Origin: Candidatus Omnitrophota bacterium
Lineage (GTDB): Bacteria > Omnitrophota > Gorgyraeia > Zapsychrales > Zapsychraceae
Direction: 5' to 3'
Length of the DNA: 64,000 nt
Assembly (NCBI GenBank): GCA_020429915.1
Contig: JAGQKV010000002.1
Span: forward strand, 256,061-320,060
Part shown: positions 1 through 64,000 of the stretch, piece by piece
How positions within the stretch are numbered: position 1 is the stretch's first letter
Layout of the letters: the number at the start of each line of letters is the position of its first letter
Made by a program: the position numbers and the translations under genes
Notes under the pieces: generated by a model
What the model was told of the DNA's origin: nothing
What the model saw: the letters and a program-made list of their open reading frames with translations, nothing else
Database searches by the model: none

Positions 1-194
1 ACTTTTTCCGTCGGCCCAACCGAAACGGTTGCTGAAGTCCTTGGCGTCGCGTTTGACGCAATCCCAGAACATGCAGGCCGAGAAAAACAGCAACGCCCCG
101 ATGATGATTTGCCACATGCCGTAACCTAAGATGGTGAATTTCATCGACTCCCCCAGATCGTCCGGGACGGCTGTGGCCGGTCCCGGCATCGTTT

Positions 195-536
195 TTAATC
201 CGATATTTGCTCCATTAACCTGAAAAACAATTTCTCCGCGTCGTCATCGTCGTTGGTGATCAATTCGTAGGTCTTGAGCTGGTCGACGTGTTCCTCCTTA
301 CGCGGATCATACACGGGAAAGACCAGGCCGGTGACGATCTCTATCCGTTTATCCTTGCGGTCGATTGCCAGGATCGTGTCCTTGTGCAGCGCGAAGTTGC
401 GTTTGGGCGAGAAGCTTTTGTCGACCGAAATCACCAAGAACGGCCCGTAGGACGCGAAGTCATACTTCGGGGTATCGGCCAGCGCCGGCGTAGTCACAAG
501 CAACGCGCACAGAATGATCAAACCTGTTATCCTCAT
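195..536 (-). CDS. hypothetical secreted protein (113 aa)
   Basis: N-terminal Sec-type signal peptide (MRITGLIILCALLVTTPALA); GGAGGAG Shine-Dalgarno site upstream; Asp-rich C-terminus; no recognisable family. Confidence 0.45.
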   Translation of the reverse strand: MRITGLIILCALLVTTPALADTPKYDFASYGPFLVISVDKSFSPKRNFALHKDTILAIDRKDKRIEIVTGLVFPVYDPRKEEHVDQLKTYELITNDDDDAEKLFFRLMEQISD

Positions 537-560
537 GATTCTCCTCCTTCCCCCGATGAA

Positions 561-1187
561 TTATGGTTTATACACCCGCCGGTAGGCCTCGCGGCGGCTG
601 AGACGTTCCAGGTACTCCTTTAAGACAGGAAAATCGCCGAGAAGTTCCAGCATCTGGGCCATGCGCAGGCTGTGCCCGACGCAGATGTCCGCGCCGGTGA
701 AGGTGTCGCCCAGCAGAAACTCGCGTTTACCGAGATGGTCCGACAGGACTTTGGCGCGTACCTCAAATTGTTGCCGCGCCAGCTGTGCGACCGACGGGTC
801 CTGGCGCAGCTGCGGCGGACGGAGATTGTCGGCGGGACGCAGTTTGTGATTGAAGTAGTCAAGCAGCGGCGGATCCAGTTCCGCGGCCGCGAAGACGCAC
901 CACTGATAGTATTCGGCGCGCGTGTAGGAACCCGGTTCGGGCGCGAGATTCTTTTTGGGATTTTCATCGATTAGTTGCAGGACGATCGCCGTGGATTCAA
1001 ACATCTGGTAATAATCGGTGCGTAGCGCCGGGACCGCGCCCAGCGGGTGAATTTCGAGATGCGATGGTGCGCGCTGATCACCCTTGTAGAGATTGATTTC
1101 CTCGGACCGGTACTCAATTTCCAATTCTTCCAGGGCCCACTTGGCCCGGTCGGACCGCGTGGGCGGCCATTCGTAGAAAATATTCAC
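561..1187 (-). CDS. glutathione S-transferase family protein
   Basis: 208 aa; N-terminal thioredoxin-like GST motif (HPLGAVPAL) and helical C-terminal domain; GGAGGG Shine-Dalgarno site. Confidence 0.8.
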   Translation of the reverse strand: MNIFYEWPPTRSDRAKWALEELEIEYRSEEINLYKGDQRAPSHLEIHPLGAVPALRTDYYQMFESTAIVLQLIDENPKKNLAPEPGSYTRAEYYQWCVFAAAELDPPLLDYFNHKLRPADNLRPPQLRQDPSVAQLARQQFEVRAKVLSDHLGKREFLLGDTFTGADICVGHSLRMAQMLELLGDFPVLKEYLERLSRREAYRRVYKP

Positions 1188-1226
1188 AGATTGCCCTCCA
1201 TGGCGGTTAAATCAGGCTTCATTATA

Positions 1227-2042
1227 TCACACAGCTCTCGGACGCACTAAGGCAACAATCAATAACAGAGTTCCGAAGATGCAGACGACGGCGGCACCGG
1301 TCGGCAGGTCCGCAAAGTACGAAACAATCATGCCGAGAAGGCTGCCGAGGGTGCCCATTACCCACCCGATGAGCAGCCGTGACCGCAGCCGGTCCGCCAG
1401 TATCATCGCGCAGACCGCCGGAATGACCAGGAATGAAAACACCAGCAAAACACCGGCCATTTTGACCGAGCTGGTGACCACCACCCCGAATGACATGTAA
1501 AAAAGAAAGTCCCAGAGACGCACGTTGAGGCCCTTTTGAAACGCTCTCTGGGGGTCGTTGGTGATCAGGAAAAACTTGTGGCGGCAAAAGTAATGCAACA
1601 GCCCGACACCCGTGTACAGACTCAGGATCTTGATGACATCCCTCCAGCCGACCAGGAGGATATTACCGATCAGGAATTGACGGATGTGCTCCGTCCCTTC
1701 TCCCGAGAAACCCAGCAGGATTACCGTAAGGCTGGACGCGACCACGTAAATAATGCCGATGATCGCTTCCTGCGGGACCAGCTGCCTTCTGAACCGGCTC
1801 ATGGCGAACAGAGCGGCGCCGGCCACTGTGAAGCCCAGTGACAATGCGTAACTCAACGGGTGATCCAGGTCCAGGCCCAGCAGGAATCCGCAACTGGTCC
1901 CCAGCACGGCGATCTGAGCCAGCGCCAGATCAACGAAGATGACCTGGCGCTGGATCACGTGTAAACCCAGATAGGCGTGAATGCCGGTCAACACCAGACA
2001 GGCGGCTAACGGCAGGCCCATAATTTGCATGAAATCGATCAT
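1227..2042 (-). CDS. metal (Zn/Mn) ABC transporter permease, ZnuB/MntB/TroCD-like
   Basis: 271 aa polytopic membrane protein with typical ABC-3 permease sequence; ATGA start/stop overlap with the upstream binding-protein gene. Confidence 0.85.
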   Translation of the reverse strand: MIDFMQIMGLPLAACLVLTGIHAYLGLHVIQRQVIFVDLALAQIAVLGTSCGFLLGLDLDHPLSYALSLGFTVAGAALFAMSRFRRQLVPQEAIIGIIYVVASSLTVILLGFSGEGTEHIRQFLIGNILLVGWRDVIKILSLYTGVGLLHYFCRHKFFLITNDPQRAFQKGLNVRLWDFLFYMSFGVVVTSSVKMAGVLLVFSFLVIPAVCAMILADRLRSRLLIGWVMGTLGSLLGMIVSYFADLPTGAAVVCIFGTLLLIVALVRPRAV

Positions 2043-2959
2043 CGTGGACCTCCGAACTGCGCAAAACCGGCTTGCACGCTGTCAACGATCCTGTCCATCA
2101 ATGCGATATAATCGGTAACTCCGCGTGCGCCGCCGACCGATATCGGTGCTGACACGACAACGGCGGAGGTCCGTTCAGATACGTAGCGGGCGGCGTCCTC
2201 TTTGTATATGTTTTCATTGAGGATCACCTTGATCTGCTGTTTTTGCACGATGTCGATAATCGTACGCAGATGCGCCGGAGACGGCGGGACACCCGGTTTG
2301 GGTTCCAGCTCATCGACGACGTCAAAACCGAAGCGGTCCGCGAAATAGGACCACGAGCGGTGATAACTGATTAACTTTTCTTTGCGGTACGGCGACAGAC
2401 GCTCCTGCCACTCACGCATCTTCCGGTCTATTGTTCCGGATAATTCGGAATAATTTTCTTTGAACTCGGCTGCGTATTGCGGCGCCAGTTGCGAAAGTCG
2501 CACGGTGATATGTTCGGCGACGATCTTCATCCGTACCGGGTCCAGCCAGTAATGCGGATTGCCGTGGGCGTGGATGTCCCCCATTGACCGGTCAACGTGA
2601 TCGGGAATCTCCAGGGCGGCGATCCCTTCAGAGGCGTCAAGATGACCGGGACGGCCTACCTGAATGTCAGGATTACGCGAGCCTTCGAGGATCAGTGATT
2701 CGTAGCCGATTTCCAGATCAAGGCCGACGCGCACAAACAGGTCGGCACGCCGGGCCTTAATCATGTAGGACGGTTTGGCCTGAAGAAAGTGGTAGTTCTG
2801 ATTGCCCAAACCGAGGGTGTCGACTTTAACATGTTTCCCCCCGACCGCCTCCACCACCGCTTTCAGATCAGCGGTGGTGGTGAGGACGTTGATAGTGTCC
2901 GCGTTCGCCGGTGCGACGGTTGCGGATAACAGCAGTACTGTCAGTAGACTAATTTTCAT
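2039..2959 (-). CDS. periplasmic metal-binding protein, ZnuA/TroA family (cluster A-I solute-binding protein)
   Basis: 306 aa; signal peptide; His/Asp metal-site motifs (GNPHYWLDP, HAHG); AGGAGG Shine-Dalgarno site; stop 10 nt after porin gene. Confidence 0.85.
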   Translation of the reverse strand: MKISLLTVLLLSATVAPANADTINVLTTTADLKAVVEAVGGKHVKVDTLGLGNQNYHFLQAKPSYMIKARRADLFVRVGLDLEIGYESLILEGSRNPDIQVGRPGHLDASEGIAALEIPDHVDRSMGDIHAHGNPHYWLDPVRMKIVAEHITVRLSQLAPQYAAEFKENYSELSGTIDRKMREWQERLSPYRKEKLISYHRSWSYFADRFGFDVVDELEPKPGVPPSPAHLRTIIDIVQKQQIKVILNENIYKEDAARYVSERTSAVVVSAPISVGGARGVTDYIALMDRIVDSVQAGFAQFGGPR

Positions 2960-2968
2960 TACGTCCTC

Positions 2969-4195
2969 CTAGCGGTAGGCGTGCGGTTTGTGCGGCCCGA
3001 TCGAGAAATCCATCTGCAGCCACAAGGTATTGTCATCATCGGCATCCTCGTTGTCCGTGTGGGTGAACATCGCGCGCCAAAAGACATACTCGCTTTGCGC
3101 GTAGGTGATACCGGCGGAGTAAGCATTGGTTTCAACGCTGGAGTCGTCCGGAGCTTCACTGAAGTCATAGCGGCCGAATATCCACCATCGGTCGGTCAGC
3201 TGTTGTTCGAGTGAAGTGAACATTCCCCAGGCATCGATATCGTTGGACCCGGGCTGTTCGGCCTTGCTGAACAGGGCCTCGGTATGCGACGTGGTGCGTC
3301 GCCCGTTGATGATTTGGGTATTGAGCGTTAGATCGATCCCGGACACGTTTGTATCGGAGCCGCCGCCGGCGCCATTATCCGACGTCATATAACTGCCGCC
3401 GAGTTCGACGGATGTGGTGTCGGTGATGTCCAGGAAGTTTTTCCAATGGCCGAGATAGACGGCATCTCCTTCCTCTCCGGCCCCCAGCACAACCGCATCG
3501 TTGTTGTTAAAGATCTCAAACGTCGCTTCCGAGTACACATCTCCGGTAAACGGCAGCAGATAGTTGATGGAGACACCTGCTTCCGAGAATCCTTCCTCAC
3601 CGAGAAAATTCTGAACAACCAACGGGTAATCGACCCATGGCAATTGATGCAGATGCATGCGGTTGGCTTTACCGAAGTAAGGTCGGAATTTACCAAACCG
3701 GCCCTGCAGATCCGGAACCGGTGTCTGCAGCAACGTCAGGTAGCCTTCTTCAACGACCACTTCCGTCTCACCGTCCTCGTTTTCAATGGCCACGATAATG
3801 TCCCCGCGGGCATAGGTGTCCACGCTTGCACCGAAGGCCAGTTCGACTTCACGGAGATTGAAGTCGTTGTCACCTTCGCCGTCATTCTCGTCCGTGGCGT
3901 ACACCATATCTCCGATGATGCTGACCTCGGGATTGAGCGTTGACAATACGTTTGCGGATTGCCCGGCTGGCCGGTCTTGTAATTCCGTAACGCGTTGTTC
4001 CAGACGGCGGATCTCGTGTTCGTCACGTGCGCTTTGACTTTCCCTGTCGCGTTCCAATTGCTCGATACGTCCGGCCATTTCACTCATTTGAACCTGCATT
4101 TGGCGCATCATTTCCTTCAGGTCGGAGAGTTCGTCGCCGAATGCCGGCGAACACGCCATCGTCATTATGACGAGGCACAGTAGGTATTTCTTCAT
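2969..4195 (-). CDS. outer-membrane beta-barrel porin-like protein with N-terminal coiled-coil segment
   Basis: Start moved to the internal MKKYLL (GGAGG Shine-Dalgarno site; the track ORF extends to 4372). Has a signal peptide, a ~60 aa coiled coil (EMMRQMQVQMSEMAGRIEQLERD...), and then alternating amphipathic beta-strand sequence. Confidence 0.6.
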   Translation of the reverse strand: MKKYLLCLVIMTMACSPAFGDELSDLKEMMRQMQVQMSEMAGRIEQLERDRESQSARDEHEIRRLEQRVTELQDRPAGQSANVLSTLNPEVSIIGDMVYATDENDGEGDNDFNLREVELAFGASVDTYARGDIIVAIENEDGETEVVVEEGYLTLLQTPVPDLQGRFGKFRPYFGKANRMHLHQLPWVDYPLVVQNFLGEEGFSEAGVSINYLLPFTGDVYSEATFEIFNNNDAVVLGAGEEGDAVYLGHWKNFLDITDTTSVELGGSYMTSDNGAGGGSDTNVSGIDLTLNTQIINGRRTTSHTEALFSKAEQPGSNDIDAWGMFTSLEQQLTDRWWIFGRYDFSEAPDDSSVETNAYSAGITYAQSEYVFWRAMFTHTDNEDADDDNTLWLQMDFSIGPHKPHAYR

Positions 4196-4271
4196 AATAG
4201 ACCTCCGTCGGCACATATCGACAGACATGGCCGTATGGTGTATTGGGTAGATTAAAGTAGGGATGATATAA

Positions 4272-4571
4272 CTAGAGAATGACGGGTGGTGCTCGGGAAG
4301 GCGGTTCCCGGAAGCGGGAAACCGTACGGGGCACGGTGTACCGGACGTCAAAAAGCACCACAAAACCCGCAATACTGGCGGGCATGGTCACGAACACTGC
4401 TGTGAAGGCCGTCAGCAATAACCAGTGCCAGGCGCAGCTGTCATAGGCTTCCTGTCCGGTATGGGTATGGATGTGCGTATGAAGATACTCCCCACCGGTC
4501 AGCAAGCCTGTCGTCCACAGGAATGCCGTGATGGCGATGGGAGCCGCAAATTTTCGGAGTGCAGTCATCAT
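4272..4571 (-). CDS. small membrane protein with His-rich motif (HTHIHTHTG)
   Basis: 99 aa, two predicted TM helices, HxHxHxH motif between them; first gene of putative porin-znuAB operon; TATAAT-containing AT-rich region just upstream. Confidence 0.4.
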   Translation of the reverse strand: MMTALRKFAAPIAITAFLWTTGLLTGGEYLHTHIHTHTGQEAYDSCAWHWLLLTAFTAVFVTMPASIAGFVVLFDVRYTVPRTVSRFREPPSRAPPVIL

Positions 4572-4624
4572 AGGTAATATATCTAAATAGAAAACATTTC
4601 CATTATATGGTCTTCCTCAAGAAA

Positions 4625-4661
4625 TGCAACAAAAGAAACGGGCATCCCATTATGGGATGCC
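4625..4661 (-). terminator. rho-independent terminator (hairpin GGGCATCCCA/TGGGATGCC + U-tract on minus strand)
   Basis: ~10 bp GC-rich stem, 3-nt loop, followed on the minus strand by GTTTCTTTTGTT; downstream of DoxX gene. Confidence 0.45.
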
Positions 4662-4783
4662 TGTGGTTGTTCGAGAAATTTGCCGGCCGGATGGTGGGCT
4701 CTATTTTACTAGCCTGGAGATCCTCGGAACGATTATCCGGATTTCTTCTCAAGTCATTGTAAGGCAGGCAGTTGATGAATTCT

Positions 4784-5197
4784 TCATGCACTACGCGGCG
4801 GACCGAAGAGCGGACGGTAGAGGGTCCAGTATCCGCGCATGGCCAGGACCTGCAGGCAGACCATCGCCGCGGGCAGGATCAGTTCGCCGGCGCCGGGCGT
4901 AAGACAGGCGTGAAAGAGAAAGATGTGCAGTGTCACCGGGGCCAGGATGACCAGGGCGACAGGTGCCCCGCGGCCGACCAGCAGGAAAAATCCTCCGGCG
5001 GTCTCCGTGAATTTGAGCAGCGGAAAGAAATATCCGGTCGCCATCATTCCGGTCATGAACGCCGTGGCCGCCTCGGGCATAGGCGGGGTCTCGGGCATGC
5101 TCATCAGGCCGGCCGCCATGGCCAGGCCCATTCCACCGAAGACAAAATAGATTAAGCCCAGGAGGATCCTGGAGCCGAGGGGAATCCATTTTTTCAT
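4784..5197 (-). CDS. DoxX family membrane protein
   Basis: 137 aa, 4 TM helices, N-terminus (MKKWIPLGSRILLGLIYFVFG) typical of DoxX/SURF4-like proteins. Confidence 0.55.
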   Translation of the reverse strand: MKKWIPLGSRILLGLIYFVFGGMGLAMAAGLMSMPETPPMPEAATAFMTGMMATGYFFPLLKFTETAGGFFLLVGRGAPVALVILAPVTLHIFLFHACLTPGAGELILPAAMVCLQVLAMRGYWTLYRPLFGPPRSA

Positions 5198-5256
5198 TAT
5201 TGCGTCCTTTCTTTGGCGGCTTGACCGTTACGGCCGCTTGGTTGGTGATGTGCCCG

Positions 5257-6099
5257 CTACTGACAGGTCCGGAAGAGCACGTTGTCCTTCCCCTGCTGTT
5301 TGGCTTGGTACATCAAATCATCCGCCATTTTCAGGAGCCGACCGAAATCAAATTCCGGTCCGGTGACGGTGACCGCACCCATGCTCGTGCGGATGGGAGA
5401 AAACTCGGGAAGCGAGTGATGCAAACGGTGGCGGAGGCGTTCGAGGACCGTCTGTGCCTGCGCGCTGTCGGTCTCCGGCAGGCAGATGGCGAATTCATCC
5501 CCGCCGAGCCGGGCGATAATATCGTACGGTCGGAGGGTTTCTTTCATGCATCGGGCCACGCCCTGCAAAAACTCGTCCCCGCGTTTGTGGCCGAAGGCGT
5601 CGTTGATCTTCTTGAAGTCGTCCAGGTCGATGTAGACCAGTGTCAGGTCACGCTCGTGGCGCTCGGCCTTCTTCAGTTCATACTCGGCCAGCTCCCGGAA
5701 GGAACGGCTGTTATGCAGGCCCGTCAAAAAGTCCGTGTGGGCCAGCCGTGTCTGTTGTTCCAACAGCGTGTGGGTCTTGTCCGCGAAGAAGGCCATCACC
5801 AGAAACATCCCCAGCCGCGCGAAGGTGTTCCAGTAGGGTATGGCCGGGTGACTGTAATCGTGTCCGGAATGAAAGTCGGCGGTGTACCAGCTGCCCGCGC
5901 TGAGGATGGCGACGAAGATCGCCGGCACCATCCCCGCGTACCAGGCCACGCCCACGATCGGCACGACGTAGAAAATGGCAAAGGAGATTTCGTATCCGGT
6001 GAGGGCGTCCCCCCACCCGAGCAAAAGGACCGTGCCGCAGCCGGCGGCGACCGTCCCGGTGAGAATTTTAACAGAAGGATTAGCGTCGGTGACGTTCAC
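5257..6099 (-). CDS. membrane-anchored diguanylate cyclase (GGDEF domain)
   Basis: 280 aa; N-terminal ~3 TM helices then GGDEF domain with intact RLGGDEF active-site motif; track start is GTG. Confidence 0.8.
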   Translation of the reverse strand: MNVTDANPSVKILTGTVAAGCGTVLLLGWGDALTGYEISFAIFYVVPIVGVAWYAGMVPAIFVAILSAGSWYTADFHSGHDYSHPAIPYWNTFARLGMFLVMAFFADKTHTLLEQQTRLAHTDFLTGLHNSRSFRELAEYELKKAERHERDLTLVYIDLDDFKKINDAFGHKRGDEFLQGVARCMKETLRPYDIIARLGGDEFAICLPETDSAQAQTVLERLRHRLHHSLPEFSPIRTSMGAVTVTGPEFDFGRLLKMADDLMYQAKQQGKDNVLFRTCQ

Positions 6100-6110
6100 G
6101 GGATGGTTCT

Positions 6111-7775
6111 CTAGGCCGGTGAGGGGTGCTCTTGATCTTCGTAGTCCAGCATCACGGCGGTGCCGAGATTGGACAGGCGGTCCCCGATCTTCTCAAGATT
6201 ATAAATCAATTCCAGGAAGAGGAATCCGGAATCCATTTTACATTTCTTTCGTTTGAGCCGGGTAACGTGATTTTGCTTGAGTTCATGTTCCAGTTCATTG
6301 AGCAGGTTTTCATGCTGCAAAACCCGCCGCGCCGCGAGCGGATCTTTTACAGCAAAGGCGCGTTCGGCCTCATCGAACATCGTCAGGACTTCGGCCTCCA
6401 TGCGTTTGATGTCGCTGATCGACTCATCCGAAAAGACATGCTTTCCCTCGACGCGGCGTTTGGTCAGTTCCGAGATATTCTGCGAATGGTCCCCGATCCG
6501 CTCCAGGTCATTGACGATATGGATCAGCACCGGAATCGATTCGGACTCCAACGGCTCCAGTTTTTTGCGGGACAGGCGGACGATATAGTCCGTGATCTGG
6601 CTCTGCAGGCTGTCGGTCACAGACTCCAATTCACTCGCCTTTTCGGCCATCTTCAGATCTTGATCGATAAAACTTTCGGTGGCGTTGACCATGGCCTTAC
6701 GGCTGATCTTCAGCATATAGGAAACTTCCTTATGCACCTGTTCCATGGCCAAGCTGGGAGATTCCAGCAAGTGTTCTTCCAGATACTGCGTTCCGTAGTC
6801 GATGGCATCTTTGCCCTTGGGCACCAGCCTGGTGCTGAGTCGTTCCAGAAAATTAATGAATGGGAGAAACACCGCCGTATTGATCACGTTGAACACACTG
6901 TGGGCGACGGCAATGTGGATCATGATGTTCTCCGTCGACAAATCGCCGGGGACCAGCCACTTGATCAGTTCCGTGTACCAGCCGAGCGACACGAAGACGA
7001 GCATGTACGCGGTCCCCAGGACATTAAATATCGTGTGCGACATCGCCGCGCGCCGGGCATTCAAGTTGGTCCCGATCGCGGCCAATTGCGCGGTGATGGT
7101 GGTCCCGATATTGTCACCGAGGATAATCGGGATCGCCGCCTCCAGCGGAATCAATCCCTTAAAGGCCATGACCTGGACAATGGCGATTGTGGCGCTGGAG
7201 CTTTGCAGTAAGACGGTGAAGATGATCCCCGCAAAGACGGCCAGGACGGGATGATGACTGAGCGCGCTAAAGGTATCATAAATGAACGCACTGTCCTTCA
7301 ATGGCTCAAAGGCGTCCTTCATGTAGTCCAGTCCGGTAAAGAGAATCCCGAATCCCATCAAGACCAGCCCGACGTTTTTACGCCTTCCCTTCCCCAGGGC
7401 GTTGAGGGCAAAGCCGATCCCGACCGCGGGCAAGGCGTACTTGCTGACCTTAAAAACAGACATGAACGACACCAGCCAGGCTGTGAACGTCGTCCCGATA
7501 TTGGCCCCCAGTATTAGCGGAATGGCCTGTTGCAGACTCAGCATCGACGCGTTGACGAACCCGACGACAAACACGGTGGTAACGCTGGAAGACTGGACTA
7601 AGAGTGTGGTCAAAGCCCCAACAAAGACACCGTAGATGCGGTGCTTGGTGACGGTGTGCAGGAATTGTTTGAGTTTGTCGCTGGCTACCCGTTTGAGGCC
7701 GCCGGACATAGTTTGCATGCCGAGAAAAAAGAATCCCAGCCCGCCGATGAGAAGAAACGCCGATTCGAACGTCAT
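6111..7775 (-). CDS. Na+/phosphate cotransporter family protein with C-terminal PhoU-like domains (YjbB-like)
   Basis: 554 aa; N-terminal Na/Pi-cotransporter II-related membrane domain (two inverted repeats) and ~200 aa C-terminal PhoU-type helical repeats; GGAAAGGA Shine-Dalgarno site. Confidence 0.85.
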   Translation of the reverse strand: MTFESAFLLIGGLGFFFLGMQTMSGGLKRVASDKLKQFLHTVTKHRIYGVFVGALTTLLVQSSSVTTVFVVGFVNASMLSLQQAIPLILGANIGTTFTAWLVSFMSVFKVSKYALPAVGIGFALNALGKGRRKNVGLVLMGFGILFTGLDYMKDAFEPLKDSAFIYDTFSALSHHPVLAVFAGIIFTVLLQSSSATIAIVQVMAFKGLIPLEAAIPIILGDNIGTTITAQLAAIGTNLNARRAAMSHTIFNVLGTAYMLVFVSLGWYTELIKWLVPGDLSTENIMIHIAVAHSVFNVINTAVFLPFINFLERLSTRLVPKGKDAIDYGTQYLEEHLLESPSLAMEQVHKEVSYMLKISRKAMVNATESFIDQDLKMAEKASELESVTDSLQSQITDYIVRLSRKKLEPLESESIPVLIHIVNDLERIGDHSQNISELTKRRVEGKHVFSDESISDIKRMEAEVLTMFDEAERAFAVKDPLAARRVLQHENLLNELEHELKQNHVTRLKRKKCKMDSGFLFLELIYNLEKIGDRLSNLGTAVMLDYEDQEHPSPA

Positions 7776-7922
7776 GCGGGGTCCTTTCCGTGGATCAGAT
7801 AATAACGCCGGGAAAAATGCGGCGTGTATGTCGGTGTTGAGGTTTGTTTACATTCTAATGCAAACAGGCGGGTGCGTACACCGTATTTCCGGAAAATACG
7901 TGATTTTTCTTTAGGATGGGAA

Positions 7923-8444
7923 CTACTCCCCGTCCCAATAGCTGACGTTCAGCTCTTCGCGTCCGATGTACATGAAGCGGTTCGGTTTGCCGTCCGGTCC
8001 CGCGGGGCGTTCGTCAAGCACGCCGAATTTATTGGAATCCGGGTACTCCGCGATCTCCGGGGTCTGCTTGGTGCTGACGGCGAGGTATTTGAGCTCGGTA
8101 TCGCCGGTGTTGATGATCTGATGCGCGGTTTCGGGCCCTCCCGGCGGGCAGGCGATGAAGTCTCCCTTTTTCACGGGATATGTTTCCGTGCCGATGCGGA
8201 CCTCACCGGAGCCTTCGAGGATGAAGAACAGCTCTTCGTTGACGCGGTGATTGTGAAACGGAAACGCGCGCTTGCCCGGGGGCACCGCGGTGATGTTGTA
8301 GCCGAGCTTTTTCGCGCCGATCGCCGGGGCGATGTGCGCCAGCTTGGCGTCATACTTCAGCGCCGTCTCCTCTGTCTGAGGCGCAAACGCCGCCGGCCGC
8401 GGTTCAAATTTGAGGTCGTTGAGGTTGATGATGGGGGTGGGCAT
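7923..8444 (-). CDS. cupin domain protein
   Basis: 173 aa; cupin motifs G(X)5HXH...P(X)4H-like (FPFHNHRVNEELFFILEGSGE); AAGGAG Shine-Dalgarno site. Confidence 0.7.
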   Translation of the reverse strand: MPTPIINLNDLKFEPRPAAFAPQTEETALKYDAKLAHIAPAIGAKKLGYNITAVPPGKRAFPFHNHRVNEELFFILEGSGEVRIGTETYPVKKGDFIACPPGGPETAHQIINTGDTELKYLAVSTKQTPEIAEYPDSNKFGVLDERPAGPDGKPNRFMYIGREELNVSYWDGE

Positions 8445-8465
8445 TTGGCCGCTCCTTGCATTATT

Positions 8466-8693
8466 TTATTGTTGCGAATGTCCCATGTATTGAAATCGGG
8501 GCATCTCTACGCCGTCCACCGTCACCGTCTCGGCAAACATCGTCAGCGGGCGGACCCAGAGGGCGTCTTTGCCGAATTCGGATTCGTACAGGGCCCGGTA
8601 GACGACGAGCTCCTCCTCGGTCTCCGAATGCCGCGCGACACCGATGACGGCATAATCTTTTCCCTTGTAGTGGCGGTAAATACCGGGTTTCAT
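8466..8693 (-). CDS. DUF1653 family protein
   Basis: 75 aa; YRHYKGKDY signature of DUF1653; GGAGGAG Shine-Dalgarno site. Confidence 0.55.
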   Translation of the reverse strand: MKPGIYRHYKGKDYAVIGVARHSETEEELVVYRALYESEFGKDALWVRPLTMFAETVTVDGVEMPRFQYMGHSQQ

Positions 8694-8706
8694 CGTCTCC
8701 TCCCTA

Positions 8707-10023
8707 TTATTTTCCGGCCCACAGAAAATAGCGCAGATAAATGTACACCGATGAAATCACCAGCGCCAACACCGTAAACGGTACCCCGTAGGCGAGAAAC
8801 GTCCGGAAACGGATCGGGATGTTGTTCTTCTCTCCGATCCGCGACATGATGATGTTAGCCGAGGCCCCGATCAAAGTCCCGTTGCCGCCCAGACACGCCC
8901 CCAGGGCGAGCGACCAGAACAGTGGTTCGGCGATCGACGCGCGGGCCGCTTCAGCCGGGATGCCGGCGCTCTCGGCGAAGTGATGCGCGAACAACCGCAC
9001 CAGCGGGACCATCGTGATCACGAAGGGGATATTATCCAGAATTGCCGACAGGAACCCGCCTCCCCACAGGATCAGCAGGCACAGGACGAGCAGGTTGTCA
9101 CCGGACCAGCTGATGATCTGCCGCCCGATCGATTCGATGACTCCGTTGTGTTCCAGCGCGGAGATCATCATGAACATGCCGATAAAGAAAAAGATGACCC
9201 CCCACTCCACATGCATCAGCGTCTCTTCGGTATGCGCCCGGCAGACCAGCAGCATGATCATCCCGCCCAGCAGCGCTACCACTCCGGGTTCCACGTGCGT
9301 CACCTCCTGCAGGATAAAACCGAGAAAGATGAACGCCAGGATGATCAGTGATTTGCGCATGTTCACCGGGTCGACGATCGCCAACCGCGGGACGGCGCCC
9401 GTGACCCGGTGTTGAATATTGACGGGGATATGATAACGGTTGCGGATCAGCAGGTAAACCGCGGACAGGGTCGCCAGCATGATGACCACTACGACCGGCC
9501 CCAGGTGCATGAGAAAATCGTTGAACGAAAGGTGCACTTGCGAACCGATGACGATATTGGGCGGGTCCCCGATCAACGTGGCCGTCCCACCGATGTTCGA
9601 GACGATGGCCTCCATGATGATCAACGGGCCCGGCGCGCAATTCAAAAGTTGGAAGATCAGGACCGAAACCGGTACGATCAGGATGATGGTCGTGACGTTG
9701 TCCAGAAATGCCGATAACACCGCGGTCACGGTCAACAGCAGCAGCGTGATGCGGACCGGGTCGCCGTCCGCCATTTTTGCGACCGTGATCGCGATCCATT
9801 CAAAGAATCCGGTGCGTGCGATCACCTTCACGCACAGCATCATTCCCACCAGAAGAAAGATGACGTTGAAGTCCACAGCCTTCATCGCGTCCTCGAAGGA
9901 GACGAGCCGCAAGGCGACCACCAGAGTCCCGCCGACCATGGCCACAATGGTCTTGTTGACCTTTTCCGTGGCGATCAGGATATAACTGAAAATAAAAATG
10001 GCGATGGAGATGGCGGAATTCAT
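8707..10023 (-). CDS. ArsB/NhaD-family anion/cation permease (CitMHS superfamily)
   Basis: 438 aa, ~12 TM helices, internal duplication, LSAFLDNVTT/ILDNIP motifs typical of the family. Confidence 0.8.
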   Translation of the reverse strand: MNSAISIAIFIFSYILIATEKVNKTIVAMVGGTLVVALRLVSFEDAMKAVDFNVIFLLVGMMLCVKVIARTGFFEWIAITVAKMADGDPVRITLLLLTVTAVLSAFLDNVTTIILIVPVSVLIFQLLNCAPGPLIIMEAIVSNIGGTATLIGDPPNIVIGSQVHLSFNDFLMHLGPVVVVIMLATLSAVYLLIRNRYHIPVNIQHRVTGAVPRLAIVDPVNMRKSLIILAFIFLGFILQEVTHVEPGVVALLGGMIMLLVCRAHTEETLMHVEWGVIFFFIGMFMMISALEHNGVIESIGRQIISWSGDNLLVLCLLILWGGGFLSAILDNIPFVITMVPLVRLFAHHFAESAGIPAEAARASIAEPLFWSLALGACLGGNGTLIGASANIIMSRIGEKNNIPIRFRTFLAYGVPFTVLALVISSVYIYLRYFLWAGK

Positions 10024-10025
10024 TT

Positions 10026-10952
10026 TTACAAAAACAGAATTTTATCGATGATGGTAAAGCGGTCCACGATGCCCACCAGGCGCAGGGAATCGTCCGTAAT
10101 GTACAGCTTGGCCTGGTCCTTGATCGCCAGCAAAAATATCAGCTCGATAAGGGTGGCCTGACCGGAAACCGGTGTCACTTTTCGGAGTACGGCCTCCTCC
10201 AGGCGGAGATTTTTCTTGTCCGTAAAGTACTGCTCAAACGGATCGATGTGCCGGATAAAGGAGATCGTGGTCATGTCCTGAAAGAAATCAGGCAGTTCCA
10301 TGCGCAGGACGTCCCGGCAGGTCACCTCTCCCATCAGCCGGTCCTGGCTGTCCACCACCGGCAGGATGTCCATCTTGTGCAGGTGCATCAACCGCGTGGC
10401 CTCCTTGATATCCATGTCCAGTGTGGCCTTGACCAGGACCGGACGCATCACTTGTTCAGCCACCACCTGACCGGTCAGTTCGACTTGGGCCAGCAAAAGC
10501 TGTTGAATATCCGACCAGTCGTACTGTCCTCCCAGCCGGATCTTTTGCGGCAGTCCCGCGTCCAGAAAGAAATGGCTGAGCGCGGACATGGCCTGTAGAA
10601 CCGTGTAGGGTTCGTTCAGCGAGGAGACCATCAGACAGACGATATGGACCCGACCCTGGTCCGCGGCGCCGAAGTCGATCCCTTTCGCGCTGATGCCGAT
10701 CAAAAGGACGAATTCCTTCCACCCCTCAATGCGGGCGTGCGGAAAGGCGATGCCGTCACCCAGGGCGGTGCTTTGCAGATTCTCCCGTTCCATCAGCATC
10801 CGCAGGCAGTCTTCTCGGCTGACCGCGCCGCCGACCGCCGAGCGCCGGGAATACAAGGCATTGACAAGAAAGGCGACGGCCTCTTCTTTGGTGGCGGCCT
10901 GCATATCCGGAAACACCAGGTCCCGGGAGAGAAAATCCGCTATTCGGCTCAC
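10026..10952 (-). CDS. PTS EIIA type-2 (PtsN-like) domain protein fused to a CBS-domain pair
   Basis: 308 aa; N-terminal EIIA-2 domain with phosphorylatable His motif (GIAFPHAR); two C-terminal CBS repeats; GTG start with GGAG Shine-Dalgarno site; 2-nt gap to the permease gene. Confidence 0.7.
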   Translation of the reverse strand: MSRIADFLSRDLVFPDMQAATKEEAVAFLVNALYSRRSAVGGAVSREDCLRMLMERENLQSTALGDGIAFPHARIEGWKEFVLLIGISAKGIDFGAADQGRVHIVCLMVSSLNEPYTVLQAMSALSHFFLDAGLPQKIRLGGQYDWSDIQQLLLAQVELTGQVVAEQVMRPVLVKATLDMDIKEATRLMHLHKMDILPVVDSQDRLMGEVTCRDVLRMELPDFFQDMTTISFIRHIDPFEQYFTDKKNLRLEEAVLRKVTPVSGQATLIELIFLLAIKDQAKLYITDDSLRLVGIVDRFTIIDKILFL

Positions 10953-11069
10953 TGCAAACTCCGATGTATTTTGTTCACCTGTCCGGTTGTCCTAGAGGTC
11001 CACGGAACCCATGCCCGCGGAGTCTTGCTTTTCCCTGTCATACTTTATTCGATCATAGTATCGCACCGG

Positions 11070-13118
11070 TTAGATGCTGTCGATAAAATCTTTGCGCGGT
11101 TCTTCACGATAGGGGTGTTCAAACGTGCCCAAAATATTTTTAAAGTCCGCCGAGGCCGGACCGCGTTTAAACGAGGCCCGCGGGCTTTCCCCTTCTCCGG
11201 AGACGCGAACAGGTTTTCCCATAATGAGAAACGGCAGATCCGCCTTAAGCAGATTGTCCGATTCCGCGTTGAGCCAGCCGTCCGCCTGAAACCGGTTTTG
11301 CATGGATCCCAAGTCCTTTTGACAATTGCCCTCGCGGTTGGCGGCACCGCTGGAATTGAAGTTAAAGGCGATCTTCTCCTCATATGGGTACGCGGCGGCC
11401 TGCATCAGGCAATCGTGGGCCGGCACATAAGCGTAGCCTTCCAGCCACTCCGGCTTTCCGGGTTGCGGCCACAACGCCAACTCGAGTTGTTTCCCGTCGA
11501 TTTGGGCCGACCAGGCGCCGACCATCCCCGCCGTCGCTCCGGTCGGTTCGGCCGTTTTCCCGGCAACCGGCGCGGTCTGTTCAGCGTCCGGTTTTTTGGA
11601 CCCGGTCTGTGAAGATTCGCCGGCGTTTTCGGGAGTCATCTCAGATGGATTTCCCGAGTAAGCATCCTGCACCAGCCCGATCCCTTCGGAGACCATGTCC
11701 ACCATCGACCGAAATTCCTCTGTCATTTGCTTGGTGCGCGTATTCATCGGTTTGTCCTTCATGTAGGCATACTTCCGCATGTTCCGGTATGCAGCTTGGA
11801 CGGTCTCATCCGTACAGTTCCCGCGGATGACATTTTCCAGGGAATTGATATGGCGTGTGAAATGCCCCATCGCCCAGCGCACGCTTTCGGCCGGACCGCG
11901 GCCGCGTTTCTGGTTATTCATGACGATCGTCATGTAACGGTTGACCGCCCACGGTTTCCAGGACTGATAGAACCACTCCCAACTCTCGACATACTCCGGG
12001 TCCAAATAAAGAGTACGCGGCGGGCCGACCGGTTCGGCGTTGCTGAAGAACCCGTCGGTGGTCACCTCCACCGTCTGCAATTGCAAAATCTTGGGATTCC
12101 GGATGTACGAACGGCAGTGTGTGGAATATAGCTCAAGAAAGTTCTCGTAGAAGAAGGCGAACAAATTCTGGTAGTCCTTAAGCAAACCGTAATTTTCCTC
12201 CGCCAGCACGCGCGCCATGGCCGCCAGGTCCGGGATCGGATCTTCTTCAGGGGCTTTGTAGGCGAGCGCCGTTCGGTCCACTTCCCAATCCTGCTCCTTG
12301 GCTGTCTTCAGGAAACAGTTTTCCGTGTCCACACACTCGTATTCTTCAGGGACCGGATTGATAGAAAAACGCAACGCGGTGACCTCCGGGCATTCCTTGG
12401 CGTAGCGTTGCGATACGCCCTTGGCCATCATGACATAATCCGTTATGTCCGGCGGATCGGCAAACGTGGCCTCCTGCCGGTTGGCATACATCGGGCTTAG
12501 TTCGATGATGGTATCCTCCTCGCAGCCGCCCTTGAAGTTGACACCGAGGGTGCTCATCATATCGCGGAACTTGATTTCGAAGGTGTGCAGGCCGTCGTAG
12601 GCCGTCTTGACCAGCCCGTCCTCAAGACGCCAGTTATTGGCGCGCCGCATCGTTCCTTTATAGTCGAACTTCCCCTGATGCGGATATACGGGCGTCGCCT
12701 CCACCCGGACGACCTGCAACTGCGGACATTGTTCGGACAGCGCCTTCACGGACGCGTCGAGAAAATCGCCGATCGGAAGGTCCGCACCCTTGCCGCTCTC
12801 AATGTGCCGCTTGACATCGACGACGCGTTGATCGCCGATGGAGACCTTGAGCGTAGCCAATTCCGAACACACCCCGCGGAAGACCGTCGTCACAGGCGAC
12901 TGCATCTTGGCTGCGGAGACTTGAAACGCATTCGGCTCGGCGTCCCGCTCGAAATTCTTCTGCATCCTGACCTGAATCTGGCCGTAGGTCCGCATGGTTT
13001 CGCGCTCTGTTTCCCAGGCCTTGGGTTCTGCGGACACCGCCGAACATAGCCCGATTAATAATAGAAAAGCGGTGGCTATGATCCAGCGCCGTCCGGATAA
13101 GGATTGGACTTGGGACAT
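11070..13118 (-). CDS. large secreted protein of unknown function (682 aa) containing a conserved Cys-bearing domain shared with the adjacent FKBP protein
   Basis: Sec signal peptide (LLLIGLCSAVSA); AAAGGA Shine-Dalgarno site; internal ~180 aa region (AEENYGLLKDYQNLF...NCTDETVQAAYRNM) homologous to N-terminal domain of ORF 13149..14111. Confidence 0.7.
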   Translation of the reverse strand: MSQVQSLSGRRWIIATAFLLLIGLCSAVSAEPKAWETERETMRTYGQIQVRMQKNFERDAEPNAFQVSAAKMQSPVTTVFRGVCSELATLKVSIGDQRVVDVKRHIESGKGADLPIGDFLDASVKALSEQCPQLQVVRVEATPVYPHQGKFDYKGTMRRANNWRLEDGLVKTAYDGLHTFEIKFRDMMSTLGVNFKGGCEEDTIIELSPMYANRQEATFADPPDITDYVMMAKGVSQRYAKECPEVTALRFSINPVPEEYECVDTENCFLKTAKEQDWEVDRTALAYKAPEEDPIPDLAAMARVLAEENYGLLKDYQNLFAFFYENFLELYSTHCRSYIRNPKILQLQTVEVTTDGFFSNAEPVGPPRTLYLDPEYVESWEWFYQSWKPWAVNRYMTIVMNNQKRGRGPAESVRWAMGHFTRHINSLENVIRGNCTDETVQAAYRNMRKYAYMKDKPMNTRTKQMTEEFRSMVDMVSEGIGLVQDAYSGNPSEMTPENAGESSQTGSKKPDAEQTAPVAGKTAEPTGATAGMVGAWSAQIDGKQLELALWPQPGKPEWLEGYAYVPAHDCLMQAAAYPYEEKIAFNFNSSGAANREGNCQKDLGSMQNRFQADGWLNAESDNLLKADLPFLIMGKPVRVSGEGESPRASFKRGPASADFKNILGTFEHPYREEPRKDFIDSI

Positions 13119-13148
13119 GAATGAAATCCTTTCGAATTCTTAAAGAGA

Positions 13149-14111
13149 TTATCGGACCGCCAGCAATTCGATCTCAAAGACCAGCGTGGCGTTCGGACCG
13201 ATCGGTCCGAATCCCGCCGCACCGTAGGCCAGCTCCGGCGGAATGATCAGTTTGATTTTCCCCCCGGGCTGGATCAACTGCAACCCTTCGGTCCAGCCCT
13301 TGATGACGCCGTTCAGCGGGAAGCTGGTCGGCTCGCCACGGCTATACGAACTGTCGAATTCCTGGCCGTCAATCAGGGTTCCCCGGTAATGCACGGTGAC
13401 GGTGTTGGCCGCCGTCGGAAAGAGTCCTGCCCCTTGTTTGAGGATCGCATAGCGCAGACCGCTGGGTGTCCGCTGGGTCCCCTGGACCAGCTCGGGTGGC
13501 AGACCGCCGAAGTCTTCGGGCTCCGGGATCCGTGGCGCGTACGTCAGCAGATTACGATAGATCCGTTGTACGCGTTCATCGGTGCAGTGATCCCGAATCA
13601 GGAACGTGAGCTTATTGTAGTTCCTGATAAAGGACCCGGCCGCGAGTTTGGCCGCGCGGTTGGCATCCCGCCCGGCCGCGTGCTCCTTGCTGACCTTTTC
13701 GGCAATACGGTTGGAAATGTAAAGCCGGTTTTGGTCCTCGAATTGGTCGAAGTGCTTCGCGTACGGCTTGTCCAAGCTGATCGTGCGGGTGGGATCGATC
13801 TCGACGTCCCCGGTCTCAAATCCCCAGCGCGCCATTTCGCTTTCGATGGACGGCACCTGGCGGCTGACGGGCTCGAGGATCTGTTCCCCGCAATAGTCCG
13901 AGTAGATCTCCAGAAAGTCATTGTGAAACAGCCGCACCAACGGTGCGTGCGCGTCCAGTACGCCGTAATTCTCGGCCGCGAGATTATCGATCACCGCCTG
14001 GTAATCATTGGCCGCCGCCGGCGTCGTCCATAGGAGCAGGACGATAGCAAACAATGCCGTTACGGATGGGATTCCTGGATATGTCGATTTACTGCGCATG
14101 GTGTCTGTCAC
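13149..14111 (-). CDS. periplasmic FKBP-type peptidyl-prolyl cis-trans isomerase with N-terminal uncharacterised domain
   Basis: 320 aa; signal peptide; C-terminal FKBP domain (VTVHYRGTLIDGQEFDSS...LVFEIELLAV); N-terminal domain paralogous to region of 11070..13118; GTG start overlapping the MoaD-like stop (ATGA-type). Confidence 0.8.
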   Translation of the reverse strand: MTDTMRSKSTYPGIPSVTALFAIVLLLWTTPAAANDYQAVIDNLAAENYGVLDAHAPLVRLFHNDFLEIYSDYCGEQILEPVSRQVPSIESEMARWGFETGDVEIDPTRTISLDKPYAKHFDQFEDQNRLYISNRIAEKVSKEHAAGRDANRAAKLAAGSFIRNYNKLTFLIRDHCTDERVQRIYRNLLTYAPRIPEPEDFGGLPPELVQGTQRTPSGLRYAILKQGAGLFPTAANTVTVHYRGTLIDGQEFDSSYSRGEPTSFPLNGVIKGWTEGLQLIQPGGKIKLIIPPELAYGAAGFGPIGPNATLVFEIELLAVR

Positions 14112-14404
14112 CCCCCGGCAATGGCGCCGACGATGAATAACGGCTCCTGTCCTGATGCGACCGCAGCCGGTACGGAGGTCTGCGGGGCACGGTTGGAGTA
14201 ATCTTCTTCACAGGCGAAAAAACGGACCAAGGCCCGGCGTTGTCCGGTTTGCGGATCGCGGATGGTCCCGCGCAGGACCGGATATTTTTCTTCGAGTGCG
14301 TCGATGATATCGCCCAGACTGATTTCACCGGCCAGCTCCAGCGCCACTTCGTCCTGGATCCGGGCGAGTACCCTCAAGTGCGTCGGGAGTACAACACGGA
14401 TCAT
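14108..14404 (-). CDS. MoaD/ThiS/CysO-like ubiquitin-like sulfur-carrier protein (C-terminal Gly-Gly)
   Basis: 98 aa beta-grasp-like sequence ending ...VGAIAGG*; ATGA overlaps with both flanking genes. Confidence 0.7.
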
Positions 14405-15516
14405 GACAGCGTCTGCACCTCGACCGAAAGGACTTTGGGCAGGTCACGGGCCGCCGCCGTCCACGTGTCCCCGGCGTCCGCCGATACGTAAACCTGCCCG
14501 CCGGTCGTGCCGAAATAAATTCCGCAGGGATCGTGTCTGTCCACCGCCATGGCGTCGCGCAGGACATTGACATAACAGTGTTCCTGGGGAAGCCCCTGTG
14601 TAAGCGCCTCCCATTCCTCACCGCCTTTGCGGCTGCGGTAGACGCGCAGTTTGCCTTCGGGGGGATAATGTTCGCTGTCGCTTTTAATCGGAATGACGTA
14701 AATTGTATCCGGCTCATGCGCGTGCACGTCAATGGCGAAGCCGAAATCCGTGGGCAAATTGCCGCTGACCTCACGCCAGTTGTCGCCGCCGTCATCACTG
14801 CGCATCACGTCCCAGTGTTTTTGCATGAACAGGATGTTCGACCGTGAGGGGTGCATGGCGATGCGATGGACGCAGTGGCCGACCTCCGCGTCCGGATCGG
14901 GGATGTACTCGGACTTCAGCCCCTTATTGATGGGTTTCCACGACGCTCCGCCGTCATCGCTGCGAAAAGCGCCCGCCGCGGAGATGGCGATGTAGATTTT
15001 TTGGGGATCATCGGGTGAGACCAGGATCGTGTGCAGACACATGCCGCCGGCGCCGGGTTGCCATTTGGGGCCGGTGCCGTGCTGACGCAGACCGGGCAGT
15101 TCCTGCCAGCTGCGCCCCCCGTCTTTCGTTTTAAACAGGGCCGCATCCTCCACGCCGGCGTAAACGACGTCCGGATCATCCGCGGACGGCTCGAGATGCC
15201 AGACGCGCTTGAACTCCCACGGGTGCTGCGTTCCGTCATACCACAGATGCTGGCCCGTCTCGCCGTCATACCGGAACTCGTTGCCGACCGCTTCCCACGT
15301 CTTGCCGCCGTCATCCGAGCGCTGGATGACCTGACCGAACCAGGCGCTGGTTTGCGAGGCGTAAATCCGGTCAGGATCGGCCGGCGATCCTTTCATGTGA
15401 TAGATCTCCCATCCGCCGAAGAATGGTCCGTTGATGTTCCAGTTTCGGCGTGCGGCATCGGACTCGAGCACAAAGGCTCCCTTGGCGGTGCCGACGAGCA
15501 GGCGGGTTGCGGGCAT
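14401..15516 (-). CDS. cytoplasmic BNR/Asp-box repeat beta-propeller protein (sialidase/Ycf48-like fold)
   Basis: Start moved to [15 protein letters not shown] (the track ORF extends to 15705). No signal peptide. Five or more S-x-D-x-G-x-x-W Asp-box repeats ([44 protein letters not shown]). The stop overlaps the MoaD-like start. Confidence 0.7.
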
Positions 15517-15658
15517 ACGAACGATCCTTTCCCTAGAGGGTTTGTCTCCCGGCGAATACCGGTGTTCAAAACAGACTTCAATTGTATCGGGTTTGGACCG
15601 CTTTCGCAAGCGGTGAATCGACGGGTCGCGACACTTGCGGCGGGCGTGACCGGGTAGT

Positions 15659-16837
15659 ATGATAGTTCTCTTCGGAGGAAGAATCATGCACGACTGTCCC
15701 GACAATACGGAAAATACGGACGGCCTGGACCCGGCAGAACAAACGCGTTACGCGCGGCACCTGATCCTGCCGCTGTTCGGCGAGACCGGTCAACAACGGC
15801 TGAAGAACGCTCGGGTCCTGTTTGTGGGCGCCGGCGGGCTGGGATGCGCTCCAGCCCTGTACCTGGCGGCGGCCGGCGTGGGGACAATCGGCCTGGCCGA
15901 CGATGACGTGGTGGCTGAATCCAACCTGCAGCGACAGGTTTTGTACACGACGGCCGATATCGGCCGGCCCAAGGTCGAGGCCGCGCGTGAGCGGCTGTTG
16001 GCGCTGAATCCGCATATCAAGGTTCTCACCCACCCCCACCGTCTGACGGCCGCCAACGCGCTTGAGGTGATGCGCGCTTACGATGTCATCATTGACGGAA
16101 CCGACAATATTCCGGCGCGCTATCTGATTAACGATGCGGCCTTCATAATTAAGAAACCGTGGGTGTATGCCGGGGTGCATCAGTTTGAAGGCCAGTGCTG
16201 TGTGTTTGCGCCGGGCGGACCGTGTTACCGATGCTTCTTCCGTGATCCGCCGCGTCCAGAGGATATGCCGTCCTGTGCCGAGGCCGGCGTGATCGGCGTG
16301 GTCCCGGGACAGATGGGATTATTGCAGGCGAATGAAGTCATCAAACTCCTCAGCGGGATCGGCGAACCGTTGACGGGTCGTTTGTTATTATACGATGCGT
16401 TGGAAACGCGACTGCGTGAGGTACGGATCAAACCGGACCCGGCCTGTCCCCTGTGCGGTTCCGCGCCTTCTATCACGAAACTTACCGAAACCGCCTGGAC
16501 GTGTCCGGCCCACGATTCCGTTCCCGAGGTTTCGGTAAAGGAATTTAAGGTCATTTACGACAGCGGCCGACCGATTTTCCTGCTGGATGTGCGGGAAGAG
16601 TCGGAGCACCGGGTCGCGCGTATCGAACGGGCCTGCCTCATTCCGTTGGGACAGCTGCCGGATCAACTTGAACAGATTCCGCGGGACATGCCGGTGTATT
16701 GTTTCTGTAAACTCGGCGGACGCAGCGCCAAAGCGGTACGTCTCCTGCGGGAAAACGGATTTGAGGTGGTTATCAGCCTGGCCGGCGGGATCCAGGCCTG
16801 GTCCGAGCAGATCGATCCGGACGTTCCGACCTATTAA
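15659..16837 (+). CDS. MoeZ/MoeB-type E1-like adenylyltransferase with C-terminal rhodanese domain
   Basis: 392 aa; ThiF/MoeB fold with GAGGLG nucleotide loop and CxxC...CxxC zinc motif (CYRC, CPLC), C-terminal rhodanese domain with active-site Cys (CFCKLGGRS); the start may be the internal M at 15686. Confidence 0.85.
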
Positions 16838-18915
16838 ATCTGAGTGGCGGCCGGCAAAGATATGGTGATGGTGGTGCCGTGTCCGAGTTTGGACACGGCG
16901 GAGATCTCACCGTGGTGTTGTTCGATAATGGTATGGGAAATGCTCAACCCCAATCCCGTACCTTCTCCCTCCGGTTTGTCCGTATAGAACGGATTCCAAA
17001 TCTTGCCGAGCGCCTCCGGTTGGATACCCTTCCCCGTATCCGAAATGACAACAATCACATGTGTTCCCAGGCTGTACGTGCGGATGGATATTTCGCCCTT
17101 TTCCGGAATGGCGTGAACAGCGTTCATGAGAATATTGATGAAGACCTGTGCGATGAGGTGTTTATTGCACAGGACCGGTTTGTCGTCGTCGTACTCTTTG
17201 GTTAAGGTGATGCGGTCGGAAATTTCAGCGGCCACTATCCCCATAATGCTTTCCAGAACGTCCCGCAGCAATACAGGCTCCAATTTCCCTTCATCTCCGC
17301 GGGCAAACGTCAGCAACCCCTTGACGATTTTGCGGATCCGTTCAGTCCCTGTCCTGGTTTGGGACAACAGCGCCGGCAGGTCCTCTCTTACGTGCTCCAG
17401 CCGGAAATCCTGTTTTTGCGCCTGGACACTGTCGATTATTTGCTGAAGGCCGGCCATATCCTGACTTTGAACAGCCGCGCGCATCTCATCGTAACGTTCG
17501 ATGATGGCCAGCAGTCCTTCGGTGTATTCCTGCATGACGGTCAGATTGTCGCGTACCATCGTCAACGGATTGTTGATTTCATGGGCGATTCCTGCGGAGA
17601 GATAGCCGATTGAGGCAAGCTTCTCGGATTTCATCAATTGGCCGTTCATCCGTTCCAGATTGTCATATGCCTGTTGCAGCTTTTCTTTTTGTGTCACCAG
17701 TTCTTTGCTCATCCGGTCGAGTGCATTCCGGGAGGCGGTGATCTCATTCAGATTTTGCAACATGCGGTCAAAGGTTTCGGCCAAGTATCCGATTTCATTT
17801 TGCAATTTCAACAGTTTGGGTTCAACATGAATATGCAGGTTGCCGTGTCCGACCACACCCAGAATTTGTGTGAGTTGTTCCAGCGGGTGAGAAATTTGCT
17901 GCTTAACGTAACGTGTCAGCAAGGTGAATCCTAACAGAATAATCATCAATAAGAGTATCAAGCTGTACCGTAACCGGCGTATCGGCAGCAAGGCTTCGTC
18001 TTTGTCCATTTTGACGACGACTCCCCAGTTCATGCTGGGCGCCTGATCCCAAACGGCCAATGAAGTTTGGCCGCGATAGTCCGTGTAAGTGCCTTTACCG
18101 CGTTTACCGCGGACCGCCAGGTGCAGCGGGCTGAGATCCTCGACGTTGATATCGGACTTGCGTCGGAAGCCGGCGGCCGGGTCGTGCCGGGTGTCATTCA
18201 AGTAAACGATTTCATTTCCGATTGCCGCCAGCGCGAGGACTTCCCCAGTCGCGCCAAGGCCAGTCTTACCGGTAACGATTTTGAGCAGCGCGGACTTGTC
18301 GACTTGCAGGGCCACCACGCCGATGAATTCCCCTTTACGGAATACCGGAGCCCCGATAAACGCGGCCGATGCCCGGGATGGCTCATAGTATTTCAACTGG
18401 GAGACATGCGGCGCGGCATTGACTTTAGACATCCGGAAGATATCGGCCAATCCGCTATTGCTGTACGGTCCGGTTGTCAAATTAGTGGCGAAATCCGGTT
18501 CATGGATAATGGAAAAAATCAGGTCTCCTTCCGCGGAAATCAGGAATAGGTCGTAATACCCTGCGGAGTCCTTGAAGGCCGTTAGAAAAGGCCGGAGTTG
18601 TTGATCCGTTTTTTTGTAGTCTTCGGAATCAATGCCCTGCCCGTAGTAAATTGGTTCGAATTCGCTGATGGCATTGATGATGTCCGGCATTTGAGCGAGG
18701 GCCGCAACATCACGCTTACGTTCTACGACATAGGTTTCGATCTCGGATATCGTGAAATCGAGAATGCCGAACAGTCGATTATCCAGCTGCCTGTCCAGAT
18801 AGGTTTTGAAATAAACATGCAGCAAAACCGTAACCAGGATCAGCACCGCTGCCAGAATACCGAAAGCCTTGATCAGCTTGCGGGAGAGACGGTTTCTTTT
18901 GGGGGTTGGGGTCAT
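16834..18915 (-). CDS. sensor histidine kinase with periplasmic double-Cache-like domain
   Basis: Start trimmed to MTPTPK... (the track ORF extends to 18975). Has two TM helices flanking a ~270 aa periplasmic domain, a HAMP-like linker, a HisKA domain (SAGIAHEINNPL) and a HATPase_c domain (GTGLGLSISH). It is convergent with the moeZ-like gene, and their 3' ends overlap by 4 nt. Confidence 0.8.
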   Translation of the reverse strand: MTPTPKRNRLSRKLIKAFGILAAVLILVTVLLHVYFKTYLDRQLDNRLFGILDFTISEIETYVVERKRDVAALAQMPDIINAISEFEPIYYGQGIDSEDYKKTDQQLRPFLTAFKDSAGYYDLFLISAEGDLIFSIIHEPDFATNLTTGPYSNSGLADIFRMSKVNAAPHVSQLKYYEPSRASAAFIGAPVFRKGEFIGVVALQVDKSALLKIVTGKTGLGATGEVLALAAIGNEIVYLNDTRHDPAAGFRRKSDINVEDLSPLHLAVRGKRGKGTYTDYRGQTSLAVWDQAPSMNWGVVVKMDKDEALLPIRRLRYSLILLLMIILLGFTLLTRYVKQQISHPLEQLTQILGVVGHGNLHIHVEPKLLKLQNEIGYLAETFDRMLQNLNEITASRNALDRMSKELVTQKEKLQQAYDNLERMNGQLMKSEKLASIGYLSAGIAHEINNPLTMVRDNLTVMQEYTEGLLAIIERYDEMRAAVQSQDMAGLQQIIDSVQAQKQDFRLEHVREDLPALLSQTRTGTERIRKIVKGLLTFARGDEGKLEPVLLRDVLESIMGIVAAEISDRITLTKEYDDDKPVLCNKHLIAQVFINILMNAVHAIPEKGEISIRTYSLGTHVIVVISDTGKGIQPEALGKIWNPFYTDKPEGEGTGLGLSISHTIIEQHHGEISAVSKLGHGTTITISLPAATQI

Positions 18916-19053
18916 GTAGGTCCGGATGAATATGTTGCGGCCAGGCCGGATCAAACGCAGTCCGATATTCAACACGAATGAGATGACAAGGATGAGAAGT
19001 TCAATCGGCCGCCGTAGGCCGGCAAGATTGGCTGTACGGAATGCTCAGAAAGG

Positions 19054-19086
19054 ATTATACCTTTCGCTATGTGACATTGCAATGTC
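19054..19086 (-). promoter_or_regulatory. sigma70-like promoter (TTGCAA-17-TATAAT on minus strand) with 14-bp perfect palindrome GACATTGCAATGTC overlapping the -35
   Basis: read directly: -10 at ~19054-19059, -35 at ~19077-19082, palindrome ~19073-19086; 70-130 nt upstream of the histidine-kinase start. Confidence 0.35.
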
Positions 19087-19112
19087 GTAGCGAGAAAGTT
19101 GGCGGCGTTACA

Positions 19113-19156
19113 AAGAAAAGCCATGGCGACGTATCGTCATGGCTTTCTTTTAAGAA
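19113..19156 (-). terminator. rho-independent terminator-like hairpin with flanking A/T runs (bidirectional geometry)
   Basis: AAAGAAAAGCCATGGCGACGTATCGTCATGGCTTTCTTTT: GC stem (bulged) with U-tract on both strands; ~180 nt downstream of gene 19336..19809. Confidence 0.4.
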
Positions 19157-19335
19157 GACGTTCTTGGACAGAACGGTACGAATCAAGAGGTTATGTTTGG
19201 CTTTCTGCATTGTATAGAGTAGCAAAATCCGTGCCAGCCGGGTCGGGATGGGCCTGACAGGTGTAATCCGGGGCACTTCGCCGGCCGGAGATGTTCATTT
19301 CGGACATCATCTGTTGAGCGGATTCCACATTTTCC

Positions 19336-19809
19336 TCAATAGCTCCAGAAATACGCCTTATTCCGGCGGGCATCCAGGGCCAAAAAGCCGTTTTCCGCCC
19401 GGCATTCATAGAAACTGTGGCGGGGCGTCACGGGCAGCGAGCCGCCGGAAAGGTCCTTAGGCCACCATCCCGCCGTCAGAACCGGCCGCCGGATATCGCC
19501 CGCGGTCACCTGCCGGCAGTGTTGAATCAACTGCACATCGAAACTCCCCGGATAGGAAAAGGTAAGGATACGATGATTGGTGTCGAGGTCGTATTTGAGC
19601 CGGATGCCGGTCGCAGTCGGCGGCGTGAGAGGAGTCAGCCAACCGCGCTCGGCGGCCGAGGTCTTGGCGTAAGAAGGAAAACTCTTTTCCACCGTCTCTC
19701 CCCCGTGCATGACCAGCCCGGCGATCAGCAGTGCGGCCACCAGCAGCCCATTGAAGACCCACAACGGCCTGACCGGCCATGTTCGCTGCTGGGGATTATT
19801 CGCGCTCAT
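19336..19809 (-). CDS. hypothetical membrane-anchored protein
   Basis: Start trimmed to MSANNPQQ; one N-terminal TM helix (LWVFNGLLVAALLIAGLVM); no recognisable family. Confidence 0.45.
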   Translation of the reverse strand: MSANNPQQRTWPVRPLWVFNGLLVAALLIAGLVMHGGETVEKSFPSYAKTSAAERGWLTPLTPPTATGIRLKYDLDTNHRILTFSYPGSFDVQLIQHCRQVTAGDIRRPVLTAGWWPKDLSGGSLPVTPRHSFYECRAENGFLALDARRNKAYFWSY

Positions 19810-20010
19810 AGGGGTTCCGTGTTTCACTACGGCCGGGATCCGTCCGACTGACGACGGGAGCAAACCGGCCGTCAGTCAATTCGCGGGCCCGCTCCGGCGG
19901 GAGGCTGCCCGTCAGGATCAGGCCCCGGGCCTCCATGTCCCGGAAAGGATAGTCGGCGTAATTGTCGGGCGTTTTGCTTGTCATGAATGAAAATGCCGCG
20001 GCAAGATTTT

Positions 20011-20406
20011 CTACGGATTAAAATACAATAGTTCCCAGATATGGCCGTCCGGGTCCTGAAACCCGTGTCCATACATCAGCGGGTGGTCCTGCGGCTGCGT
20101 ATACGTCTTGCCTCCGTTGGCAACGGCACTTTCCACCATTCGCTGAACTTCCTCCTTGCTCTCAAGAGTCAGGCACACCAGCACCTCCGTGTTCCGCGAC
20201 GTGTCACAAATTTCGTTCGGAGTAAAGGCCCTGAACTTCGGGTGCGTGACCAGCATGACAAACATATTCTCACCGACGATCATGCAAGTTGAGTGATCAT
20301 CGGTAAACTTCGGTTCGAAACGGAATCCCAGGGCCGTAAAAAAGTCGACGGATTTGGCCAGGTCGACCACGGGCAGGTTGATATAAATTTGATTAGCCAT
20401 AATCAT
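20011..20406 (-). CDS. VOC-family (glyoxalase/bleomycin-resistance fold) protein
   Basis: 131 aa; paired beta-alpha-beta-beta-beta modules typical of glyoxalase I-like proteins. Confidence 0.7.
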   Translation of the reverse strand: MIMANQIYINLPVVDLAKSVDFFTALGFRFEPKFTDDHSTCMIVGENMFVMLVTHPKFRAFTPNEICDTSRNTEVLVCLTLESKEEVQRMVESAVANGGKTYTQPQDHPLMYGHGFQDPDGHIWELLYFNP

Positions 20407-20424
20407 CCTTTCACGGGCGCGCGG

Positions 20425-20901
20425 TCATTCGCGGGCTTGCCGGATATCGTTGAGCACATTAAAAACGGTAAACACGACCACGCCGGCACAGAACAGGATC
20501 ATGCCCCACAGGTATTGCTTTTGAATCTTGCGCCGGATCAAGACGCTTTCGGAGATGTTGTCAGGATTGTACCAGACCTCTATTGTCTTACCTTCCGGAA
20601 ATTTGTCTTTATCGACGAATAATTCCGGCGAGACCGCATTCGACTGTAGCCGTCGGTCACCGACCGTGTACTCATAATTGATCGTCTGCTCGTAGCCTTC
20701 ATGGACCCGGTCGGTATTTTTTTTGCCGTCGAGTTTGGCGTCGGGGTCCAGGACCGTTCCGGTGGTTTCCGGCCAGCCGTGTTCCACATATTCCTTGTCC
20801 AGACCTGCGGCGCAGATCACGATAAAGTAAGCACATACGGCAATCACCACAGCGCCGGATATCAGCGGGCGAATCGGGACGGCTGGTTCCTTGGGGCTCA
20901 T
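20425..20901 (-). CDS. DUF3592-like membrane protein
   Basis: 158 aa; N- and C-terminal TM helices flanking a beta-rich segment. Confidence 0.5.
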   Translation of the reverse strand: MSPKEPAVPIRPLISGAVVIAVCAYFIVICAAGLDKEYVEHGWPETTGTVLDPDAKLDGKKNTDRVHEGYEQTINYEYTVGDRRLQSNAVSPELFVDKDKFPEGKTIEVWYNPDNISESVLIRRKIQKQYLWGMILFCAGVVVFTVFNVLNDIRQARE

Positions 20902-21253
20902 GCGTTTTAGTCCTCCTTTATGCGGAATTGTGTCTCCATTTTCTGATGGACCCCTGATGACGGAGGGTTAACGACGGGCATGGGAGGATTATAACGTTGA
21001 GGCGGGGTCAATGCAAGGAAAGCCTCTTGTCAGGATTGTTGCCGGTCCTGCAGGTTCACTGCATTTGCTCTCTTCTGTTAAGGACTGAGGTCGGGAGTTC
21101 ATCGTCCGCAGTCCCGCTTAAATCAGACCCACAAATGTCTTTACACGGGCCGGATTTGGGAATAGAATATTGCTCTTCCCCATTGAGGAACTTCCCGGAT
21201 ACACTATCCCCTCCTCAATTTCAGCACTAATATCAATTACAAGGATACGGACC

Positions 21254-21937
21254 ATGAACCGACTCTATCTATTTTTTACCTTAGCTCTCACTTTACTCCA
21301 GGCCGGCCCGGTGGGCGCGGAAGATGACTTTCAATACTGGATCCAGACACAGCTCAAGATCATCGACACCAAACGCGTAGATGTCAGCCTGTATGGCGAA
21401 GGCTGGTTTGTGAACGATGTCAGTGAGAACGGTCTCCAGTTCTACGCGGTCAAAGTGGCCTACAACATAAGTCCCAATCTCGACCTCGGGACTAACTACA
21501 GCTATCTGAGTCCGAACTCTACTAACAGTCTCTCAGGGGATTCCGAGTACACATGGCAACACCGGGCCGAAATCGAGATCAATCCCAAGTGGAAACTCAG
21601 GGACGGGCTCCGGTTTGATACGCGCAACCGCCTGGAATTCCGCTGGATCGAAGGCCACGGTTCGTACAACACCCGCTCCCGGCACCGCGTGCGGATCACG
21701 CTGCCGGTCAGCTGGGAGCGGATGGCGTGGTTGAACGGAATATATATGGACTCGGAATTCTTTTACAACTGGGCGGAAAACGATTATGATGAAAACCGTT
21801 CCGTGCCCATCGGCCTGAGCCTGCGGATCAACGAGCAACTGACCGTCAAACCTTTCTACATGATTCGCAGCACCAGCAGTCATAATGAGTGGACATCCCG
21901 GCACATAGTCGGAACTTACGTATCGTATAACTTTTAA
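21254..21937 (+). CDS. putative outer-membrane beta-barrel protein (DUF2490-like)
   Basis: Start moved to MNRLYLFF (AAGGAT Shine-Dalgarno site; the track ORF begins at 21170). Has a signal peptide and alternating aromatic beta-strand pattern, and ends in ...YVSYNF. It is the first gene of the plus-strand operon. Confidence 0.5.
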   Translation: MNRLYLFFTLALTLLQAGPVGAEDDFQYWIQTQLKIIDTKRVDVSLYGEGWFVNDVSENGLQFYAVKVAYNISPNLDLGTNYSYLSPNSTNSLSGDSEYTWQHRAEIEINPKWKLRDGLRFDTRNRLEFRWIEGHGSYNTRSRHRVRITLPVSWERMAWLNGIYMDSEFFYNWAENDYDENRSVPIGLSLRINEQLTVKPFYMIRSTSSHNEWTSRHIVGTYVSYNF

Positions 21938-21954
21938 ACCGACAGGAATCCGCT

Positions 21955-23370
21955 ATGAAAAAATGGATCGGTCTGATCGCGGGAATAACGGTTCCCCTTC
22001 TTATCTTGAGTTTACCCCGGGAGTCCATTCCCATTATCGGGCTGACGCTGGTTGAACAACGCCTGCTCGCCATCTTCAGCTTCGCCGTGATCTTTTGGAT
22101 TATGGAACCCATTCCGGTGTTTTCCGCGTCCGTGCTGATTATCTTTCTGCAGTTGCTTTTGATTTCGGACAAGGGGTTGATCTGGTTCCGGCAAAACCCG
22201 GATGCCGAAGGTTTCGGGACGCTTGTCCCGCACAAGGCCCTCTTTCATACCTTTGCCGAGCCGATTATTCTCCTTTTTTTGGGTGGCTTCTTTTTGGCCA
22301 TGGCGGCTACAAAATACCGGCTCGACGTGAATCTCGCGCGTGTGATGCTCAAACCATTTGGCCGCAAACCGGCGATGGTGATGCTGGGGATCATGCTGAT
22401 CACCGCGATGTTCTCGATGTTTATGAGCAACACGGCCACCACCGCGATGATGCTGGCCATCCTGGCGCCGGTGCTGGCCTTGTTCGACCCGGATGATCCG
22501 GCGCGGGTGGGCATCGCGTTGTCTGTTCCCTTTGCCGCCAATGTCGGGGGATTGGGTACACCCATTGGTACCCCGCCCAACGCCGTGGCCATGAAGTATC
22601 TTACAGGAGATATGGCCGTATCCTTCGGCGGCTGGATGGGGTTTGCGCTGCCCTATGTCGTCGTCCTTTTGTTGCTGACCTGGCTGATGTTGAGTATGAT
22701 GTTTAAGGCCAAATCGCAGGAAGTCCATTTGGAAATCAAGGGTCGGTTCATGCGCTCCTGGGAGGCGATTGCCGTATATTTGACGTTCGCCGGCACCATT
22801 CTGTTGTGGCTGTTCGGCAGTAAGATCGGCTTGAATTCCTATGTCGTGGCGCTGGTTCCGGTCGCGGTCTTCACGGCCAGCGGGATCATTACGGCGGGCG
22901 ACATGAAGAAGATGTCATGGGATGTGCTGTGGCTGGTATCGGGCGGTCTCGCCCTCGGCGTCGGTCTGTCGCAAACAGGTTTAAGTGAGCACTTGGTCGC
23001 CAGTATTCCGTTCGATCGGTTCCCGCCGCATCTGATTGTCTGCATGGCGGTCATGCTGTGTATCGTGATGGGGACCTTCATGTCCCATACGGCCACGGCC
23101 AACCTCGTGTTGCCCATTATCGCGGCTCTCGGGATGGGGCTGGCGTCCCTGGAACCGCTCGGCGGGACCAAGATGCTGGTCATCGCGAGCACCTTCGGGT
23201 GTTCCCTGGCGATGGCCTTGCCGATCAGCACGCCGCCGAATGCCTTGGCCTATGCGACCAATTTCTTTGAAACGAAGAATATGATCAAGGCGGGCCTGGC
23301 CGTGAACGTGATCGGACTGACCCTTGTGTTTGTCATGTTATTTGTGCTGAATCAGATCGGTTATTTTTAG
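21955..23370 (+). CDS. DASS/SLC13-family divalent anion:Na+ symporter
   Basis: 471 aa; two SNT motifs (SNTATTAMM...HTATANL) and hairpin loops characteristic of DASS transporters. Confidence 0.85.
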   Translation: MKKWIGLIAGITVPLLILSLPRESIPIIGLTLVEQRLLAIFSFAVIFWIMEPIPVFSASVLIIFLQLLLISDKGLIWFRQNPDAEGFGTLVPHKALFHTFAEPIILLFLGGFFLAMAATKYRLDVNLARVMLKPFGRKPAMVMLGIMLITAMFSMFMSNTATTAMMLAILAPVLALFDPDDPARVGIALSVPFAANVGGLGTPIGTPPNAVAMKYLTGDMAVSFGGWMGFALPYVVVLLLLTWLMLSMMFKAKSQEVHLEIKGRFMRSWEAIAVYLTFAGTILLWLFGSKIGLNSYVVALVPVAVFTASGIITAGDMKKMSWDVLWLVSGGLALGVGLSQTGLSEHLVASIPFDRFPPHLIVCMAVMLCIVMGTFMSHTATANLVLPIIAALGMGLASLEPLGGTKMLVIASTFGCSLAMALPISTPPNALAYATNFFETKNMIKAGLAVNVIGLTLVFVMLFVLNQIGYF

Positions 23371-23382
23371 GAGGAGCCGCGG

Positions 23383-24687
23383 ATGAACGGACTGGCTAAG
23401 AAGTATTTTTCCAAGGCCGACAAAATCGTCTTTCTGCAGAAAGGCGACTACCTGTTTCGCAAAGGCGAGCAGAACAACAATCTGTATCTGCTGCAATCCG
23501 GCCGCATGAAGGGCTTCGACCCCCAGGATCAGGGAGAGTTCTTTGAGGCCGAAAGCGGCGATTTTATCGGCCTGCACAGTTTCTTCTCGCTGGTGTCGAC
23601 GACGCGCATGAGCCTGATCGCCCTGGAAGACAGCGTGATTCCATACATCAGCAAGGGCGACTTCTCGCATGAAGATGCCGACGAGCTCAACGCGGATTTT
23701 ATGCCGGCCGTCATCTTCATGATGCTCAAGCGCCAGGAACAGGCGCATCAAGCCAGCCTGCGTCACCAAAAGATCCTCAGAGATATGCAGGAAGTCGAAC
23801 GCCTGGCCTCACTGGGGCAGCTTTCGGCGGGTGTGGCGCATGAATTGAACAATGCCATTACCGTTATCAGCCGCGGGAGTGACTATATCATTCAACAGGT
23901 CCTGGACCAGCTCAAGTGCAACTCTTTTGAAACCGAGATGATCAATGCCGGTCTCAGCCAGGGCCGGTATGTGTCCAGCGCCGAGGCCCGGAAAGTGGCC
24001 CGGGACCTTAAGAAATTACATCCCTCTTTTTCTGACGCGAAATTGCGTGATTACGCCCGCACCGGAATGGGCGAACGTCTGGCCAGCCAGCCGCTGGAAA
24101 CCGCCCAACGCGCCTTTAACCTGTGGAACCTTGGCGCTTCTTTGTATGACCTACAGTTGGCTGTGCAGCAGTCCGAGCACGTGATCAACTCGATGCGCAG
24201 CCTGGCCTCCACCAATGTCATCCGGCAGGCCGGTTGCGATATCAACAGCAGTATCCGCCACGCCGTATCATTGCTGAGCAATCCGTTGAAGAAAGTGACA
24301 CTTGACCTTCGCCTCGGCGAGATTCCCACGGTGTTCGGGAATTCCGCGGAGTTGTGTCAGATTTGGACCAATATCATGAAGAATGCCGCAGACGCCATGG
24401 CGGGTCAGTTGCAGAAGGATTCTCTGCTCACGGTGGCCACCGATGCTCCTGACGGCTACGTTCGGGTACGGATCAGTGACACCGGTCCGGGCATCCCGGA
24501 CGAGATTATCGATGAGATATTTAAACCGCACGTGACCACCAAAAAAACCGGCCAGACCTTCGGCCTCGGCCTGGGTCTGACCATTGTTCATAAAATCGTA
24601 AAACGTTATGACGGTGACATGAGCGTTGAAAGTTCCCCGGAGGGAACGACATTCACCGTGACAATACCATTCGGAGCAACCCTATGA
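23383..24687 (+). CDS. soluble sensor histidine kinase with N-terminal cyclic-nucleotide-binding (CAP-effector) domain
   Basis: 434 aa; cNMP-binding-like N-terminal ~130 aa, HisKA (LSAGVAHELNNAITVI) and HATPase_c (GLGLGLTIVHKIV); no TM helices. Confidence 0.8.
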   Translation: MNGLAKKYFSKADKIVFLQKGDYLFRKGEQNNNLYLLQSGRMKGFDPQDQGEFFEAESGDFIGLHSFFSLVSTTRMSLIALEDSVIPYISKGDFSHEDADELNADFMPAVIFMMLKRQEQAHQASLRHQKILRDMQEVERLASLGQLSAGVAHELNNAITVISRGSDYIIQQVLDQLKCNSFETEMINAGLSQGRYVSSAEARKVARDLKKLHPSFSDAKLRDYARTGMGERLASQPLETAQRAFNLWNLGASLYDLQLAVQQSEHVINSMRSLASTNVIRQAGCDINSSIRHAVSLLSNPLKKVTLDLRLGEIPTVFGNSAELCQIWTNIMKNAADAMAGQLQKDSLLTVATDAPDGYVRVRISDTGPGIPDEIIDEIFKPHVTTKKTGQTFGLGLGLTIVHKIVKRYDGDMSVESSPEGTTFTVTIPFGATL

Positions 24688-25172
24688 AAAAAGCCCATAT
24701 CATCCTTATCGACGATCAAATCGACGTCCTCTCCGCCCTCCTGCAGGATCTCAAACCGTTCCGGGAGCGTTTCATCCTTGATGACTGTCAATCGGCTGAC
24801 GAGGCCTATGAATTAATGGAAGAACTCGAGGTGTCGGGTGAACAAATTGCCCTGATCATTTCCGACCACATCATGGCCAACAAAAACGGTATCGAGCTGT
24901 ATGCCGATCTGGCCCATGACCAGCGTTTTGAAGACGTTCGCAAGATCCTGATTACCGGTCAGGCCAGTCATGAAGACACCATCGACGCCATCAACAATGC
25001 CTCCATTGACTATTATATTAGCAAGCCATGGAGCATTGAAGAACTTCACAAAGTCGTCCGGAAGATGATCACCCACTGGATTTTTGATCACGGACTGAAC
25101 CACAAAGACTATGAAGGGATGATCGACACGGACGTTTTGCTGAAACGCAGCAAGGCGGCCGGTGACCGCTAA
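24684..25172 (+). CDS. response-regulator receiver-domain protein
   Basis: 162 aa; CheY-like receiver domain (DDQIDVL...ISDHIMANKNG...ISKPW), short C-terminal extension without a DNA-binding domain; overlaps the histidine-kinase stop by 4 nt. Confidence 0.75.
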   Translation: MKKAHIILIDDQIDVLSALLQDLKPFRERFILDDCQSADEAYELMEELEVSGEQIALIISDHIMANKNGIELYADLAHDQRFEDVRKILITGQASHEDTIDAINNASIDYYISKPWSIEELHKVVRKMITHWIFDHGLNHKDYEGMIDTDVLLKRSKAAGDR

Positions 25173-25182
25173 ATCCGGACAT

Positions 25183-25222
25183 AAAAAAACGCGGACGCCC
25201 TACGGGGACGTCCGCGTTTGTT
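25183..25222. terminator. bidirectional rho-independent terminator
   Basis: AAAAAAACGCGGACGCCCTACGGGGACGTCCGCGTTTGTT: ~11 bp GC stem with A-run on one side and T-run on the other; sits between convergent genes 24684..25172(+) and 25234..25605(-). Confidence 0.65.
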
Positions 25223-25233
25223 AGTGATTCGAA

Positions 25234-25605
25234 TTACTTGCTGCCCTTCATCGAGCCGTGGGACATGTCATCCCCCTTCATGCTTCCGTGATGATCTCCC
25301 ATCATTTTTATATATTTTGACATCTGCTCTTCGTTAAGGATGGACTTCAACGTGTCCATATACTCCTTATCCGCGGCGGCAATCTTGTCCATTTTAGTCT
25401 GCTTGGCGGCATCCATTTTGGCGGCCTGGTCTTCGCTCAGACCCAGCTTGTGATGCCATTTGTCCATGTGCGCGGTCATTTTCTTGTCTTTTTTCATGAC
25501 CTTGGTATCGTCATCCCCGACCCCGCAAACCCCGCAATGCGCGTGGGCCGTTCCGCCGGCCATGATCAGACTGCCGACGATCATGACTATTATTTTCCGT
25601 TTCAT
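25234..25605 (-). CDS. periplasmic Spy/CpxP/ZraP-family-like protein with HCGVCG and His/Met-rich C-terminus
   Basis: 123 aa; signal peptide; two LTXXQ-like motifs (LSEDQ, LNEEQ); HxxxHH and GDHHGSMKGDDMSHGSMKG metal-binding-like tail. Confidence 0.55.
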   Translation of the reverse strand: MKRKIIVMIVGSLIMAGGTAHAHCGVCGVGDDDTKVMKKDKKMTAHMDKWHHKLGLSEDQAAKMDAAKQTKMDKIAAADKEYMDTLKSILNEEQMSKYIKMMGDHHGSMKGDDMSHGSMKGSK

Positions 25606-25771
25606 AAAATATCCTTTCCTGTTGGCTAAATTGGTTGGTAATAGACAGTCCCGCTGCCGGTCCGGCCGCGACCGTTCCCTGCGACGCCTCCGTCCTCAGT
25701 TGAAATGCGGATCCCCCATTATTCATGAAGGTTTGACCATTTCGCGCAGGTCACCTGAGTGACTATGCGGG

Positions 25772-25800
25772 ATTATAGCGTGCCCTTTAGTCTTTGGCAA
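25772..25800 (-). promoter_or_regulatory. candidate sigma70 promoter (TTGCCA-17-TATAAT, minus strand) upstream of the ZraP-like gene
   Basis: read directly from sequence; ~160 nt 5' of start codon at 25605. Confidence 0.3.
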
Positions 25801-25940
25801 GATGGATGCGGGATAAGCGATATACGGGAGGCTGCCATGCGGAGGTGCGTGAAAGCAGCACGGCCGAATCCCGTCCCCTGACGGGGGGCTGGGAACGGGA
25901 TGGCCGTGCTCCAGGCGGGAGTGCGTGCTTGTCAGGCTAG

Positions 25941-26114
25941 CTACAGATAACGGTAGTCCGCACTGACCAGCTGGCGGAAGTGGAGAAAACAGAATTCATG
26001 CGGGTTGTACATACTCAGACGCTTTCCGCAACCGGGATGGCGGCAGGTACGTTGCTGTGTTTTCGTCTTCCTGGGGGTGGTATGTTTCTTCGGTTTCAAG
26101 GTTGTACTGCTCAT
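25941..26114 (-). CDS. possible small basic zinc-ribbon-like protein (58 aa)
   Basis: sub-ORF MSSTTLKPKKHTTPRKTKTQQRTCRHPGCGKRLSMYNPHEFCFLHF... (C-x4-C-x12-C-x2-H); lies in the 30-nt gap-free slot downstream of 26144..26836; weak. Confidence 0.3.
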   Translation of the reverse strand: MSSTTLKPKKHTTPRKTKTQQRTCRHPGCGKRLSMYNPHEFCFLHFRQLVSADYRYL

Positions 26115-26143
26115 GACGCTCGATCCTTTCTGCTGACCGATCT

Positions 26144-26836
26144 TCAGGATAGTCCTTGCAGTTGTTCGAAAGCTTTGATGATCAGAAGCACATGCCGGAC
26201 TTCGGTGGTGTTCCGGAAGCGTTCGATCAGATGCGGTATATGAAGCAATTTTGCGATTTGGGCCACCATACGCATATGCATATACGGTGACGGCGCGCAT
26301 GGCACGAACATCAAATGGACTTTGTGCCCGTCTGTAGCTCCGAAGTCGATTCCGCAGGCCGAACGGGCGATAATCAACTTCGGAGTGCGAAAAAGCCGAG
26401 CGTTCGGGAATCGTGAGTGCGGAATGGCCACTCCGCGGCTGATCACTGTAGGTTGCAGGGTTTCACGACGCTCCAACTCCAGGTAAAATTCCTCGTAAGA
26501 AGTGGCTGCCCCGGCCGCGACGGCCAGCTTGGCCAGACGGGAAAGCGCCTTGTTCCGTGAGCCGGCCTCGCAATGCAGATCGATCAGCGTTTCGTCGGTA
26601 AGGTGTGATAGGGGAATCGGGTGGTCCGCTGAATGGATAAGCATGTCCAGATCCTGGTCCGGGGACTCTACAATCGTTTGTTGCAGCCGCAGGTCCGCGA
26701 CCGCCAGGGGTAAGAACTCCTGCTCGTCCCTGATTCCGCGACCGCCGGAGGTGGCTTCCGTTACCGGCGCGCGATGCTCGTGGAGACGAATATAGTCCGC
26801 CAATTCGCGGATGGTCATAATGGCATTGATCTTCAT
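26144..26836 (-). CDS. PTS EIIA type-2 (PtsN-like) domain protein with N-terminal putative HTH
   Basis: 230 aa; C-terminal EIIA-2 domain with His motif (GVAIPHSR); N-terminal ~50 aa resembles excisionase/MerR-type HTH (MTIRELADYIRL). Confidence 0.65.
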   Translation of the reverse strand: MKINAIMTIRELADYIRLHEHRAPVTEATSGGRGIRDEQEFLPLAVADLRLQQTIVESPDQDLDMLIHSADHPIPLSHLTDETLIDLHCEAGSRNKALSRLAKLAVAAGAATSYEEFYLELERRETLQPTVISRGVAIPHSRFPNARLFRTPKLIIARSACGIDFGATDGHKVHLMFVPCAPSPYMHMRMVAQIAKLLHIPHLIERFRNTTEVRHVLLIIKAFEQLQGLS

Positions 26837-26900
26837 GGGTATACCTGCCTTTTATCGGTTGATCAAGGTTGAATCGGCCAGTTCGGAAATCCGCGGCGGA

Positions 26901-27521
26901 TTACTTCAGTTGGCTGATGCGGCCCGGTGGCCAGTAAATCCATTCGGCGCGCCCGATGATGTTTTTCTCGGGTACGAATCCCCAGTAACGGCTGTCGGCA
27001 CTTGAGGCGCTGTTATCTCCCAGGACATACACCTGCCCCTCCGGTACCGTGACGGACTTTTTTTCATCACTGAGTGAGCCCATATTAAAATAGTGCTGAC
27101 CGGCAATACGCGGTTCGTCCAGTTGCCGGTCATTGACGTAAATATGTCCGTCCTTTATACGGACGGTTTCACCGCCGAAAGCGATTAGGCGCTTGATAAA
27201 GTCGCGTGAGGGATCCACGGGGTAGTCAAATACGATGATGTCCCCCCGTTCGGGTTTTCCGAAGCCCGGCAAACGGTACTCGGTTAAAGGTACCCGCCCT
27301 CCGTACCGTAGTTTATTGACGATCAACCGGTCTCCGATTTTGAGCGTCGGGTGCATCGAACCGCTCGGGATTTTGAAGGGCTGGACCAGGAATGAGCGGA
27401 TGAGTAAGGCCAAACCAACCGCGACCACCAGGGTTTCCGCCCATTCCCGAATCCACTTCCTTACTTTCGGAGGCACGCGCGCTATTGTCGCGCAGTAAAT
27501 TTGTCCCTTCTTATTTAGCAT
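26901..27521 (-). CDS. lepB: signal peptidase I
   Basis: 206 aa; N-terminal TM helix, catalytic Ser box SGSMHPTL, Lys box and GDNSASSADSRYWG box. Confidence 0.9.
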   Translation of the reverse strand: MLNKKGQIYCATIARVPPKVRKWIREWAETLVVAVGLALLIRSFLVQPFKIPSGSMHPTLKIGDRLIVNKLRYGGRVPLTEYRLPGFGKPERGDIIVFDYPVDPSRDFIKRLIAFGGETVRIKDGHIYVNDRQLDEPRIAGQHYFNMGSLSDEKKSVTVPEGQVYVLGDNSASSADSRYWGFVPEKNIIGRAEWIYWPPGRISQLK

Positions 27522-27552
27522 GCACTGTCCTGCTTTGTAGTTAGCCCGGCTG

Positions 27553-28167
27553 TTACGCCTTTTTGGGGATGCTGATCACCAGCCGGTCCCCGTTACGAGA
27601 GGTTTGCATTTTTTCCGTGTCGGCATCCGACGGCAACTGGACCGTGCGCATGAAACTGCCGAAGCTTTGCGATTTCATGAAGGCCTCCGGACCGGTCTCC
27701 TCTTTATCCTGCGACTGTTGACCGCTGATCGTCAGCGTTTGATCATGTATGGAGATATCGATCTTGTCCCGGTCGTATCCCTGGATGTCGAAGGTTATTT
27801 TGTAACCGGTGTCTGTTTCGTCCAGGTTGAATGAATTGTCGAAGACCATGCTGTTTCGGAACATGCCGGATCCCGCCGCGCTAAAGCCGGGGTTTGTAAA
27901 CGCATGACGAAACAAGCGGTTCATTTCGGCCTGCATGCGATCCATTTCGGCCAGAGGATCCCAACTGTTCTGATTTGGCGTGGCCAGCGGCGTCTGACCG
28001 ATCTGCGCGGGCGTGGAGGCCTCCAACTGCTCTACCTTTTCCTGCAACGCGGCTATTTGGGCTTGCAGGTCTTCAATGGTTGCGTCGGCGGCGAGGGCGG
28101 GTGAACCGGTCACGGATATCGCGGCCACGGCCGCCAAAAGGGAAATCAACAGGTTTGTCGCTTTCAT
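27553..28167 (-). CDS. Hsp20/alpha-crystallin-family small heat-shock protein with Sec signal peptide (predicted periplasmic)
   Basis: 204 aa; clear signal peptide (AISVTGSPALA/AD), coiled-coil segment, then the alpha-crystallin domain (DETDTGYKITFDIQGYDRDKIDISIHDQTLTISG...SFGSFMRTVQLP...GDRLVISIPK). Confidence 0.75.
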   Translation of the reverse strand: MKATNLLISLLAAVAAISVTGSPALAADATIEDLQAQIAALQEKVEQLEASTPAQIGQTPLATPNQNSWDPLAEMDRMQAEMNRLFRHAFTNPGFSAAGSGMFRNSMVFDNSFNLDETDTGYKITFDIQGYDRDKIDISIHDQTLTISGQQSQDKEETGPEAFMKSQSFGSFMRTVQLPSDADTEKMQTSRNGDRLVISIPKKA

Positions 28168-28553
28168 GATTTCACCTCCTGCTTATGGGGTTTATATTGG
28201 GTTTGATACAAGGCCCGATCAATCTTATGCAACAAGACATCGATGCCTTCGGATTTGTCAAAATAGTCCGTTGCCGCTTCCAAAAGCCGGCGTTGGTCGT
28301 CCACGGGATAAACACTCGCCACGATGACCGGAATCATGCTGTGAAAGCAGCTCAACACTTCATACAGCGTGTCGCCGTTGGGTTCGCCGATGTTGATGTC
28401 CAGCAGGACCAAGTCGATGCGGTCCAGTTTCATCTGTTCGCGGGCATCCACGACATTTCCCGCCTCAAGAACCCTGAACCCGCGAGGCTCAAGAAACCGG
28501 CGGTATATCCTGCGGATCCGGGCTTCATCTTCCACAATCAGAATGGTGCGCAT
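28164..28553 (-). CDS. single-domain response regulator (CheY-like receiver)
   Basis: 129 aa; ILIVEDE...LVLLDINIGEPNG...KS(E/P) receiver motifs; ATGA overlap with the Hsp20 gene. Confidence 0.8.
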   Translation of the reverse strand: MRTILIVEDEARIRRIYRRFLEPRGFRVLEAGNVVDAREQMKLDRIDLVLLDINIGEPNGDTLYEVLSCFHSMIPVIVASVYPVDDQRRLLEAATDYFDKSEGIDVLLHKIDRALYQTQYKPHKQEVKS

Positions 28554-28746
28554 CGCTATTCTCCTTTTTGGCAGCCTTGGGCCGGGGTTGTTGACTGAAC
28601 GACCAGCTTTTCCTGGTCACCGGACGGTTATCCGGTCGGGGGCAGGCCCCGTTTTCACTTCTAGGTATACCCGAATCAGGATCAAAGGACGGTTAAAATA
28701 AGATTAGAATTTTCTTATCTTGGGTGGGGGGCGCTGATCGTGCGGC

Positions 28747-30216
28747 TCAGGTAAGGACGGGAAGTTCGACAGTGAACGTCGTACCTTTCCCTAAGGTGCT
28801 GGTAACATTGATATTGCCGTTATGAGCCTTGGCGATGGACTGGGCGATGTTCAGTCCCAGCCCGGTGCCGGATTCCTGCGTATCGTCAGCTCTGGGAACG
28901 CGAAAGAATTTTCGGAAAATATTGCGCAGATCCTCTTCCGAGATCCCCGGGCCCGTATCGGCAATAACCACACGGCAGGTTTGGCCCTGGCGGTGCAGTG
29001 AGACGCGCACCGATTCGCCGGCCGCGATATACTTGATCGCGTTACCGATGATATTGTGAAACAGACGGCGCAAGTGGACCTTATCCGCTTCCACACGGAT
29101 ATCCTCCGTTGGGATATCAAAAGTGATCACGATTTTCTTGGGTTCCGCGAGGATACGGGATTGCTCCGCGATTTCATCCATAAGCGCCGTCAGGCTGATG
29201 TCTTCGAACTGGAAGATATCGGGACGGTAATCCAGTTTGGCCAGCAGCAACAGGTCCTTGACCACTTTGATCATATGGTCGATGACCTCCAGACAGTCGG
29301 ACAACACCTTTTGATATTCGGCAGGAGTCTTCTCACTGTCGAGGGCAAGTTCGATCTCGCCCCGCAGCACGGCCAGCGGGGTTTTCAGTTCATGTGCGAC
29401 ATGGGAATTGAATTCACTGACGTGACCGAAGGAAGTCTCCAGTCGCTTAATCATGACGTTAAAAGACTGGATTAGCTCATGCATCTCCGCATCGACGGTT
29501 TTTTCCGGGATGCGCGCTCCGAGGTCTTTGTGTGTGATACGGTTGGCCATGTCCACGACTTCCCGGACCGGTTTCAATGACTCACGCGTGAAATAGCTTC
29601 CCACAAAACTGGTTCCCGCCAGGAACACCAGGATGGCCAGCGTCAGGAACAGTCCTAGCCGGCCGAGGACCGAATGAATATTGTCCTCCGAGGTGCCGAT
29701 CTGGACCGTCAGCCGGATCTGTCCCAGCGATACCGGTAAATTGATCATCCGTAGTCTCAGCGCCGCGTCACTAAATGAACGATAGTGCAGGGCGGTCAAG
29801 TCCGAAGGGGTCGCCGGCCCGAACAGGCGGGCGATATCGGCTGTATAGTTGTGCGAACTGAAGAGCGTTTGCCCGCGGGCATTCATGATGTTGATATAGT
29901 CATTCTTCAGATTCAGAACTTCCAGCTGGGATTTCCAAATATCATCGACGATCATACGGCGGTCGGCCGCTGCGTACTCGCTGTGCAAAAGATCCAGCAT
30001 CGTGGCGATGGGATGGCTGCGGCCGCGTTCCACGCGTTCGTAGGCCGCCAGGATACTGGCGACTTCCTCCGCCTTGATTTTCAACTCCTCGTCCAGGTCA
30101 TGGTAGAGAATGTTGTAGACGCTTCCGTAAATGACGGATCCAAAAAGGACAAGGATGGCCGCCAGAATAACCGAGTAAAGAATGCTGGCCTTGAAACGGA
30201 TCGAATTGAAGCGCAT
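28747..30216 (-). CDS. sensor histidine kinase (CusS/BaeS/CpxA-like architecture)
   Basis: 489 aa; TM-periplasmic(~150 aa)-TM-HAMP-HisKA(HVAHELKTPL)-HATPase_c(GTGLGLNIAQSIAKAHNG); 1-nt gap after the OmpR-type regulator gene. Confidence 0.85.
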   Translation of the reverse strand: MRFNSIRFKASILYSVILAAILVLFGSVIYGSVYNILYHDLDEELKIKAEEVASILAAYERVERGRSHPIATMLDLLHSEYAAADRRMIVDDIWKSQLEVLNLKNDYINIMNARGQTLFSSHNYTADIARLFGPATPSDLTALHYRSFSDAALRLRMINLPVSLGQIRLTVQIGTSEDNIHSVLGRLGLFLTLAILVFLAGTSFVGSYFTRESLKPVREVVDMANRITHKDLGARIPEKTVDAEMHELIQSFNVMIKRLETSFGHVSEFNSHVAHELKTPLAVLRGEIELALDSEKTPAEYQKVLSDCLEVIDHMIKVVKDLLLLAKLDYRPDIFQFEDISLTALMDEIAEQSRILAEPKKIVITFDIPTEDIRVEADKVHLRRLFHNIIGNAIKYIAAGESVRVSLHRQGQTCRVVIADTGPGISEEDLRNIFRKFFRVPRADDTQESGTGLGLNIAQSIAKAHNGNINVTSTLGKGTTFTVELPVLT

Positions 30217-30217
30217 A

Positions 30218-30892
30218 TCAGGATTCCTTTAAGACGTAGCCGGCCCCGCGAACGGAATGAATAAGTTTGTGATCAAAGTCCGCATCGATCTTTTTGCGCA
30301 GATAATTAACATAAACGTTTATCACATTGGAAAAGCTGTCGAAATCGTCATTCCACACATGTTCGGATATCATGGTGCGGGTCACCACCTGTCCGGCGTT
30401 CAGCATCAGATATTCCAGCAGTGCGAATTCCGTGCTTGTGAGCTCAATTTCCCGGTCCCCCCGAGTCACTTTCCGGGTAATCTGATTCAATTGCAGGTCG
30501 GCTACCTTAAGTACCGGGCTGGCTGCGTCCGTATTGCGCCGGATGAGAGCGCGGATGCGGGCGAGAAATTCGGCGAAGACAAACGGTTTCGTCAGATAAT
30601 CGTCGGCCCCGGCGTCTAGTCCCGAGATCTTGTCTTCCACGTCGTCGCGGGCCGTCAGCATCAGGATGGGGGTGCCGAGTTTCAATTTGCGCAACTGCCG
30701 GCATATGTACAAACCGTCTTTCCCCGGCAGCATGATGTCGAGAACGATTAAATCATAAGGGACTTCGCGGGCCTGAAACAAGCCGCTGTCGCCGTCTGCG
30801 GCCACGTCCACGGCATACCCCTTTTCTTTAAGGCCCCGCTTGATAAAGCTGGCAAGCTTCTTTTCGTCTTCAACGACTAAGATGCGCATCAA
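30218..30892 (-). CDS. OmpR/PhoB-family DNA-binding response regulator
   Basis: 224 aa; receiver domain (ILVVEDE...LIVLDIMLPGKDG) and winged-helix output domain (VTRTMISEHVW...YVNYLRKKID). Confidence 0.9.
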   Translation of the reverse strand: MMRILVVEDEKKLASFIKRGLKEKGYAVDVAADGDSGLFQAREVPYDLIVLDIMLPGKDGLYICRQLRKLKLGTPILMLTARDDVEDKISGLDAGADDYLTKPFVFAEFLARIRALIRRNTDAASPVLKVADLQLNQITRKVTRGDREIELTSTEFALLEYLMLNAGQVVTRTMISEHVWNDDFDSFSNVINVYVNYLRKKIDADFDHKLIHSVRGAGYVLKES

Positions 30893-30948
30893 ATTCTCCT
30901 TGATTGGTCTTGAAACGGGCGATCGGTCCGGCAGGGTCGTCTGAGAGA

Positions 30949-31689
30949 TTAGGGATGATTGCGTATATCTTCGAGTTTTTTTCGGAGCTGTTCAGCCGCC
31001 AGTTGTTGCGCTTCGCGGAATTCCTGTTGAATGGCGAGGCGCTCCTCCGGAGAGTTCGCCGTTTGCATACGGCTTTGGAATTCTTCCATGGCAGCTTGCT
31101 GAGAGCGGACATGCTCCTGGGAAAGGATTTGCATGTCTTGGGCGCGCTGCAGCTGGACTTCCGCCCGGTCATACTGTTGTTGCACCCGTTCGCGCTCTTG
31201 CTGCAGGCGCTGCCGTTGATAGGCTGTGTCGGCATTCTGGACCGAACCGTTCAGATGCTGTTCCCTGACGGCGAAGATTTCCTCTTGCATCTGCCGCGCG
31301 GCCTCCTGCTGGTTCTTCTGGTACCGGTTGCGTATGGCCTGCTGTTCCTCCGGCGAGGCGGTATTACGGATTTCCTCCTGGAAAGATATGGCAGCCTGCT
31401 GCTGTTTTAGGTAATGAGTCTGGGCGACTGCCTGCAGTTTTTCCGCCAACTCCCGCTGACGTTCATAGAGCTCTCTTTGGGCATTCTCAACCGGGTTGGT
31501 GTCATCAATCAGCGGCGCGGTCTCGTCAGGGGTCAACACCCGTGTTTCCGCGGCCCGCGTTTGCAACTGGCGGATCATCCCTTCCCGCTGGCGCTGGGCG
31601 TCCCGGTAACGTTCCATGGCGGGGTCCTGCGCCAGCGCGTTGCCGATCGGAAATAAGCAGGCGCCAAGGCAATATGCGGCGATCTTCAT
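30949..31689 (-). CDS. periplasmic Gln/Arg/Glu-rich coiled-coil protein with repeated SPEEQ/SPEER (LTXXQ-like) motifs; CpxP/Spy-like
   Basis: Start trimmed to MKIAAYCLGACLF (signal peptide; the track ORF extends to 31731); internally repetitive, e.g. NTASPEEQQAIRNRYQKNQQEAARQMQEE and TANSPEERLAIQQEFREAQQLAAEQ; first gene of the regulator-kinase operon. Confidence 0.55.
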   Translation of the reverse strand: MKIAAYCLGACLFPIGNALAQDPAMERYRDAQRQREGMIRQLQTRAAETRVLTPDETAPLIDDTNPVENAQRELYERQRELAEKLQAVAQTHYLKQQQAAISFQEEIRNTASPEEQQAIRNRYQKNQQEAARQMQEEIFAVREQHLNGSVQNADTAYQRQRLQQERERVQQQYDRAEVQLQRAQDMQILSQEHVRSQQAAMEEFQSRMQTANSPEERLAIQQEFREAQQLAAEQLRKKLEDIRNHP

Positions 31690-31798
31690 ATACAACTTGT
31701 TGCGGGATATAGCGTATTTACGCATGATCATTTGAAAGGCTCTTGTGTTAGTGACTTTAGCAGAATTATACTCCGGGATGGGGCCGATGGCAAGCCGG

Positions 31799-33385
31799 CT
31801 AATCGGAACTCTGAGTATGTGCGTTCAACCAGGCGAGGTCTTCAAGCGCCGCGGCTTGATCGGGATTTTCACTGAGGATCCGGGACAGGTCCGACCGGGC
31901 CTCGGTATAGTTTCCGATGGCGGCGTAACAATTCGCCCGGCTCAGCAGCGCGTCGACATGGTCCGGCCGGAGCGACAACGCGCGTGTGTAGTCACTAATC
32001 GCCTCGGTGCAACGGTCCGCCAAGTGATAGGCGTGGCCCCGGTTGATCCAGGCCAGCGGATGCGCCCGACGGCGGAGCTGATCATCAGTCCCTCCCAGAT
32101 TCTCCATCAGTGAGACAGTCTCGCCTGTGCGCAGATACGTTAGGGCCCATCGCTTCCACGGGACGGAATTCAACGGATTGACCGCGACCCAATAGCGGGT
32201 ATAGGTCCGTTCGTCATGCCACTTGGCATTGTGACCGAGCGTCAGAAAGGTCAGCGCCAGAGTCAATCCCACCACCAGACCGCTGAACGACCGGGCCGGG
32301 ATCCGTCCTTTGAGGCTCAGCAGGCCGCCCGCTGCCAGGGCATAGAATCCGATGGATGACAGAACGAACCACAGCGGCTCGATGATCGCTGTTCCGGTAC
32401 GCGGACTGTAAATAAAGGCGGCCACCGTCAGAGGCAACAGTCCGCTGCAGTGGATGGCCAACCACAGTCCCTTCTCCGTGTTTCTCCAGCGTACGTTCAA
32501 TAGATAGACCAGACCGATCATAGTTACTACCAGATTGAAGCTCTTCAGCCACACGTGCGGCGTATCGAGCGGCTGGTCCCACAGGAATATCGTACGGGCC
32601 GGCAGCAGGAGTTGGGTGTGATACCAGCACAATAAATCCCACAGCACGGCCATGTATTGCGGCAGCGACAGGTTCGCCTGCAGCAGAGACATAAGGCTGC
32701 GTGTGCCCGGAGCGGTCAGGCGTACCGCGGCAACAGCCACCACCACCAGCACATACGGCCACAGATGCCGGATTAGCGTCGGGATGGTCATCTTGATACG
32801 GTAGCGGGCGATGACTATCATCACTAACGGCAACGCGATGGCGCTCAGATGCGACAGCAGAGCGGCCGCGAACAGGGCCGTGCTTAGGACGGCATCTTTC
32901 CTTCCGGCTTTGTCGAGATGGCGGATGAAAAACCACACCGACCCCAGACCTGATAATAGGTAGACATTGAGGCACAGCGTGAAACAGTTGCTGACCAGCG
33001 GATGGTGGAGCGGATGGACCGCGTACAGCACGGCGGTTATCAGGGCCGCTTGTTCCGAGGCAGCCAGTGTACGGACGATACGGTACACCAAATAGCAGGC
33101 GACGTTGTACAGAGTAAAGTTGACCAGGTGATACAAAACCGGGGCCGCGCCGAAAATGGCGACGCACGTACGTAAAATCAGAAAGGCGAACGGCCGGTAA
33201 AAGCCGTGATAGCTCTTTGAAAGGATATCCCAGACAGGAAGGTCGGCGAGATTGCCCGGATCATGAATAAACGCCCAGTCATCAAGGACAAATCCGTTGG
33301 CAAACGCGTTAAAGTAGGCCAACAGGGTCAGACCGAATAAAATCCTTGCCGGCGGCCATTTGATCCGGTCGAGAATGGTGGGCAA
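31799..33385 (-). CDS. polytopic membrane protein with C-terminal TPR repeats (PMT/ArnT/TMTC-like glycosyltransferase-fold candidate)
   Basis: 528 aa; ~11 TM helices in N-terminal 400 aa; C-terminal ~120 aa of TPR repeats (AYHLADRCTEAISDYTRALSLRPDHVDALLSRANCYAAIGNYTEA). Confidence 0.65.
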   Translation of the reverse strand: MPTILDRIKWPPARILFGLTLLAYFNAFANGFVLDDWAFIHDPGNLADLPVWDILSKSYHGFYRPFAFLILRTCVAIFGAAPVLYHLVNFTLYNVACYLVYRIVRTLAASEQAALITAVLYAVHPLHHPLVSNCFTLCLNVYLLSGLGSVWFFIRHLDKAGRKDAVLSTALFAAALLSHLSAIALPLVMIVIARYRIKMTIPTLIRHLWPYVLVVVAVAAVRLTAPGTRSLMSLLQANLSLPQYMAVLWDLLCWYHTQLLLPARTIFLWDQPLDTPHVWLKSFNLVVTMIGLVYLLNVRWRNTEKGLWLAIHCSGLLPLTVAAFIYSPRTGTAIIEPLWFVLSSIGFYALAAGGLLSLKGRIPARSFSGLVVGLTLALTFLTLGHNAKWHDERTYTRYWVAVNPLNSVPWKRWALTYLRTGETVSLMENLGGTDDQLRRRAHPLAWINRGHAYHLADRCTEAISDYTRALSLRPDHVDALLSRANCYAAIGNYTEARSDLSRILSENPDQAAALEDLAWLNAHTQSSD

Positions 33386-33398
33386 CGAACGGCTGATA

Positions 33399-33851
33399 TC
33401 ACTCCCCCAACGTGTAAAACAATCGATCGTCCGCGGCCAGCTCCGCGGAAATGCGTTCCTTCAGGCGTACTGCGATGTCCCTGTCCAGGCCCGGCGGCGG
33501 CAATTCATTCAGTTTTAACCCGCCCATTTGCAGAAAGGCCATATTCATTTGAATACGGCCGTAAAGTTGTCGCCGACCGAGAGCCGTATTAATCTGAAAT
33601 TCACCGACCAGATCCCGGTAGGTGCCCGCCATGATTTCCTGAAGGCGCAGATGGCCTTCAACGGGATTCATGATGATCAATTCGGATTGGGCCTCTTCGT
33701 TACTTTTATCGTCCAGCGGTTGCAGGATATGCCGCACACGTTTGAAGCGTTTGAGTTGGCGGGGAGAAAGCGATTGGGCATACGCCTCCGAGACCGTAAG
33801 AATGAGGAACACGGCAACGGCGACAGATCGAATTGGGCGAATCGGTTTCAT
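33399..33851 (-). CDS. hypothetical secreted protein
   Basis: Start trimmed to MKPIRPIRSVAVAVFLILTVSEAYA (signal peptide); no family recognised. Confidence 0.45.
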   Translation of the reverse strand: MKPIRPIRSVAVAVFLILTVSEAYAQSLSPRQLKRFKRVRHILQPLDDKSNEEAQSELIIMNPVEGHLRLQEIMAGTYRDLVGEFQINTALGRRQLYGRIQMNMAFLQMGGLKLNELPPPGLDRDIAVRLKERISAELAADDRLFYTLGE

Positions 33852-33936
33852 TGTGCGGATTGCTGCGAGTGATCGCTGGAATAAACTTCTCGGAAAATCT
33901 TGGCTAACGATAAAAATCGGGACACATAAACATGAC

Positions 33937-34161
33937 TCAGTTTTTATGTCGGAATGTGATGCGGCCTTTGCCCAGGTCATACGGAGATAGGGCGACGGTG
34001 ACCTTGTCGCCGGGCAGGATCTTGATAAAAAACTTCCGCAGTTTACCGGCCGGGTAAGCGGTGACCGTGTGCCCGGTGGTATCGATTTCCACCGAGAATT
34101 TTGCGTTCGAGAGGGCCTTGGTCACTGTCCCTTCGACTTCAATGGCATCATCTTTAGACAT
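33937..34161 (-). CDS. infA: translation initiation factor IF-1
   Basis: 74 aa from [13 protein letters not shown]...; S1-like oligonucleotide-binding-fold sequence nearly collinear with bacterial IF-1 ([33 protein letters not shown]). Confidence 0.9.
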
Positions 34162-34205
34162 TGCTTGAGTATTCCCCCCTGGCCTGTTCAAGGCCGTTGT
34201 CCCGG

Positions 34206-34427
34206 TCATAGCATCCGGGTTTCCACCTTTTCGCGGCGGATGTGAAATGCACGAAACCCTTTGTGCGAAGGTTCCATTTCAAATTCGACGTGATCCCCCT
34301 CGTGCAGGTCGTTAAAGGGCGTGTTCCATAGGCATGCCTTGTGGAAGTGCGCTTCCTCTCCTGCCGAAGTGAGGATTTTCCCGTGTTCGCTTTCGGGATA
34401 AAGCTTGTAGATGGTCCCTACGTGCAT
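34206..34427 (-). CDS. small hypothetical protein (73 aa), possibly a cold-shock/S1-like domain
   Basis: His/aromatic pattern reminiscent of a cold-shock domain fold; 4-nt overlap with infA; weak. Confidence 0.4.
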
Positions 34428-34675
34428 CGTTCCCCCTTAGTGAATGAACTCATGATTAATAAAACGTTTACTCCGAGTACACTCAACCTACGTGCGGCGA
34501 CAAAATCTGGAGCCTGATACCGGCTCTGCTGTCAGGAAACAAATATGGTAGGCGCTCTCGATACTGAAACTCTGGTATCCAAGTGATTACGGGCATTATA
34601 GCGCACTACTCCTTAAAACACAATATATATATGTTGCCCACGAGAAAAACAGCATATATTGTGCCGCGGGGATGG

Positions 34676-34957
34676 TCAACGCTTAGGATGGGGGCCGGTG
34701 GCAGCGGACCGAAACCGGTATCCGTTGAATACAATCGCCGGATAGCAGAGCAAGACTGTGAGGAAAATGAGGTAAATATTGCTGGTGAAATAACCGATGA
34801 CGCCGCACAGCAGGGAGATCAGCAAGATCGTGGCCGCCAATCCCGTCCAGTTCGGTGTCAACTCCAAAATCATCCGGCAGTGATTGCAGGTCCGCATCCT
34901 TCCCCGTTGCGCGAGCGCGCGCAGGGACAAGTGCTTTTGGCAGGAAGGACATTTCAA
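34676..34957 (-). CDS. small membrane protein with N-terminal zinc-ribbon (CxxC...CxxC) and two TM helices
   Basis: 93 aa; MKCPSCQKH...CNHCRM then hydrophobic helices; 17 nt downstream of ccsA stop. Confidence 0.45.
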   Translation of the reverse strand: MKCPSCQKHLSLRALAQRGRMRTCNHCRMILELTPNWTGLAATILLISLLCGVIGYFTSNIYLIFLTVLLCYPAIVFNGYRFRSAATGPHPKR

Positions 34958-34973
34958 AATGCCGTCTCCCGTT

Positions 34974-36905
34974 TTAGATCTTCATGCCTTTTTTGCCGAG
35001 CACGAACACCGTCACCGCCAGGAAAACCAACTCGAACAAAACATAGGTGATCAGTCCCATGGCAATGCCGGAGGTGAATCCGTAGGAATGCAGTCCGACG
35101 CTGAGCAGGTTGACACCGAACCACGCCCACATCACAACAATGAGCGTAAGGATAGAGCCGACGGCGACACCCAACGGGTGTATAAGTTTGGCCAATCGCA
35201 TATGAAACAGTAATGCCACCCACAGCACGATCATCAGCGCGCCGTTCTCTTTGGGGTCCCATCCCCAAAAACGTCCCCATGACTGATCGGCCCATATCCC
35301 TCCCAGCGCGGTGCCGAGAAAGGTCGTGGTGAGTCCGAAACCGAGAATGCCCAAGGTATTGTTCAGCGTGGCATTCAGGCGCTTGGTGTTCTTGGAATCA
35401 AACAGGGCCTGCAGGACATAAATATGCCCCATGATCCCACCCACGCAGCATCCGGCATAACCGATGGTAATGGTAATCACGTGAGTACTCAGCCAGAAAT
35501 TCGAATCAAGTACGGCCACCAGGACTTTCAGGGTGTCACCGTCCCCACCGAATTTCGAGGCAATTGTCAAAAAGATCAGACCACTGACGCTGGCAATGGT
35601 CAGGCCCAGCGAGTTGCGGTTGACCCACTCCAGAATAAATCCGAGAATAACGGCTATCAGCCCGACGAAAATGAATGTCTCAAACAGATTGCTGACTGGC
35701 GGGCGGGCCATGATCAAAATGCGCAGGATTTGTGCGATCAGATGAGGAACGAAACCGGCCACAGCAAGGACCGCCGCCGTACGTGACAGCCAGGGTCGGG
35801 AAGAAAGCAGGCTGAACAACAGAAACATAAAGGCCAAACCGTAACCCAGCTTGGCCCACAAAAATCCGTTGAAGTCATTGTAAAACAATTCCAGTCCGAA
35901 CCGGTCGTATTGCTCCTTCTCTTTCGGTGACAGCCGCTTGCCGACAGAATCCAGATAGGCCTTGGCTGCAATATTAAACTGCAACTGCTCGCCGTTCCAG
36001 TAGTACACGGTCATGTTGCGAATGTGTGTAATCTCGTCGAAGTAAGCCTCCTGGTCCACGTTCAGCCGCATGATGTCCATCGGGCTCAACCAGCTTTCCT
36101 CTTCATATCTGACGGTGGGAATGACACCGAACGGCGCGTTGCCGTAATGTTCGGTCCAGAAATACATCGCGTTGATCAATCGCGCCACGGTCTTACCTTC
36201 TTCACTCCACTGCTGCACATCCCCGCCGCGCAGGACCATGGCCGCGGCTTCCAGTTTGTCGGTGACCACATACAGGTCATAAAAACTAAATTTGTCCCGG
36301 TCCGTGGCCAGCCCAAGTTTCTCTTTAATTTCCGGAGACGTCAAATCAAAGTCCGGATGCGGAAAGGCGTAGGCAAAGGCACCCGAAATACGGATGTAAT
36401 AGCCGAGGTTCGAGTAAACGCGCAGGATCTCCCGTTCGACGGCGGAAAGTTCTTTTTCATCGATGTCCATGAGGACCTCGGCCAACTCTTTTATCTTGTC
36501 GTAACCCGGTTCCAGCTGACGCCATGAGTAACGCCGGCGTTTTTCCGGATCCACTTTTATCGCCTCGAGGATTTCCGGATTATTAATCAGAAAGATCTGG
36601 TCGCGATAGGTCGTCCGGGGTGCGAAAATAAACCGGGCGAACCACTCCAGCGCGCTCTCCTTACCGTATGAACGACGCCCAGACAAACGCAGCAGGAAGC
36701 TCTTGGCAAAGGTTTCCATCGGTTTGATGCGACCTTCGTTCAGGACGGGAATCCGGGCAAAGGCTTCAAGGTCATTGACCTTGGTGGGCTTCAGCGTGTC
36801 CAGCGGACAAATGTTCTGGGCCGTGGCGTTCCCGGAATACAGCAGTCCGGTCAGGACGGTCAGAAGCAAAAATCCGTTGCCGAGATTTCGGAGTTTATTT
36901 CGCAT
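34974..36905 (-). CDS. ccsA: cytochrome c biogenesis protein CcsA/ResC (System II), long form with N-terminal periplasmic domain
   Basis: Trp-rich WWD motif (WGRFWGWDPKENGALMIVLW) and conserved His residues in the C-terminal TM bundle; start trimmed to MRNKLRNLG (signal peptide), overlapping the 3' end of ccsB. Confidence 0.8.
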   Translation of the reverse strand: MRNKLRNLGNGFLLLTVLTGLLYSGNATAQNICPLDTLKPTKVNDLEAFARIPVLNEGRIKPMETFAKSFLLRLSGRRSYGKESALEWFARFIFAPRTTYRDQIFLINNPEILEAIKVDPEKRRRYSWRQLEPGYDKIKELAEVLMDIDEKELSAVEREILRVYSNLGYYIRISGAFAYAFPHPDFDLTSPEIKEKLGLATDRDKFSFYDLYVVTDKLEAAAMVLRGGDVQQWSEEGKTVARLINAMYFWTEHYGNAPFGVIPTVRYEEESWLSPMDIMRLNVDQEAYFDEITHIRNMTVYYWNGEQLQFNIAAKAYLDSVGKRLSPKEKEQYDRFGLELFYNDFNGFLWAKLGYGLAFMFLLFSLLSSRPWLSRTAAVLAVAGFVPHLIAQILRILIMARPPVSNLFETFIFVGLIAVILGFILEWVNRNSLGLTIASVSGLIFLTIASKFGGDGDTLKVLVAVLDSNFWLSTHVITITIGYAGCCVGGIMGHIYVLQALFDSKNTKRLNATLNNTLGILGFGLTTTFLGTALGGIWADQSWGRFWGWDPKENGALMIVLWVALLFHMRLAKLIHPLGVAVGSILTLIVVMWAWFGVNLLSVGLHSYGFTSGIAMGLITYVLFELVFLAVTVFVLGKKGMKI

Positions 36906-38064
36906 GCGGCGCTCCCTGCCGTTGACGTTTGCGTGTGTTGACAGCGGCCATGGCAAAGTGAATGACCAAACCGGCGAACGTCACAAAGGTTGAAATGTAG
37001 GGAAGGACACGTCCGTGATTCCGGACCACGGCCAGCGTCGAACTTTCATTGCGGAACTGGTCGACGGAAAATGATGACTGATAAAAGGTGTACTCCCGGT
37101 GCCGCAACGGATTATTCATGGTGATCGGCTTCTCCCGCCACTGCCCCCCGGTGTCGACGGCAACCTTGCTTTTGAAGCTGCGTGCCGTTTGCGTCCCCGG
37201 ATGCTCTTCCTTGATGAATTCCACCAGCTTGAGCGTAAACGGCATCGGGTAGCGTTTCAAGCGCAGGCTCAAATGATACGTCTTCCCACCGGCCTCGATC
37301 GGCGTCGGAATTCTTTCGGCACCGTAGAGTATGACGTGTGAACTGCCTTCGGGTGTTGTGACCTCCAGAATAATTCCCGGGGTATTGCGTTCCGGTTCCT
37401 TTTCCAATTTGGCGGCCTCAATTTTTTGCACGCCCGAGGCATTCAGATAGCGGCTGTCTCCGTCATTGACCGCATAGGCGTTGGCATTGCGATGATACTC
37501 GAGTAACTTGATAATGATCCCGCTGTCCTCCATCGGCAGCGGCTGGTTGATCTTCAAACGGGCGACATCGACTCCGGTCACCGTGCGGATTACTTTACCG
37601 TCGGTCCGTTCGGGCGGGGCCTCCCAGATTGCCAGCTCCCAATCATGAAAAGCCGATGAAACATTCGTGGCCTGGCCTTCCTTGAGGGTGACATGACTTT
37701 CTTCCGCCGTATTCAGAATCACGTAGCCCGAAACAAAAAACATCAGCAGACCGATATGGATGACAAGGATACCAAAATTTTTCCAACTGTAGACAAAGCG
37801 AATCAGCATAACCGCCAGGACGTTGATAAACAGGATCCACATAACCAGTTGCCCGCCGGGAAAGGGGATGAAGCCCAGAACCAGGAAATAAAAGGAATGA
37901 AAGAATCTTTCCTGGGCGAGATACAGTCCGCTCTGGACCTGCGCGATTGTCCCCCACAGAGTAAGCAGGAACAGCAAGAAAATACCCAGACAGGTGATTC
38001 TCAGCGAAGCCAGGGCTTGAAGAAGTTTGATTTTGCGTAATTTTTGTCGGAACTTTGAAGTCAT
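36895..38064 (-). CDS. ccsB: cytochrome c biogenesis protein CcsB/ResB (Ccs1)
   Basis: 389 aa; N-terminal TM helices, large periplasmic domain, C-terminal TM helix; classic ResB layout immediately upstream of ccsA. Confidence 0.8.
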   Translation of the reverse strand: MTSKFRQKLRKIKLLQALASLRITCLGIFLLFLLTLWGTIAQVQSGLYLAQERFFHSFYFLVLGFIPFPGGQLVMWILFINVLAVMLIRFVYSWKNFGILVIHIGLLMFFVSGYVILNTAEESHVTLKEGQATNVSSAFHDWELAIWEAPPERTDGKVIRTVTGVDVARLKINQPLPMEDSGIIIKLLEYHRNANAYAVNDGDSRYLNASGVQKIEAAKLEKEPERNTPGIILEVTTPEGSSHVILYGAERIPTPIEAGGKTYHLSLRLKRYPMPFTLKLVEFIKEEHPGTQTARSFKSKVAVDTGGQWREKPITMNNPLRHREYTFYQSSFSVDQFRNESSTLAVVRNHGRVLPYISTFVTFAGLVIHFAMAAVNTRKRQRQGAPHAK

Positions 38065-38897
38065 TATTTTTCCGCTATGGAAAGGATCAGATCGCGAAAG
38101 TCAGGCAATCGGGCGCTGATGGCCGCCTTGCCTCCTGTCATCTTGACGAATATCTGTGACCGGCCGCGGTCGATGATCGCGGCGATCATGCTGGGTGCGT
38201 CGGCCGGCGCGTCCGATTGCAGGGTGGTCAGGTCGACCAGCGTCAAGCTCAGCCCGGACGCGGTCGTGAGTTGTTCCTGTTCGGCCAGAAAACGCTGTAG
38301 ATCTGCATCGTTGACTGAAATATTGACTTGCCTTAACCAACGACCGACATTGGCCTGAAGACCGCCCGCGCTCCCACCAAGACTGATGATCGAAGTCTCG
38401 GTCGGTCCGACGCCTCCCGTCGTGGTGAACGTCGCGAGCCGCAAACCGCTTCCCTTCTGTTCCGACCAGCCGGCCGGTGTTTGCCAGACTAACGGGGAAC
38501 GGTCGACCGACTGTTCCAGTTCGGGGGTGACCGGCATCGTGCTCATGCTCATACCGCTCCCTGAATTCGCCGAAGATTGAGCCTGCAGTCCGGCGTGAAT
38601 GGCGTCATCCGGCATGGTGCGGCCGGCCAGGCCCGCGTGGATCTCGTCCTGGGGCATGTCGCCGGATCCCATGAGCCCGGAATGAATGGCATCTTGCGGC
38701 ATTTTATTTGGATCCAGCCCGGCATGGATGGCGTCCTGGGGCATGGATTTGTCCCCGGAGCGCATGGCATGCGGAGGAATCTGCGAACGGTCGGATTCGA
38801 TAAAGATCTCTTCGTAGTGCCGTGTGAGGGTGGGCTGGCCGCATCCGGATACAAGAAAGACAGCGACCAATGCAATATTTCGTCGAAAATTAGTCAT
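38064..38897 (-). CDS. lipoprotein with four tandem MPQDAIHAGL-type repeats
   Basis: 277 aa; lipobox VFLVSGC; repeats MPQDAIHAGLDPNK/MPQDAIHSGLMGSGD/MPQDEIHAGLAGRT/MPDDAIHAGLQAQ; C-terminal ~150 aa Gly/Thr-rich domain; stop abuts ccsB start. Confidence 0.65.
   Translation of the reverse strand: MTNFRRNIALVAVFLVSGCGQPTLTRHYEEIFIESDRSQIPPHAMRSGDKSMPQDAIHAGLDPNKMPQDAIHSGLMGSGDMPQDEIHAGLAGRTMPDDAIHAGLQAQSSANSGSGMSMSTMPVTPELEQSVDRSPLVWQTPAGWSEQKGSGLRLATFTTTGGVGPTETSIISLGGSAGGLQANVGRWLRQVNISVNDADLQRFLAEQEQLTTASGLSLTLVDLTTLQSDAPADAPSMIAAIIDRGRSQIFVKMTGGKAAISARLPDFRDLILSIAEK
38560..38770 (-). repeat. tandem ~42-45 nt coding repeats (4x) encoding the MPQDAIHAGL motif
   Basis: plus-strand copies ...GCCCGCGTGGATCTCGTCCTGGGGCAT / GCCCGGAATGAATGGCATCTTGCGGCAT / GCCCGGCATGGATGGCGTCCTGGGGCAT...; diverged at synonymous sites. 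Confidence 0.6.
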
Positions 38898-38907
38898 GGA
38901 ATTAAAA

Positions 38908-40425
38908 TCAGTTGCCGGTGTGACAGTCCGTACAGCTCATGTCTTCCCACAATCCGTCGTCCTCAAACGGATGAGTAAAGCCGAGCCCCCGGGTATCCCG
39001 TTCAAGATTGTCGGGCGGTCCCTGCTCTATAATGGAGTGACAGACAGTACAGTCTTTGGTGATGACCGCTCCGTCACTGCTGGTGTGCTCTCCGTCGTGG
39101 CAGCGGAAACATCCGGGAGCCACGAGATGGCCGATATTGTCCGGGTAGGCATCCCACCGGGCTTTCATTTCAGGGAACATGCTATTCTGGAACATTTTTT
39201 GCACGGATGCAACTGCTTTCTTGACCTGAGGCTCCCGGGTGGCAAAATTATCTCCCAATTCCTCACGGTAATGGGTTGTCAACTCCGTGTCAATCGTCTC
39301 CAAGGCTTCCGTTTCGCTTGTGTATTCCTTGGATAGCAATTCCATGGCTTTGCTTTTGATGCCCGGCAATTCAGGGTCGATCTCATTTGAGGCCATGGCC
39401 TGATTGAGGAGGCGGCTGGGATAGGGATAACGGTGTGTGGGGCGGTTGTGGCAATCCATACAATCCATTTTATGAATAACTTCCGCGGGCGGAGGCGTAT
39501 CCTTCCATTTGGAATCTTCAGAGGTGTAAACGGTCTCTTTTCCGTCTTTGTCCACGCTCTTCACCCACGTGACTTCCTGCAGACGCTCATCCTCGGCGGC
39601 AAAATAAATATCGTTGTCAATGTACATGTGCTTGTGAATTCCGCTGCCTTTTTCCGGCGTGCCGCCGACGTGAACCAGCATCCGTAGCAACCAGCTCGGA
39701 TGTTCGCTGTCGTATGCCGTGAAATATGTCTTGTTCATCTCGACGGAGGTGTACGATTTGCCCGGCCAATGGCAACGTTCACAAGTCTCCTCAGCGGGGC
39801 GCAGATTATGGACAGGGGTAGCGATCGGTCGGGAATAGTCGCCTTTGATCGTATGGTACACCTGCCGAATCCCCGAGATCTTGGCGCGGACATACCACTC
39901 CGCCCCTTCTCCGATGTGGCACTCCACGCACTTGACCCGGGCATGCGGGGAATTGATGTAGGTGGTGTGTTCGGGTTTCATCACATCGTGGCACATCAGA
40001 CCGCAAAAGGCCACCGACTCGGTGTACTGATAAGCCTTGTACGTGCCGATGGCCGTCATGATCAGCAGGATACCTGTGCCGAGGATAAAGACAAATATCG
40101 CATTGCGGTGGGACGGAACACTCGGGTCGATCCTGATCGGCCCCGGTTTGGACGCGGATTTCCCTTTCAGAACAGCCCGGCGTTTCAACAAGGCGCCCAC
40201 CGGAATCAGAAGCAGGCCGATGATCAGGAAAACGGGCAGAATCGCGTAGGTCAGTATCCCCAGATAGAGATTCTGACCGTGCGAGAAGAATTCAAAGGCG
40301 AACATCAACAACTCGACGATAAAAAAGAAAATCGCAATCAGAACGCCGATATACGTCGTCCAGTTGTAGAAATAGACCGAGAACTTTTGTTTGGGTGTCG
40401 GCACGTCCGCCGGTTGCTTACTCAA
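38908..40425 (-). CDS. inner-membrane multiheme c-type cytochrome, ImcH-like (7 heme motifs)
   Basis: 505 aa; two N-terminal TM helices; heme sites CGLMCH(CX3CH), CVECH, CERCH, CMDCH, CFRCH, CTVCH, CTDCH. Confidence 0.75.
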   Translation of the reverse strand: MSKQPADVPTPKQKFSVYFYNWTTYIGVLIAIFFFIVELLMFAFEFFSHGQNLYLGILTYAILPVFLIIGLLLIPVGALLKRRAVLKGKSASKPGPIRIDPSVPSHRNAIFVFILGTGILLIMTAIGTYKAYQYTESVAFCGLMCHDVMKPEHTTYINSPHARVKCVECHIGEGAEWYVRAKISGIRQVYHTIKGDYSRPIATPVHNLRPAEETCERCHWPGKSYTSVEMNKTYFTAYDSEHPSWLLRMLVHVGGTPEKGSGIHKHMYIDNDIYFAAEDERLQEVTWVKSVDKDGKETVYTSEDSKWKDTPPPAEVIHKMDCMDCHNRPTHRYPYPSRLLNQAMASNEIDPELPGIKSKAMELLSKEYTSETEALETIDTELTTHYREELGDNFATREPQVKKAVASVQKMFQNSMFPEMKARWDAYPDNIGHLVAPGCFRCHDGEHTSSDGAVITKDCTVCHSIIEQGPPDNLERDTRGLGFTHPFEDDGLWEDMSCTDCHTGN

Positions 40426-40446
40426 ATACTGATCTCCCGCGGCTTA

Positions 40447-42489
40447 CTACCAGTGATAATTAAAATCAACCCAGGCCACATGCGCAATATAATTACCGAA
40501 CTCCGATACAGAGGTCGTATCGTAATGATAGTACGCATAGTGCGGCTCGACCGACCAGTTTTTGTCCCGGGGAGCGTAGCTCATCGTGACTTCCGCCGTG
40601 TAGTAATCGTTGGATGCGGCCAGCGGCAGAGAGGAACTGGTAAAGTCGTTAAAATTGTCGGTAAACGTCTTGGCCACCGCCGCGGTGATCGACCACTCGT
40701 CCGTCGGCACATAGCTGGTGCTTACCAGCAGGCTTTGTAAGTCCGCGCTGAAACCGGGCAACACCGCCGGACTGGAACTAGATGCTGCCGGCGTGGTCGT
40801 GTTGGCGTCCTGGTAGGTATAAGAACCGTTAACGAATAATTCCTTCATCACCTGAACGAAAATATCATAGGTGAAGGTGTGCGAGCGGAAACGGGTCTCA
40901 ACCGTGTCCGACAGGCCCTGTACGCGGGTCTTGTACTTTTTTCCATTGAACTGGTAGCGCACCGAACTTTGCAACCATTTTAATGGTTTCCAGGTTAATT
41001 TTGTAGTGAATTCATCACCGATAACTTGGAGGGAGTCCACGAATGCGGAATTAATGGCTCCTGACGTATCAACTTCATCATCATAGTCATTATTCTCGTA
41101 CTTTCTCCGAGCCTGGAAGGTGATGTTGTAGAAACGGGACGGAATAATTCGTGTTCCCAGGGTATATTGGGCCTTCTTGGTCTTGGTTTCCGTGACCCGC
41201 TGCCAGTTGAACAGGTAATCGGAATCGCGCTGGATTTCATTGAGGTCGTTGTTCATTTCCGTTAATTCGATATCTCCGTAGATCGAGGCCTTCTCGATAC
41301 CCGTGTACTGAACGGCGAAGTTCTGGCCGAACTGCCAGAGTTTTTCGCGGGACTGGCTGTAATCGGTATCGTCAATAATACCGTCGGGTGTAGCAGGAGA
41401 GTCATCTGAGGGGTAGACTGATTCACCCTTACGCTTCATTAGCTGATTTCTGGACTTGACGGTAAAGCGCAGCGTTTTACTCAATTCGTACATATAGTGT
41501 CCAACAACGGTGTGACTGTCTACTTCATTGTATGCTTGGGCATTTACGATTTGATGTGCAAAACTGAAGTTTGTTGGAACGCCAAATTCATCGGACTCTA
41601 CAATATTCTCCACTTCCTCATTTTCGAGACTTGCATAACGGTATGCCAAATTCAGGTAGGACGTGTCCTCTTCCCCGAACCAGCGGTTGCCTTGGAATGT
41701 GGTGGTAAAGATGTCACTCTCAGGCTTCTGGTTTTGAGCCCTTTTCTTGCGTTGCGATGCGGTTGCTGCGGTGGAGAGCCAACGTTCGTAACGGGTGTTA
41801 TCTGAATCGGTCCGTTCGTAGGTCTGCTCTGCACTGACATTAAACCCGGCGATTTCGGTTCCCCCGCGGACGCCGAAGATATCGACCTTTTCATCAATAC
41901 TTTGATAGGTCGGAGTTATTTCCTTTGCCACGGCGCCCTCCCGGGCCTCCGCCCAATTGAGCCGTGATTTTTCTCCGTCTTTCATATGGTGCTCATACCA
42001 AACGAGCAAAGTAAACTGATCTCCGATCTCCGGAGCGAAAGAGAAAAACAGTGACTGGATATCTAATTCCAAATCGCGGTTTAAATCATTGCTTTGGAGT
42101 GTGGAAAATGGATAAAAGAATCCACCCGAATCATCGTAATACTTGCGGAAGCTTTCGTATACAAATTGAAAAGCCCCGATACCGGGATTGGAATATTTAA
42201 CATTTGCTTCATGATCGTTGTCATCCGGAAGACTATGACCTTCAAAAGTAAGCATGCTGTCGTCTTCGTACTCCTTGCTGAAGAAGAGGTCTTTGATCCC
42301 TCCCGAGTAACCTTCGTCCATCCAGTGGTGGGCACGGAATTTCTTCTCGTCGCCTTTTACTTCCACATTCTTAGCTGGAGTAACGGTGATGGAAAACTCT
42401 TCGCCTTCCGCCGCCTCCGCCGGGGAATTCGGCAATACCGCGGCCCAGCCGATCAGTCCGAACAATAAGAGGAATGAAAATTTTCTCAT
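40447..42489 (-). CDS. large outer-membrane beta-barrel (porin-like) protein
   Basis: 680 aa; signal peptide (LLFGLIGWAAVLPNSPAEA); Tyr/Trp/Phe-rich alternating pattern throughout; C-terminus ...VAWVDFNYHW (aromatic terminal residue). Confidence 0.65.
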   Translation of the reverse strand: MRKFSFLLLFGLIGWAAVLPNSPAEAAEGEEFSITVTPAKNVEVKGDEKKFRAHHWMDEGYSGGIKDLFFSKEYEDDSMLTFEGHSLPDDNDHEANVKYSNPGIGAFQFVYESFRKYYDDSGGFFYPFSTLQSNDLNRDLELDIQSLFFSFAPEIGDQFTLLVWYEHHMKDGEKSRLNWAEAREGAVAKEITPTYQSIDEKVDIFGVRGGTEIAGFNVSAEQTYERTDSDNTRYERWLSTAATASQRKKRAQNQKPESDIFTTTFQGNRWFGEEDTSYLNLAYRYASLENEEVENIVESDEFGVPTNFSFAHQIVNAQAYNEVDSHTVVGHYMYELSKTLRFTVKSRNQLMKRKGESVYPSDDSPATPDGIIDDTDYSQSREKLWQFGQNFAVQYTGIEKASIYGDIELTEMNNDLNEIQRDSDYLFNWQRVTETKTKKAQYTLGTRIIPSRFYNITFQARRKYENNDYDDEVDTSGAINSAFVDSLQVIGDEFTTKLTWKPLKWLQSSVRYQFNGKKYKTRVQGLSDTVETRFRSHTFTYDIFVQVMKELFVNGSYTYQDANTTTPAASSSSPAVLPGFSADLQSLLVSTSYVPTDEWSITAAVAKTFTDNFNDFTSSSLPLAASNDYYTAEVTMSYAPRDKNWSVEPHYAYYHYDTTSVSEFGNYIAHVAWVDFNYHW

Positions 42490-42504
42490 GATGAGCTCCT
42501 TCTA

Positions 42505-43272
42505 CTAGTATCGTAAGTGGTCATCAAAATTTGAACCGTGGATAGCCGTATGGCAGCCTCCACTGAAGCACGTTCCCCGCGTCAGGCGGCCGCTGTGATT
42601 GGAATCCCCGATACTCGGAAAATTCATTTGGGTGTGGCAGCGCAAACAAAGGTTGTTATCACGGACTTTCAACATCTTGTCGTGAATCGAACCGTGCACC
42701 TTGTGACATGTGGTGCAGCCTTCACCGACGGCTTCGTGCTCAAAGACGAACGGACCGCGCTGTTCCTTGTGACATTGAAAACACTTGCCGTTGACCCCGT
42801 CGAGTGAGGTGCTGGTCCAGGGTTGGGCATCGGTGCCGTGGGAATTATGGCAGTCGGCACAGGCCATCTTTCCTTCCATGACCGGATGGCGGAACGGCAG
42901 GCGAAACTCGGCTTGCTTATCGAGGTGACAAGAAAAACAGAGTTCCGGATTGCGGCGCGGGTTGAAGATATTGTCTTTCCCGCCCCCTTCTTCAACGTGG
43001 ACGCTACCGGGCCCGTGGCACATTTCACAGCCTTGCGGCTCCCCACTGTCGTCTGCAAAGCTGATCCGTGAATGCGTCGATAGTTTGAATTCCCGTTCCT
43101 GGTCCTCATGGCAGGCAACACACATGTCGCTGCCGACGTACTCTGCTCCTTCCACTTCGCTGAAGAGTTTTTGCAACGAGGCCGCCTCAACGGCCGTCGA
43201 GGTCAGTGTGAGCGTTCCCAGTAAGCCGGCAACAGCGCACAACTGTATGAGGATGGGTTTAAAGTGGCTCAT
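42505..43272 (-). CDS. periplasmic multiheme c-type cytochrome (~8 hemes)
   Basis: Start trimmed to MSHFKPILIQLCAVAGLLG (signal peptide; the track ORF extends to 43305). Heme motifs: CVACH, CEMCH, CFSCH, CADCH, CFQCH, CTTCH, CLRCH plus CFSGGCH (CX4CH). Confidence 0.8.
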   Translation of the reverse strand: MSHFKPILIQLCAVAGLLGTLTLTSTAVEAASLQKLFSEVEGAEYVGSDMCVACHEDQEREFKLSTHSRISFADDSGEPQGCEMCHGPGSVHVEEGGGKDNIFNPRRNPELCFSCHLDKQAEFRLPFRHPVMEGKMACADCHNSHGTDAQPWTSTSLDGVNGKCFQCHKEQRGPFVFEHEAVGEGCTTCHKVHGSIHDKMLKVRDNNLCLRCHTQMNFPSIGDSNHSGRLTRGTCFSGGCHTAIHGSNFDDHLRY

Positions 43273-43308
43273 AAGGCGGCTCCTTTCTACGTTTCTCCTG
43301 GACAATAT

Positions 43309-43851
43309 TTATTCTCCTGATGCCTCTTGGGTGGCATTCAGGGCGTATTCCGGTGTCTTGTCGGCAAGCATCGTCTTGACTTCCTCCGTTGCAGCCGCGG
43401 TTTCGGTGACCATCGTCTGTGTTTGTTTGACCATTTCCTGTGTTTGAGAAACCATATCCTTGGTTTCTTCCACTAAATCGCGCGTTTCTTCGACCAGACG
43501 TGCCGTCTCCGCAGTTGTTTTTCCGGCGTTTTCAGCAGGAGTGAGAGCCGACATATCGTCTCCGGCCTCGGCGGCGGCTTCAAAATCTTCATGGCTGCCA
43601 ACTCCGCGGATCATTTCTTCGGTCAATGCCTCTCCATTCATCAATTCCTGCAACTTTTGTCCATAGGCATTGAGGTCATGTTTGCCGTCGTCTTTTTTCG
43701 GTTTTTCATCCACATGGCAGTAGCTACATTTCGGTTTGTAATCAGGATAGACTTCCCGGTACGCCTTGAGTTGTTTCACATTAGCCTGCGCCACGGGTAC
43801 GACGGCGGCGAATATGAACAGGACGGCGAAGGCTATTGATAATTTCTTCAT
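43309..43851 (-). CDS. monoheme cytochrome c with C-terminal Thr/Glu-rich repeat tail
   Basis: 180 aa; signal peptide; single CSYCH; C-terminal repeats (ETRDLVEETKDMVSQTQEMVKQTQTMVTE). Confidence 0.7.
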   Translation of the reverse strand: MKKLSIAFAVLFIFAAVVPVAQANVKQLKAYREVYPDYKPKCSYCHVDEKPKKDDGKHDLNAYGQKLQELMNGEALTEEMIRGVGSHEDFEAAAEAGDDMSALTPAENAGKTTAETARLVEETRDLVEETKDMVSQTQEMVKQTQTMVTETAAATEEVKTMLADKTPEYALNATQEASGE

Positions 43852-43861
43852 GGTATCTCCT

Positions 43862-44935
43862 TTATAGGGAAAGCACGGCTTTCCGTTGTTGACTGTCTTT
43901 TTCTTTGTTGTTCAAATATTGAGAACGCGTCGAGAGTTTGCGGTAAAACTCCCGAATCTTAGCGGTAATAATCTTCTCCACTTCATAAGCGGCGGCCAGC
44001 CGTTTGCGGACGTTATAGGCCACGACCCGGTCCAATTCATCGACACCGACCAATGTCACGCCCGGAATGTCTGCGGTCGCCGGATCGATGTTGCGTGGAA
44101 CGGATAAATCAATCAAGAGCAACCCCTTGTCGCGTTGGCGGCATGCCGTCTTAACAGTTTCCCTGTCAATGAGATAATATGGCGCGCTTGAAGAGCAAAT
44201 ACAGATATCCACGCGGGGCAGGACTTGAGCCAGGTCTTCCAACGGCAGGGTCGCGGCGCCGAAAGTTTCCGCCAGCTGCTCCCCTTTGCTGCGGGTACGA
44301 TTCATGACGTAAACCTTTTCGGCGCCCTTGCGCTTGAGGTCGCCGATCGCCAGGCGGCTCATTTTGCCGGCGCCGATAATCAGTACGGAACTATGTCTGA
44401 GCTCGGGAACGGTTTTCCGGATCAATTCGACGGCTGCCCAGCTGACGGAAACACCACCGCGACCGATCTCCGTTTGATTTCGGGCGAGTTTTCCGGTCCG
44501 GATTGTGAGATTAAATAATATGTTCAAAAAGGGCCCCGTCATCCGGTGTGTGCGTGCAAGTTCGATCGCGGCCTTGACTTGTCCTAGAATTTCCTTTTCC
44601 CCGATAATCAGTGAGTCGAGACCGGCGGCAACCCGTAGCAGGTGGCGGATCGCTTTTTCACCGGAATAGGCATAAAAACAATTCAAATCGGTTTCGGGAT
44701 CGTGGACGCCCTTAACGTGGCACAGCAGTTCTAAAAGGAGGTGCGGTTGGTTTACGGTGAGTACGGCGTAGATTTCCGTGCGGTTACAGGTGGAAATGAT
44801 GATGGCTTCGTTGACGCTCGGGCAAGCCTGGAACTCGTCTAAGAGCATGTCTTTGTCAGCTGGATGAAGATAGTATTTTTCACGGATGTCCACCGGGCAT
44901 GTCCGATGACTGATCCCCATGCATATGACGTACAT
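43862..44935 (-). CDS. hemA: glutamyl-tRNA reductase
   Basis: Start trimmed to MYVICMGISHRTCPVDIREKYY (GGGGAG Shine-Dalgarno site); catalytic Cys region, NADPH-binding GAGKMS Rossmann motif, C-terminal dimerisation helix. Confidence 0.85.
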   Translation of the reverse strand: MYVICMGISHRTCPVDIREKYYLHPADKDMLLDEFQACPSVNEAIIISTCNRTEIYAVLTVNQPHLLLELLCHVKGVHDPETDLNCFYAYSGEKAIRHLLRVAAGLDSLIIGEKEILGQVKAAIELARTHRMTGPFLNILFNLTIRTGKLARNQTEIGRGGVSVSWAAVELIRKTVPELRHSSVLIIGAGKMSRLAIGDLKRKGAEKVYVMNRTRSKGEQLAETFGAATLPLEDLAQVLPRVDICICSSSAPYYLIDRETVKTACRQRDKGLLLIDLSVPRNIDPATADIPGVTLVGVDELDRVVAYNVRKRLAAAYEVEKIITAKIREFYRKLSTRSQYLNNKEKDSQQRKAVLSL

Positions 44936-45047
44936 GGTATACTCCCCCGAGTTTGTTAACTTTGGCTTCATTATAAGCATGAAAATGCTATAATTAAAAT
45001 TATATTTTCTTAAATTAACGATTAAATTTTCTAATACCTAAGGAACG

Positions 45048-45938
45048 GTGATGGTTAATATTCATTTTCTCAAGACGTTCATCAGCCTGGCCCGCACCCG
45101 TTCTTTTCAGGCGGCCGCGCGGGAGAATTCCGTCACCCAGTCCGCGGTTTCCCAGCAGATCCGTACCCTGGAGTCCCGCGTTATGAAACCACTGATCCTC
45201 CGCGCCGGAAAAAAGCTGGAATTAACGCCGGAGGGAACCATTTTTTTGGAGTATGCCGAGAATATCGTCAACCAATATGAAGAGGCCGTCCACAAACTCG
45301 CATGCAGCACCGAAGAACGCAGCGGTACGGTCCGGCTGTCAACGATCTACAGCGTGGGCTTGTATCGCCTGCAACCGGTCATCAAGAAATTTCTGCGAAA
45401 GTACCGGAAAATCAATGTGCATCTCGAATATCATCACAATGATATTATTTACCAGCGCGTGCGTGAAAATGTGGATGACTTCGGATTAGTCGCCTTTCCA
45501 CATGCCACGGGGAGAATCGAGTGTCACAATTGGGCGATGGATGAGCTGGTTTTAATTCAAAACGTCCAGCGGCCGCAATTCACTGAAAAATCCGTGTCCG
45601 CGGACAAGTTGGGACAAGTTCCGTACGTGGCCCTCTCCTCAACTACGCCGACCGGCAAGGAAATCCACAAACGCTTGCGTGACCTGAATGTCAGCGTGAA
45701 TCCGGTGGCGGACTTTGAGAATGTGGAGACGCTTAAGAGCGCCGTCCATGTAGGGATGGGATGCGCCATTGTTCCGAAGAATATTCTGAAGAGTGAGACC
45801 AAGTCGGGGGCTTTTGAAATAATCAAGCTGCGTCAGTTTGAAGGCTCGCGCCCCATCGGGATCATTACCGCCAAGGATCGCCCCGAATTACCGGCGCGGC
45901 GCTTATTCCTTAAGTCCGTCTTGCGACATGTTTCGTGA
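45048..45938 (+). CDS. LysR-family transcriptional regulator
   Basis: 296 aa; N-terminal wHTH (FLKTFISLARTRSFQAAARENSVTQSAVSQQIRTLE) and C-terminal substrate-binding domain; divergent from hemA. Confidence 0.85.
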   Translation: MMVNIHFLKTFISLARTRSFQAAARENSVTQSAVSQQIRTLESRVMKPLILRAGKKLELTPEGTIFLEYAENIVNQYEEAVHKLACSTEERSGTVRLSTIYSVGLYRLQPVIKKFLRKYRKINVHLEYHHNDIIYQRVRENVDDFGLVAFPHATGRIECHNWAMDELVLIQNVQRPQFTEKSVSADKLGQVPYVALSSTTPTGKEIHKRLRDLNVSVNPVADFENVETLKSAVHVGMGCAIVPKNILKSETKSGAFEIIKLRQFEGSRPIGIITAKDRPELPARRLFLKSVLRHVS

Positions 45939-45963
45939 GACTCCCCTTGTATCCCCGACCGTT

Positions 45964-46695
45964 CTACGCGCCAGGCGGGTCCGGAATGCGCTTCATGAAA
46001 TTTACGAAACGTGCTTCCACAGTGTGAATGTCCTGACCGAAGTAATTTTCAATGGCCGGCCGCCATTCCCGCTTCCGCAGGGAACCGTAAAAATTCCAAA
46101 AGGGACCTTCCCCGTGTTCTTGCATGGCGAACGCCACAAAGGCGGCGGCCAAATTTCCTTCCTCATCGCTGCTGTAATGATCGAGAAAAATCTGATCAAG
46201 CCGCCACATCGACGGGGCTGCGCGTTTGCCTAATTGTACCAGCGGCACCTGAACCGCCCCACTGCCCGCGCGCACCGTTCTGACCTCATGCACCCGGCAG
46301 ACGCCTTCCTCAAAACGCAACGGGACCTGCGGATTCAGCCGATGAAGAAAAATATGCAGGAATTCATGCATTGAAGTCAACCGGAATTCCCGGTCATACC
46401 GAAAATGCACCTCACGCGCGGCGGCACGGGCGTAGCCCAACTTTTCGAGATGCTCGTGCAGGTACACCTTCACTTTTCCCTCAAGGCGGACCTGCGGCAA
46501 TAATCGTTCCGCCGCCCGAATGGAATCTTCGTAGTCCGCCACCACTTCTGCTAGATTCTTTTCGGCGAATGAATCTTTCTTGTAATGAATGATCAGCCGG
46601 TCGGTCTCGACGCTTTGCCATCCGCCGTTCCCGCAACCGCATAACAGAAAAATTCCGAGCGGAAGCAACACCAGGCGCACGCGAAGGCGGATCAT
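45964..46695 (-). CDS. lipoprotein with HExxH motif (paralog of 57546..58277)
   Basis: Start trimmed to MIRLRVRLVLLPLGIFLLCGCGNG (lipobox); HEFLH motif; ~35% identity to ORF 57546..58277 (TSMHEFLHIFLHRLNPQVP vs TSVHEFLFVMYSPLNPQVP). Confidence 0.55.
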   Translation of the reverse strand: MIRLRVRLVLLPLGIFLLCGCGNGGWQSVETDRLIIHYKKDSFAEKNLAEVVADYEDSIRAAERLLPQVRLEGKVKVYLHEHLEKLGYARAAAREVHFRYDREFRLTSMHEFLHIFLHRLNPQVPLRFEEGVCRVHEVRTVRAGSGAVQVPLVQLGKRAAPSMWRLDQIFLDHYSSDEEGNLAAAFVAFAMQEHGEGPFWNFYGSLRKREWRPAIENYFGQDIHTVEARFVNFMKRIPDPPGA

Positions 46696-47207
46696 GGTTG
46701 AGGAGTTTTTGGGGGTACGGCAAACCAGAACCGCTGATAATTCGGGAAGGTCAAAGTCCCGCGCAGGTCCGGCGCATCCCTGAAGATACACAGGTCGTAA
46801 TTGTAGTCTTTTTTATCCGTGACGCGGATCAATTGGCAGGGTTTTAAGGCCATCGGTTTCATCTTTTCATACTCGACAATGACCGCTTCTGCGAAGATGC
46901 GCTCGATATCAGCGTCCATCAGCAAGCGGGCCTCGAAAGGAATGAAGACTTCGGCCACGGACCCGGGTTTAATATAATCGGCGAACGGACGCCCCCATTC
47001 TTCCTGCTGTTCGGGATAGCTGTCATCTTTTCCCTGACGTTTGACCTTTTTGCCGCTTAAGATCTGCAGAAAGGCGTTCTCCATTTCCGCCTCGGTTTGG
47101 CGCATGATCGGCAACTCGGCCGCGTGAAGGTTTTCAACAGTCACGGTGAAATCAGCCAATACAAAAAGGATGATTAAAAACGAACGTGCGAAACAGATTG
47201 TCGGCAT
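46692..47207 (-). CDS. hypothetical secreted protein
   Basis: 171 aa; signal peptide; 4-nt overlap with the downstream lipoprotein gene. Confidence 0.45.
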   Translation of the reverse strand: MPTICFARSFLIILFVLADFTVTVENLHAAELPIMRQTEAEMENAFLQILSGKKVKRQGKDDSYPEQQEEWGRPFADYIKPGSVAEVFIPFEARLLMDADIERIFAEAVIVEYEKMKPMALKPCQLIRVTDKKDYNYDLCIFRDAPDLRGTLTFPNYQRFWFAVPPKTPQP

Positions 47208-47210
47208 AGT

Positions 47211-47780
47211 TTACTCCCTCATGAGTTGCTGTATCAAGCGTTCAATGGCGAACCAGTCGAAACTGCCGAACCGCTGAAAACGGATACGGCCTTCTTTGTC
47301 GATGATGACAATTTCCGGGGTCCCCCGGATTCCGTAGGCTTGCATGGTTAATGGGGTCGGATTCCCCGGTGCGTGACGGTCGACCGCTACCGGATGCCGG
47401 ATCTTCTTCTCCGAAACGAACTGCAGCAGCCGCTGCGGAGTTTGGACATCATGCCCTTCAAACACCGAGTGGATACTGATCAACGCGATTTCCGGGTTGC
47501 CGCGAAACATTTTTTCCCACTTGATCATTAGCGGAATGGAAAAACGGTTGCATCCCGGGCACCACAGTTGGAAAAATTCGACAACGACAACTCTCCCCCG
47601 CAATTGCTGCAACGTGATCGGCTCGGTATTGATCCAGCCGCTGACTTGCCATTCCGGGGCCGTCTCCGGAGCCGAACTGTCCTCGGCAACTGCGGATTGC
47701 ACAGTCAGCGCGAGAGTCAGGACCGAAAACAGGCAAAAATATCGAAATGCGGACATAAGGCTATTATGCCATGCCGACAT
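47211..47780 (-). CDS. TlpA/ResA-like periplasmic thiol:disulfide oxidoreductase (thioredoxin fold)
   Basis: 189 aa; signal peptide; WCPGC active site. Confidence 0.75.
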   Translation of the reverse strand: MSAWHNSLMSAFRYFCLFSVLTLALTVQSAVAEDSSAPETAPEWQVSGWINTEPITLQQLRGRVVVVEFFQLWCPGCNRFSIPLMIKWEKMFRGNPEIALISIHSVFEGHDVQTPQRLLQFVSEKKIRHPVAVDRHAPGNPTPLTMQAYGIRGTPEIVIIDKEGRIRFQRFGSFDWFAIERLIQQLMRE

Positions 47781-47788
47781 CCCTTCGG

Positions 47789-48505
47789 CTACCGGCTGCT
47801 CATGGTTTGCAGAATAACCGCGTTGACCGAATTCAGATAAGTGTTGAGCTGCGCCGGCAGTCCGCTCCCCCCGTCCTGGTTAATAGTGATGGATTTTACC
47901 GGGCGGCTGTTGATGATGAAAGTCCACTTGATCGCCGTGACGGGATCCCGCGCCGGGTCGACGAATTGCGCCGGAAATCCCTTGAGCATATCCATTTCCA
48001 ACAGGGAACGGAAATATTCCTGGTTGACCAGACTGAACTCGAATTTGCGCAGCGGTTCAAGTACTTGCGCGGCGCACTCGGGCATGGCCGGATTCGCGAC
48101 GATCTCCACCGTCATAGGGCCTTTGTCGGAAATCGTGACGACTTGCCGGTTATGGCAGGGGCCCGGTCCTGGTTTCGAGCGGATAACGCTGTACGTCCCG
48201 ACATTGCTTCCCAAAGTATTGGCCCACTGCTTGTAACAGTTTTGAACTTCCGGCATATCGTCATGGATTGCGCCCTTCTTCGATCTGACGGCCTCCAGGC
48301 AACCTTCCAGAGTCAACCGGGCGGCTGGGACCGGATTGGCCGGCGGAGGCGTGTTCAGCGCTTCGGGAGTCGTTGCAAGACCGGTATCCTGAACCGGCCA
48401 GGAAATCTCCTCTCCCGCGTCGGCCGTCGACCGCATAAAACCGGTCACGCCGCACAGAAGAGCCATGATTATCAAGATATTGCGGAAAAGGGCATATTGG
48501 GGCAT
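47789..48505 (-). CDS. hypothetical secreted protein
   Basis: 238 aa; signal peptide (ILIIMALLCGVTGFMRSTADA); Pro-rich linker; no family recognised; the overlapping plus-strand ORF 47771..48562 is Arg-rich shadow. Confidence 0.5.
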   Translation of the reverse strand: MPQYALFRNILIIMALLCGVTGFMRSTADAGEEISWPVQDTGLATTPEALNTPPPANPVPAARLTLEGCLEAVRSKKGAIHDDMPEVQNCYKQWANTLGSNVGTYSVIRSKPGPGPCHNRQVVTISDKGPMTVEIVANPAMPECAAQVLEPLRKFEFSLVNQEYFRSLLEMDMLKGFPAQFVDPARDPVTAIKWTFIINSRPVKSITINQDGGSGLPAQLNTYLNSVNAVILQTMSSR

Positions 48506-48673
48506 ATCAGCTTCCTTGGAATAGGGATTAAAGAGACGTTAGGCCCGCGGGCCATGTTCTGAATGATTGTAACGCAAGGCGATAGACTTGGCAACGGTGG
48601 GATTGAAGGATTCTCGTCAGGGCCCGGGCTTCAGCCGACATGCGCCACGGCAGACGGCTCAGTGTGCCTCACA

Positions 48674-48751
48674 TCAGAAGGAGGTCAAAAAGAGAAAGAT
48701 CATGCAAGCCACGATATGAGGTGTCGGATCAAATAAATGCAATTTCGACAT
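48674..48751 (-). CDS. possible 26-aa small ORF (MSKLHLFDPTPHIVACMIFLFLTSF) with AAGGAG Shine-Dalgarno site, directly downstream of a perfect 11-bp hairpin
   Basis: read directly; hydrophobic C-terminus; speculative. Confidence 0.2.
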   Translation of the reverse strand: MSKLHLFDPTPHIVACMIFLFLTSF

Positions 48752-48966
48752 GGTCTCTCCTTAGCAGGTCACCGACGCAGGGCTGCGTCGGTGTTGCATA
48801 TTTTACGGTTAACTTTTAGATCAAACCTGAGAAATGGGGGAAAAATCCCCTTGGATCGGAACGGCTCGTGCTATCCAACAAGTATAGCCTGTGGATTCAC
48901 GATTTGCCAATTTTTGGGAGAAATATGGTCGGATCCCGTTATTCCGGGTGTCAAATCACCGGTTTC

Positions 48967-49953
48967 TTACTGCTGTCGATCAGATTCGCTGAGTTCCTCG
49001 CCGCGGATTTTGGCCGTCATAAAGGACACCAGGGTCCCGTTTGACTTGCCCAAGGCGTCTTCGGCCGCGTTCCGGTAAGAATCCGGATCGGCCTCTACTT
49101 CCACGCTGGTGGTGGACGTCCGGTTACCGATATTTCCGCCCAGGACGGAGCCGACCAGGGCAACGCCGTCGCTGACCTTGTCCATGGCTGTCGTGGCATC
49201 GGCCACGGATCCGAGCGGGATATCCGAACCGATCGGCTGCTGGATTTGAAAGATGACCGGCCCTTTTTCAGTGATGGCGGCGATCTCTCCGAACACATTG
49301 ATCCCCTGCCCCACAGTGACGTCGGATTTGTCCTTAAGGATGTTGAACTTCTTCTCGTTGCGCGCCATGGTCACAAAATTAACCGTATAATCAGCCTTCA
49401 GCATCACGGCATCGACGTCACGCGCCAGCATCAGCGCCTTGACCGCTATAGCCCCCGGAAAAAAACGGCCGCCCGGTGTGAATTGGGCGTGGTTCTTTTT
49501 GATGATCGGGTATTTCGACTTCTCCTGCAGTGATTGATAGTCGGGATTGTCATCGAGGATACCGACATCGACGACTTCGTACCCTTGTTCCCGCAGGCGG
49601 TCAAGCAGATCGGCGTACATGGCGTCGGTAATCTGCTGCATGGTGGCTTCGTCCACACCGGTCAACCGGGATTTGACCTTGGTTTTGGAGGTGGTGACGC
49701 CGCCGACCGCATTCAGGTATTTGCCGCCCGTGGCAAACGTGACCCGAAAATACGGGACGATCACTTTGTTGTTTTCCGGAATATGTTTGACCTTACCCAC
49801 AATATTCAGGTCATCCAGCGTCGTGGTCCAGAAATACCTCTTGGTCTTGATCTTTTGGGCTTTTTGAACTTCATCCTCCAGGATGTCGGTGCGCGCCGAA
49901 GCGATGCTCGCCGTCATCGCGGTTATCAGGAACACTGCCAGCAATCTTTTCAC
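48967..49953 (-). CDS. hypothetical secreted protein
   Basis: 328 aa; signal peptide (MKRLLAVFLITAMTASIASA); Lys/Gly/Val-rich, no family recognised. Confidence 0.5.
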   Translation of the reverse strand: MKRLLAVFLITAMTASIASARTDILEDEVQKAQKIKTKRYFWTTTLDDLNIVGKVKHIPENNKVIVPYFRVTFATGGKYLNAVGGVTTSKTKVKSRLTGVDEATMQQITDAMYADLLDRLREQGYEVVDVGILDDNPDYQSLQEKSKYPIIKKNHAQFTPGGRFFPGAIAVKALMLARDVDAVMLKADYTVNFVTMARNEKKFNILKDKSDVTVGQGINVFGEIAAITEKGPVIFQIQQPIGSDIPLGSVADATTAMDKVSDGVALVGSVLGGNIGNRTSTTSVEVEADPDSYRNAAEDALGKSNGTLVSFMTAKIRGEELSESDRQQ

Positions 49954-49977
49954 TACGGATCTCCTTTCCCGGGATTA

Positions 49978-50565
49978 TTATTTCCCCTTACGTAACGTCT
50001 TGGCCGCTTCCATTTGGGTGTGCAGAGGCATGCGGTAGGCCCCTTCGTGGACCTGCCGGACATCCTCCACCGTGTAGAAGGCCTGCGGATTGTATTCATC
50101 GATCAAGCGGACCACTTGGTTAATAAGACGCCGCTTGATAATCAGAAAAATGACATGCACGTCGCCCGTCGATCCTCTGGCCGGCACGCAGGTGTAACGG
50201 TACTCTTCCTTTTTCAGCCGTTCGATCAGATCGTGGGCCTCCACGCGGGTGACGATCCGGATCATGACCGAACCGAGCGCCAGCTTCTCCTCGATCGTCA
50301 TACCGACAAAGTTGCCTGCGGCAAATCCGCCGGCATAGGCAAAATAACAAGCGAAACTGTTGAGATTTTGAAAGACCTGCCCGATAGCGAGAAGCCAGAC
50401 CATCAGCTCACAAAAACCGAGAACCACGGTGAGTAGTTTGTATCCGCGCGACAGCGTCAGCAAACGGATCGTCCCGATACTCACGTCGCAGACACGGGCC
50501 AGGAAGATGAGGACCGGAAGCAATCCGTAGGTGTACAATTCCGAGTTGAAAAAGGCGGTATCCAT
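49978..50565 (-). CDS. UPF0316/DUF2179 family membrane protein (YebE-like)
   Basis: 195 aa; three TM helices then the DUF2179 domain; conserved GxxIEEKLALG segment. Confidence 0.6.
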   Translation of the reverse strand: MDTAFFNSELYTYGLLPVLIFLARVCDVSIGTIRLLTLSRGYKLLTVVLGFCELMVWLLAIGQVFQNLNSFACYFAYAGGFAAGNFVGMTIEEKLALGSVMIRIVTRVEAHDLIERLKKEEYRYTCVPARGSTGDVHVIFLIIKRRLINQVVRLIDEYNPQAFYTVEDVRQVHEGAYRMPLHTQMEAAKTLRKGK

Positions 50566-50593
50566 GCGGTTTTACATCTGTCCGGGAAGGCGG

Positions 50594-51127
50594 TTAAGGA
50601 GTCTCGGGTGCGGCGGGCGGCGGGGATGCCGGTGGCGATTCCCCTTTATTCTCCTGACACCAATCGACCACGGCCTGGTGCAGTGCCTTGAAATGGCTGC
50701 CGGAAAAGTATAATCCCCACGTTGAGTGCTCGAAATATTCAAAGGTCTTGGTATTGACGAAGATCGTCCCCATCATGGCATTGAGCGAGAATTGCGCCTC
50801 GGCCACGGCTTTGCCCTCACTCTGCTTGAGTTCTTCGTACACCTCGTTGTCACACCGGACGACCCAACAGATCTCCAATTCCTTCCACAAAACCGCGTTG
50901 CCGTACTTGTTGAGCAATCCCTTTCGGACCTTGGAAAAAAAGGCCTTGGCTGCCGCGTTGGAACGGACCACGCCCGGAGGTGTCAGGACGGCGCACAAAT
51001 TACGTACTTTCAGCGGCGGTGGATTCTCCACGAAAGCGATATAATCGACACCGTCGTGAATAATATCTTCCGATACGATGTAACCGAATTTCTGCAGGCC
51101 TTCGGTGATGTGGTCAAAAAGGGTCAT
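50594..51127 (-). CDS. hypothetical cytoplasmic protein
   Basis: 177 aa; no signal peptide; Pro-rich C-terminal tail (SPPASPPPAAPETP). Confidence 0.4.
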   Translation of the reverse strand: MTLFDHITEGLQKFGYIVSEDIIHDGVDYIAFVENPPPLKVRNLCAVLTPPGVVRSNAAAKAFFSKVRKGLLNKYGNAVLWKELEICWVVRCDNEVYEELKQSEGKAVAEAQFSLNAMMGTIFVNTKTFEYFEHSTWGLYFSGSHFKALHQAVVDWCQENKGESPPASPPPAAPETP

Positions 51128-51236
51128 TTACGTGTTGTCCTCGGTGAATCGATCCGTGATCCTTTAGAGCCTAACAGATTCCCTCGGCGAAATAAACACA
51201 TTTCCCAAATAATCGCGCGGAAGTCCGCCGGAGCGG

Positions 51237-51626
51237 TCACAGGATCCCGACGATGTGCCTGACCAAGATGGCAATGAAGATCAGCGAACCCAGCAGTGAG
51301 CAGACGAACACGGCTGCGGCCAGCGTGTCCTTGGAATACTTGACCAGGGGATGGAATTTGTGTTCGCAGGTGTAATCCAAGACCTTCTCCACCGATGTAT
51401 TGAATAATTCAAAGATGACCACCTGCGTCCACATGATGATGACCACCAGCGACTCGATAAATCCCGCCCCCATCGCCAGGGTGATGCCGATCAGAATGAG
51501 CGCCGAGATCACGGCCCGGCGGACACTCGCCTCTTGGGCAAAGGCGAAGCTGAACCCCTTCATGGCCACCGAGAAGCTTTCCTTCCAGTTGAGGTTCTTG
51601 ATCGGATCGCTGGAAGTCTTCATCAT
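51237..51626 (-). CDS. dgkA: diacylglycerol kinase family protein (DgkA/undecaprenol kinase-like)
   Basis: Start trimmed to MMKTSSDPIKNLNW (the track ORF extends to 51878). The 129 aa carry 3 TM helices and the conserved VVIFELFNTSVEKVLD / SKDTLAAAV motifs. Confidence 0.65.
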   Translation of the reverse strand: MMKTSSDPIKNLNWKESFSVAMKGFSFAFAQEASVRRAVISALILIGITLAMGAGFIESLVVIIMWTQVVIFELFNTSVEKVLDYTCEHKFHPLVKYSKDTLAAAVFVCSLLGSLIFIAILVRHIVGIL

Positions 51627-51631
51627 CTCCC

Positions 51632-52147
51632 TTACCCTTTTTTCTCCAGGCTTTGCGCCTGGATGGCCATGCCGAGCACGGTCAGTGCGACAAAGGCGAT
51701 GGCCTGGGTTTCGATGCCCCAGTACAGGTACGGACGAACCACGATCGCGGCCCCGAGTAGCGAGGACAAAAAGATCAACGCCCAATCGAGAAACATCAGC
51801 CCGATGACGCCGCCGAGCATCCCGCCGATCAGAGTCGGGATCTCCCAGCCCGACGCCAGGACCAGTATCCGCATGCACACGTCCATGGCGATCAGCGCGC
51901 CGGTGAGGAATCCTGCGACCACCACCGCCGCTTTTTGCAGCACCACCGCCAGGATCATTCCGAGCACCCCGGCCACGGCCGCGACGATCATCAGGGTAAT
52001 AAAATCCGCGCTGATCATGGTCTGCGACGCGATCTCGTAGCCCGCCAGAAATCCGGCGACCCCGACGAAAAACCAGAACAGGTTACGGCCGAAGAACACT
52101 AGCGTTCCCCCGAAGATCAGCGAGGCAATGGCATGATCAGTAAACAT
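51632..52147 (-). CDS. membrane protein (4-5 TM, Gly-rich)
   Basis: 171 aa; highly hydrophobic; no family confidently recognised. Confidence 0.45.
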   Translation of the reverse strand: MFTDHAIASLIFGGTLVFFGRNLFWFFVGVAGFLAGYEIASQTMISADFITLMIVAAVAGVLGMILAVVLQKAAVVVAGFLTGALIAMDVCMRILVLASGWEIPTLIGGMLGGVIGLMFLDWALIFLSSLLGAAIVVRPYLYWGIETQAIAFVALTVLGMAIQAQSLEKKG

Positions 52148-52177
52148 GGTCCCCTCCTGTTGGATTACGGGCGGCGT

Positions 52178-52549
52178 CTACTTGTCTTTTAAGGGCTGAA
52201 TAGAGATCACCGCATATGTCTCATTATCCGTGTCATGTACGGTGATGTCAAAATCGAAGGCCTGGATCAGGTCCAGCCCTTCCATGATCTGATTGTGAAA
52301 TGAGTGCTTGAAACTGATGCCGACCCCTGACCAGATGCACTGGGCGTTTTCCGGGCAGGGATCATTGTGAAATTTCTGGAGGGTCAGGCGGTAGCCGCTG
52401 TCCTGCAGTTCCACGCAGTCGGTCTCGCCCATCCGGATCTGTTGCCCGGCCTCCACCTGCACGCAGGCGGCATCCGCGCTGCGCGGGGTGAACCCGTGGG
52501 TCATCAGGGCCAGCTGGCAAAACACGGCCAGCAGGATCGGTACGGTCAT
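52178..52549 (-). CDS. small secreted Cys-containing protein
   Basis: Start trimmed to MTVPILLAVFCQLALMTHG (signal peptide); four Cys residues. Confidence 0.4.
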   Translation of the reverse strand: MTVPILLAVFCQLALMTHGFTPRSADAACVQVEAGQQIRMGETDCVELQDSGYRLTLQKFHNDPCPENAQCIWSGVGISFKHSFHNQIMEGLDLIQAFDFDITVHDTDNETYAVISIQPLKDK

Positions 52550-52590
52550 CGTTAATTGATGAAAGGCATATTCACAACGGTTAAAGCGCA

Positions 52591-53016
52591 TTAGAATCCC
52601 CAGTTTTTGATGTCATCCCGGCCGGTCTTTCTGTCCGCGCCGAGCGAAGCCAAATCATAGCCTTCGGTATTTTTGATCCCCGGGTAAACGTATACGTAAG
52701 GGGATCCCCACGGATCCAGTACCGCCTCCGGCCGGTTGACATACGGTCCGTTCCAGGTCTTGCCGGAACCCGGCCCGCCGGCCGGCGGTTTGACCAGCGC
52801 GTCCAAACCTTGCCAGGTCGAGGGAAAGTCTCCGTTGTCCCGGCGGAAGGCCTCCAGGGCCGCGGGCAGCCCGGTGCGGATATCGCCCTCGGCCCATTTT
52901 ACCTTGACCGGGTCCGCGGGGGACAGCATTTTCGGGAGAATCACGGAGGCCACCGATCCGATCACAATCACCAGTAACATCAAATCGATGTCGATTAAAT
53001 GGCGCGGGACCTTCAT
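52591..53016 (-). CDS. GspG/PulG-like type II secretion pseudopilin homolog with non-canonical prepilin leader
   Basis: Start at MKVPRH (ATGA overlap with upstream gene); strongly GspG-like globular domain (LPAALEAFRRDNGDFPSTWQGLDALV...DPWGSPYVYVYPG...DLASLGADRKTGRDDIKNW) but leader is PRH/LIDID instead of G/FTLIE. Confidence 0.7.
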   Translation of the reverse strand: MKVPRHLIDIDLMLLVIVIGSVASVILPKMLSPADPVKVKWAEGDIRTGLPAALEAFRRDNGDFPSTWQGLDALVKPPAGGPGSGKTWNGPYVNRPEAVLDPWGSPYVYVYPGIKNTEGYDLASLGADRKTGRDDIKNWGF

Positions 53017-53753
53017 ATCGCCGGGTTCTTGACGGCCTTTTGCGCCGTCTCCAGCCATGTCCTGTGCTCACGGCGGTAAAACGGCGGGGAAATTTTGCAC
53101 TTCTGGATGATATCCCTGAAGATCTTATCCGCCTCTTCGTCACGTCCGATTTCCTTGAGCAGCAGGGCGTAACGGCAGCGCGCCTCCTCGCCCAGGGCGT
53201 ACTCCATCAATTTCTCATACTCACGCAGCGCGCCGTCGGTATCGCCCAACTGCTGCAGGCTGAGGGTGTACAACAAGTGCACGCGCTGGTTTTCATATTT
53301 GCCGAGCGAGTTCTTGGCGTCTTTCAACAACTCGCGGGTCTGCTCGTAGTCTTTCTTTGAGAAGTGTGCCAGCGCAAGTTTCTCCACGAGTTCCGGATCG
53401 TCTCCCTGCGGCTTTTTTCGGTATGGCTCCATGACCGCGATGGCCTCGTCGAACTGCTTGCGGCCGATGTAGGCGTCGCCCAGGGAAATGCGGTTTTCCA
53501 GGGTGTCGGAGATTTCCAATTGTTCCTTGAGTTTGTTGATTTTGTGCTGCGGCGCGATCGCGTCGGTCGCTCCCGAGGCCGCGCGGTTGGCGGCCGGCTG
53601 CAATTCCGGCAAAACCTCGACAAAGAAATACACCGCGCAGCCGATCAGCGAAAAAAACAGGATGATCCAGATCCAAAAATACCGCCCCGTCTTGTACGCG
53701 TGCACGGCGCAGATGACTTGGAGGATGACGGAGAGGGATAGGGGAATATACAT
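53013..53753 (-). CDS. membrane protein with cytoplasmic TPR-like repeats
   Basis: 246 aa; two N-terminal TM helices then ~190 aa helical repeats (TPR-like); co-transcribed with the GspG-like gene. Confidence 0.5.
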   Translation of the reverse strand: MYIPLSLSVILQVICAVHAYKTGRYFWIWIILFFSLIGCAVYFFVEVLPELQPAANRAASGATDAIAPQHKINKLKEQLEISDTLENRISLGDAYIGRKQFDEAIAVMEPYRKKPQGDDPELVEKLALAHFSKKDYEQTRELLKDAKNSLGKYENQRVHLLYTLSLQQLGDTDGALREYEKLMEYALGEEARCRYALLLKEIGRDEEADKIFRDIIQKCKISPPFYRREHRTWLETAQKAVKNPAI

Positions 53754-53961
53754 AGATTCTGAATTTGAACTTTAGACTAGTTGCTGGAATTGATAGTCTC
53801 TTCGGATATTTTTGATTTATTTTCTTCCCACCATTTATTTTGTTTGTCTAATACAAAACGCTGTGAATACCCTACACCCGATTCCTTACTAAAATATGTT
53901 TGTCCGAGAAATATGGCCAGTAAACTGTTTCTATAATTAGGTGAAGAAATTTTGGTGTGCT

Positions 53962-54816
53962 CTATCGCCTAGTGGTTTGATTCCCGACCGGGTTGCCGGT
54001 GAACTGCCACTTTTGGATTTGGCCGACATACTCAACGCCGTCCTGGCTCTTCAGCCGGACCTCGCCGACGGGTTCGCCGTTGATGAAATTCCCTCTGATT
54101 TCCTGGCCGTTCGAATACAATGTCCCGGGACCGTACATCACGCCTTTGACAAAGGTCCCGGCATAAACGATGCCGTTGGCATAGGTGATGCGCCCGTTGC
54201 CTTCAGGCCGGGAATCGACAAAATCGCCTTCATAAACCGACCCGTCGAATTTTGTCATCTTGCCTTTCCCGTTGAGCAAACCGTTTTCAAAGACGCCGTG
54301 CAGTTTGGAACCGTCCCGAAAGACCACCGAACCGGGACCGCTCAAGTGACCGTTTTTGAAGCGCCCTTTATGCAGATCGCCGTAAGATGTGGCCAGGACA
54401 CCGGTGCCGTGATAATATCCGTTGATAAAATCGCCTTTGTAAGTCTCGCCGTCGCGGCCGATAAACTCGGCCTGCCCGTGGACATTGCCGCGGACGAACT
54501 CACCCACATACCGGTCGCCGTTGGCCAGGATCAGTTCCCCCTGCCCGTGGAAAAAACCGTCCTCGAAATCTCCGGTGTAGGTATAGCCGTACGCCTGGAC
54601 GAGTTTTCCCTTGCCGTGAAATTTACCGTTGAGATATTCACCGGAATACGTGGAGTTGTCCGGAAGGGTCCGACTGCCGCTGCCGATCCGGGGCTGATTG
54701 GGGGCACCTCCGATTTCGGGCGTGGCGCTGAGATTGACACGTGGTTGTTGTGCCGCCGCCGGGACGGCCCAGACAAGAAACAGGAATAAAACGGAATATC
54801 GATTGCGGAGTAACAT
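53962..54816 (-). CDS. secreted MORN-repeat protein
   Basis: 284 aa; signal peptide; ~10 consecutive YxGxxxxGxxHGxG MORN repeats. Confidence 0.75.
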   Translation of the reverse strand: MLLRNRYSVLFLFLVWAVPAAAQQPRVNLSATPEIGGAPNQPRIGSGSRTLPDNSTYSGEYLNGKFHGKGKLVQAYGYTYTGDFEDGFFHGQGELILANGDRYVGEFVRGNVHGQAEFIGRDGETYKGDFINGYYHGTGVLATSYGDLHKGRFKNGHLSGPGSVVFRDGSKLHGVFENGLLNGKGKMTKFDGSVYEGDFVDSRPEGNGRITYANGIVYAGTFVKGVMYGPGTLYSNGQEIRGNFINGEPVGEVRLKSQDGVEYVGQIQKWQFTGNPVGNQTTRR

Positions 54817-54998
54817 CTTCGGGGTGCGCCTTGTTTGGGGTTAAGCCGGCGGCCCGGCCTCACTGCTCTCACGTGAAGTAATTATATGTCATTTCATTAT
54901 TTGTGGCAAGTATCTGCGGTGGATTGCGGCTGCGGGCGGGAAAACTCTTGCCGAAGCAAATTAAACTTATGATGTCCGTGTTCGGCTTCAGCATACCG

Positions 54999-55023
54999 GT
55001 TCATTCGACTGCGTCGAATGAAC
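54999..55023 (-). terminator. perfect 11-bp hairpin (GTTCATTCGAC-TGC-GTCGAATGAAC) immediately 3' of the tRNA
   Basis: read directly; no clear U-tract, so possibly tRNA 3' processing/termination structure. Confidence 0.35.
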
Positions 55024-55024
55024 A

Positions 55025-55098
55025 TGGGCGCAGAAGGACTCGAACCTTCGACCTCTGCCATGTGAAGGCAGCGCTCTAACCAGCTGAGCTATGCGCCC
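55025..55098 (-). tRNA. tRNA-Val (anticodon CAC)
   Basis: The minus-strand sequence GGGCGCATAGCTCAGCTGGTTAGAGCGCTGCCTTCACATGGCAGAGGTCGAAGGTTCGAGTCCTTCTGCGCCCA folds into a canonical cloverleaf. It has a 7-bp acceptor stem, a GCTC/GAGC D-stem, an anticodon loop TTCACAT and a TTCGAGT T-loop. CCA is not encoded. Confidence 0.85.
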
Positions 55099-55256
55099 AA
55101 AATGAGGAAACCGCGATACCAGAAAATCGCGGGATTCAGGTGATCGAAACGGACCGCTGCATGAGCGGTCACGTATCAGTAAGGGATAATGATAAATAAA
55201 AACAGAGCGGGAGTCAATAGGTAAGCGCGCGGATCACCGGACAGGTGCGGACGCTG

Positions 55257-55610
55257 TTAAAAATTGAACATCGTCTCTTCAAACTTGGCGTTCTCAAAGA
55301 TCCGGTCGTAGTCCGTAACCAAAGGTGATATTTCGCGAATGTCTTCGGTGCGGTAATAAGATGTCCCGTTCAGGCCGATCAAATCGGCGTTGTGGCCGTA
55401 TATATAATACTTCAGGTAGGATCTATTGGTCACATCATCGTCCTCTTCACTGACCCAATGGACCTTATCCAGGCGGAAATAGAATCCTTTGTAGCGGTTC
55501 TCCAGAATCTCGGTTAATACCGATTCTTTGATCATTCCGCGGACGGATGTGTAATCGTCGTCGCTTTTTTCAAGGGTGATTTCCACCCATACCTTTGCTG
55601 TCGTCGCCAT
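55257..55610 (-). CDS. hypothetical protein (117 aa)
   Basis: acidic, Tyr-rich; no signal peptide; no family recognised. Confidence 0.4.
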   Translation of the reverse strand: MATTAKVWVEITLEKSDDDYTSVRGMIKESVLTEILENRYKGFYFRLDKVHWVSEEDDDVTNRSYLKYYIYGHNADLIGLNGTSYYRTEDIREISPLVTDYDRIFENAKFEETMFNF

Positions 55611-55810
55611 GTTGTGCCTCCTGTTCGATGGTGATGGCCGCGGTGCGGCCGGTGTCTTGCCGGAGGACTATTATAGGAGAACGCCGGTCTGCTGGCAAGC
55701 CGCTTAAAGTCTTATTAGTTATTATGTTTCAAACACTTATGACTATTTTTATGGTAAGGTCGGGAAAGCGGAATTGTTCGGGCCGCGGACGGCCCCTCAA
55801 AATGGGCCTC

Positions 55811-56605
55811 CTAGGGGGTGGGATCTTTGCGGGGACGGGGAATATGCCAGCGATTTCTCTCCTTATGGATCATTTCTCCGGCCAAATCCTGCAAAAATCG
55901 CGCCTGCTCCGGCTTTAATCCGGCCGTATAACTGCTTCCAAAGGGGCTGCGTTGATATAATGCGGCGTAAATCACGCAGGCCGCCAAATATGTCCCCGCG
56001 AGGGTGGGCGTTTGGCCGTCGCTGAAGAAAAGGACGATGCCTTTGTCATTATTAAGGGCACGGCGCATCGCCTCTCCGACCGGTGCGATCATGATTTCGC
56101 CATGTTCGGCCGCTTCTCGATAGCTGTCGGTGAGCGCCTTCTGCATGGAGTTAAAATCGCCGTACGGTGTCTTACGGGCCCCCTGCCTCGAGGCCCATGT
56201 GACAAACAGGACGGGTGTGGCCCCGCGGTCGGTGACAATTTTACGAAAGCGCTGCACCGCCGGGATCATGCTGCGTTCCCGCATGCGCTCATCCAGCGGC
56301 AAAATGCCGTGCTCCTGCAGGATCACATAGTCCCATTGCTGCCGTTTCAGCAAGAGTTTGGTCTTATCCAGCTGAAAATGTTGCATTAACCGAAAACCGG
56401 GCATGGTGGACTTGCCGGTCATCAGTGCGTCGCCCGTCCCTGCGGCCAATTTCTCGAGCATTTGGGGCAGGTCATTGGCATCCGTATACTCATTGCCGAT
56501 AAATAAGACCCTGGCCACCGGCTGCGCAGCCGCCGGCGCCGTCCACATGGCGGCCAATCCCGCCAGTAATATTAAGGTAATGAATTTTACCTGCTGCATA
56601 ATCAT
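55811..56605 (-). CDS. secreted SGNH/GDSL-like hydrolase-fold protein (DUF4886-like)
   Basis: 264 aa; signal peptide; block-I-like VLFIGNEYT and a distal DxxH-like region. Confidence 0.5.
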   Translation of the reverse strand: MIMQQVKFITLILLAGLAAMWTAPAAAQPVARVLFIGNEYTDANDLPQMLEKLAAGTGDALMTGKSTMPGFRLMQHFQLDKTKLLLKRQQWDYVILQEHGILPLDERMRERSMIPAVQRFRKIVTDRGATPVLFVTWASRQGARKTPYGDFNSMQKALTDSYREAAEHGEIMIAPVGEAMRRALNNDKGIVLFFSDGQTPTLAGTYLAACVIYAALYQRSPFGSSYTAGLKPEQARFLQDLAGEMIHKERNRWHIPRPRKDPTP

Positions 56606-56613
56606 TCAACCCT

Positions 56614-57549
56614 TCAGGGCCGCGTGACGCGATACAAATGGAATTTTTTACCGGTTTTCCTGTGATAATAAAGCCGTCTGCCGTCCGGGGAAAGAGCCGG
56701 CCCTTCAACGAAATCCCGGGTGCCTATGGAGCCGATCGTCTGCGGCGGACCGAACGGCTCCTTGTCTGAAGCGCGCGTGGCGCGCATAATCCGGGATCGC
56801 AGGCGCAGATGGGCCAAGTCATCGGCAGCGAGCCGGGTGAAAAACAATTCGAGTCCGTTAGCAGACAGCGCGGCCGCGTATTCCAGATCATCCGTATTGA
56901 TATTCTGCATCAGACGTTCGGACTCCTCAAGGTTAAATACAAACTTTTTCCCCTGCCGCCGGGAAACAAGAAGGTTCGCGGTCTGGATATAGCGGACCGA
57001 ACCGCCCTCCCAGCCCCACGTGGCCCGCGAGATCACGGCCGTATTCCCGTCGGCCGAGATTTCGATATCCATGTTGCCGTGAATACGCCCGCGGAACAGC
57101 TCGGGCCGCCGCGCCGGGACGGCGGTAAAGTCCTCGATGGCGGTCACCGTTCCCGAACTCTCCTGCCAGTGGCCCACCCGCAGCATGCGCGGAGCCCGGG
57201 TATCCACATAATAAAGATTCCCGCCGCGGTCCAGGCTGGCTGCGCCTTGGGTTTCGGAGCGGCTGTTGACTCCTCCAATCTCCCCTTGGTACACCCATCT
57301 TCCGTGTACCAATCGCGCGAAGTGCAGGTCCTTTTTGTTCTCCTTGTCGCCGCTGTTAAAAAACAGCACACGTCCTTCCCGGGAAATAAAAGGTTCCTCG
57401 GTGCTTAACGGCTGACCGAAGGCTCCGGGCGGTAGATCATCGATGTACACACGTTCCGGAATTCCAAACTCCTCTCCGGCCAGTACCGGAGCGCCAACTG
57501 CCAGCAGGATCAGAATCAGCCCGCCTGTGATCCGTCTGCCTTCGGTCAC
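56614..57549 (-). CDS. secreted TolB-like/PD40 beta-propeller repeat protein
   Basis: 311 aa; signal peptide; repeated ~40 aa units with (S/A)xDG...LYF motifs (ISADGNTAVISR, LSANGLELFF, LSPDGRRLYY). Confidence 0.55.
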   Translation of the reverse strand: MTEGRRITGGLILILLAVGAPVLAGEEFGIPERVYIDDLPPGAFGQPLSTEEPFISREGRVLFFNSGDKENKKDLHFARLVHGRWVYQGEIGGVNSRSETQGAASLDRGGNLYYVDTRAPRMLRVGHWQESSGTVTAIEDFTAVPARRPELFRGRIHGNMDIEISADGNTAVISRATWGWEGGSVRYIQTANLLVSRRQGKKFVFNLEESERLMQNINTDDLEYAAALSANGLELFFTRLAADDLAHLRLRSRIMRATRASDKEPFGPPQTIGSIGTRDFVEGPALSPDGRRLYYHRKTGKKFHLYRVTRP

Positions 57550-58277
57550 GGCGCTCCCGGAACCTGTTCGACCCGCGATATGATGTACTCCCGCAGATCC
57601 GCGGCCAGCGTATCGGGGTCACGTTTCAAGTAACTTTGAAACACTTCGCGCCAGTTATCCGCGCGGATGACCATGTACATCCGCCAAAAAGTCTCCTCCC
57701 CCAATTCCGACAGCAGGAAACGGATCAACGCGCCGGCCAGCATCCCGGTATCGGCGTCCGCGCCCGGATCATCCATCAGTCGCGACAGATCGAGCGCCGG
57801 CGGCCAGCGTCGGGACGGTTCGAGGGAGCGGTCCTCCAGACGGCGTTGCATCGCGTAGCGCAGCTTGGACTGGCTCTTGAACAACCCCTGCCGGATCCCG
57901 GGCGGCACCTGGGGATTCAGTGGTGAATACATCACAAACAGAAATTCGTGGACCGACGTCAAGCGGTAGCGCGGACCGTACATAATATGGATTGCTTCTT
58001 TTTCCGGTTCGGCGTACGCTCTTTCCTTGAGTTCATCATACAGATAAACGTCGACGGTGCGGGACGGAGTCCCTTCCGGTAGAAGCGTGCGGGCCGCGGC
58101 ATAGGTCCGCTCGTAGATTTGTACGACCTTCATCAGTTCTTTCGCAGCCACGGAACCCGGCCGATAGTGGAGACGAAGGTGCGGCGTGTCGAGCGTCTGC
58201 CAACGGTTGATTTGACATCCGCCGGCCAGCCATACGGCGCACAGCATGAAACCGACGGTCATATGCATATTTTTCAT
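57546..58277 (-). CDS. lipoprotein, paralog of 45964..46695 (HEFLF variant lacking second His)
   Basis: 243 aa; lipobox LAGGCQ; collinear similarity to 45964..46695; 4-nt overlap with the TolB-like gene. Confidence 0.55.
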   Translation of the reverse strand: MKNMHMTVGFMLCAVWLAGGCQINRWQTLDTPHLRLHYRPGSVAAKELMKVVQIYERTYAAARTLLPEGTPSRTVDVYLYDELKERAYAEPEKEAIHIMYGPRYRLTSVHEFLFVMYSPLNPQVPPGIRQGLFKSQSKLRYAMQRRLEDRSLEPSRRWPPALDLSRLMDDPGADADTGMLAGALIRFLLSELGEETFWRMYMVIRADNWREVFQSYLKRDPDTLAADLREYIISRVEQVPGAP

Positions 58278-58449
58278 AAGATTGTTCCCGCGGTACTCGT
58301 CATTTTACGGATTATTTGCCCCGGTGGCAATCCCCAAGCCACAATATTGACGGTGGACCGGGTGAGTTCGGTGTAACGGCAGGTGACGAATTTTGAGGGC
58401 TGTCGGACGGTCCGGGAGGGTTTGTCAACAATACATCCGGCGGGAGAAT

Positions 58450-60552
58450 TTACTCAAAGCCGAGCAGGCGTCCGCCCTGGTAGACCAGCAGGGCGGCCAG
58501 ATAGGCGAGGCCGGTCATGTAGAGGATTTGAAAGGCGGTCCATTGCCAGGATCCGGTCTCGCGATACACCACCGCGACCGTACTGGCACATTGCATCGCG
58601 TAGACATAGAAGACCATCAAACCCAGACAGACCAGCGGCGTAAATAACGGCCGCCCGTCCGGCCATTGCGCCCGGCGGAAGTTTTCCCGCAGGACATCCG
58701 TCTCGGCCTCCTCCTCAAGGTTGAACACAATGTTCATGGTCGAGACAAACACCTCGCGCGCGGCAAAGGATCCGATCAGACCGATGCCGATACGCCAGTC
58801 ATATCCCAGCGGCTTGATCACCGGTTCGATGGCGGTGCCGATCTGTCCGGCGACACTGTGCCGCAGCTGTTCGGACGCCGGGAGCTGGTCGTTTTTGGGA
58901 AAGGACATGAGCACCCATAGCGCTACCGACATCATCAAAATGATGGTCCCGGCGCGTTTTAAAAATTGCCGACTGCGCTCCCACATTTGTAACAACACCG
59001 CCCGCAGGGACGGCATACGGTACGGCGGCAGTTCCATAATAAACAGCGGCTTCTGACTTTTGAGCAGGGTTTTTTTGAAGATCCAGGCCACCACCCCGAC
59101 ACCGGCGGTACCCAAGGCATACATTAGTAACATGATCCCTGATTTTTCCCAGGCATCGGCGTTGGGAATCAGCACGGCGATCATAATCGTATACACGGGC
59201 AATCTCGCCGAACAGCTCATCAGCGGCGCAACCATGACGGTCACCAACCGGTCCCGCCGGCTTTCGATCGTGCGGGCGGCCATAACCCCGGGGATGGCGC
59301 AGGCGTAAGAACTCAACAACGGAATAAAGGATTTTCCGTGCAAGCCGACTTTGCTCATTAGCCGGTCCATGATGAAGGCCGCACGCGCCATGTATCCGGT
59401 GTCCTGCAACAATCCGATGAAGAAAAAGAGAATCAGAATCTGGGGCAGAAAGATGACGACTCCTCCCACACCGGCAATAATGCCGTTGCTGATCAGGTCC
59501 GCCAGTGCATTGTCGGGCAACGCGGTTTGTATCCATCCCGCCAGAGCCGCGAAGGCGCTGTCGATCCATTCCATCGGATAAGAGGCGATCGTAAAAATCG
59601 TATAAAACATCAGCGCCATGACCGCAATGAAAAACAGCCAGCCGAAAATCCGGTGGGTTAAGATAGCGTCGAGTCGTTCGGTGAGATCGGCCTTACGGGT
59701 CTTGGGTTCGCGGACCGTCTTGGCGATTATCGTTTTGATCCACGCGTAACGGGCCTCCACCGCGGCTGACCGCGCCCGCAGGCCCTGGCGCTTGAGACGG
59801 TCCTGGACCGTGTTGATTTGTTCGATAAGTTCGGCCTTGTAAAACTTTCCCTGGGTGTCGGTGGCATTCTCGCTCATCCGCCCGACCGAGAATATCGACA
59901 TCGCCTCAGAGAAGGCCTGGGCATTATCCATGCCTTCGTGCCGTTGCAGCAGACGGACGATATGCTCGACCTCTTCTTCCAAATCCGGGGCCATCCGCCA
60001 TTGCCGGGTATAGTCGGCGCGGACGCCGGCCCGGATGTGTTCCTTCAATTCCTCCAGGCCTCGCCCCTGATTCGCAACCAGGGGGATAACCGGCACGCCG
60101 AGTTCTCGGCTGAGCGCGCCGGTATCGATCTGCCGGCCCTGCTTCTCGACTTCGTCCATCATGTTCAGGGCGACCACGATCGGCAGTCCCAAGTCCATAA
60201 TTTGACAGACGAGATATAAGTTCCGTTCGATATTGCTGGCGTCGACCACGCAGACAACCAGGTCCGGACGGGGCGTATCCGGAGCGCGGTCCAACAGGAC
60301 GTCGCGGGCGATTTGTTCATCCGGAGATCGTACCGCCAGGCTATAAGTGCCGGGCAGGTCCAGGACATTGACCGTCCGGCCGCCTTCCAGGGTCAGGGTG
60401 CCGGTCTTCTTCTCAACGGTCACCCCGGCATAGTTTCCGACCTTTTGCCGGAGCTTCGTCAAGGCGTTAAAGACGGTGGTTTTTCCGGAATTCGGATTCC
60501 CGGCCAGGGCGATGGTCTTAGGTACGATTTGATTGGATACTTCGGCAGGCAT
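58450..60552 (-). CDS. feoB: ferrous iron transporter FeoB
   Basis: 700 aa; N-terminal G-protein domain (GNPNSGKTT, DLPG), then the gate/nucleoside-recognition membrane domains. Confidence 0.9.
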   Translation of the reverse strand: MPAEVSNQIVPKTIALAGNPNSGKTTVFNALTKLRQKVGNYAGVTVEKKTGTLTLEGGRTVNVLDLPGTYSLAVRSPDEQIARDVLLDRAPDTPRPDLVVCVVDASNIERNLYLVCQIMDLGLPIVVALNMMDEVEKQGRQIDTGALSRELGVPVIPLVANQGRGLEELKEHIRAGVRADYTRQWRMAPDLEEEVEHIVRLLQRHEGMDNAQAFSEAMSIFSVGRMSENATDTQGKFYKAELIEQINTVQDRLKRQGLRARSAAVEARYAWIKTIIAKTVREPKTRKADLTERLDAILTHRIFGWLFFIAVMALMFYTIFTIASYPMEWIDSAFAALAGWIQTALPDNALADLISNGIIAGVGGVVIFLPQILILFFFIGLLQDTGYMARAAFIMDRLMSKVGLHGKSFIPLLSSYACAIPGVMAARTIESRRDRLVTVMVAPLMSCSARLPVYTIMIAVLIPNADAWEKSGIMLLMYALGTAGVGVVAWIFKKTLLKSQKPLFIMELPPYRMPSLRAVLLQMWERSRQFLKRAGTIILMMSVALWVLMSFPKNDQLPASEQLRHSVAGQIGTAIEPVIKPLGYDWRIGIGLIGSFAAREVFVSTMNIVFNLEEEAETDVLRENFRRAQWPDGRPLFTPLVCLGLMVFYVYAMQCASTVAVVYRETGSWQWTAFQILYMTGLAYLAALLVYQGGRLLGFE

Positions 60553-60555
60553 GAT

Positions 60556-61095
60556 TTAGGCGGCGATATTCACCAGGATCAGTTCCGCCTCCTCGCGCCG
60601 GAGAGAAAGCATATAACCGCGGACTTTGATTTCGACCGGGTCCCCGAGAGGAGCAAAACGGATGATTTCAATCTGTTCACCCGGGGTTAGGCCCATTTCT
60701 TCCAGCCGCGCGCAGGTGTCATTCTCCTCGAGAAAATCATGAACGCGGCCGGTCTGCCCCACGGTCAGTTCGCTGAGACGTTTGATGTCCTCTTGTTCAG
60801 CCATGTCTCCCTCCGCTGGTTGCGGGCATTGACCGACAATGACGTTGCGGGCCAATCCTTCACTGATAATGATTTTGGAATCACAGACTTTGCAGATAAA
60901 CGCCGAGTTATGCGCGATCATCTGTATTTGGGCATTCTCGCAAAAGCCCATCTCCCGCAGGCGCTGGCATTCGCCATGATCTCCGCGGAGACATTCGATC
61001 AGCACCTGCTCTCCCGCACAGACATCGCACAGGCTCTTGCTGTCCGTGACGGGCGCGGGCTGCGTCCCTTTTTGTTTCTTGATCAAGTTCAACAT
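60556..61095 (-). CDS. feoA: tandem FeoA-domain protein (two FeoA/SH3-like domains), first with Cys cluster
   Basis: 179 aa; two FeoA-like halves (...GEQVLIECLRGD...CENAQIQMIAHN...; ...GQTGRVHDFLEEN...GLTPGEQIEIIRFAPLGDPVEIKVRGYMLSLRREEA); first half contains CDVC...C...C; 3-nt gap to feoB. Confidence 0.75.
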   Translation of the reverse strand: MLNLIKKQKGTQPAPVTDSKSLCDVCAGEQVLIECLRGDHGECQRLREMGFCENAQIQMIAHNSAFICKVCDSKIIISEGLARNVIVGQCPQPAEGDMAEQEDIKRLSELTVGQTGRVHDFLEENDTCARLEEMGLTPGEQIEIIRFAPLGDPVEIKVRGYMLSLRREEAELILVNIAA

Positions 61096-61110
61096 AACAA
61101 GGTCCCTGGG

Positions 61111-61143
61111 TAAAAGAAAAGCCCATCTCTTGGAGAAATGGGC
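61111..61143 (-). terminator. hairpin (GCCCAT...ATGGGC) + U-tract located in the feoA leader ~15 nt upstream of the start codon: terminator of upstream gene and/or attenuator
   Basis: read directly; minus strand reads GCCCATTTCTCCAAGAGATGGGCTTTTCTTTTA. Confidence 0.4.
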
Positions 61144-61200
61144 ATGGGATTCAAGCTCTCGAGCCTATTCCGTATATCGGTATCTTTTCGACTTATTAGT

Positions 61201-61229
61201 AACATACCCCGGCGGCCGGATTTTGTCAA
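61201..61229 (-). promoter_or_regulatory. candidate sigma70 promoter for feoAB (TTGACA-17-TATGTT on minus strand)
   Basis: perfect -35 hexamer; ~100 nt upstream of feoA ATG, upstream of the leader hairpin. Confidence 0.4.
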
Positions 61230-61276
61230 TTCCAAAAAATGGGAATTAAGTCTCCGACCCCGGGGGCTGCCGAGCG

Positions 61277-62143
61277 TTACTGGTTGGCGGTGCGCAGCAC
61301 CTTGGCCAATTCCTGGGTAAATGCCGTGATCATTGATTCCATCTCGGTCTTGGTCGAGGCCATAACGATTTGCATAAACTTCCGGGTTGTCGGCTTGTCC
61401 AAAAACGCCACATAAGCATCAAGTCCTTGCTTGGGCAAATCGCTGTAGGTAAACACGAGGTTTTGAATAGAGGCCTCCTGAATCTGCATCTTGATCATCG
61501 GCCGGGCCTGCTCCATTTGGGCCTTGATCTGATCGATATCGATACCGCTGTCCGGACCGACGACATTGGCGATAGCCGATATCATCGCCAGCTGCGTGTA
61601 CATTTGAATATCCAGCGCAAATTCGGAGGAACCGGTCAATTCATCAATCTTCCGCGCCTTGGCCACGATCTCGGGATCCTTCATCAAAGCCGCCAGATCG
61701 CGGTCGGCATTTTGCAGGGACTCAGCGGAACTGGCTTCGATTTCCTTATTGGTAATTTCCTGGGCCTGTTCCGATTCGTACCATTCCAGCACGTCGTCGA
61801 TTTCCGGTTCGGTAAGTTTCTTGTCAAGCTCCGCGACAACGGCATCCACCAGGTCGGCCGCAATTATGGTGTCATCGACAGCCTGCTTAATACCGTCACG
61901 CAAGAGTTGCGGAATTTCCTGTCCCGGCTCGGCAGGAGCATCGGCAGCGGATTTGATGACCTTCGGGATTTCGGAGTACTGGATGCGAATACCGGAAATA
62001 TCCATCAACCGGTTCAGTTTGCCGGTCCGAGTTTCTGCCATTTCGGCAATGGCCGACTTGACTTCCTTCCCCTGCGCCATGACAGGCGCAGCGGCCGTCA
62101 TCGTCAACAACAGGACGGGTATGATCAGTACAAATTTTTTCAC
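61277..62143 (-). CDS. secreted DUF2059-like protein (paralog of 62637..63488)
   Basis: 288 aa; signal peptide (LLLTMTAAAPVMA); acidic helical; shares WYxS...EIT and (V)FTY(S/R) blocks with 62637..63488. Confidence 0.5.
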   Translation of the reverse strand: MKKFVLIIPVLLLTMTAAAPVMAQGKEVKSAIAEMAETRTGKLNRLMDISGIRIQYSEIPKVIKSAADAPAEPGQEIPQLLRDGIKQAVDDTIIAADLVDAVVAELDKKLTEPEIDDVLEWYESEQAQEITNKEIEASSAESLQNADRDLAALMKDPEIVAKARKIDELTGSSEFALDIQMYTQLAMISAIANVVGPDSGIDIDQIKAQMEQARPMIKMQIQEASIQNLVFTYSDLPKQGLDAYVAFLDKPTTRKFMQIVMASTKTEMESMITAFTQELAKVLRTANQ

Positions 62144-62229
62144 CGGGACCTCCTTGGGTAGGTGTTTACGTTCAACGTTGGTGACACGGTTTTAAGACGT
62201 GGCGCTCGGCTGGTCAGCGATCCGGGACC

Positions 62230-62523
62230 TTACTCAGGTTTTTGCACAAGGTACAGCGGGATGGAGCTGACGTGTTTTTCATCGATGGCCAAATCAACCG
62301 AATACTCTCCGAAACTTTGAAAATTGATTTTCTGAAGATTTAAAACGATATTTTCCGTCAGTGTTTTTTGATGGTTCCGGGGACGGATATTGACAGTCCC
62401 CTTCAGTGCCGGTATGACGTGTTTGCCGTCGAAGTCGACAAAGTTAATGGCCAGACTGTGTACCCCTTCTTCAATGGCCTCGAAACGAATACGCAGGGCG
62501 ATGGCGCACTGCTGAAATACCAC
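62230..62523 (-). CDS. hypothetical protein (97 aa)
   Basis: No signal peptide; beta-rich prediction; it sits between the two paralogs. Confidence 0.35.
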   Translation of the reverse strand: MVFQQCAIALRIRFEAIEEGVHSLAINFVDFDGKHVIPALKGTVNIRPRNHQKTLTENIVLNLQKINFQSFGEYSVDLAIDEKHVSSIPLYLVQKPE

Positions 62524-62636
62524 CGGAACCTCCTTCGCCCAAATGGCATCGAAAGTCCCGAGGATATTCAGTTTGCCTTGTTGATTCGTGGCGGCGTCGC
62601 AAAGACTGAATATTTCGACGTGGATAATAACCTCCT

Positions 62637-63488
62637 TTACTGTCGGGTCGCAGCGCCGGCTTGTGCCATCTGTTCGAGCATCCGCCGCATGGCGGACACC
62701 GCGCCGCGAAATACCGCCTGGCTGAGTTTCAGCGCGTAATCCTGCTGGTTGAACTGCATATACTCCTCTAACTCGCCGTCACTGAGCCAGCGGTAAGTGA
62801 ACACGATCGAAACGGTGATCATTTCCTCAGTCTGTTCGCGAATCTCATCCTCATACAACTCCACCTGACGATGGTACTCTTCCGTGTCGATCAACTCGTC
62901 AGAGGTGAGCAGACCGTTCAGAGCGATCACCATCGCCTCCTGCTGGATTTTATAGTATTCCATTGCAAAATGGCTAAGCTTTAATAGTTCATCGAATCGG
63001 CGGGCAAACGCGACGCGCTGCGTTTTGGACAACTGTAATTCTTTCATCGCCATCATTTTGCGGTGGGATTCCTGGGTCGAGGCCTGAACTTCTAGATCTG
63101 TAATTTTCCGGCCGATATCACTTTGATACCAGGCAATCAGACGGGCGACGTCTTCATCCGAGAGGGAACGTGCGATCTCGTTGCGGATACCCCGCAGGAT
63201 CTCATCCGGCTGGAAGATGGCCACCACCTGTTCCGCCATGGAGGAAAAGTCTTCGTCCGAGAGCATGCTGAAATAATCCCTTTGCAGCTCCAGACCGGCG
63301 GCGACGTCGTCGAGCATGTCGCCATACTGTTCGGTAATTCCCGACAGCTTCATCAGATTATCAACGGATGCCGGAAGTGGGTTCGCGGCCTCGGCCCGAA
63401 ACGGACCAGTCAGCTGTACCCCGGTCCCTATCGCCAACAGTAAGGCGATGACACTGAATCGGCACAGAATGGCAGTCAATTTATTCAT
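62637..63488 (-). CDS. secreted DUF2059-like protein (paralog of 61277..62143)
   Basis: Start trimmed to MNKLTAILCRFSVIALLLAIG (signal peptide). Confidence 0.5.
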   Translation of the reverse strand: MNKLTAILCRFSVIALLLAIGTGVQLTGPFRAEAANPLPASVDNLMKLSGITEQYGDMLDDVAAGLELQRDYFSMLSDEDFSSMAEQVVAIFQPDEILRGIRNEIARSLSDEDVARLIAWYQSDIGRKITDLEVQASTQESHRKMMAMKELQLSKTQRVAFARRFDELLKLSHFAMEYYKIQQEAMVIALNGLLTSDELIDTEEYHRQVELYEDEIREQTEEMITVSIVFTYRWLSDGELEEYMQFNQQDYALKLSQAVFRGAVSAMRRMLEQMAQAGAATRQ

Positions 63489-63933
63489 CGGGGGAAACCG
63501 CTCCGGATTGTTCGTAGCCTTGCTTGAATTTATCGTAATCGTGCCATAGAGCACCGGTTACACGATCGGTTTTTGTGAAAACCCTGTGCAGGCACTCAAC
63601 AGCGTGCGGGGATATATTCTTCAATCGATGCCCCATCAGAGAACCGACAAATCCGCAGTGATTCTCGATCCAGCAAATCCACAACGATTCCTCCGGATCG
63701 GGTGCCGGCCGGCAGGTCACGATAACGCAAAAGCGCCCGACCGGGATTCGGAAGCAATAATACCAGCCGTTATCATCCTGCTGCGGCTCGTCATCGGCAT
63801 CCACACCGGCTTCCTTCATCGCTCCGATGAACCAGCGGCATACGTCATCCCCGTAATTGGTGGGTTTGGTAAACTCCGCCTTGGGTTGCCCGGAATTGAA
63901 TTCTTTGCCAAAAAAGGTCACCAGGGTTCGCAT
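63481..63933 (-). CDS. hypothetical Cys/Trp-rich protein (150 aa)
   Basis: no signal peptide; CxxxxxxxC...C...C pattern (CRWF...CFRIP...CVIVTC...CWIENHC); 8-nt overlap with the downstream gene. Confidence 0.4.
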   Translation of the reverse strand: MRTLVTFFGKEFNSGQPKAEFTKPTNYGDDVCRWFIGAMKEAGVDADDEPQQDDNGWYYCFRIPVGRFCVIVTCRPAPDPEESLWICWIENHCGFVGSLMGHRLKNISPHAVECLHRVFTKTDRVTGALWHDYDKFKQGYEQSGAVSPDE

Positions 63934-64000
63934 GGTTTTTCTATCTCATTACGTACAAAGTAATAAGAGCATTATTGTAGCGATAATTCGGTCCCAGTTC

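Follow-up and report, generated by a model that had tools for sequence, protein, structure and literature searches.

The 64,000-nt stretch of Candidatus Omnitrophota DNA analysed here (the window) carries a gene for a small heat shock protein (sHSP) on the minus strand at 27553..28167. A single entry in the list of open reading frames (ORFs) matches this interval exactly, with an ATG start and 204 aa plus stop, and the assignment draws on that list, the Pfam HSP20 profile, and an AF2 model of the protein (mean pLDDT, 80.5). The product has four parts: a predicted signal peptide, a leucine zipper, a disordered linker followed by the usual sHSP 'WDP...MNRLF' helix, and an alpha-crystallin domain. 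On the same strand, the gene for signal peptidase I, LepB (206 aa; 26901..27521), lies 31 nt downstream of the sHSP gene, and a gene for a single-domain response regulator (129 aa; 28164..28553; Pfam Response_reg) lies directly upstream and is translationally coupled to it. Further upstream, also on the minus strand, are genes for a HAMP-HisKA-HATPase sensor histidine kinase (489 aa; 28747..30216), recognized by Pfam and with a heavy-metal-sensor-like profile, and for an OmpR-family response regulator (224 aa; 30218..30892; Pfam).

Start codon and predicted signal peptide

The original prediction described an exported Hsp20 and named, as the finding that would undo it, a better initiation codon lying past the hydrophobic segment. 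Sequence reading and a start-codon scan placed a perfect Shine-Dalgarno sequence, AGGAGG (28175..28180, minus strand), 7 nt before the sHSP ATG (28165-28167), which shares an ATGA with the stop codon (TGA) of the response-regulator gene upstream; the same 4-nt overlap is present in loci L005 and L006. The scan found no downstream in-frame ATG, GTG, or TTG in the ORF above a 4/6 Shine-Dalgarno match and thereby rules out a downstream start at the sequence level. The next in-frame ATG is codon 75, and starting there would delete the WDP motif along with the zipper, which is as conserved as the crystallin domain. That the protein is an ordinary cytoplasmic sHSP with a mis-assigned start codon, translated from downstream of the hydrophobic segment, is also at odds with the retention of signal-peptide features in 64/65 relatives, and we consider this reading extremely improbable. 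Judged by the AGGAGG, the ATGA overlap, and the N-terminal features kept in 65 aligned relatives, the start codon is secure.

The predicted signal peptide occupies aa 1-26 (MKATNLLISLLAAVAAISVTGSPALA; 28090..28167, minus strand) and was called by rule-based scripts, not SignalP, applied to the query and 64 relatives. Its n-region carries Lys2, its hydrophobic core is 14 residues long (L6-V19; 7-15 is usual for an h-region), and its c-region contains the helix breakers Gly21 (-6) and Pro23 (-4) ahead of Ala24-Leu25-Ala26 and Ala27, which puts Ala at both -3 and -1. Cleavage by SPase I is predicted after Ala26, leaving an acidic mature N terminus that begins ADATIED, and AF2 models a helix at residues 3-20 followed by a loop at 21-30. 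A Tat signal was rejected given that residues 1-26 contain no RR pair or twin-arginine motif (S/T-R-R-x-F-L-K), as was a lipoprotein signal given that the protein has no Cys anywhere. Among the 65 aligned relatives, at 27-65% identity, conservation of the N-terminal sequence is poor (entropy, 2.86), yet its character is kept: the n-region charge is +1 to +4 in 64/65, the uncharged run has a median of 18, and the cleavage site falls 6-8 residues ahead of the first zipper Leu in 49/65. Ala is at -1 in 55/65 and Ala or Val at -3 in 46/65, as scored by a cleavage-site picker that favours sites obeying the -3/-1 rule, and the mean charge over the 15 residues following the site is -1.9. The claim of a Sec signal peptide with an AxA site was borne out by these features in the query and its relatives, suggesting that the sHSP very probably carries a cleavable Sec/SPase I-type signal peptide and is hence exported.

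Alternatively, the N terminus could be an uncleaved signal anchor that holds the sHSP on the cytoplasmic membrane, facing outward, where it would guard clients close to the membrane, for instance exported proteins just emerging at the Sec/LepB site. Among the profile matches, a sister subfamily with Campylobacterota MAG members clearly has a longer TM-like N terminus and no AxA site, and a role at the translocon would suit the LepB adjacency in close relatives of the window. However, the hydrophobic core of the window's protein is only 14 residues long, and Gly/Pro followed by Ala-Leu-Ala after such a core is a hallmark of a cleaved peptide. The conserved Ala at -1 keeps a constant spacing to the zipper, and the stretch after the site is acidic, both of which also speak against an anchor. 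We consider an anchor improbable here.

Leucine zipper and alpha-crystallin domain

A leucine zipper at aa 31-51 (IEDLQAQIAALQEKVEQLEAS; 28015..28077, minus strand) was recognized from the column statistics of alignment A2 and an AF2 helix over the same residues. It comprises three heptads, with I31/I38/V45 at the a positions and L34/L41/L48 at the d positions. Positions 31/34/38/41/45/48 hold I, L, V, M, or F in 69-100% of relatives (L34, L41, and L48 are Leu in 97-100%), and the residues between them are hydrophobic in about 0-5%, except at positions 40 (29%) and 47 (11%). This segment had been described as a coiled-coil spacer; the coiled coil stands, but a three-heptad zipper with conservation like that of the crystallin domain (column entropy of 1.84 versus 1.97) is more than a spacer. 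According to the Harbury rules, beta-branched residues at a combined with Leu at d favour a parallel dimer, which would be the expected arrangement for this zipper. A zipper of three heptads is short. It is followed by a variable linker rich in Pro, Thr, and Gln (aa 52-67; 27967..28014, minus strand), which has the highest column entropy of all regions (3.44) and a pLDDT below 50 at residues 56-65, and then by the conserved sHSP N-terminal helix (aa 68-91, WDPLAEMDRMQAEMNRLFRHAF; 27895..27966, minus strand; AF2 helix 71-91; entropy, 1.96), which aligns with the equivalent part of chloroplast Hsp21.

The alpha-crystallin domain covers aa 114-204 (27556..27828, minus strand) and ends in GDRLVISIPKKA. 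Over aa 117-203, Pfam HSP20 (PF00011) scores 53.7 bits (cut-off, 20.8; E=2.4e-14), AF2 strands span aa 114-202 with a pLDDT of 87-97, and the best 50 Foldseek matches are all sHSP crystallin domains, all in agreement with the proposed Hsp20 identity. The PDB profile matches are led by Hsp21, HspA, and Hsp16.9. The end-of-domain motif F.R...LP....D......nG.L.I..PK is present as FMRTVQLPSDADTEKMQTSRNGDRLVISIPKK, and F172, P179, A182, P201, and K202 are conserved in at least 90% of the 65 relatives. The domain is canonical, as originally described, but the whole protein is not: it ends 3 residues past the beta9 'IPK', with neither a C-terminal extension nor an I/V-x-I/V (IxI) motif. The Pfam match ends at profile position 88 of 102, and 5 or fewer residues follow beta9 in 54/82 zipper-bearing relatives. 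The I/V-x-I/V motif, which is typical of sHSPs though not universal, inserts into the beta4/beta8 groove of an adjacent dimer. Large oligomers are usually tied to holdase activity, and some sHSPs that lack IxI are poor chaperones. An sHSP without this motif, such as the one described here, may not form oligomers of that kind.

Gene neighbourhood and the wider family

LepB was identified by Pfam Peptidase_S26 (E=3.3e-56) and TIGR02227 (174.8 bits against a cut-off of 47). Its proposed co-transcription with the sHSP gene is plausible, with a 31-nt gap on the same strand in which no terminator-like site was found, but it is narrow, in that LepB adjacency occurs only in four close relatives (L005-L007, at 62-65% identity, and the near-identical L093) and is absent from the Omnitrophota and Elusimicrobiota members. 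LepB was also rejected as a general conserved partner, with a CxxCxxCC protein downstream in L014, PEPCK in L013, and different genes elsewhere. The most widely conserved neighbour is the single-domain response regulator, orthologues of which lie directly upstream of the sHSP gene in L005-L007, L009, L013, L014, and L016. Orthologues of the kinase (51-53% identity) and of the OmpR-type regulator (75% identical) are found in L013 and L014. The conserved partner of the sHSP is the two-component system together with the single-domain response regulator, not LepB.

The best-scoring subfamily for both components is a heavy-metal one (CztS/SilS/CopS for the kinase and CztR/SilR/CopR for the regulator), with both scores just under the curated NCBIfam cut-offs (TIGR01386, 266.3 bits against 292.55; TIGR01387, 278.0 bits against 279.2). 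The surroundings had been read as an envelope-stress cluster, a description that held up only in part; the flanking exported proteins match no family. Neither the 123-aa His/Met-rich protein nor the 260-aa Q/E/R-rich protein gave a Pfam or NCBIfam family at E<=0.01 or a meaningful PDB sequence match, and a CpxP/Spy/ZraP-like identity suggested by their LTxxQ-like 'LSEDQ' and 'SPEEQ' was rejected for want of support from Pfam, NCBIfam, or PDB.

Upstream of the response-regulator and sHSP genes lies a conserved non-coding element (28650..28730, minus strand), in which alignments A3 and A4 show 28 columns without variation across 6 loci, Omnitrophota MAGs included. It contains ATAAGAAAATTCTAATCTTATTTTAACC, with the direct repeats ATTCTAA-N4-ATTTTAA, and the -10-like GGTATACC, and is a candidate regulated promoter. 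A search for Box B (GGTATACCTAG) that allowed mismatches was swamped by chance matches, and an Rfam scan of the window returned one tRNA only, with no RNA thermometer and no rRNA.

Word-indexed homologue searches returned only 7 and 9 proteins, badly under-sampling the family compared to an exhaustive profile search. With clustering at 50% identity, the latter yielded a clade of at least 126 cluster representatives (E<=1e-30) among 32,061 sHSP-like representatives (E<=1e-3). A signal-peptide-like N terminus is present, by a crude test, in 134/157 sequences (the window protein and 156 retrieved relatives). At locus L019, which serves as an internal control, two adjacent cytoplasmic Hsp20 paralogues have no hydrophobic N terminus and keep their IxI tails (KRIKIDVK and PRKIEISS), and a third gene encodes a protein with a signal peptide and zipper that ends in LPKKQ. 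Some relatives sit in MerR-Hsp20-Hsp20-sHSP clusters, and ClpB adjoins in L027; placement beside cytoplasmic Hsp20 paralogues or ClpB indicates co-regulation and would equally suit a cytoplasmic protein. A bacterial sHSP that bears a signal peptide or is periplasmic was not described in the full-text literature searched, which takes in only a minority of subscription journals. The two nearest candidates for an earlier exported sHSP, PilQ with its HSP20-like fold and S. meliloti SMb21295, proved not to be such proteins. These relatives apparently form a sizeable, previously undescribed group of exported sHSPs, mostly in uncultured bacteria.

Two relatives, P0048 and P0116, are fusions of a signal peptide, an HtrA protease (His/Asp/GNSGG, triad intact), and an sHSP part that stands in place of the PDZ domains, which are the substrate- and regulator-binding modules of DegP/DegS; P0032 is a fragment of a third fusion. 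The P0048 gene adjoins BacA, DD-carboxypeptidase, and DsbA-like genes, and the P0005 gene is flanked by YceI genes, adjoins one for HtrA (Trypsin+PDZ), and has a DsbD/CcdA-type gene close by. The fusions and the HtrA adjacency lend independent support to an extracytoplasmic sHSP role. In the window, the immediate neighbourhood of the sHSP gene contains no HtrA gene, and the sHSP itself has no protease domain.

A Sec signal peptide specifies only the crossing of the inner membrane, and secretion past the periplasm to the cell surface or medium, where the sHSP would act on other cells or surface structures, has a point in its favour in the full-length genome matches, almost all of which are Ca. 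Omnitrophota MAGs. A host-dependent life with ultra-small cells has been proposed for many Omnitrophota. We nonetheless regard such secretion as very unlikely: neither the sHSP nor its surroundings show a secretion-system gene, a sorting signal, or a lipobox, and the HtrA, DsbD, DsbA, and YceI contexts indicate the periplasm. For the window's organism, a periplasm is assumed from its relatives and its exported cytochromes; its many exported proteins include multihaem cytochromes, ResB/CcsA, and ZnuA.

A further possibility is that the sHSP is exported but serves as an accessory of the adjacent signalling or protease systems rather than as a general holdase. It could be a CpxP-like modulator that sits on the kinase sensor domain and is titrated off by misfolded proteins or metal, or a substrate-delivery adaptor for HtrA. 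The response regulator-kinase-response regulator-sHSP module is common to the window, its close relatives, and Omnitrophota MAGs even though sHSP identity there is only 45%, and the replacement of PDZ by the sHSP region in the HtrA fusions fits such a role. Many family members, however, lack the two-component system and occur in generic heat shock clusters or unrelated contexts, the crystallin domain still follows the consensus of sHSPs in general (F.R...LP...D......G.L.I..PK), and the closest solved relatives are ordinary holdases, which makes a purely accessory role unlikely.

Proposed function and relation to known systems

The core of the original prediction, an exported Hsp20, passed every in silico test run and is supported. 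The ORF and its start codon, the features of the signal peptide and zipper, the crystallin fold, the absent IxI tail, the family, the fusions, and the synteny are shown directly. We infer export, cleavage, oligomer mode, holdase activity, HtrA hand-over, and regulation alike, and we consider it reasonably likely that the sHSP is exported via Sec, cut after Ala26, and acts as an ATP-independent envelope holdase that assembles through its zipper, hands clients over to HtrA, and is under two-component control. The precursor would be exported through Sec and cut by signal peptidase I to give a mature protein of about 178 aa, which would work beyond the cytoplasmic membrane, meaning the periplasm in a diderm organism, by binding unfolding envelope proteins without ATP. 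The zipper, in place of the IxI tether, would most likely join crystallin-domain dimers into higher assemblies. The extracytoplasmic space has no refolding machinery driven by ATP, so that bound clients probably either come off spontaneously or pass to HtrA/DegP-type proteases. The adjacent OmpR-type regulator and periplasm-sensing kinase probably drive expression through the operator-like element upstream of the response-regulator/sHSP pair.

We offer a broader reading more tentatively, as one that may well prove wrong: that this is an unrecognised extracytoplasmic sHSP clade (at least 126 clusters, centred on Omnitrophota, Elusimicrobiota, and relatives) in which the zipper would replace IxI-based assembly, partnership with HtrA would provide ATP-free hold-and-degrade triage in the envelope, a dedicated periplasm-sensing two-component system would induce expression, and the same radiation would include the variants anchored in the membrane or fused to a protease. 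In the textbook view, sHSPs are the first responders of the cytosol, and ATP-driven Hsp70/ClpB rescues their clients afterwards; the known bacterial periplasmic holdases (Spy, Skp, SurA, and HdeA/B) have unrelated folds. A natural, widespread clade of exported sHSPs would, if true, add a new class to envelope proteostasis and show how the crystallin domain works in the absence of both ATP-dependent partners and the IxI tether. The HtrA-sHSP fusions would offer a ready model for direct holdase-to-protease transfer, and the family would give a handle on the stress biology of Omnitrophota and other uncultured phyla. Periplasmic expression of aggregation-prone recombinant proteins could also benefit from an sHSP scaffold that can be secreted.

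In function, the proposed ATP-free holding of envelope proteins under two-component control would resemble Spy, CpxP, ZraP, Skp, HdeA/B, and the chaperone mode of DegP. Spy and CpxP are controlled by Cpx/Bae and ZraP by ZraSR. There is no kinship in sequence or fold with Spy, CpxP, ZraP, Skp, or HdeA/B, given that the crystallin domain is a beta-sandwich rather than a helical cradle or jellyfish fold, and HSP20 is the sole family matched by the sHSP, with no match to the LTXXQ/CpxP-like profile. The link to HtrA/DegP/DegQ is of another kind, through the relatives that are fused to the protease or adjoin its gene.

Structurally, the protein belongs with Xanthomonas/Xylella HspA, wheat Hsp16.9, and E. 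coli IbpA/IbpB, with which it shares the alpha-crystallin beta-sandwich and the C-terminal consensus F.R...LP...D...G.L.I..PK. The helix-forming 'DPF..M..M...MNR.F' before the domain is likewise shared with bacterial/plant-type sHSPs, and profile E-values against solved sHSPs range from 1e-14 to 1e-22. It differs from this type in adding a predicted cleavable signal peptide, which would presumably make it extracytoplasmic, in adding an N-terminal zipper while lacking the C-terminal extension and IxI, and in that it would be unable to call on DnaK/ClpB to release its clients. Plant ER-class Hsp22, with its signal peptide, and chloroplast Hsp21 (PDB 5nms/7bzw) likewise use an N-terminal targeting peptide to enter a non-cytosolic compartment. 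These organelle sHSPs, in contrast, are eukaryotic, act in compartments with ATP and Hsp70 partners, keep the IxI tail, form dodecamers, and have no leucine zipper. Of the solved structures, Hsp21 matches best in sequence (E=2e-22), with the pre-domain helix included. The likeness to organelle plant sHSPs is that of the bacterial/plant sHSP class in general and does not come from a common origin of the targeting signals.

Start codon and signal peptide

The small heat-shock protein (sHSP) gene at 27553-28167 on the minus strand is exactly one open reading frame of 204 aa. Its start codon, the ATG at 28167, follows a perfect AGGAGG at a spacing of 7 nt and shares the sequence ATGA with the TGA stop of the gene upstream, an overlap implying that the two are translationally coupled. 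A start codon downstream of the hydrophobic segment would leave the protein without a signal peptide; however, none of the 10 in-frame ATG, GTG or TTG codons that follow within the first 100 codons has a Shine-Dalgarno match better than 4/6, and the earliest internal ATG is codon 75. The start at 28167 therefore holds, and the downstream start was ruled out.

By rule-based sequence features, residues 1-26 (MKATNLLISLLAAVAAISVTGSPALA) form a signal peptide with a basic n-region, a hydrophobic core of 14 residues, Gly/Pro breakers and an Ala-x-Ala site, directly followed by the acidic ADATIED. The protein contains no twin-arginine motif and no Cys, so the signal is neither of the Tat nor of the lipoprotein type. 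We calculated conservation statistics from an alignment of 65 of the 126 closest relatives (E<=1e-30). The sequence of the signal-peptide region is poorly conserved (mean entropy, 2.86), yet its character is constant: the n-region carries a net charge of +1 to +4 in 64 of 65 relatives, the median uncharged run is 18, and, at the best -3/-1 site, 55/65 have Ala at -1 and 46/65 have Ala or Val at -3, with a Pro frequently present at -4 or -5. Our site-picking script was biased to sites fitting the -3/-1 rule, but neither the distance from the cleavage site to the first zipper leucine (6-8 residues in 49/65) nor the charge asymmetry (mean charge of -1.9 over the 15 residues after the predicted site) was built in. 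The Sec-type signal peptide of the original prediction was thus borne out, and we consider it very probable that the protein is exported.

Domain architecture and the wider family

Near the start of the mature part of the protein lies a predicted leucine zipper helix at residues 31-51, modeled by AF2, with an exact 3-4-3-4-3 hydrophobic spacing. The conservation of this helix matches that of the crystallin domain (entropy, 1.84 versus 1.97): in the 65 relatives, d positions 34, 41 and 48 are Leu in 97-100%, a positions 38 and 45 are of the I/V type in 100%, and positions outside a and d are nearly all nonhydrophobic. Under the Harbury rules, beta-branched a residues with Leu at d are the classic pattern of a parallel dimer, which is the oligomer state that we infer for the zipper. 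A linker rich in Pro, Thr and Gln (residues 52-67), modeled with low confidence and varying in length, leads to a second helix at residues 68-91 (WDPLAEMDRMQAEMNRLFRHAF), which matches the pre-crystallin stretch of ordinary bacterial and plant sHSPs and is alignable to chloroplast Hsp21. The crystallin beta-sandwich follows at residues 114-202 (AF2 pLDDT, 87-97), with a Pfam HSP20 match at 117-203 (E=2.4e-14). The family profile matched 47 solved sHSP sequences in the PDB, led by Hsp21, Xylella and Xanthomonas HspA, pea Hsp18.1 and wheat Hsp16.9, and the best 50 Foldseek hits against the PDB were all sHSP crystallin domains. The protein stops three residues past the beta9 "IPK" and thus has no C-terminal extension or I/V-x-I/V (IxI) motif. 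Its domain places it in the Hsp20 family, but the IxI tail typical of Hsp20 proteins is missing.

A word-indexed search returned only six relatives (37-65% identity), all with an identical layout. When 1.84 billion cluster representatives were searched exhaustively with an HMM, there were 32,061 sHSP-like matches at E<=1e-3 and 126 at E<=1e-30; the latter are mostly 190-230 aa long, and most align from the first 1-20 positions of the profile. A signal peptide and zipper occur together in 82 of the 156 relatives retrieved; of these 82, 54 terminate no more than 5 residues after beta9 and just 10 carry an IxI tail. What began as one odd gene is thus a clade with a distinctive architecture and with fusions that are informative. 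The Omnitrophota locus L019 provides an internal control, with the order MerR-type regulator (99 aa), Hsp20 (157 aa), Hsp20 (139 aa) and family member. In both of its ordinary paralogues the N-terminus is hydrophilic and an IxI tail is present (…KRIKIDVK and …PRKIEISS), whereas the family member reads MLKNTLVIFVLAGLLACAVPLWA followed by EE…, then the zipper, and ends in …LPKKQ, so that signal peptide, zipper and loss of the IxI motif travel together within one genome. Such MerR-Hsp20-Hsp20-sHSP clusters, and the ClpB gene directly downstream of the exported sHSP in locus L027, argue for stress regulation of family members. By ORF size alone, loci L015, L017 and L020-L023 have a pattern like that of the L019 cluster, with an extra, unassigned ORF of ~83 aa ahead of the sHSP in L021 and L023.

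Other architectures were also seen among the relatives. A sister subfamily (many of P0090-P0156) has a longer, TM-like N-terminus of ~15 hydrophobic residues followed by [EQ]-[GTS]-x-[YF]-[LI]-[LIFY]; its members have neither the AxA site nor the zipper but carry K-[IV]-x-[IV] as a tail at the C-terminus, and they look like membrane-anchored sHSPs (examples: L045 6001-6567, Sulfurospirillum sp. MAG; L061 6001-6627, Campylobacterales MAG). Proteins P0053, P0072, P0074 and P0125 (~230-260 aa) carry an unassigned ~90-aa domain (…YYVGKVVGLN…) between signal peptide and sHSP region; scans of P0053 and P0072 gave no Pfam match for it.

HtrA fusions and a proposed envelope function

Bacterial HtrA proteases are extracytoplasmic quality-control enzymes. 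In each of the relatives P0048 (428 aa) and P0116 (420 aa), which represent separate 50%-identity clusters, a signal peptide is followed by a protease domain of the HtrA type, in which the His, Asp and GNSGG-Ser motifs are present, and by an sHSP region of this family, whose WDPF helix and crystallin domain stand where PDZ domains would be; P0032 is a fragmentary third example. The P0048 gene (L094 572-1858) has BacA, a DD-carboxypeptidase and a DsbA-like gene as neighbors. The gene for P0005 (42% identity to our sHSP) is flanked by two YceI genes, adjoins an HtrA (Trypsin+PDZ) gene and has a DsbD/CcdA-type gene upstream. These fusions and neighbors point independently to the envelope and suggest a hand-over from holdase to protease. 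The window itself is rich in genes for exported proteins (multihaem cytochromes, ResB/CcsA, ZnuA), and neither an outer-membrane marker nor a taxonomic one was found within it.

On balance, we favor a role as an envelope holdase. Going by sequence rules and conservation, the protein would be exported via Sec and cleaved by LepB after Ala26. The crystallin domain, whose fold is supported, would fold outside the cytoplasm, and assembly could occur through the zipper and the crystallin-domain dimer interface in place of IxI docking. As expected from its family, the protein may bind unfolding envelope proteins without ATP, and clients would be released or, as the fusions and gene adjacency suggest, passed to HtrA-type proteases. 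Synteny and a conserved operator-like element suggest induction by the neighboring two-component system. The targeting logic resembles that of organelle-targeted plant sHSPs, and the proposed job that of Spy, CpxP, ZraP and Skp, with which there is no structural kinship. Full-text literature searches, which reached a minority of subscription journals, turned up no account of an sHSP from bacteria that is periplasmic or bears a signal peptide; an earlier mention elsewhere is possible. The closest leads, the HSP20-like fold of PilQ and S. meliloti SMb21295, proved unrelated. The one source annotation encountered was the generic "HSP20 family protein." The original observation was confirmed, and its interpretation is supported with corrections, which concern the coiled-coil spacer (a conserved leucine zipper), the missing C-terminal extension and the gene neighborhood.

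Two-component linkage and gene neighborhood

The minus-strand cluster runs from a 260-aa exported protein through an OmpR-family regulator and a HAMP-HisKA kinase to a 193-nt gap, and then from a 129-aa single-domain response regulator (RR) through the sHSP and LepB to a PTS-EIIA_2-like protein. A strong, near-consensus promoter-like site (TTGCCA-17-TATAAT, 31793-31765) lies ahead of the first gene, no terminator-like sites were found on the minus strand between cluster genes, and an Rfam scan of the window returned one tRNA and nothing else. The whole arrangement recurs in metagenomic contigs L005-L007 (sHSPs 62-65% identical), and near-identical contig L093 repeats its sHSP-LepB end. The RR-kinase-RR-sHSP core is also shared by L013 and L014, both from Ca. 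Omnitrophota MAGs (regulator, 75% identity; kinase, 51-53%; small RR, 53-57%; sHSP, 45-46%), and the small RR precedes the sHSP in L009 and L016 as well. LepB is missing there, so its linkage is lineage specific and the two-component linkage is older. Cotranscription with LepB, as originally proposed, is plausible given the 31-nt gap lacking a terminator-like site, but the adjacency is confined to the close relatives L005-L007 and L093. The kinase and regulator scored best against heavy-metal-sensor subfamilies, slightly below the curated cutoffs; the originally proposed envelope-stress cluster is borne out in part, and a link to envelope or metal stress is plausible.

Upstream of the RR/sHSP pair, a conserved noncoding element (28650-28730, minus strand; ATAAGAAAATTCTAATCTTATTTTAACC...GGTATACC) has copies at L005 6545-6625, L006 2591-2671, L013 5514-5611, L014 5511-5604 and L016 4895-4981, with 28 invariant columns across the six loci of distantly related genomes, Omnitrophota MAGs included. 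It contains 7-bp direct repeats at 11-bp spacing (ATTCTAA-N4-ATTTTAA), ~22 bp upstream of a -10-like TATAMC. This geometry resembles that of OmpR/PhoB-family operators, and we regard the element as a putative operator.

The 260-aa protein (30949-31731, minus strand) is Gln/Glu/Arg-rich with repeated "SPEE(Q/R)xAI" motifs; it has orthologues in L005-L007 and no family or PDB match. A 123-aa ORF (25234-25605, minus strand) starts like a signal peptide, contains the motif CGVCG and ends in a tail rich in His and Met (…HHGSMKGDDMSHGSMKGSK), suggestive of metal binding; it matched nothing in Pfam, NCBIfam or PDB sequences and has an orthologue in L006 (65% identity). A second signaling pair in the window (23383-25172, plus strand), which recurs in L006, consists of a 434-aa ORF overlapping a 162-aa response regulator; the L006 counterpart of the 434-aa ORF has precomputed Pfam hits to cNMP_binding and HATPase_c. 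The PTS-EIIA_2-domain protein directly downstream of LepB (26144-26836, minus strand) keeps its synteny in L005-L007, and a second one (10026-10952, minus strand) is a fusion with a CBS domain; no PTS context is obvious for either of them. Two ORFs of ~680 aa (40447-42489 and 11070-13118) had no Pfam match. A block of multihaem c-type cytochromes (34974-43305, minus strand; NapC/NirT-like and c7/c3-like, with paired CXXCH) is accompanied by ResB and CcsA-type cytochrome c assembly genes.

Follow-up and report, generated by a model that had tools for sequence, protein, structure and literature searches.

Introduction

Several electron conduits across the outer membrane have been described. In Shewanella MtrCAB (6R2Q), the gene for a ten-heme periplasmic wire of the MtrA family adjoins the gene for a large barrel, MtrB; the complex also has a surface decaheme lipoprotein, MtrC, and its inner-membrane partner is CymA. 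The two-part porin-cytochrome systems MtoAB (Sideroxydans/Gallionella; with MtoD and CymA/MtoC) and PioAB (Rhodopseudomonas) are decaheme systems lacking a surface cytochrome, and Fe(II) oxidation has been proposed for them. The Sideroxydans layout, mtoA-mtoB-mtoD-cymA, also encodes a small monoheme cytochrome together with a quinone-reactive cytochrome of the inner membrane. The Geobacter Pcc conduit (OmbB-OmaB-OmcB) is described in the literature as non-homologous to Mtr. Purified ImcH oxidized menaquinol and reduced periplasmic cytochromes, and is redox-active at -350 to -150 mV (bioRxiv 10.1101/2023.05.03.539133). ImcH homologs were confined to Fe(III) reducers in published surveys, whereas the CymA and CbcL/MtoC families occurred in both Fe reducers and oxidizers; a 2018 survey already listed Omnitrophica ImcH homologs and never found ImcH adjacent to mtrAB/mtoAB (PMC6295460). 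For Verrucomicrobia, He et al. (2017, PMC5615132) proposed that an 8-heme cytochrome and a porin make up a novel porin-cytochrome complex. Clusters of a porin gene with an eight-heme-site periplasmic cytochrome are also described in peat Verrucomicrobiota/Acidobacteriota (bioRxiv 10.64898/2026.05.27.727921).

This study analyzed a stretch of 64 kb (the window) from an uncultured Omnitrophota bacterium, containing a locus that we consider, with good probability, to be an MtrAB/MtoAB-type conduit operon tied to ImcH and packaged with cytochrome c genes.

Organization of the operon

Nine tightly packed ORFs were located on the minus strand between 34.7 and 44.9 kb of the window, as the earlier note had claimed. 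The successive gaps were 10, 3, 15, 21, 10, and -1 nt, an overlap, and 16 nt; because neighbors overlap or lie no more than 21 nt apart, the genes were assigned to a single operon. Gene starts were refined from the gene calls on an identical ENA contig: 44935 for hemA (357 aa), 43272 for the octaheme gene (255 aa), and 36905 for ccsA (643 aa). The features are as follows:

45048..45938, plus strand: LysR-type regulator (HTH_1 and LysR_substrate, from the identical contig)
43862..44935, minus strand: hemA, glutamyl-tRNA reductase, short form (TIGR01035; GlutR_N and Shikimate_DH)
43309..43851, minus strand: small secreted monoheme cytochrome (CSYCH; signal peptide, one CXXCH)
42505..43272, minus strand: periplasmic octaheme cytochrome, MtrA/DmsE family (TIGR03508, NF041028, and MtrA matches)
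40447..42489, minus strand: outer-membrane beta-barrel, MtrB-like, ~26-28 strands (structure model, PDB fold match)
38908..40425, minus strand: ImcH-type inner-membrane heptaheme quinol-oxidizing cytochrome, 505 aa (TM segments, heme motifs, NapC/NirT N-terminal region)
38064..38897, minus strand: lipoprotein (lipobox, disordered linker, C-terminal Mog1/PsbP/DcrB-like domain)
36895..38064, minus strand: ResB/CcsB, System II cytochrome c synthase subunit, 389 aa (PF05140)
34974..36905, minus strand: CcsA, System II heme-handling subunit (PF01578)
34676..34957, minus strand: CxxC...CxxC protein, 93 aa, with two hydrophobic segments (weak TIGR04104 match)

Motif counting reproduced the heme-motif numbers that had been claimed for all three cytochromes. 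The LysR gene and hemA are transcribed divergently, with ~110 bp of AT-rich DNA between them, and the LysR-type protein is a candidate regulator of the operon; L007 keeps its gene in this position (46% identity), but more distant loci do not. The 93-aa ORF is also among the gene calls of the identical contig and scored 21 bits against TIGR04104 (cut-off 45). It had no counterpart in L007, the closest syntenic relative found, or in any related locus, and its absence from L007 makes its membership in the operon doubtful.

An MtrA-family cytochrome is paired with an MtrB-like barrel

The octaheme cytochrome carries a signal peptide, seven CXXCH motifs, and a last motif, CFSGGCH (CX4CH). It scored 174.8 bits against TIGR03508, below the cut-off of 192.2, also matched NF041028, and matched MtrA (6R2Q_A) with an E value of 3.3e-35. 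The MtrA match comprised two overlapping alignments, showing that the protein, which has 8 hemes compared with 10 in the Shewanella wire, is an MtrA relative missing a two-heme unit.

The adjoining gene encodes a Cys-free, 680-aa barrel ending in ...NYHW. The best PDB match of its high-confidence structure model was MtrB, on which it superimposed over 560 residues; the next matches were 22-strand TonB-dependent receptors, with ~410-430 residues aligned. The barrel, whose family comprises ~1,250 clusters, did not match MtrB, PF11854, or TIGR03509 directly in sequence but was homologous to proteins passing Pfam MtrB_PioB; its fold and this transitive homology provide the link to MtrB.

The octaheme gene lies immediately upstream of the barrel gene in essentially all of ~85 loci from Omnitrophota, Desulfobacterota, Planctomycetota, Verrucomicrobiota, Acidobacteriota, and other phyla, and nearly all of these loci keep the 7+1 heme-motif pattern. 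We infer that the two products assemble into a complex. Like the Geobacter Pcc conduit, with which the locus was compared by description, the pair combines an octaheme periplasmic cytochrome with an outer-membrane barrel. However, the cytochrome is homologous to MtrA/DmsE and no OmcB-type lipoprotein cytochrome is present; the conduit is of the Shewanella (Mtr) type and not of the Pcc/Ext type.

Without such a wire, the genes would constitute a periplasmic respiratory module (e.g., Nrf-like nitrite/sulfite reduction) beside an ordinary porin or TonB-type transporter. We consider this highly improbable. The octaheme cytochrome matched NrfB at 2e-7 compared with 3e-35 for MtrA, a difference of 28 orders of magnitude, and the NrfH match reached 54 bits (cut-off 134.2) and was confined to the NapC/NirT core common to ImcH. 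None of the nine proteins contains a CXXCK motif, and the three cytochromes are the only heme-motif ORFs in the window. The barrel matched no plug-domain or TonB-receptor family in Pfam and NCBIfam, and its MtrB alignment was 130 residues longer than that of any receptor. Moreover, strict octaheme-barrel pairing across phyla is the hallmark of porin-cytochrome complexes. The earlier note had specified that its proposal would be refuted by a barrel resembling a nutrient porin, OmpA, or FadL, by cytochromes of the NrfH/NrfB class, or by a lack of synteny in relatives; each of these tests favored the porin-cytochrome reading.

Homologs of the pair were found in many Verrucomicrobiota/Acidobacteriota MAGs, among them those of Limisphaerales and those from palsa/SPRUCE peat; matched by description, they are probably the published clusters. 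In contrast to the window, the barrels of these homologs are fused to a PSCyt1 monoheme domain, and linked ImcH, hemA, or ccsBA genes are absent. The separate monoheme protein of the window consists of a conserved core of ~70 aa followed by a lineage-specific, acidic, coiled-coil-like tail, and 11 orthologs in loci of the Omnitrophota type precede the octaheme gene. It matched nothing in Pfam, where the PSCyt1 similarity also went undetected. In hhalign, it aligned with the N-terminal PSCyt1 domain of the fused barrels (probability 80%, E 1.3e-5) over just 26 columns, and it thus appears to resemble this domain in sequence. The fusion in other phyla hints that the monoheme protein and the barrel are physical partners. 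Such a PSCyt1-like mini-cytochrome, unlike the monoheme protein of the mto cluster, does not belong to the class I cytochromes c.

ImcH as the probable inner-membrane partner

The product of the next gene contains CGLMCH (CX3CH) and six CXXCH motifs. Three hydrophobic segments (19-37, 51-69, and 107-125) were found, and not the two TM helices previously claimed. The protein parallels ImcH of Geobacter sulfurreducens (GSU3259) in length, heme spacing, and TM positions. Residues 107-201 form the NapC/NirT N-terminal region. E136/K182/Q188/Y197 correspond to GSU E127/K173/Q179/Y188; the protein thus retains both the residues to which menaquinol oxidation has been ascribed and the distal Gln ligand. 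This architecture and these quinol-site residues, unlike the four-heme NrfH, bear out the ImcH-like identity. Many of the 6,714 homologs were from Omnitrophota.

ImcH, rather than the CymA of Shewanella or the partners of MtoAB/PioAB, accompanies the pair. It adjoins the pair in Omnitrophota-type loci and one Pelobacter MAG, whereas imcH in Geobacter is unclustered with an outer-membrane conduit. Only Omnitrophota carry the version that combines hemA, the small monoheme protein, and ImcH with CcsBA, and the module is conserved in relatives.

Outward electron flow is likely. The same hardware could run in reverse, as in MtoAB/PioAB, and take up electrons from Fe(II), from a mineral or cathode-like surface, or from another cell acting as partner. 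An MtoD-like role as periplasmic branch point would then fall to the monoheme protein, and ImcH would work backwards as a quinone reductase. As in MtoAB and PioAB, a surface multiheme cytochrome is missing. Like the mto layout of Sideroxydans, the cluster contains both a small monoheme cytochrome and a quinone-reactive cytochrome of the inner membrane. In addition, L008 has COX1/COX2 (heme-copper oxidase) genes at a distance of 9 kb from the module, suggesting that flow could be inward or bidirectional, and Rieske/cytochrome b genes occur within the cluster in L003 and L091. Nevertheless, we regard reversal as unlikely, and the branch-point role with it. ImcH homologs have been reported from Fe(III) reducers only, whereas CymA and CbcL/MtoC occur in both types (PMC6295460), and menaquinol oxidation by ImcH, active at -350 to -150 mV, has been demonstrated (bioRxiv 10.1101/2023.05.03.539133). 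Furthermore, a CbcL-like gene follows ImcH in L009, mirroring the outward pathway of Geobacter sulfurreducens.

Genes for heme synthesis and cytochrome c maturation

Family matches (TIGR01035, PF05140, and PF01578) confirmed the claim that hemA and CcsBA are encoded in the same block. The hemA product scored 339 bits against TIGR01035 (cut-off 209.55) over profile positions 1-334 of 416; it contains the STCNRTE motif and is missing the C-terminal dimerization domain. ResB matched PF05140 at 9e-15 and has 4 hydrophobic segments. CcsA matched PF01578 at residues 421-623 and scored 125 bits against TIGR03144, under the cut-off of 187.6; by eye, WGRFWGWD was taken as the WWD motif. Both proteins thus belong to System II families (ResB/CcsB and ResC/CcsA), and their genes adjoin across the loci. 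Unlike known System II proteins, CcsA bears an N-terminal extension of ~360 aa that matched no family.

The lipoprotein, with four MPxDxIHxGL motifs in its linker, had been placed as a His-repeat protein in the slot of an outer-membrane cytochrome. Metagenomic gene context revealed a different association: its gene lies directly upstream of ResB-CcsA in ~95% of 66 informative loci, nearly always without a conduit. ResB is 389 aa here compared with ~570 aa in loci without the lipoprotein. The lipoprotein is an accessory of ResB/CcsA and no part of the conduit. The System II genes here follow that of a Mog1/PsbP-fold lipoprotein with His motifs, which is conserved and coupled to them in translation; to our knowledge, no such subunit has been described for System II.

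These findings raise the question of whether the co-location is meaningful, since hemA, the lipoprotein, ResB, and CcsA may be housekeeping biogenesis genes beside which a conduit was inserted. In ~95% of the lipoprotein loci, the lipoprotein-ResB-CcsA unit has no barrel or ImcH nearby, and in L090 it adjoins hemN, hemE, and a protoporphyrinogen-oxidase-like gene. Gene order also varies: ccsBA lies upstream in L008, L009, L012, L016, and L021 and downstream in the window and L007. However, L003, L007-L009, L011-L013, L016, L020, L021, L024, and L081 have hemA linked to the module, and the association of hemA and ccsBA with the conduit persists through these rearrangements at barrel identities as low as 25-32%, which argues for selected co-inheritance or co-regulation. 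We therefore find a chance insertion plausible but do not favor it. It is compatible with the main explanation because it concerns packaging and not conduit function.

Discussion

Every part of the locus has a family or fold assignment, and its synteny is conserved. The MtrB-like fold, the MtrA relative, the ImcH features, and this synteny support the porin-cytochrome conduit that the earlier note had proposed. The suggestion of an undescribed variant appears to hold for the combination only, because an 8-heme and porin pair was proposed in 2017 (PMC5615132) and Omnitrophica ImcH was listed in 2018 (PMC6295460).

Judging from the homologs, ImcH would oxidize menaquinol at its membrane-proximal heme 1, and its seven hemes would pass electrons toward the periplasm. 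From there, the octaheme wire would receive them directly or via the small monoheme cytochrome, which may thus take part in the path. The MtrA-like wire would thread the MtrB-like barrel of ~26 strands and expose its terminal heme at the cell surface. Within the 64 kb, no surface cytochrome of the MtrC/OmcB type is encoded, and the exposed heme itself would then do the reducing; because this window is only part of the genome, such a cytochrome could be encoded elsewhere. Candidate acceptors would be soluble or colloidal, such as chelated Fe(III) and humic quinones, or else a mineral or partner cell that touches the surface. For heme synthesis, hemA would supply the committed step, and ResB-CcsA with the Mog1/PsbP-fold lipoprotein would attach heme to the 16 heme-binding sites. 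All parts come from known families, and their combination appears to be undescribed. The operon likely encodes a complete electron route from the inner membrane to the outside of the cell.

Gene content of the module

The module consists of nine open reading frames (ORFs) that overlap or are separated by gaps of at most 21 nt. The individual starts listed here follow the gene calls on the identical ENA contig:

34,676–44,980, minus strand: complete block, in the order hemA, monoheme cytochrome, octaheme cytochrome, outer-membrane barrel, ImcH, lipoprotein, ResB, CcsA, and a 93-aa ORF
44935, minus strand: start of hemA
43272, minus strand: start of the octaheme gene
36905, minus strand: start of ccsA

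A recount of ORFs and motifs bore out the nine-gene minus-strand block and the heme-motif numbers in the earlier note. The 505-aa membrane cytochrome carries CGLMCH and six CXXCH motifs, the secreted cytochrome (a 266-aa ORF; 255 aa as called) carries seven CXXCH motifs and CFSGGCH, and the 180-aa monoheme protein has a single CSYCH. The 680-aa barrel is free of cysteine and terminates in ...NYHW; it is 97% identical to a protein from a Candidatus Omnitrophica metagenome-assembled genome (MAG), and exact copies are present in several ENA metagenome assemblies. No other ORF with heme motifs was found in the 64-kb window, and the terminal 93-aa ORF had no counterpart among the related loci compared. 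The numbers of predicted promoters and terminators did not exceed the shuffled expectation and were uninformative on the operon limits; Rfam and tRNA scans of the window returned only a tRNA-Val at 55.0 kb.

The GC content was ~0.50 across the barrel, octaheme, and monoheme genes (40001–44000), compared with a window average of ~0.55, a dip that may reflect gene composition or past transfer. At 58450–61095, an ORF of 700 aa that contains the G-domain motif GNPNSGKTT is followed by one of 179 aa; judged by this motif only, the pair looks like FeoB/FeoA for ferrous-iron uptake.

An MtrA-like octaheme cytochrome and a divergent barrel

The octaheme cytochrome, which has a signal peptide ending VEA/A, was matched to MtrA (6R2Q_A) with an E value of 3.3e-35. 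It scored 174.8 bits on TIGR03508, the DmsE/MtrA decaheme model (cut-off, 192.2), and 184.5 bits on NF041028 (cut-off, 325), and its seven CXXCH and one CX4CH fall short of the ten CXXCH expected by TIGR03508. Two alignments to MtrA overlap in the query, indicating that a two-heme unit is missing. From these comparisons, the protein is an MtrA that lacks two hemes, with CX4CH as its last motif. We also considered an Nrf-type reading. The match to NrfB (2e-7) was far weaker than that to MtrA, the NrfH and NrfB matches were sub-threshold and fell on the shared NapC/NirT and pentaheme cores, and a CXXCK motif was absent from all nine proteins. On these grounds the NrfH/NrfB reading, which would have counted against the earlier note, was rejected.

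The barrel was more difficult to place. It matched no Pfam or NCBIfam model, including PF11854 and TIGR03509, even at E ≤ 10, and a profile built from 31 barrel homologs did not recover MtrB among the PDB sequences. Three distant homologs (P0023, P0025, and P0027; E ~1e-37 to the window barrel) scored 31–35 bits on PF11854, above the cut-off of 23. The homologs passing this Pfam MtrB_PioB cut-off belong to Verrucomicrobiota and Planctomycetota and also carry an N-terminal PSCyt1 monoheme domain. The sequence link to MtrB is thus transitive only, and on this link together with the fold we treated the barrel as a divergent MtrB-like protein. The predicted model is a large barrel of ~26 strands with an MtrB-like fold. 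Nutrient porins and TonB-dependent receptors gave lower scores and far fewer aligned residues than MtrB, which argues against an ordinary nutrient porin and upholds the earlier view of this gene. The direct sequence test fails, and the barrel is probably a remote member of the MtrB superfamily that is putatively MtrB-like in its working.

The membrane cytochrome is ImcH

The 505-aa membrane cytochrome is ImcH. As defined by Zhong and Shi (PMC6295460), ImcH proteins comprise 495–519 aa, three N-terminal transmembrane (TM) helices, an atypical CX3CH beside the membrane domain, and six CXXCH motifs; three Omnitrophica homologs of 505 aa are already listed in that study. The window protein lies within this length range and has CX3CH beside TM3 followed by six CXXCH at the family spacing. 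Its three hydrophobic segments (19–37, 51–69, and 107–125, versus 13–35, 45–67, and 100–122 in GSU3259, the ImcH of Geobacter sulfurreducens) replace the two TM helices of the earlier note. The heme motifs are at 141, 166, 215, 322, 439, 459, and 498, and those of GSU3259 are at 132, 156, 205, 311, 428, 448, and 486 (PMC6295460, Table S3). A Pfam NapC/NirT match spans TM3 and the first hemes, as described for ImcH. Residues E127, K173, Q179, and Y188 of GSU3259, which comprise those proposed for the menaquinol site and the unusual Gln that ligates heme 1 (bioRxiv 10.1101/2023.05.03.539133), become E136, K182, Q188, and Y197 of the window protein under the heme-1 offset of +9, a positional correspondence and not an alignment.

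Conservation and distribution of the locus

A barrel-profile scan of one genome per species returned 104 species, and the nine window proteins were compared with 89 loci by tblastn, with heme motifs counted in the loci. The results revealed that the octaheme gene, which lies 15 nt upstream of the barrel gene in the window, is directly upstream in nearly all of ~85 loci. An 8-heme cytochrome with seven CXXCH and one CX3-4CH occupied this position in essentially every locus, and the pattern is conserved across the clade. The synteny in relatives on which the earlier note had staked its reading is therefore present, both in this pairing and in the linkage of the wider Omnitrophota-type set.

The surroundings of the pair differ among phyla. 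In Omnitrophota, and in a few MAGs that bear a Planctomycetales label, the monoheme, octaheme, barrel, and ImcH genes occur together with hemA and usually also with ResB-CcsA; the gene order varies, and linkage is kept down to 25–32% barrel identity (related loci L007, L008, L009, L012, L013, L016, L020, L021, L024, and L081). In Desulfobacterota, the pair either stands by itself or is directly preceded by ImcH (Pelobacter sp. UBA6093, L014). In Verrucomicrobiota, Acidobacteriota, and others, the barrel carries a fused PSCyt1 domain, and further multiheme genes are absent within 10 kb. Grouped at 50% identity, the barrel family comprised ~1,250 clusters in an exhaustive HMMER search, and 616 of these lay at E ≤ 1e-30.

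Larger respiratory superclusters surround the conduit in other Omnitrophota (L003/L010, 4003–13951; L091, 1153–6232; L009, 11513–13393), adding a CbcL-like cytochrome, Rieske/cytochrome b, NrfC/NrfD-like proteins, and further cytochromes with 9–13 hemes. Five loci (L026, L035, L038, L052, and L069) come from MAGs labelled Pedobacter, Bifidobacterium/Bifidobacteriaceae, or Akkermansia muciniphila; these labels look improbable for genes of this kind and point to mis-binning or mislabelling.

The monoheme protein

In eleven Omnitrophota-type loci, an ortholog of the monoheme gene was identified upstream of the octaheme gene, and these orthologs share a conserved core of ~70 aa (K.YKEAYPD.KPKC..CH.DE.PKK.DG.H[DE].N.YG...PTADTYKKVG.IEDFKK). 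Pfam did not detect PSCyt1 in this family, even at E ≤ 10. Compared profile to profile, the family and the N-terminal domain in the fused barrels aligned over 26 columns at a probability of 80% (E 1.3e-5), the aligned stretch being the heme-binding C..CH.DEKPK[KS]. This match is suggestive, though it does not establish, that the monoheme protein and the barrel-fused PSCyt1 are split and fused versions of one another; if this relation is real, the monoheme protein would dock on the periplasmic side of the barrel or the octaheme wire.

In the window, the monoheme protein ends in an acidic tail of ~90 aa (within 43309–43580) that is rich in Glu, Thr, and Val, repetitive, and coiled-coil-like, with weak DUF4726/DUF948 matches; orthologs of 90–110 aa are without it. 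In L020 (1886–3265; a MAG with a Planctomycetales label), one 459-aa ORF with an internal signal peptide spans hemA and the monoheme gene; loss of a stop codon or misassembly is a more probable cause than a true fusion.

Heme synthesis and cytochrome maturation

Family models confirmed hemA, ResB, and CcsA as previously named. HemA scored 339 bits on TIGR01035 (cut-off, 209.55) and contains GlutR_N and Shikimate_DH; its match ends at profile position 334 of 416, so that the dimerisation domain is absent. The glutamyl-tRNA reductase is similarly short in L003, L007, L008, and L009 (345–357 aa across these loci and the window, with profile positions 1–334 of 416 matched only). ResB (PF05140, 9e-15) and CcsA (PF01578, 3.6e-23), encoded side by side, form the membrane-protein pair of a System II cytochrome c synthase. 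CcsA reached 125 bits on TIGR03144, below the cut-off of 187.6, and its WGRFWGWD corresponds by eye to the WWD motif. CcsA (34974–36905) has an N-terminal extension of ~360 aa, made up of one membrane anchor and a large, presumably periplasmic region, which matched no family and is shorter in L008 and L009.

In the lipoprotein, a lipobox is followed by a linker of ~100 aa, disordered and with four MPxDxIHxGL motifs, and by a well-predicted C-terminal domain (Mog1/PsbP/DcrB-like); the protein contains one Cys and no CXXCH. The earlier note had placed it in the slot of the outer-membrane cytochrome. It has no heme motif, has a Mog1/PsbP fold, and travels with ResB-CcsA and not with the barrel, and we reassigned it to cytochrome maturation on this linkage in metagenomic loci. 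In the window, the ResB start overlaps the lipoprotein stop codon, and the lipoprotein is also directly upstream of ResB-CcsA in L007, L008, L090, and L091. The L008 lipoprotein is tandemly duplicated, with hemA between lipoprotein and barrel; the L090 unit adjoins hemN, hemE, and a gene resembling that of protoporphyrinogen oxidase, and there are no cytochromes in its vicinity. A metagenome scan returned 113 lipoprotein relatives, with ResB immediately downstream in ~62–63 of the 66 loci that have at least 700 bp of downstream sequence; among 80 kept loci, the barrel was present in 2 and ImcH in 6. Lipoprotein, short ResB, and CcsA thus form a conserved, translationally coupled unit in more than 60 metagenomic contigs (the window, L090, L091, and L092–L171). 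The lipoprotein is absent from loci with a long ResB (~570 aa), and the idea that its domain is hidden inside the long ResB was rejected (hhalign probability, 0.2%). Linked to ResB and rarely to the barrel or ImcH, the lipoprotein is best regarded as a companion of the short-ResB System II. It may be an unrecognised third System II subunit, for example a periplasmic factor handling heme or apocytochrome; a role of its His motifs in such handling is speculation.

A TlpA/ResA-like redoxin (47211–47780, minus strand), secreted or anchored and with a CPGC motif, is encoded upstream of hemA at a distance of 2.2 kb and could take part in thiol reduction for System II. This gene and its neighbours are not conserved near the related loci and were rejected as parts of the module.

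Proposed path and direction of electron flow

The best-supported model is an ImcH-fed conduit of the MtrAB/MtoAB type, with support that is computational throughout. Menaquinol would be oxidised by ImcH, as has been shown for the Geobacter protein (bioRxiv 10.1101/2023.05.03.539133), and the electrons would reach the octaheme wire within the barrel, perhaps by way of the monoheme protein, and exit at the wire's surface-exposed terminal heme. HemA and the three-part System II would supply heme and attach it at 16 sites. The window encodes no surface multiheme cytochrome and resembles MtoAB/PioAB in this respect, whereas the Geobacter Pcc conduit (OmbB/OmaB/OmcB) has an OmcB-type multiheme lipoprotein in the outer membrane that the cluster lacks; likely acceptors would be soluble or colloidal, or a directly contacted surface.

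We consider outward flow fairly probable: a CbcL-like gene neighbours the module in L009, and ImcH has been reported only from Fe(III) reducers (PMC6295460). Inward flow, to which the two-part design shared with MtoAB and the oxidase or bc-type genes near the module in some relatives would point, appears rather unlikely, and the remainder falls to bidirectional or other flow.

Relation to published conduits and significance

He et al. (2017; PMC5615132) proposed a new porin-cytochrome complex in Verrucomicrobia, where they described a new porin gene beside that of a periplasmic cytochrome whose eight heme sites are conserved, and a 2026 preprint (bioRxiv 10.64898/2026.05.27.727921) reported Mtr-like porin-cytochrome clusters in peat Verrucomicrobiota and Acidobacteriota. 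Homologs of the window pair are present in those taxa, including Limisphaerales and palsa/SPRUCE MAGs, and so the core octaheme–barrel pair, matched to the published clusters by taxa and description, is probably already on record. The claim of an undescribed conduit consequently stands in part: we found no description of the Omnitrophota operon, the monoheme family, or the lipoprotein-ResB-CcsA unit in the open-access literature. Zhong and Shi (2018; PMC6295460) reported no mtrAB or mtoAB adjacent to imcH, but an MtrAB-like pair does adjoin imcH in the Omnitrophota and Pelobacter loci. For 10 of 23 Omnitrophia species, Seymour et al. (2023) recorded only FeGenie matches to cytochromes of the Desulfovibrio ferrophilus type; these 'metal-reducing cytochromes' (DFE_0461-0465) belong to a different, NHL beta-propeller-based system and were rejected as the conduit. 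The earlier interpretation is essentially right, with the lipoprotein reassigned and the novelty reduced. What is new is an architectural variant of a conduit type already known (MtrAB/MtoAB), assembled from proteins of known families; a mini-cytochrome that is free or barrel-fused and an accessory System II lipoprotein may be new side-products.

A more far-reaching reading, which we regard as a long shot, takes the pair with its free or fused monoheme domain as a widespread minimal conduit (~1,250 clusters in at least seven phyla) that family models fail to recognise when the barrel is unfused. The Omnitrophota version, with ImcH (sometimes CbcL), hemA, and a three-part System II that includes the lipoprotein as third subunit, would then be a single transferable 'respiration-to-the-outside' island, through which the cells might exchange electrons directly with a host or partner cell rather than minerals. 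Omnitrophota have been described as mostly ultra-small cells, many with host-dependent traits (Seymour et al. 2023).

For the ImcH-fed conduit that we prefer, the operon couples an inner-membrane quinol oxidase of the Geobacter type with an outer-membrane wire of the Shewanella type. For synthetic bioelectronics, an 8-heme conduit of two or three proteins would offer an appealing minimal component, and the lipoprotein-ResB-CcsA unit hints at a System II maturation factor that is unstudied. Because unfused barrels match no Pfam or NCBIfam model, model-based surveys of groundwater, peat, and sediments may undercount the potential for extracellular electron transfer. To our knowledge, Omnitrophota have no cultured members; if functional, the module would show how this phylum can encode extracellular electron transfer compactly, in a single operon.

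Follow-up and report, generated by a model that had tools for sequence, protein, structure and literature searches.

A Mog1/PsbP-like lipoprotein with histidine repeats, encoded beside System II cytochrome c synthase genes, as a probable helper of haem attachment

Does a lipoprotein gene that stands between a ccsB-like gene and a group of multihaem cytochrome genes serve the electron conduit on one side or the haem-attachment machine on the other? The question arises from a 64,000-nucleotide stretch of DNA of a Candidatus Omnitrophota bacterium (the window), on which an earlier note had assigned this lipoprotein to the "outer-membrane cytochrome slot" of the conduit. The position itself is as claimed there: the ResB/CcsB-like gene occupies 36895..38064 (minus strand) and the NapC/NirT-type multihaem gene 38908-40425. 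System II (CcsBA) occurs in many bacteria and in chloroplasts, and in the textbook view it is minimal, with only thiol-redox helpers beside CcsB and CcsA. Work is under way to use it as a model of haem trafficking and as an antibacterial target, and what its periplasmic domains do is left open by recent CcsBA structures (PMC13645880).

The lipoprotein gene (38064..38897, minus strand) is an open reading frame of 277 aa that encodes a His-repeat tether followed by a Mog1/PsbP-like domain. Two open reading frames on the opposite strand, 38577-38978 and 38077-38358, are unsupported, whereas the minus-strand frame has thousands of homologs. At the N-terminus, MTNFRRNIALVAVFLVSGC, a positively charged beginning precedes a hydrophobic core and the lipobox V-S-G-C, whose Cys is Cys19; this bears out the N-terminal lipobox reported previously. 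As read from the sequence, the signal peptide and lipobox cover aa 1-19 (...LVSG-C19; 38841..38897, minus strand), and MTNFRRNIALVAVFLVSG-C19 conforms to the bacterial lipoprotein pattern of a signal peptide ending in [LVI][ASTVI][GAS]C. Cys19 is almost invariant in the alignment of homologs (alignment A1), and a lipobox-like motif is present in 158 of 196 family representatives. In 109 of these 158 (69%), Glu or Asp follows the lipid Cys; in the window protein, Gly does. An acidic residue at this place in most members would fit retention in the inner membrane by the E. coli rule.

Close to the anchor lies a second conserved element, R26-H-Y-E-E-I-F-I-E (38796..38822, minus strand), in which R26 and E30 are nearly invariant among the aligned homologs. 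The form R-x-[YFQM]-x-E occurs at most 16 aa from the Cys in 133 of the 158 lipobox-bearing representatives, with variants such as "YR[VI]PKE" and "RMEITE" in other phyla, and the AlphaFold2 (AF2) model gives this segment a pLDDT of about 80 despite its coil conformation. The lipid-anchor Cys is the sole Cys of the protein, and CXXCH, CXXCK and CX3-4CH motifs each number zero; with CXXCH absent, the lipoprotein is ruled out as a cytochrome. A thioredoxin-like role was likewise rejected, as the sequence has no CXXC and Pfam gave no thioredoxin match.

The C-terminal half, previously described as Gly/Thr-rich, is not merely that: in the structure prediction, residues ~135-277 (38067..38495, minus strand) form a confidently folded alpha/beta domain (AF2 pLDDT 89-98). 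This alpha/beta sandwich has the characteristics of the Mog1/PsbP-like superfamily, and Foldseek searches against the PDB retrieved Tsi3, CyanoP/PsbP, Apa, MTC28, LpqN, DcrB, Mog1 and EagT6 (E 5e-5 to 4e-2). The invariant residues of the domain are W138, P141, W144, R153, L173, G175, N183, R186, W187, Q190, F250, K252, G255 and S273, and there is no His, Met, Tyr or Cys among them that could be an axial haem ligand. The window protein has no Pfam match at E≤0.1, the PsbP, DUF1795 and Lpp-LpqN families included, and nothing above the NCBIfam cut-off; 10 diverse members belong to no Pfam or NCBIfam family, the best match being Lpp-LpqN at E=0.2 for one member; and a PDB sequence profile search gave nothing significant for the family. 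Homologs are numerous: 60 were found, 59 of them at E≤1e-19, and a profile search returned 7,524 cluster representatives (50%-identity clusters) at E≤1e-3. All named members are annotated as hypothetical. The family is thus large, unnamed and unmodelled in Pfam and NCBIfam.

Among proteins of this fold, two groups are instructive. CyanoP, itself a lipoprotein, sits at the outer surface of a membrane complex. PsbP and CyanoP share the alpha/beta sandwich with the window protein (2xb3, 2vu4, 1v2b and others; Foldseek E 3e-4 to 6e-3) and offer a model of an extrinsic subunit that docks on periplasmic loops, although neither Pfam nor the PDB profile search revealed a relation at the sequence level. 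Moreover, the partner of PsbP is photosystem II and it has no His-repeat tether, whereas the partner genes of the lipoprotein are those of CcsB and CcsA. LpqN and DcrB (6e5d, 6e8a) share the fold and are likewise envelope proteins with a lipid anchor, and LpqN has been reported to interact as an accessory protein with the inner-membrane transporters MmpL3 and MmpL11 (PMC7458404). However, they show no significant sequence similarity to the lipoprotein and belong with other transporters, substrates and phyla.

Downstream, the lipoprotein stop codon and the start of ccsB share a TAATG sequence, in which the ATG of ResB/CcsB overlaps the TAA stop by one base. The ResB/CcsB-like product matches PF05140 (E=9e-15) and aligns to the CcsBA structures 7S9Y and 25vk; its invariant H103 lines up with a His in the CcsB part of these structures. 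It is followed by a long CcsA (34974..36905, minus strand; PF01578, E=4e-23), which has 643 aa when counted from the ATG at 36905, according to the gene call in locus L001. This protein combines an N-terminal periplasmic domain with a WWD haem-handling domain, WGRFWGWDPKENGAL is invariant in the CcsA alignment, and both 25vk (CcsBA of B. thetaiotaomicron) and 7S9Y align with it across the CcsA part, the alignment being weak in the N-terminal periplasmic region. By their WWD motif, conserved His and alignment to CcsBA structures, the two products look like a complete synthase.

This gene order is widely conserved. ResB/CcsB and then the long CcsA lie directly downstream of the lipoprotein in all ortholog loci having downstream DNA (L001-L055, L067, L068), including, among 46 loci from species-level genomes (L010-L055), each one that has such DNA, and the same order was found at six sites from exact-protein look-ups. 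It recurs in the cultured Prosthecobacter fluviatilis and in a Hydrogenedentes MAG. Altogether, the order lipoprotein-ccsB-ccsA is kept in at least seven phyla, independently of the upstream genes, and in most cases the gap between lipoprotein and ResB measures -4, -1 or +1 to +7 nt. In the reverse test, for which metagenome loci were selected by a CcsA alignment alone, the ResB alignment being too divergent, the lipoprotein was found directly upstream of ResB in 46 of the 60 evaluable loci. The lipoprotein gene is therefore both co-located and co-oriented with ccsB/resB and ccsA, and these invariant System II neighbours tie it genetically to cytochrome c biology. Because 14 of the 60 long-CcsA loci have no lipoprotein and, to our knowledge, the well-studied System II organisms work without it, the protein is not essential to synthase chemistry. 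No natural fusion of the lipoprotein to CcsB or CcsA was seen, and in Pirellula a more distant paralog is found by itself, with unrelated housekeeping genes around it.

The tether carries the feature that first drew attention to this gene, an array of four MP(Q/D)D(A/E)IH(A/S)GL units (38586..38744, minus strand). The sequence confirms four near-identical 10-aa cores with a single His each, at periods of 14, 15 and 14 aa: MPQDAIHAGL (aa 52-61, 38715-38744), MPQDAIHSGL (aa 66-75, 38673-38702), MPQDEIHAGL (aa 81-90, 38628-38657) and MPDDAIHAGL (aa 95-104, 38586-38615), all on the minus strand. The array is far beyond chance, with 12 non-overlapping pairs of 10-mers at 8/10 or more identities in the lipoprotein and none in 2,000 shuffles. 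The previous view of a constrained peptide encoded by drifted DNA also holds, since pairwise comparison of the cores gave 27 synonymous against 9 non-synonymous codon differences, the pairs not being independent, and Tandem Repeats Finder reported no repeat at the DNA level. In the AF2 model the repeat region is disordered (pLDDT 50-66) and not docked on the C-terminal domain. At its end the tether has a Met-rich stretch, GMSMSTMP (M-x-M-x-x-M; 38532..38555, minus strand; read from the sequence).

Absence of the repeats in orthologs had been named beforehand as evidence against the earlier reading, and here the outcome was divided. Orthologs at 45-73% identity keep two to four copies of the same His motif; across the family, however, the copy number ranges from 0 to 5, and the motif is lacking in 73 of the 196 sampled representatives and in 38 of the 46 orthologs selected by CcsA (it is present in the other 8). 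Orthologs from verrucomicrobia and planctomycetes lack it. Judging from this distribution, the His motif is a clade-specific addition and not a core feature of the family, and, being missing from most orthologs, it cannot carry the core function. Nearby multihaem genes are restricted to the same clade as the motif, so that shared ancestry confounds any comparison of His-motif count with multihaem neighbours. The repeats may possibly bind haem or a metal.

If the lipoprotein belonged to the conduit, it would replace an outer-membrane cytochrome of the MtrC/OmcB type in a porin-multihaem assembly, for example by means of non-covalently bound haem. The local context favours this idea: in the window and in close relatives, the gene follows a set encoding a 1-haem protein, a 7-haem protein, a Cys-free probable beta-barrel of 680 aa and a membrane cytochrome with 6-7 haems, which resembles a porin-cytochrome cluster and has no lipoprotein cytochrome among its genes. 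MtrC and OmcB, too, are lipoproteins, and the window gene lies near a probable porin and multihaem cytochromes. Unlike them, the window protein lacks both CXXCH and a cytochrome domain, and the synteny of its gene is with ccsBA rather than with the conduit. Any gene with CXXCH was found upstream in only 9 of the 44 evaluable loci; the constant neighbours are ccsB/resB and ccsA. The lipoprotein stays beside ResB/CcsA where conduit genes are absent (L007, L009, L016, L067, L068), and in L002, where Rieske/cytochrome b genes separate the conduit genes from it, it is still next to ResB. Nor do the orthologs of verrucomicrobia and planctomycetes have the His motif. Since ResB and CcsA are the constant neighbours and cytochrome genes precede the lipoprotein at so few loci, the "outer-membrane cytochrome slot" is unsupported; synteny has largely refuted a place in the conduit, which we consider most improbable.

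Three other readings accept the gene order and differ in what they make of it. The PsbP-like domain, the repeats or both might bind unfolded apocytochrome and not haem, and pass multihaem substrates to CcsBA or keep them there, as a System II counterpart of CcmI/CcmH. This draws on the same ccsB-ccsA synteny as the favoured explanation, and a motif repeated one to five times would suit the multivalent binding of substrates with many CXXCH sites, which are encoded adjacently in this clade; Mog1/PsbP-like proteins such as EagT6 and LpqN are, in addition, mainly protein- or ligand-binding adaptors (PMC7458404). However, most orthologs lack the motif, and thiol chemistry is not available to a protein whose sole Cys is its lipid anchor; we find such a chaperone somewhat unlikely. 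The tether could instead buffer metals: its four D-x-x-H units with Met, together with MSMSTM, would bind Cu(I)/Cu(II) or Zn beside the synthase and keep metals from poisoning haem attachment and reduced CXXCH thiols. The Mets motifs of periplasmic copper proteins are the comparison here; the Met/His motifs of the tether are of this type, and relatives have stretches such as DPHAGMDMSAM and PMNMPMNMPM. In support of such a need, c-type cytochrome assembly is a documented target of periplasmic copper toxicity (PMC4600104). Against it, most orthologs have ordinary Pro/Ala/Ser tethers with no His motif and a Met enrichment of only about twofold, no copper-resistance genes lie nearby, and the conservation of Ile before and Gly-Leu after the His points to a recognised peptide shape and not just a metal ligand; we regard metal buffering as unlikely. 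Lastly, the lipoprotein might serve the periplasm in some general way unconnected with cytochrome maturation, in which case the gene order would be a legacy of operon structure and the repeats would be low-complexity sequence that expanded neutrally; we find this quite unlikely. The stand-alone Pirellula paralog, the long-CcsA loci devoid of the gene and the freely varying repeat number agree with it, whereas the order and tight spacing kept over so many phyla while other neighbours change, and the synonymous drift around a conserved peptide, which speaks against neutrality of the repeats, do not.

We therefore favour, with reasonable but not strong confidence, a lipid-anchored periplasmic protein that works with the downstream System II synthase, made of a split CcsB/ResB and a long CcsA. 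It is the synteny that supports a putative role in cytochrome c maturation, and a haem or apocytochrome chaperone role would be compatible with the System II gene neighbours. The lipoprotein is probably an undescribed helper in haem attachment rather than a component of the electron conduit encoded beside it. That it is a functional partner of CcsBA seems likely to us; that it is a physical subunit of the synthase could go either way. Under the favoured model, the PsbP-like domain, and probably also the anchor-adjacent motif, would make the lipoprotein an extrinsic subunit by docking on CcsB/CcsA at their periplasmic domains, after the example of PsbP on photosystem II and of LpqN, of the same fold, with MmpL transporters. 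There its task would be to stabilise the synthase, or to regulate it, on the periplasmic side, at which haem exits the membrane and meets unfolded apocytochrome. In the clade of the window, the tether has gained one to five copies of M-P-x-D-x-I-H-A-G-L, which we prefer to read as weak, multivalent ligand-bearing motifs held near the WWD haem site; they might transiently coordinate haem iron or hold apocytochrome segments while the multihaem substrates encoded nearby mature. Ligation of haem by the His motifs is, for its part, a minor though tangible possibility.

Known maturation factors differ from such a helper. CcmE of System I is a small membrane-anchored periplasmic protein with a His on a flexible segment near the haem machinery. 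The likeness of the lipoprotein to it is one of concept only: CcmE folds as an OB domain, has one conserved H-x-x-x-Y, forms a covalent haem adduct and works in System I, none of which was found in the lipoprotein, whose fold is PsbP-like and whose motif is P-x-D-x-I-H-A-G-L. System II has in fact been described as working without the need for a separate haem chaperone (PMC13645880). ResA/CcsX and CcdA resemble the lipoprotein in being encoded with or near ccsB/ccsA and in acting on the periplasmic side, but they are thiol-disulfide proteins with CXXC, whereas the lipoprotein has no Cys beyond its anchor. In the window, a thioredoxin-like gene with WCPGC is found at 47211-47780.

The literature searched describes no such System II subunit. 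A thousands-strong unnamed family fixed upstream of ccsB-ccsA in many phyla is a candidate for a missing accessory component. At its most far-reaching, the proposal would be that System II has a third dedicated subunit in Omnitrophota, Verrucomicrobiota, Planctomycetota and several other phyla, a PsbP-fold lipoprotein docking on the periplasmic face of CcsBA, and that in the multihaem-rich Omnitrophota-like clade its His/Met mini-motifs ligate haem or substrate at the WWD exit, as a functional counterpart of CcmE or CcmI of System I; taken as a whole, this is speculative and rather improbable. For annotation, the conserved order gives grounds to name a family of many "hypothetical lipoproteins", and is a caution against counting the gene among those of the neighbouring extracellular-electron-transfer cluster.

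The His motif travels with the Mog1/PsbP-like domain. In two-module proteins that use the form DPHAG[LM]DMS, the motif precedes each module, and the CcsA of locus L042 has a DPHAG...His-rich stretch at its own periplasmic N-terminus. This N-terminus and an unrelated ABC1 kinase were the only occurrences outside the family in the six frames of the window and 6,712 ORFs of the fetched loci. The repeat region alone (64 aa), used as a query, gave 4 candidates and 0 matches, a result that is little informative given a probable word-index limit. Across the family, tethers are Pro/Ala/Ser-rich, with about twice as much Met and several times as much His as the domain. Periplasmic Met/His copper-binding proteins of the CopC, PcoE, CusF and PCuAC types are recognised by their family domain or by a defined Cu motif such as H(M)X10MX21HXM. 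Pfam gave no copper-protein match for the lipoprotein, and D-x-x-H and M-x-M-x-x-M in the tether resemble copper motifs in general form only. The Met/His composition of the tether fits copper binding as well as haem binding.

The lipoprotein gene (38064-38897, minus strand) is an ORF of 277 aa, and the N-terminus of its product, MTNFRRNIALVAVFLVSG-C19, is a signal peptide with a terminal lipobox. Four 10-residue cores follow, MPQDAIHAGL (aa 52), MPQDAIHSGL (aa 66), MPQDEIHAGL (aa 81), and MPDDAIHAGL (aa 95), spaced with periods of 14, 15, and 14 aa. Twelve pairs of ten-mers in the protein are identical at 8 or more of 10 positions versus none in 2,000 shuffles, which is far beyond chance, and the reading of the ORF in the earlier note, with a lipobox and four near-identical His-bearing repeats, was therefore correct. 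The same is true of the drift in DNA under a conserved peptide: the copies differ by 27 synonymous versus 9 non-synonymous codon changes (six pairwise comparisons, mutually dependent), and orthologs at 45-73% identity retain the same motif in two to four copies. Tandem Repeats Finder reported no repeat in this DNA.

In an AlphaFold2 model of the lipoprotein, computed from an input alignment of 46 sequences, a helical signal peptide is followed by a coil of fairly high confidence (residues ~21-30), a disordered low-confidence stretch that holds the repeats (residues ~31-125, pLDDT 50-66), and an alpha/beta domain (residues ~135-277). What had been described as a Gly/Thr-rich segment after the repeats is thus instead predicted to be a folded domain (pLDDT 89-98). 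A Foldseek comparison of the model with the PDB assigns this domain to the Mog1/PsbP-like fold class, with matches to Tsi3, cyanobacterial and plant PsbP, Apa, MTC28, LpqN, DcrB, Mog1, and EagT6; eight matches had E<=1e-3, and target-normalised TM-scores reached 0.63. At the sequence level, no kinship to Pfam, NCBIfam, or PDB entries was detectable. The lipid-anchor Cys is conserved family-wide, and an anchor-adjacent motif, R26-x-Y-x-E30, occurs in 133 of 158 lipobox-bearing representatives. Fourteen residues of the domain are invariant (W138, P141, W144, R153, L173, G175, N183, R186, W187, Q190, F250, K252, G255, and S273), none of which is a typical axial haem ligand.

Genomic context is the decisive evidence on the role of this protein. 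Its TAA stop shares one base with the ATG of ResB/CcsB (TAATG; 36895-38064, minus strand), and a long CcsA follows (34974-36905, minus strand). Each locus of the distant homologs retrieved by exact-protein look-ups has the order lipoprotein, ResB, CcsA. Similarly, at the ortholog loci L010-L055, taken from 57 species-representative genomes, ResB and CcsA are directly downstream on the same strand wherever downstream DNA is present, with intergenic gaps mostly of -4, -1, or +1 to +7 nt; the Prosthecobacter and Hydrogenedentes loci have the same arrangement. In a reverse test, 80 metagenome loci were chosen by CcsA alone; 60 of them extended far enough upstream to be evaluated, and in 46 of these (77%) the lipoprotein was directly upstream of ResB. 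Unrelated genes were found there in the remaining 14 (L074, L078, L089-L092, L096, L098, L110, L121, L128, L132, L141, and L142). ResB is much shorter (~270-300 aa) in the lipoprotein-less loci L089, L090, L092, and L110, and L132 contains an apparent fused ResB-CcsA ORF.

Upstream of the lipoprotein, the homologous loci L004 and L005 carry the same conduit genes as the window, L002 carries Rieske/cytochrome b and other multihaem genes, L007 carries YceI with cytochromes absent, and L009 encodes a giant ABC1-kinase protein. Only 9 of 44 evaluable loci have a CXXCH-containing gene on the same strand in the 4 kb of upstream DNA, so that homologs do not always neighbour multihaem cytochromes, as the earlier note had proposed to check. 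Its assignment of the lipoprotein to the outer-membrane cytochrome slot of the conduit is unsupported, since the protein has no haem-attachment motif and the neighbours with which its gene stays are ccsBA and not the conduit genes. In Prosthecobacter fluviatilis, a cultured carrier of the lipoprotein, both genes upstream of it (L067:3662-6892) have a PSCyt1 (planctomycete cytochrome c) domain, and a HamA/haem-oxygenase-like gene is nearby.

A word-indexed search yielded 60 homologs, in which every source-named member was "hypothetical" and no Pfam domain was found. With sequences clustered at 50% identity, an exhaustive profile search retrieved 7,524 cluster representatives at E<=1e-3 (1,093 at E<=1e-30), certain of them with two to five matching stretches. 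The hosts include Omnitrophota, Planctomycetota, Verrucomicrobiota, Spirochaetota, Aminicenantes, Hydrogenedentes, and one Saprospiraceae MAG. The whole module of tether and PsbP-like domain occurs in two or three tandem copies in the homologs P0015, P0025, P0027, P0060, P0143, P0173, L045:5284-6900, and L055:3981-5726; these proteins reach 550-600 aa, and they likewise precede ResB and CcsA. Eleven weak matches in Pirellula and other Planctomycetota MAGs (L056-L066, e.g., L056:5770-6354) represent a more distant paralog, which is secreted with a plain signal peptide, lacks a lipobox, and retains N-x-x-RW-x-GQ and F-[VI]-KMTGP. In Pirellula it stands alone among unrelated housekeeping genes (quinolinate phosphoribosyltransferase, PPK2, a phosphotransferase, and isocitrate dehydrogenase). 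Neither the fold nor the pathway is new; the novelty is a very large and unnamed family of lipoproteins with a fixed position upstream of ccsB-ccsA, no description of which was found in the databases and literature searched.

Judging from their sequences, the downstream partners form a genuine synthase. In CcsA, the WGRFWGWDPKENGAL (WWD) segment is invariant and His residues are conserved; the protein can be aligned with the CcsBA structures that have been solved, 7S9Y (H. hepaticus) and 25vk (B. thetaiotaomicron), and the alignment includes its N-terminal periplasmic domain, though weakly. ResB matches the CcsB part of both structures, and its invariant H103 is in a region aligning with a His of that part. 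Because both proteins align to parts of solved CcsBA, and because the periplasmic domain formed by the first ~340 residues of CcsA aligns weakly to the middle of fused 25vk, the pair looks like a split version of CcsBA. The CcsA ORF was listed as 34974-36956, with a TTG start at 36956; starting from the ATG at 36905 yields a product of 643 aa, as called in the near-identical contig L001, and makes an 11-nt overlap with the end of ResB. In the recent paper on the B. thetaiotaomicron structure, "lipoprotein" and "accessory" have 0 occurrences, and the authors stress that what the periplasmic domains do is unresolved (PMC13645880). The other literature searched likewise yielded no account of a PsbP-like CcsBA partner.

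Synteny and predicted fold together indicate that the lipoprotein probably works with the CcsB/CcsA synthase as an accessory partner, which makes it a candidate third component of System II. It would be made together with the synthase and anchored by its lipid on the periplasmic side, possibly at the inner membrane, given that 69% of family members have an acidic residue next to the lipid Cys on its C-terminal side; the acidic-residue rule for inner-membrane retention is established only in E. coli. By analogy, the PsbP-like domain may serve as a module docking on the synthase, as PsbP does on photosystem II. A further precedent is LpqN, a lipoprotein of the same fold, with MmpL transporters (PMC7458404). 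This role is directly testable with existing assays.

The favoured reading of the repeats is that they bear ligands and would act as weak, multivalent motifs close to where haem exits, binding either haem iron or the apocytochrome; that the His motifs themselves ligate haem seems rather unlikely. Tethers are mostly Pro/Ala/Ser-rich, with Met about twofold and His several-fold enriched versus the domain. This Met/His content resembles periplasmic copper motifs, which makes buffering of copper or another metal a possible explanation and the main rival, and copper toxicity in the periplasm is known to act on the assembly of cytochrome c (PMC4600104). A simple spacer is argued against by two-module proteins with the DPHAG[LM]DMS variant, which have their own motif ahead of each module, and by a marine MAG (L042:4445-6541) in which CcsA opens after the signal peptide with a His-rich DPHAG stretch, EPKDPHAGHNHPPGQHGAHEHEQ, the single clear case among 133 CcsA ORFs; both tie the motif to module function. 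Strict conservation at the Pro, Asp, Ile, His, Ala, Gly, and Leu positions of the motif suggests that the peptide is recognised by its shape. Family members carry between 0 and 5 copies of it. The motif in any flavour (MPxDxIH, DPH, or PGH) is missing from 73 of 196 sampled representatives, from verrucomicrobial orthologs and from most planctomycete ones, and only 8 of the 46 orthologs picked independently via CcsA have it, so that absence of the repeats in orthologs, raised in the earlier note as contrary evidence, is partly borne out. The His motif is thus a clade-specific elaboration of Omnitrophota-like lineages, in which nearby multihaem genes are also common.

In the window, a porin-cytochrome-cluster-like set (38908-43851, minus strand), also present in L004, L005, and L010, comprises a membrane cytochrome with a NapC/NirT domain, six CXXCH and one CX3-4CH (38908-40425), a 680-aa protein that has a signal peptide, lacks Cys and belongs to no Pfam family, ends in NYHW, and is a probable outer-membrane beta-barrel (40447-42489), a 7-haem cytochrome with seven CXXCH (42505-43305), and a 1-haem protein (43309-43851), all on the minus strand; an outer-membrane lipoprotein cytochrome is absent from the set. 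The gene for HemA (glutamyl-tRNA reductase; 43862-44980, minus strand) heads a tightly packed string with gaps of 3-21 nt through to ccsA, and in other loci hemA is just downstream of ccsA (hemA was noted in the window, L004, L005, L026, L036, and L037). This placement suggests that haem synthesis and cytochrome maturation are co-expressed. About 8 kb upstream of the lipoprotein gene, a 189-aa secreted thioredoxin-like protein with AhpC-TSA/Redoxin matches and WCPGC (47211-47780, minus strand) is a candidate reductase of apocytochrome thiols, of the ResA/CcsX type. The adjoining ORFs of 171, 238, and 275 aa have no Pfam family; the last of these (45964-46791, minus strand; 243 aa in L001) contains an internal lipobox-like LLCGC and 11 His.
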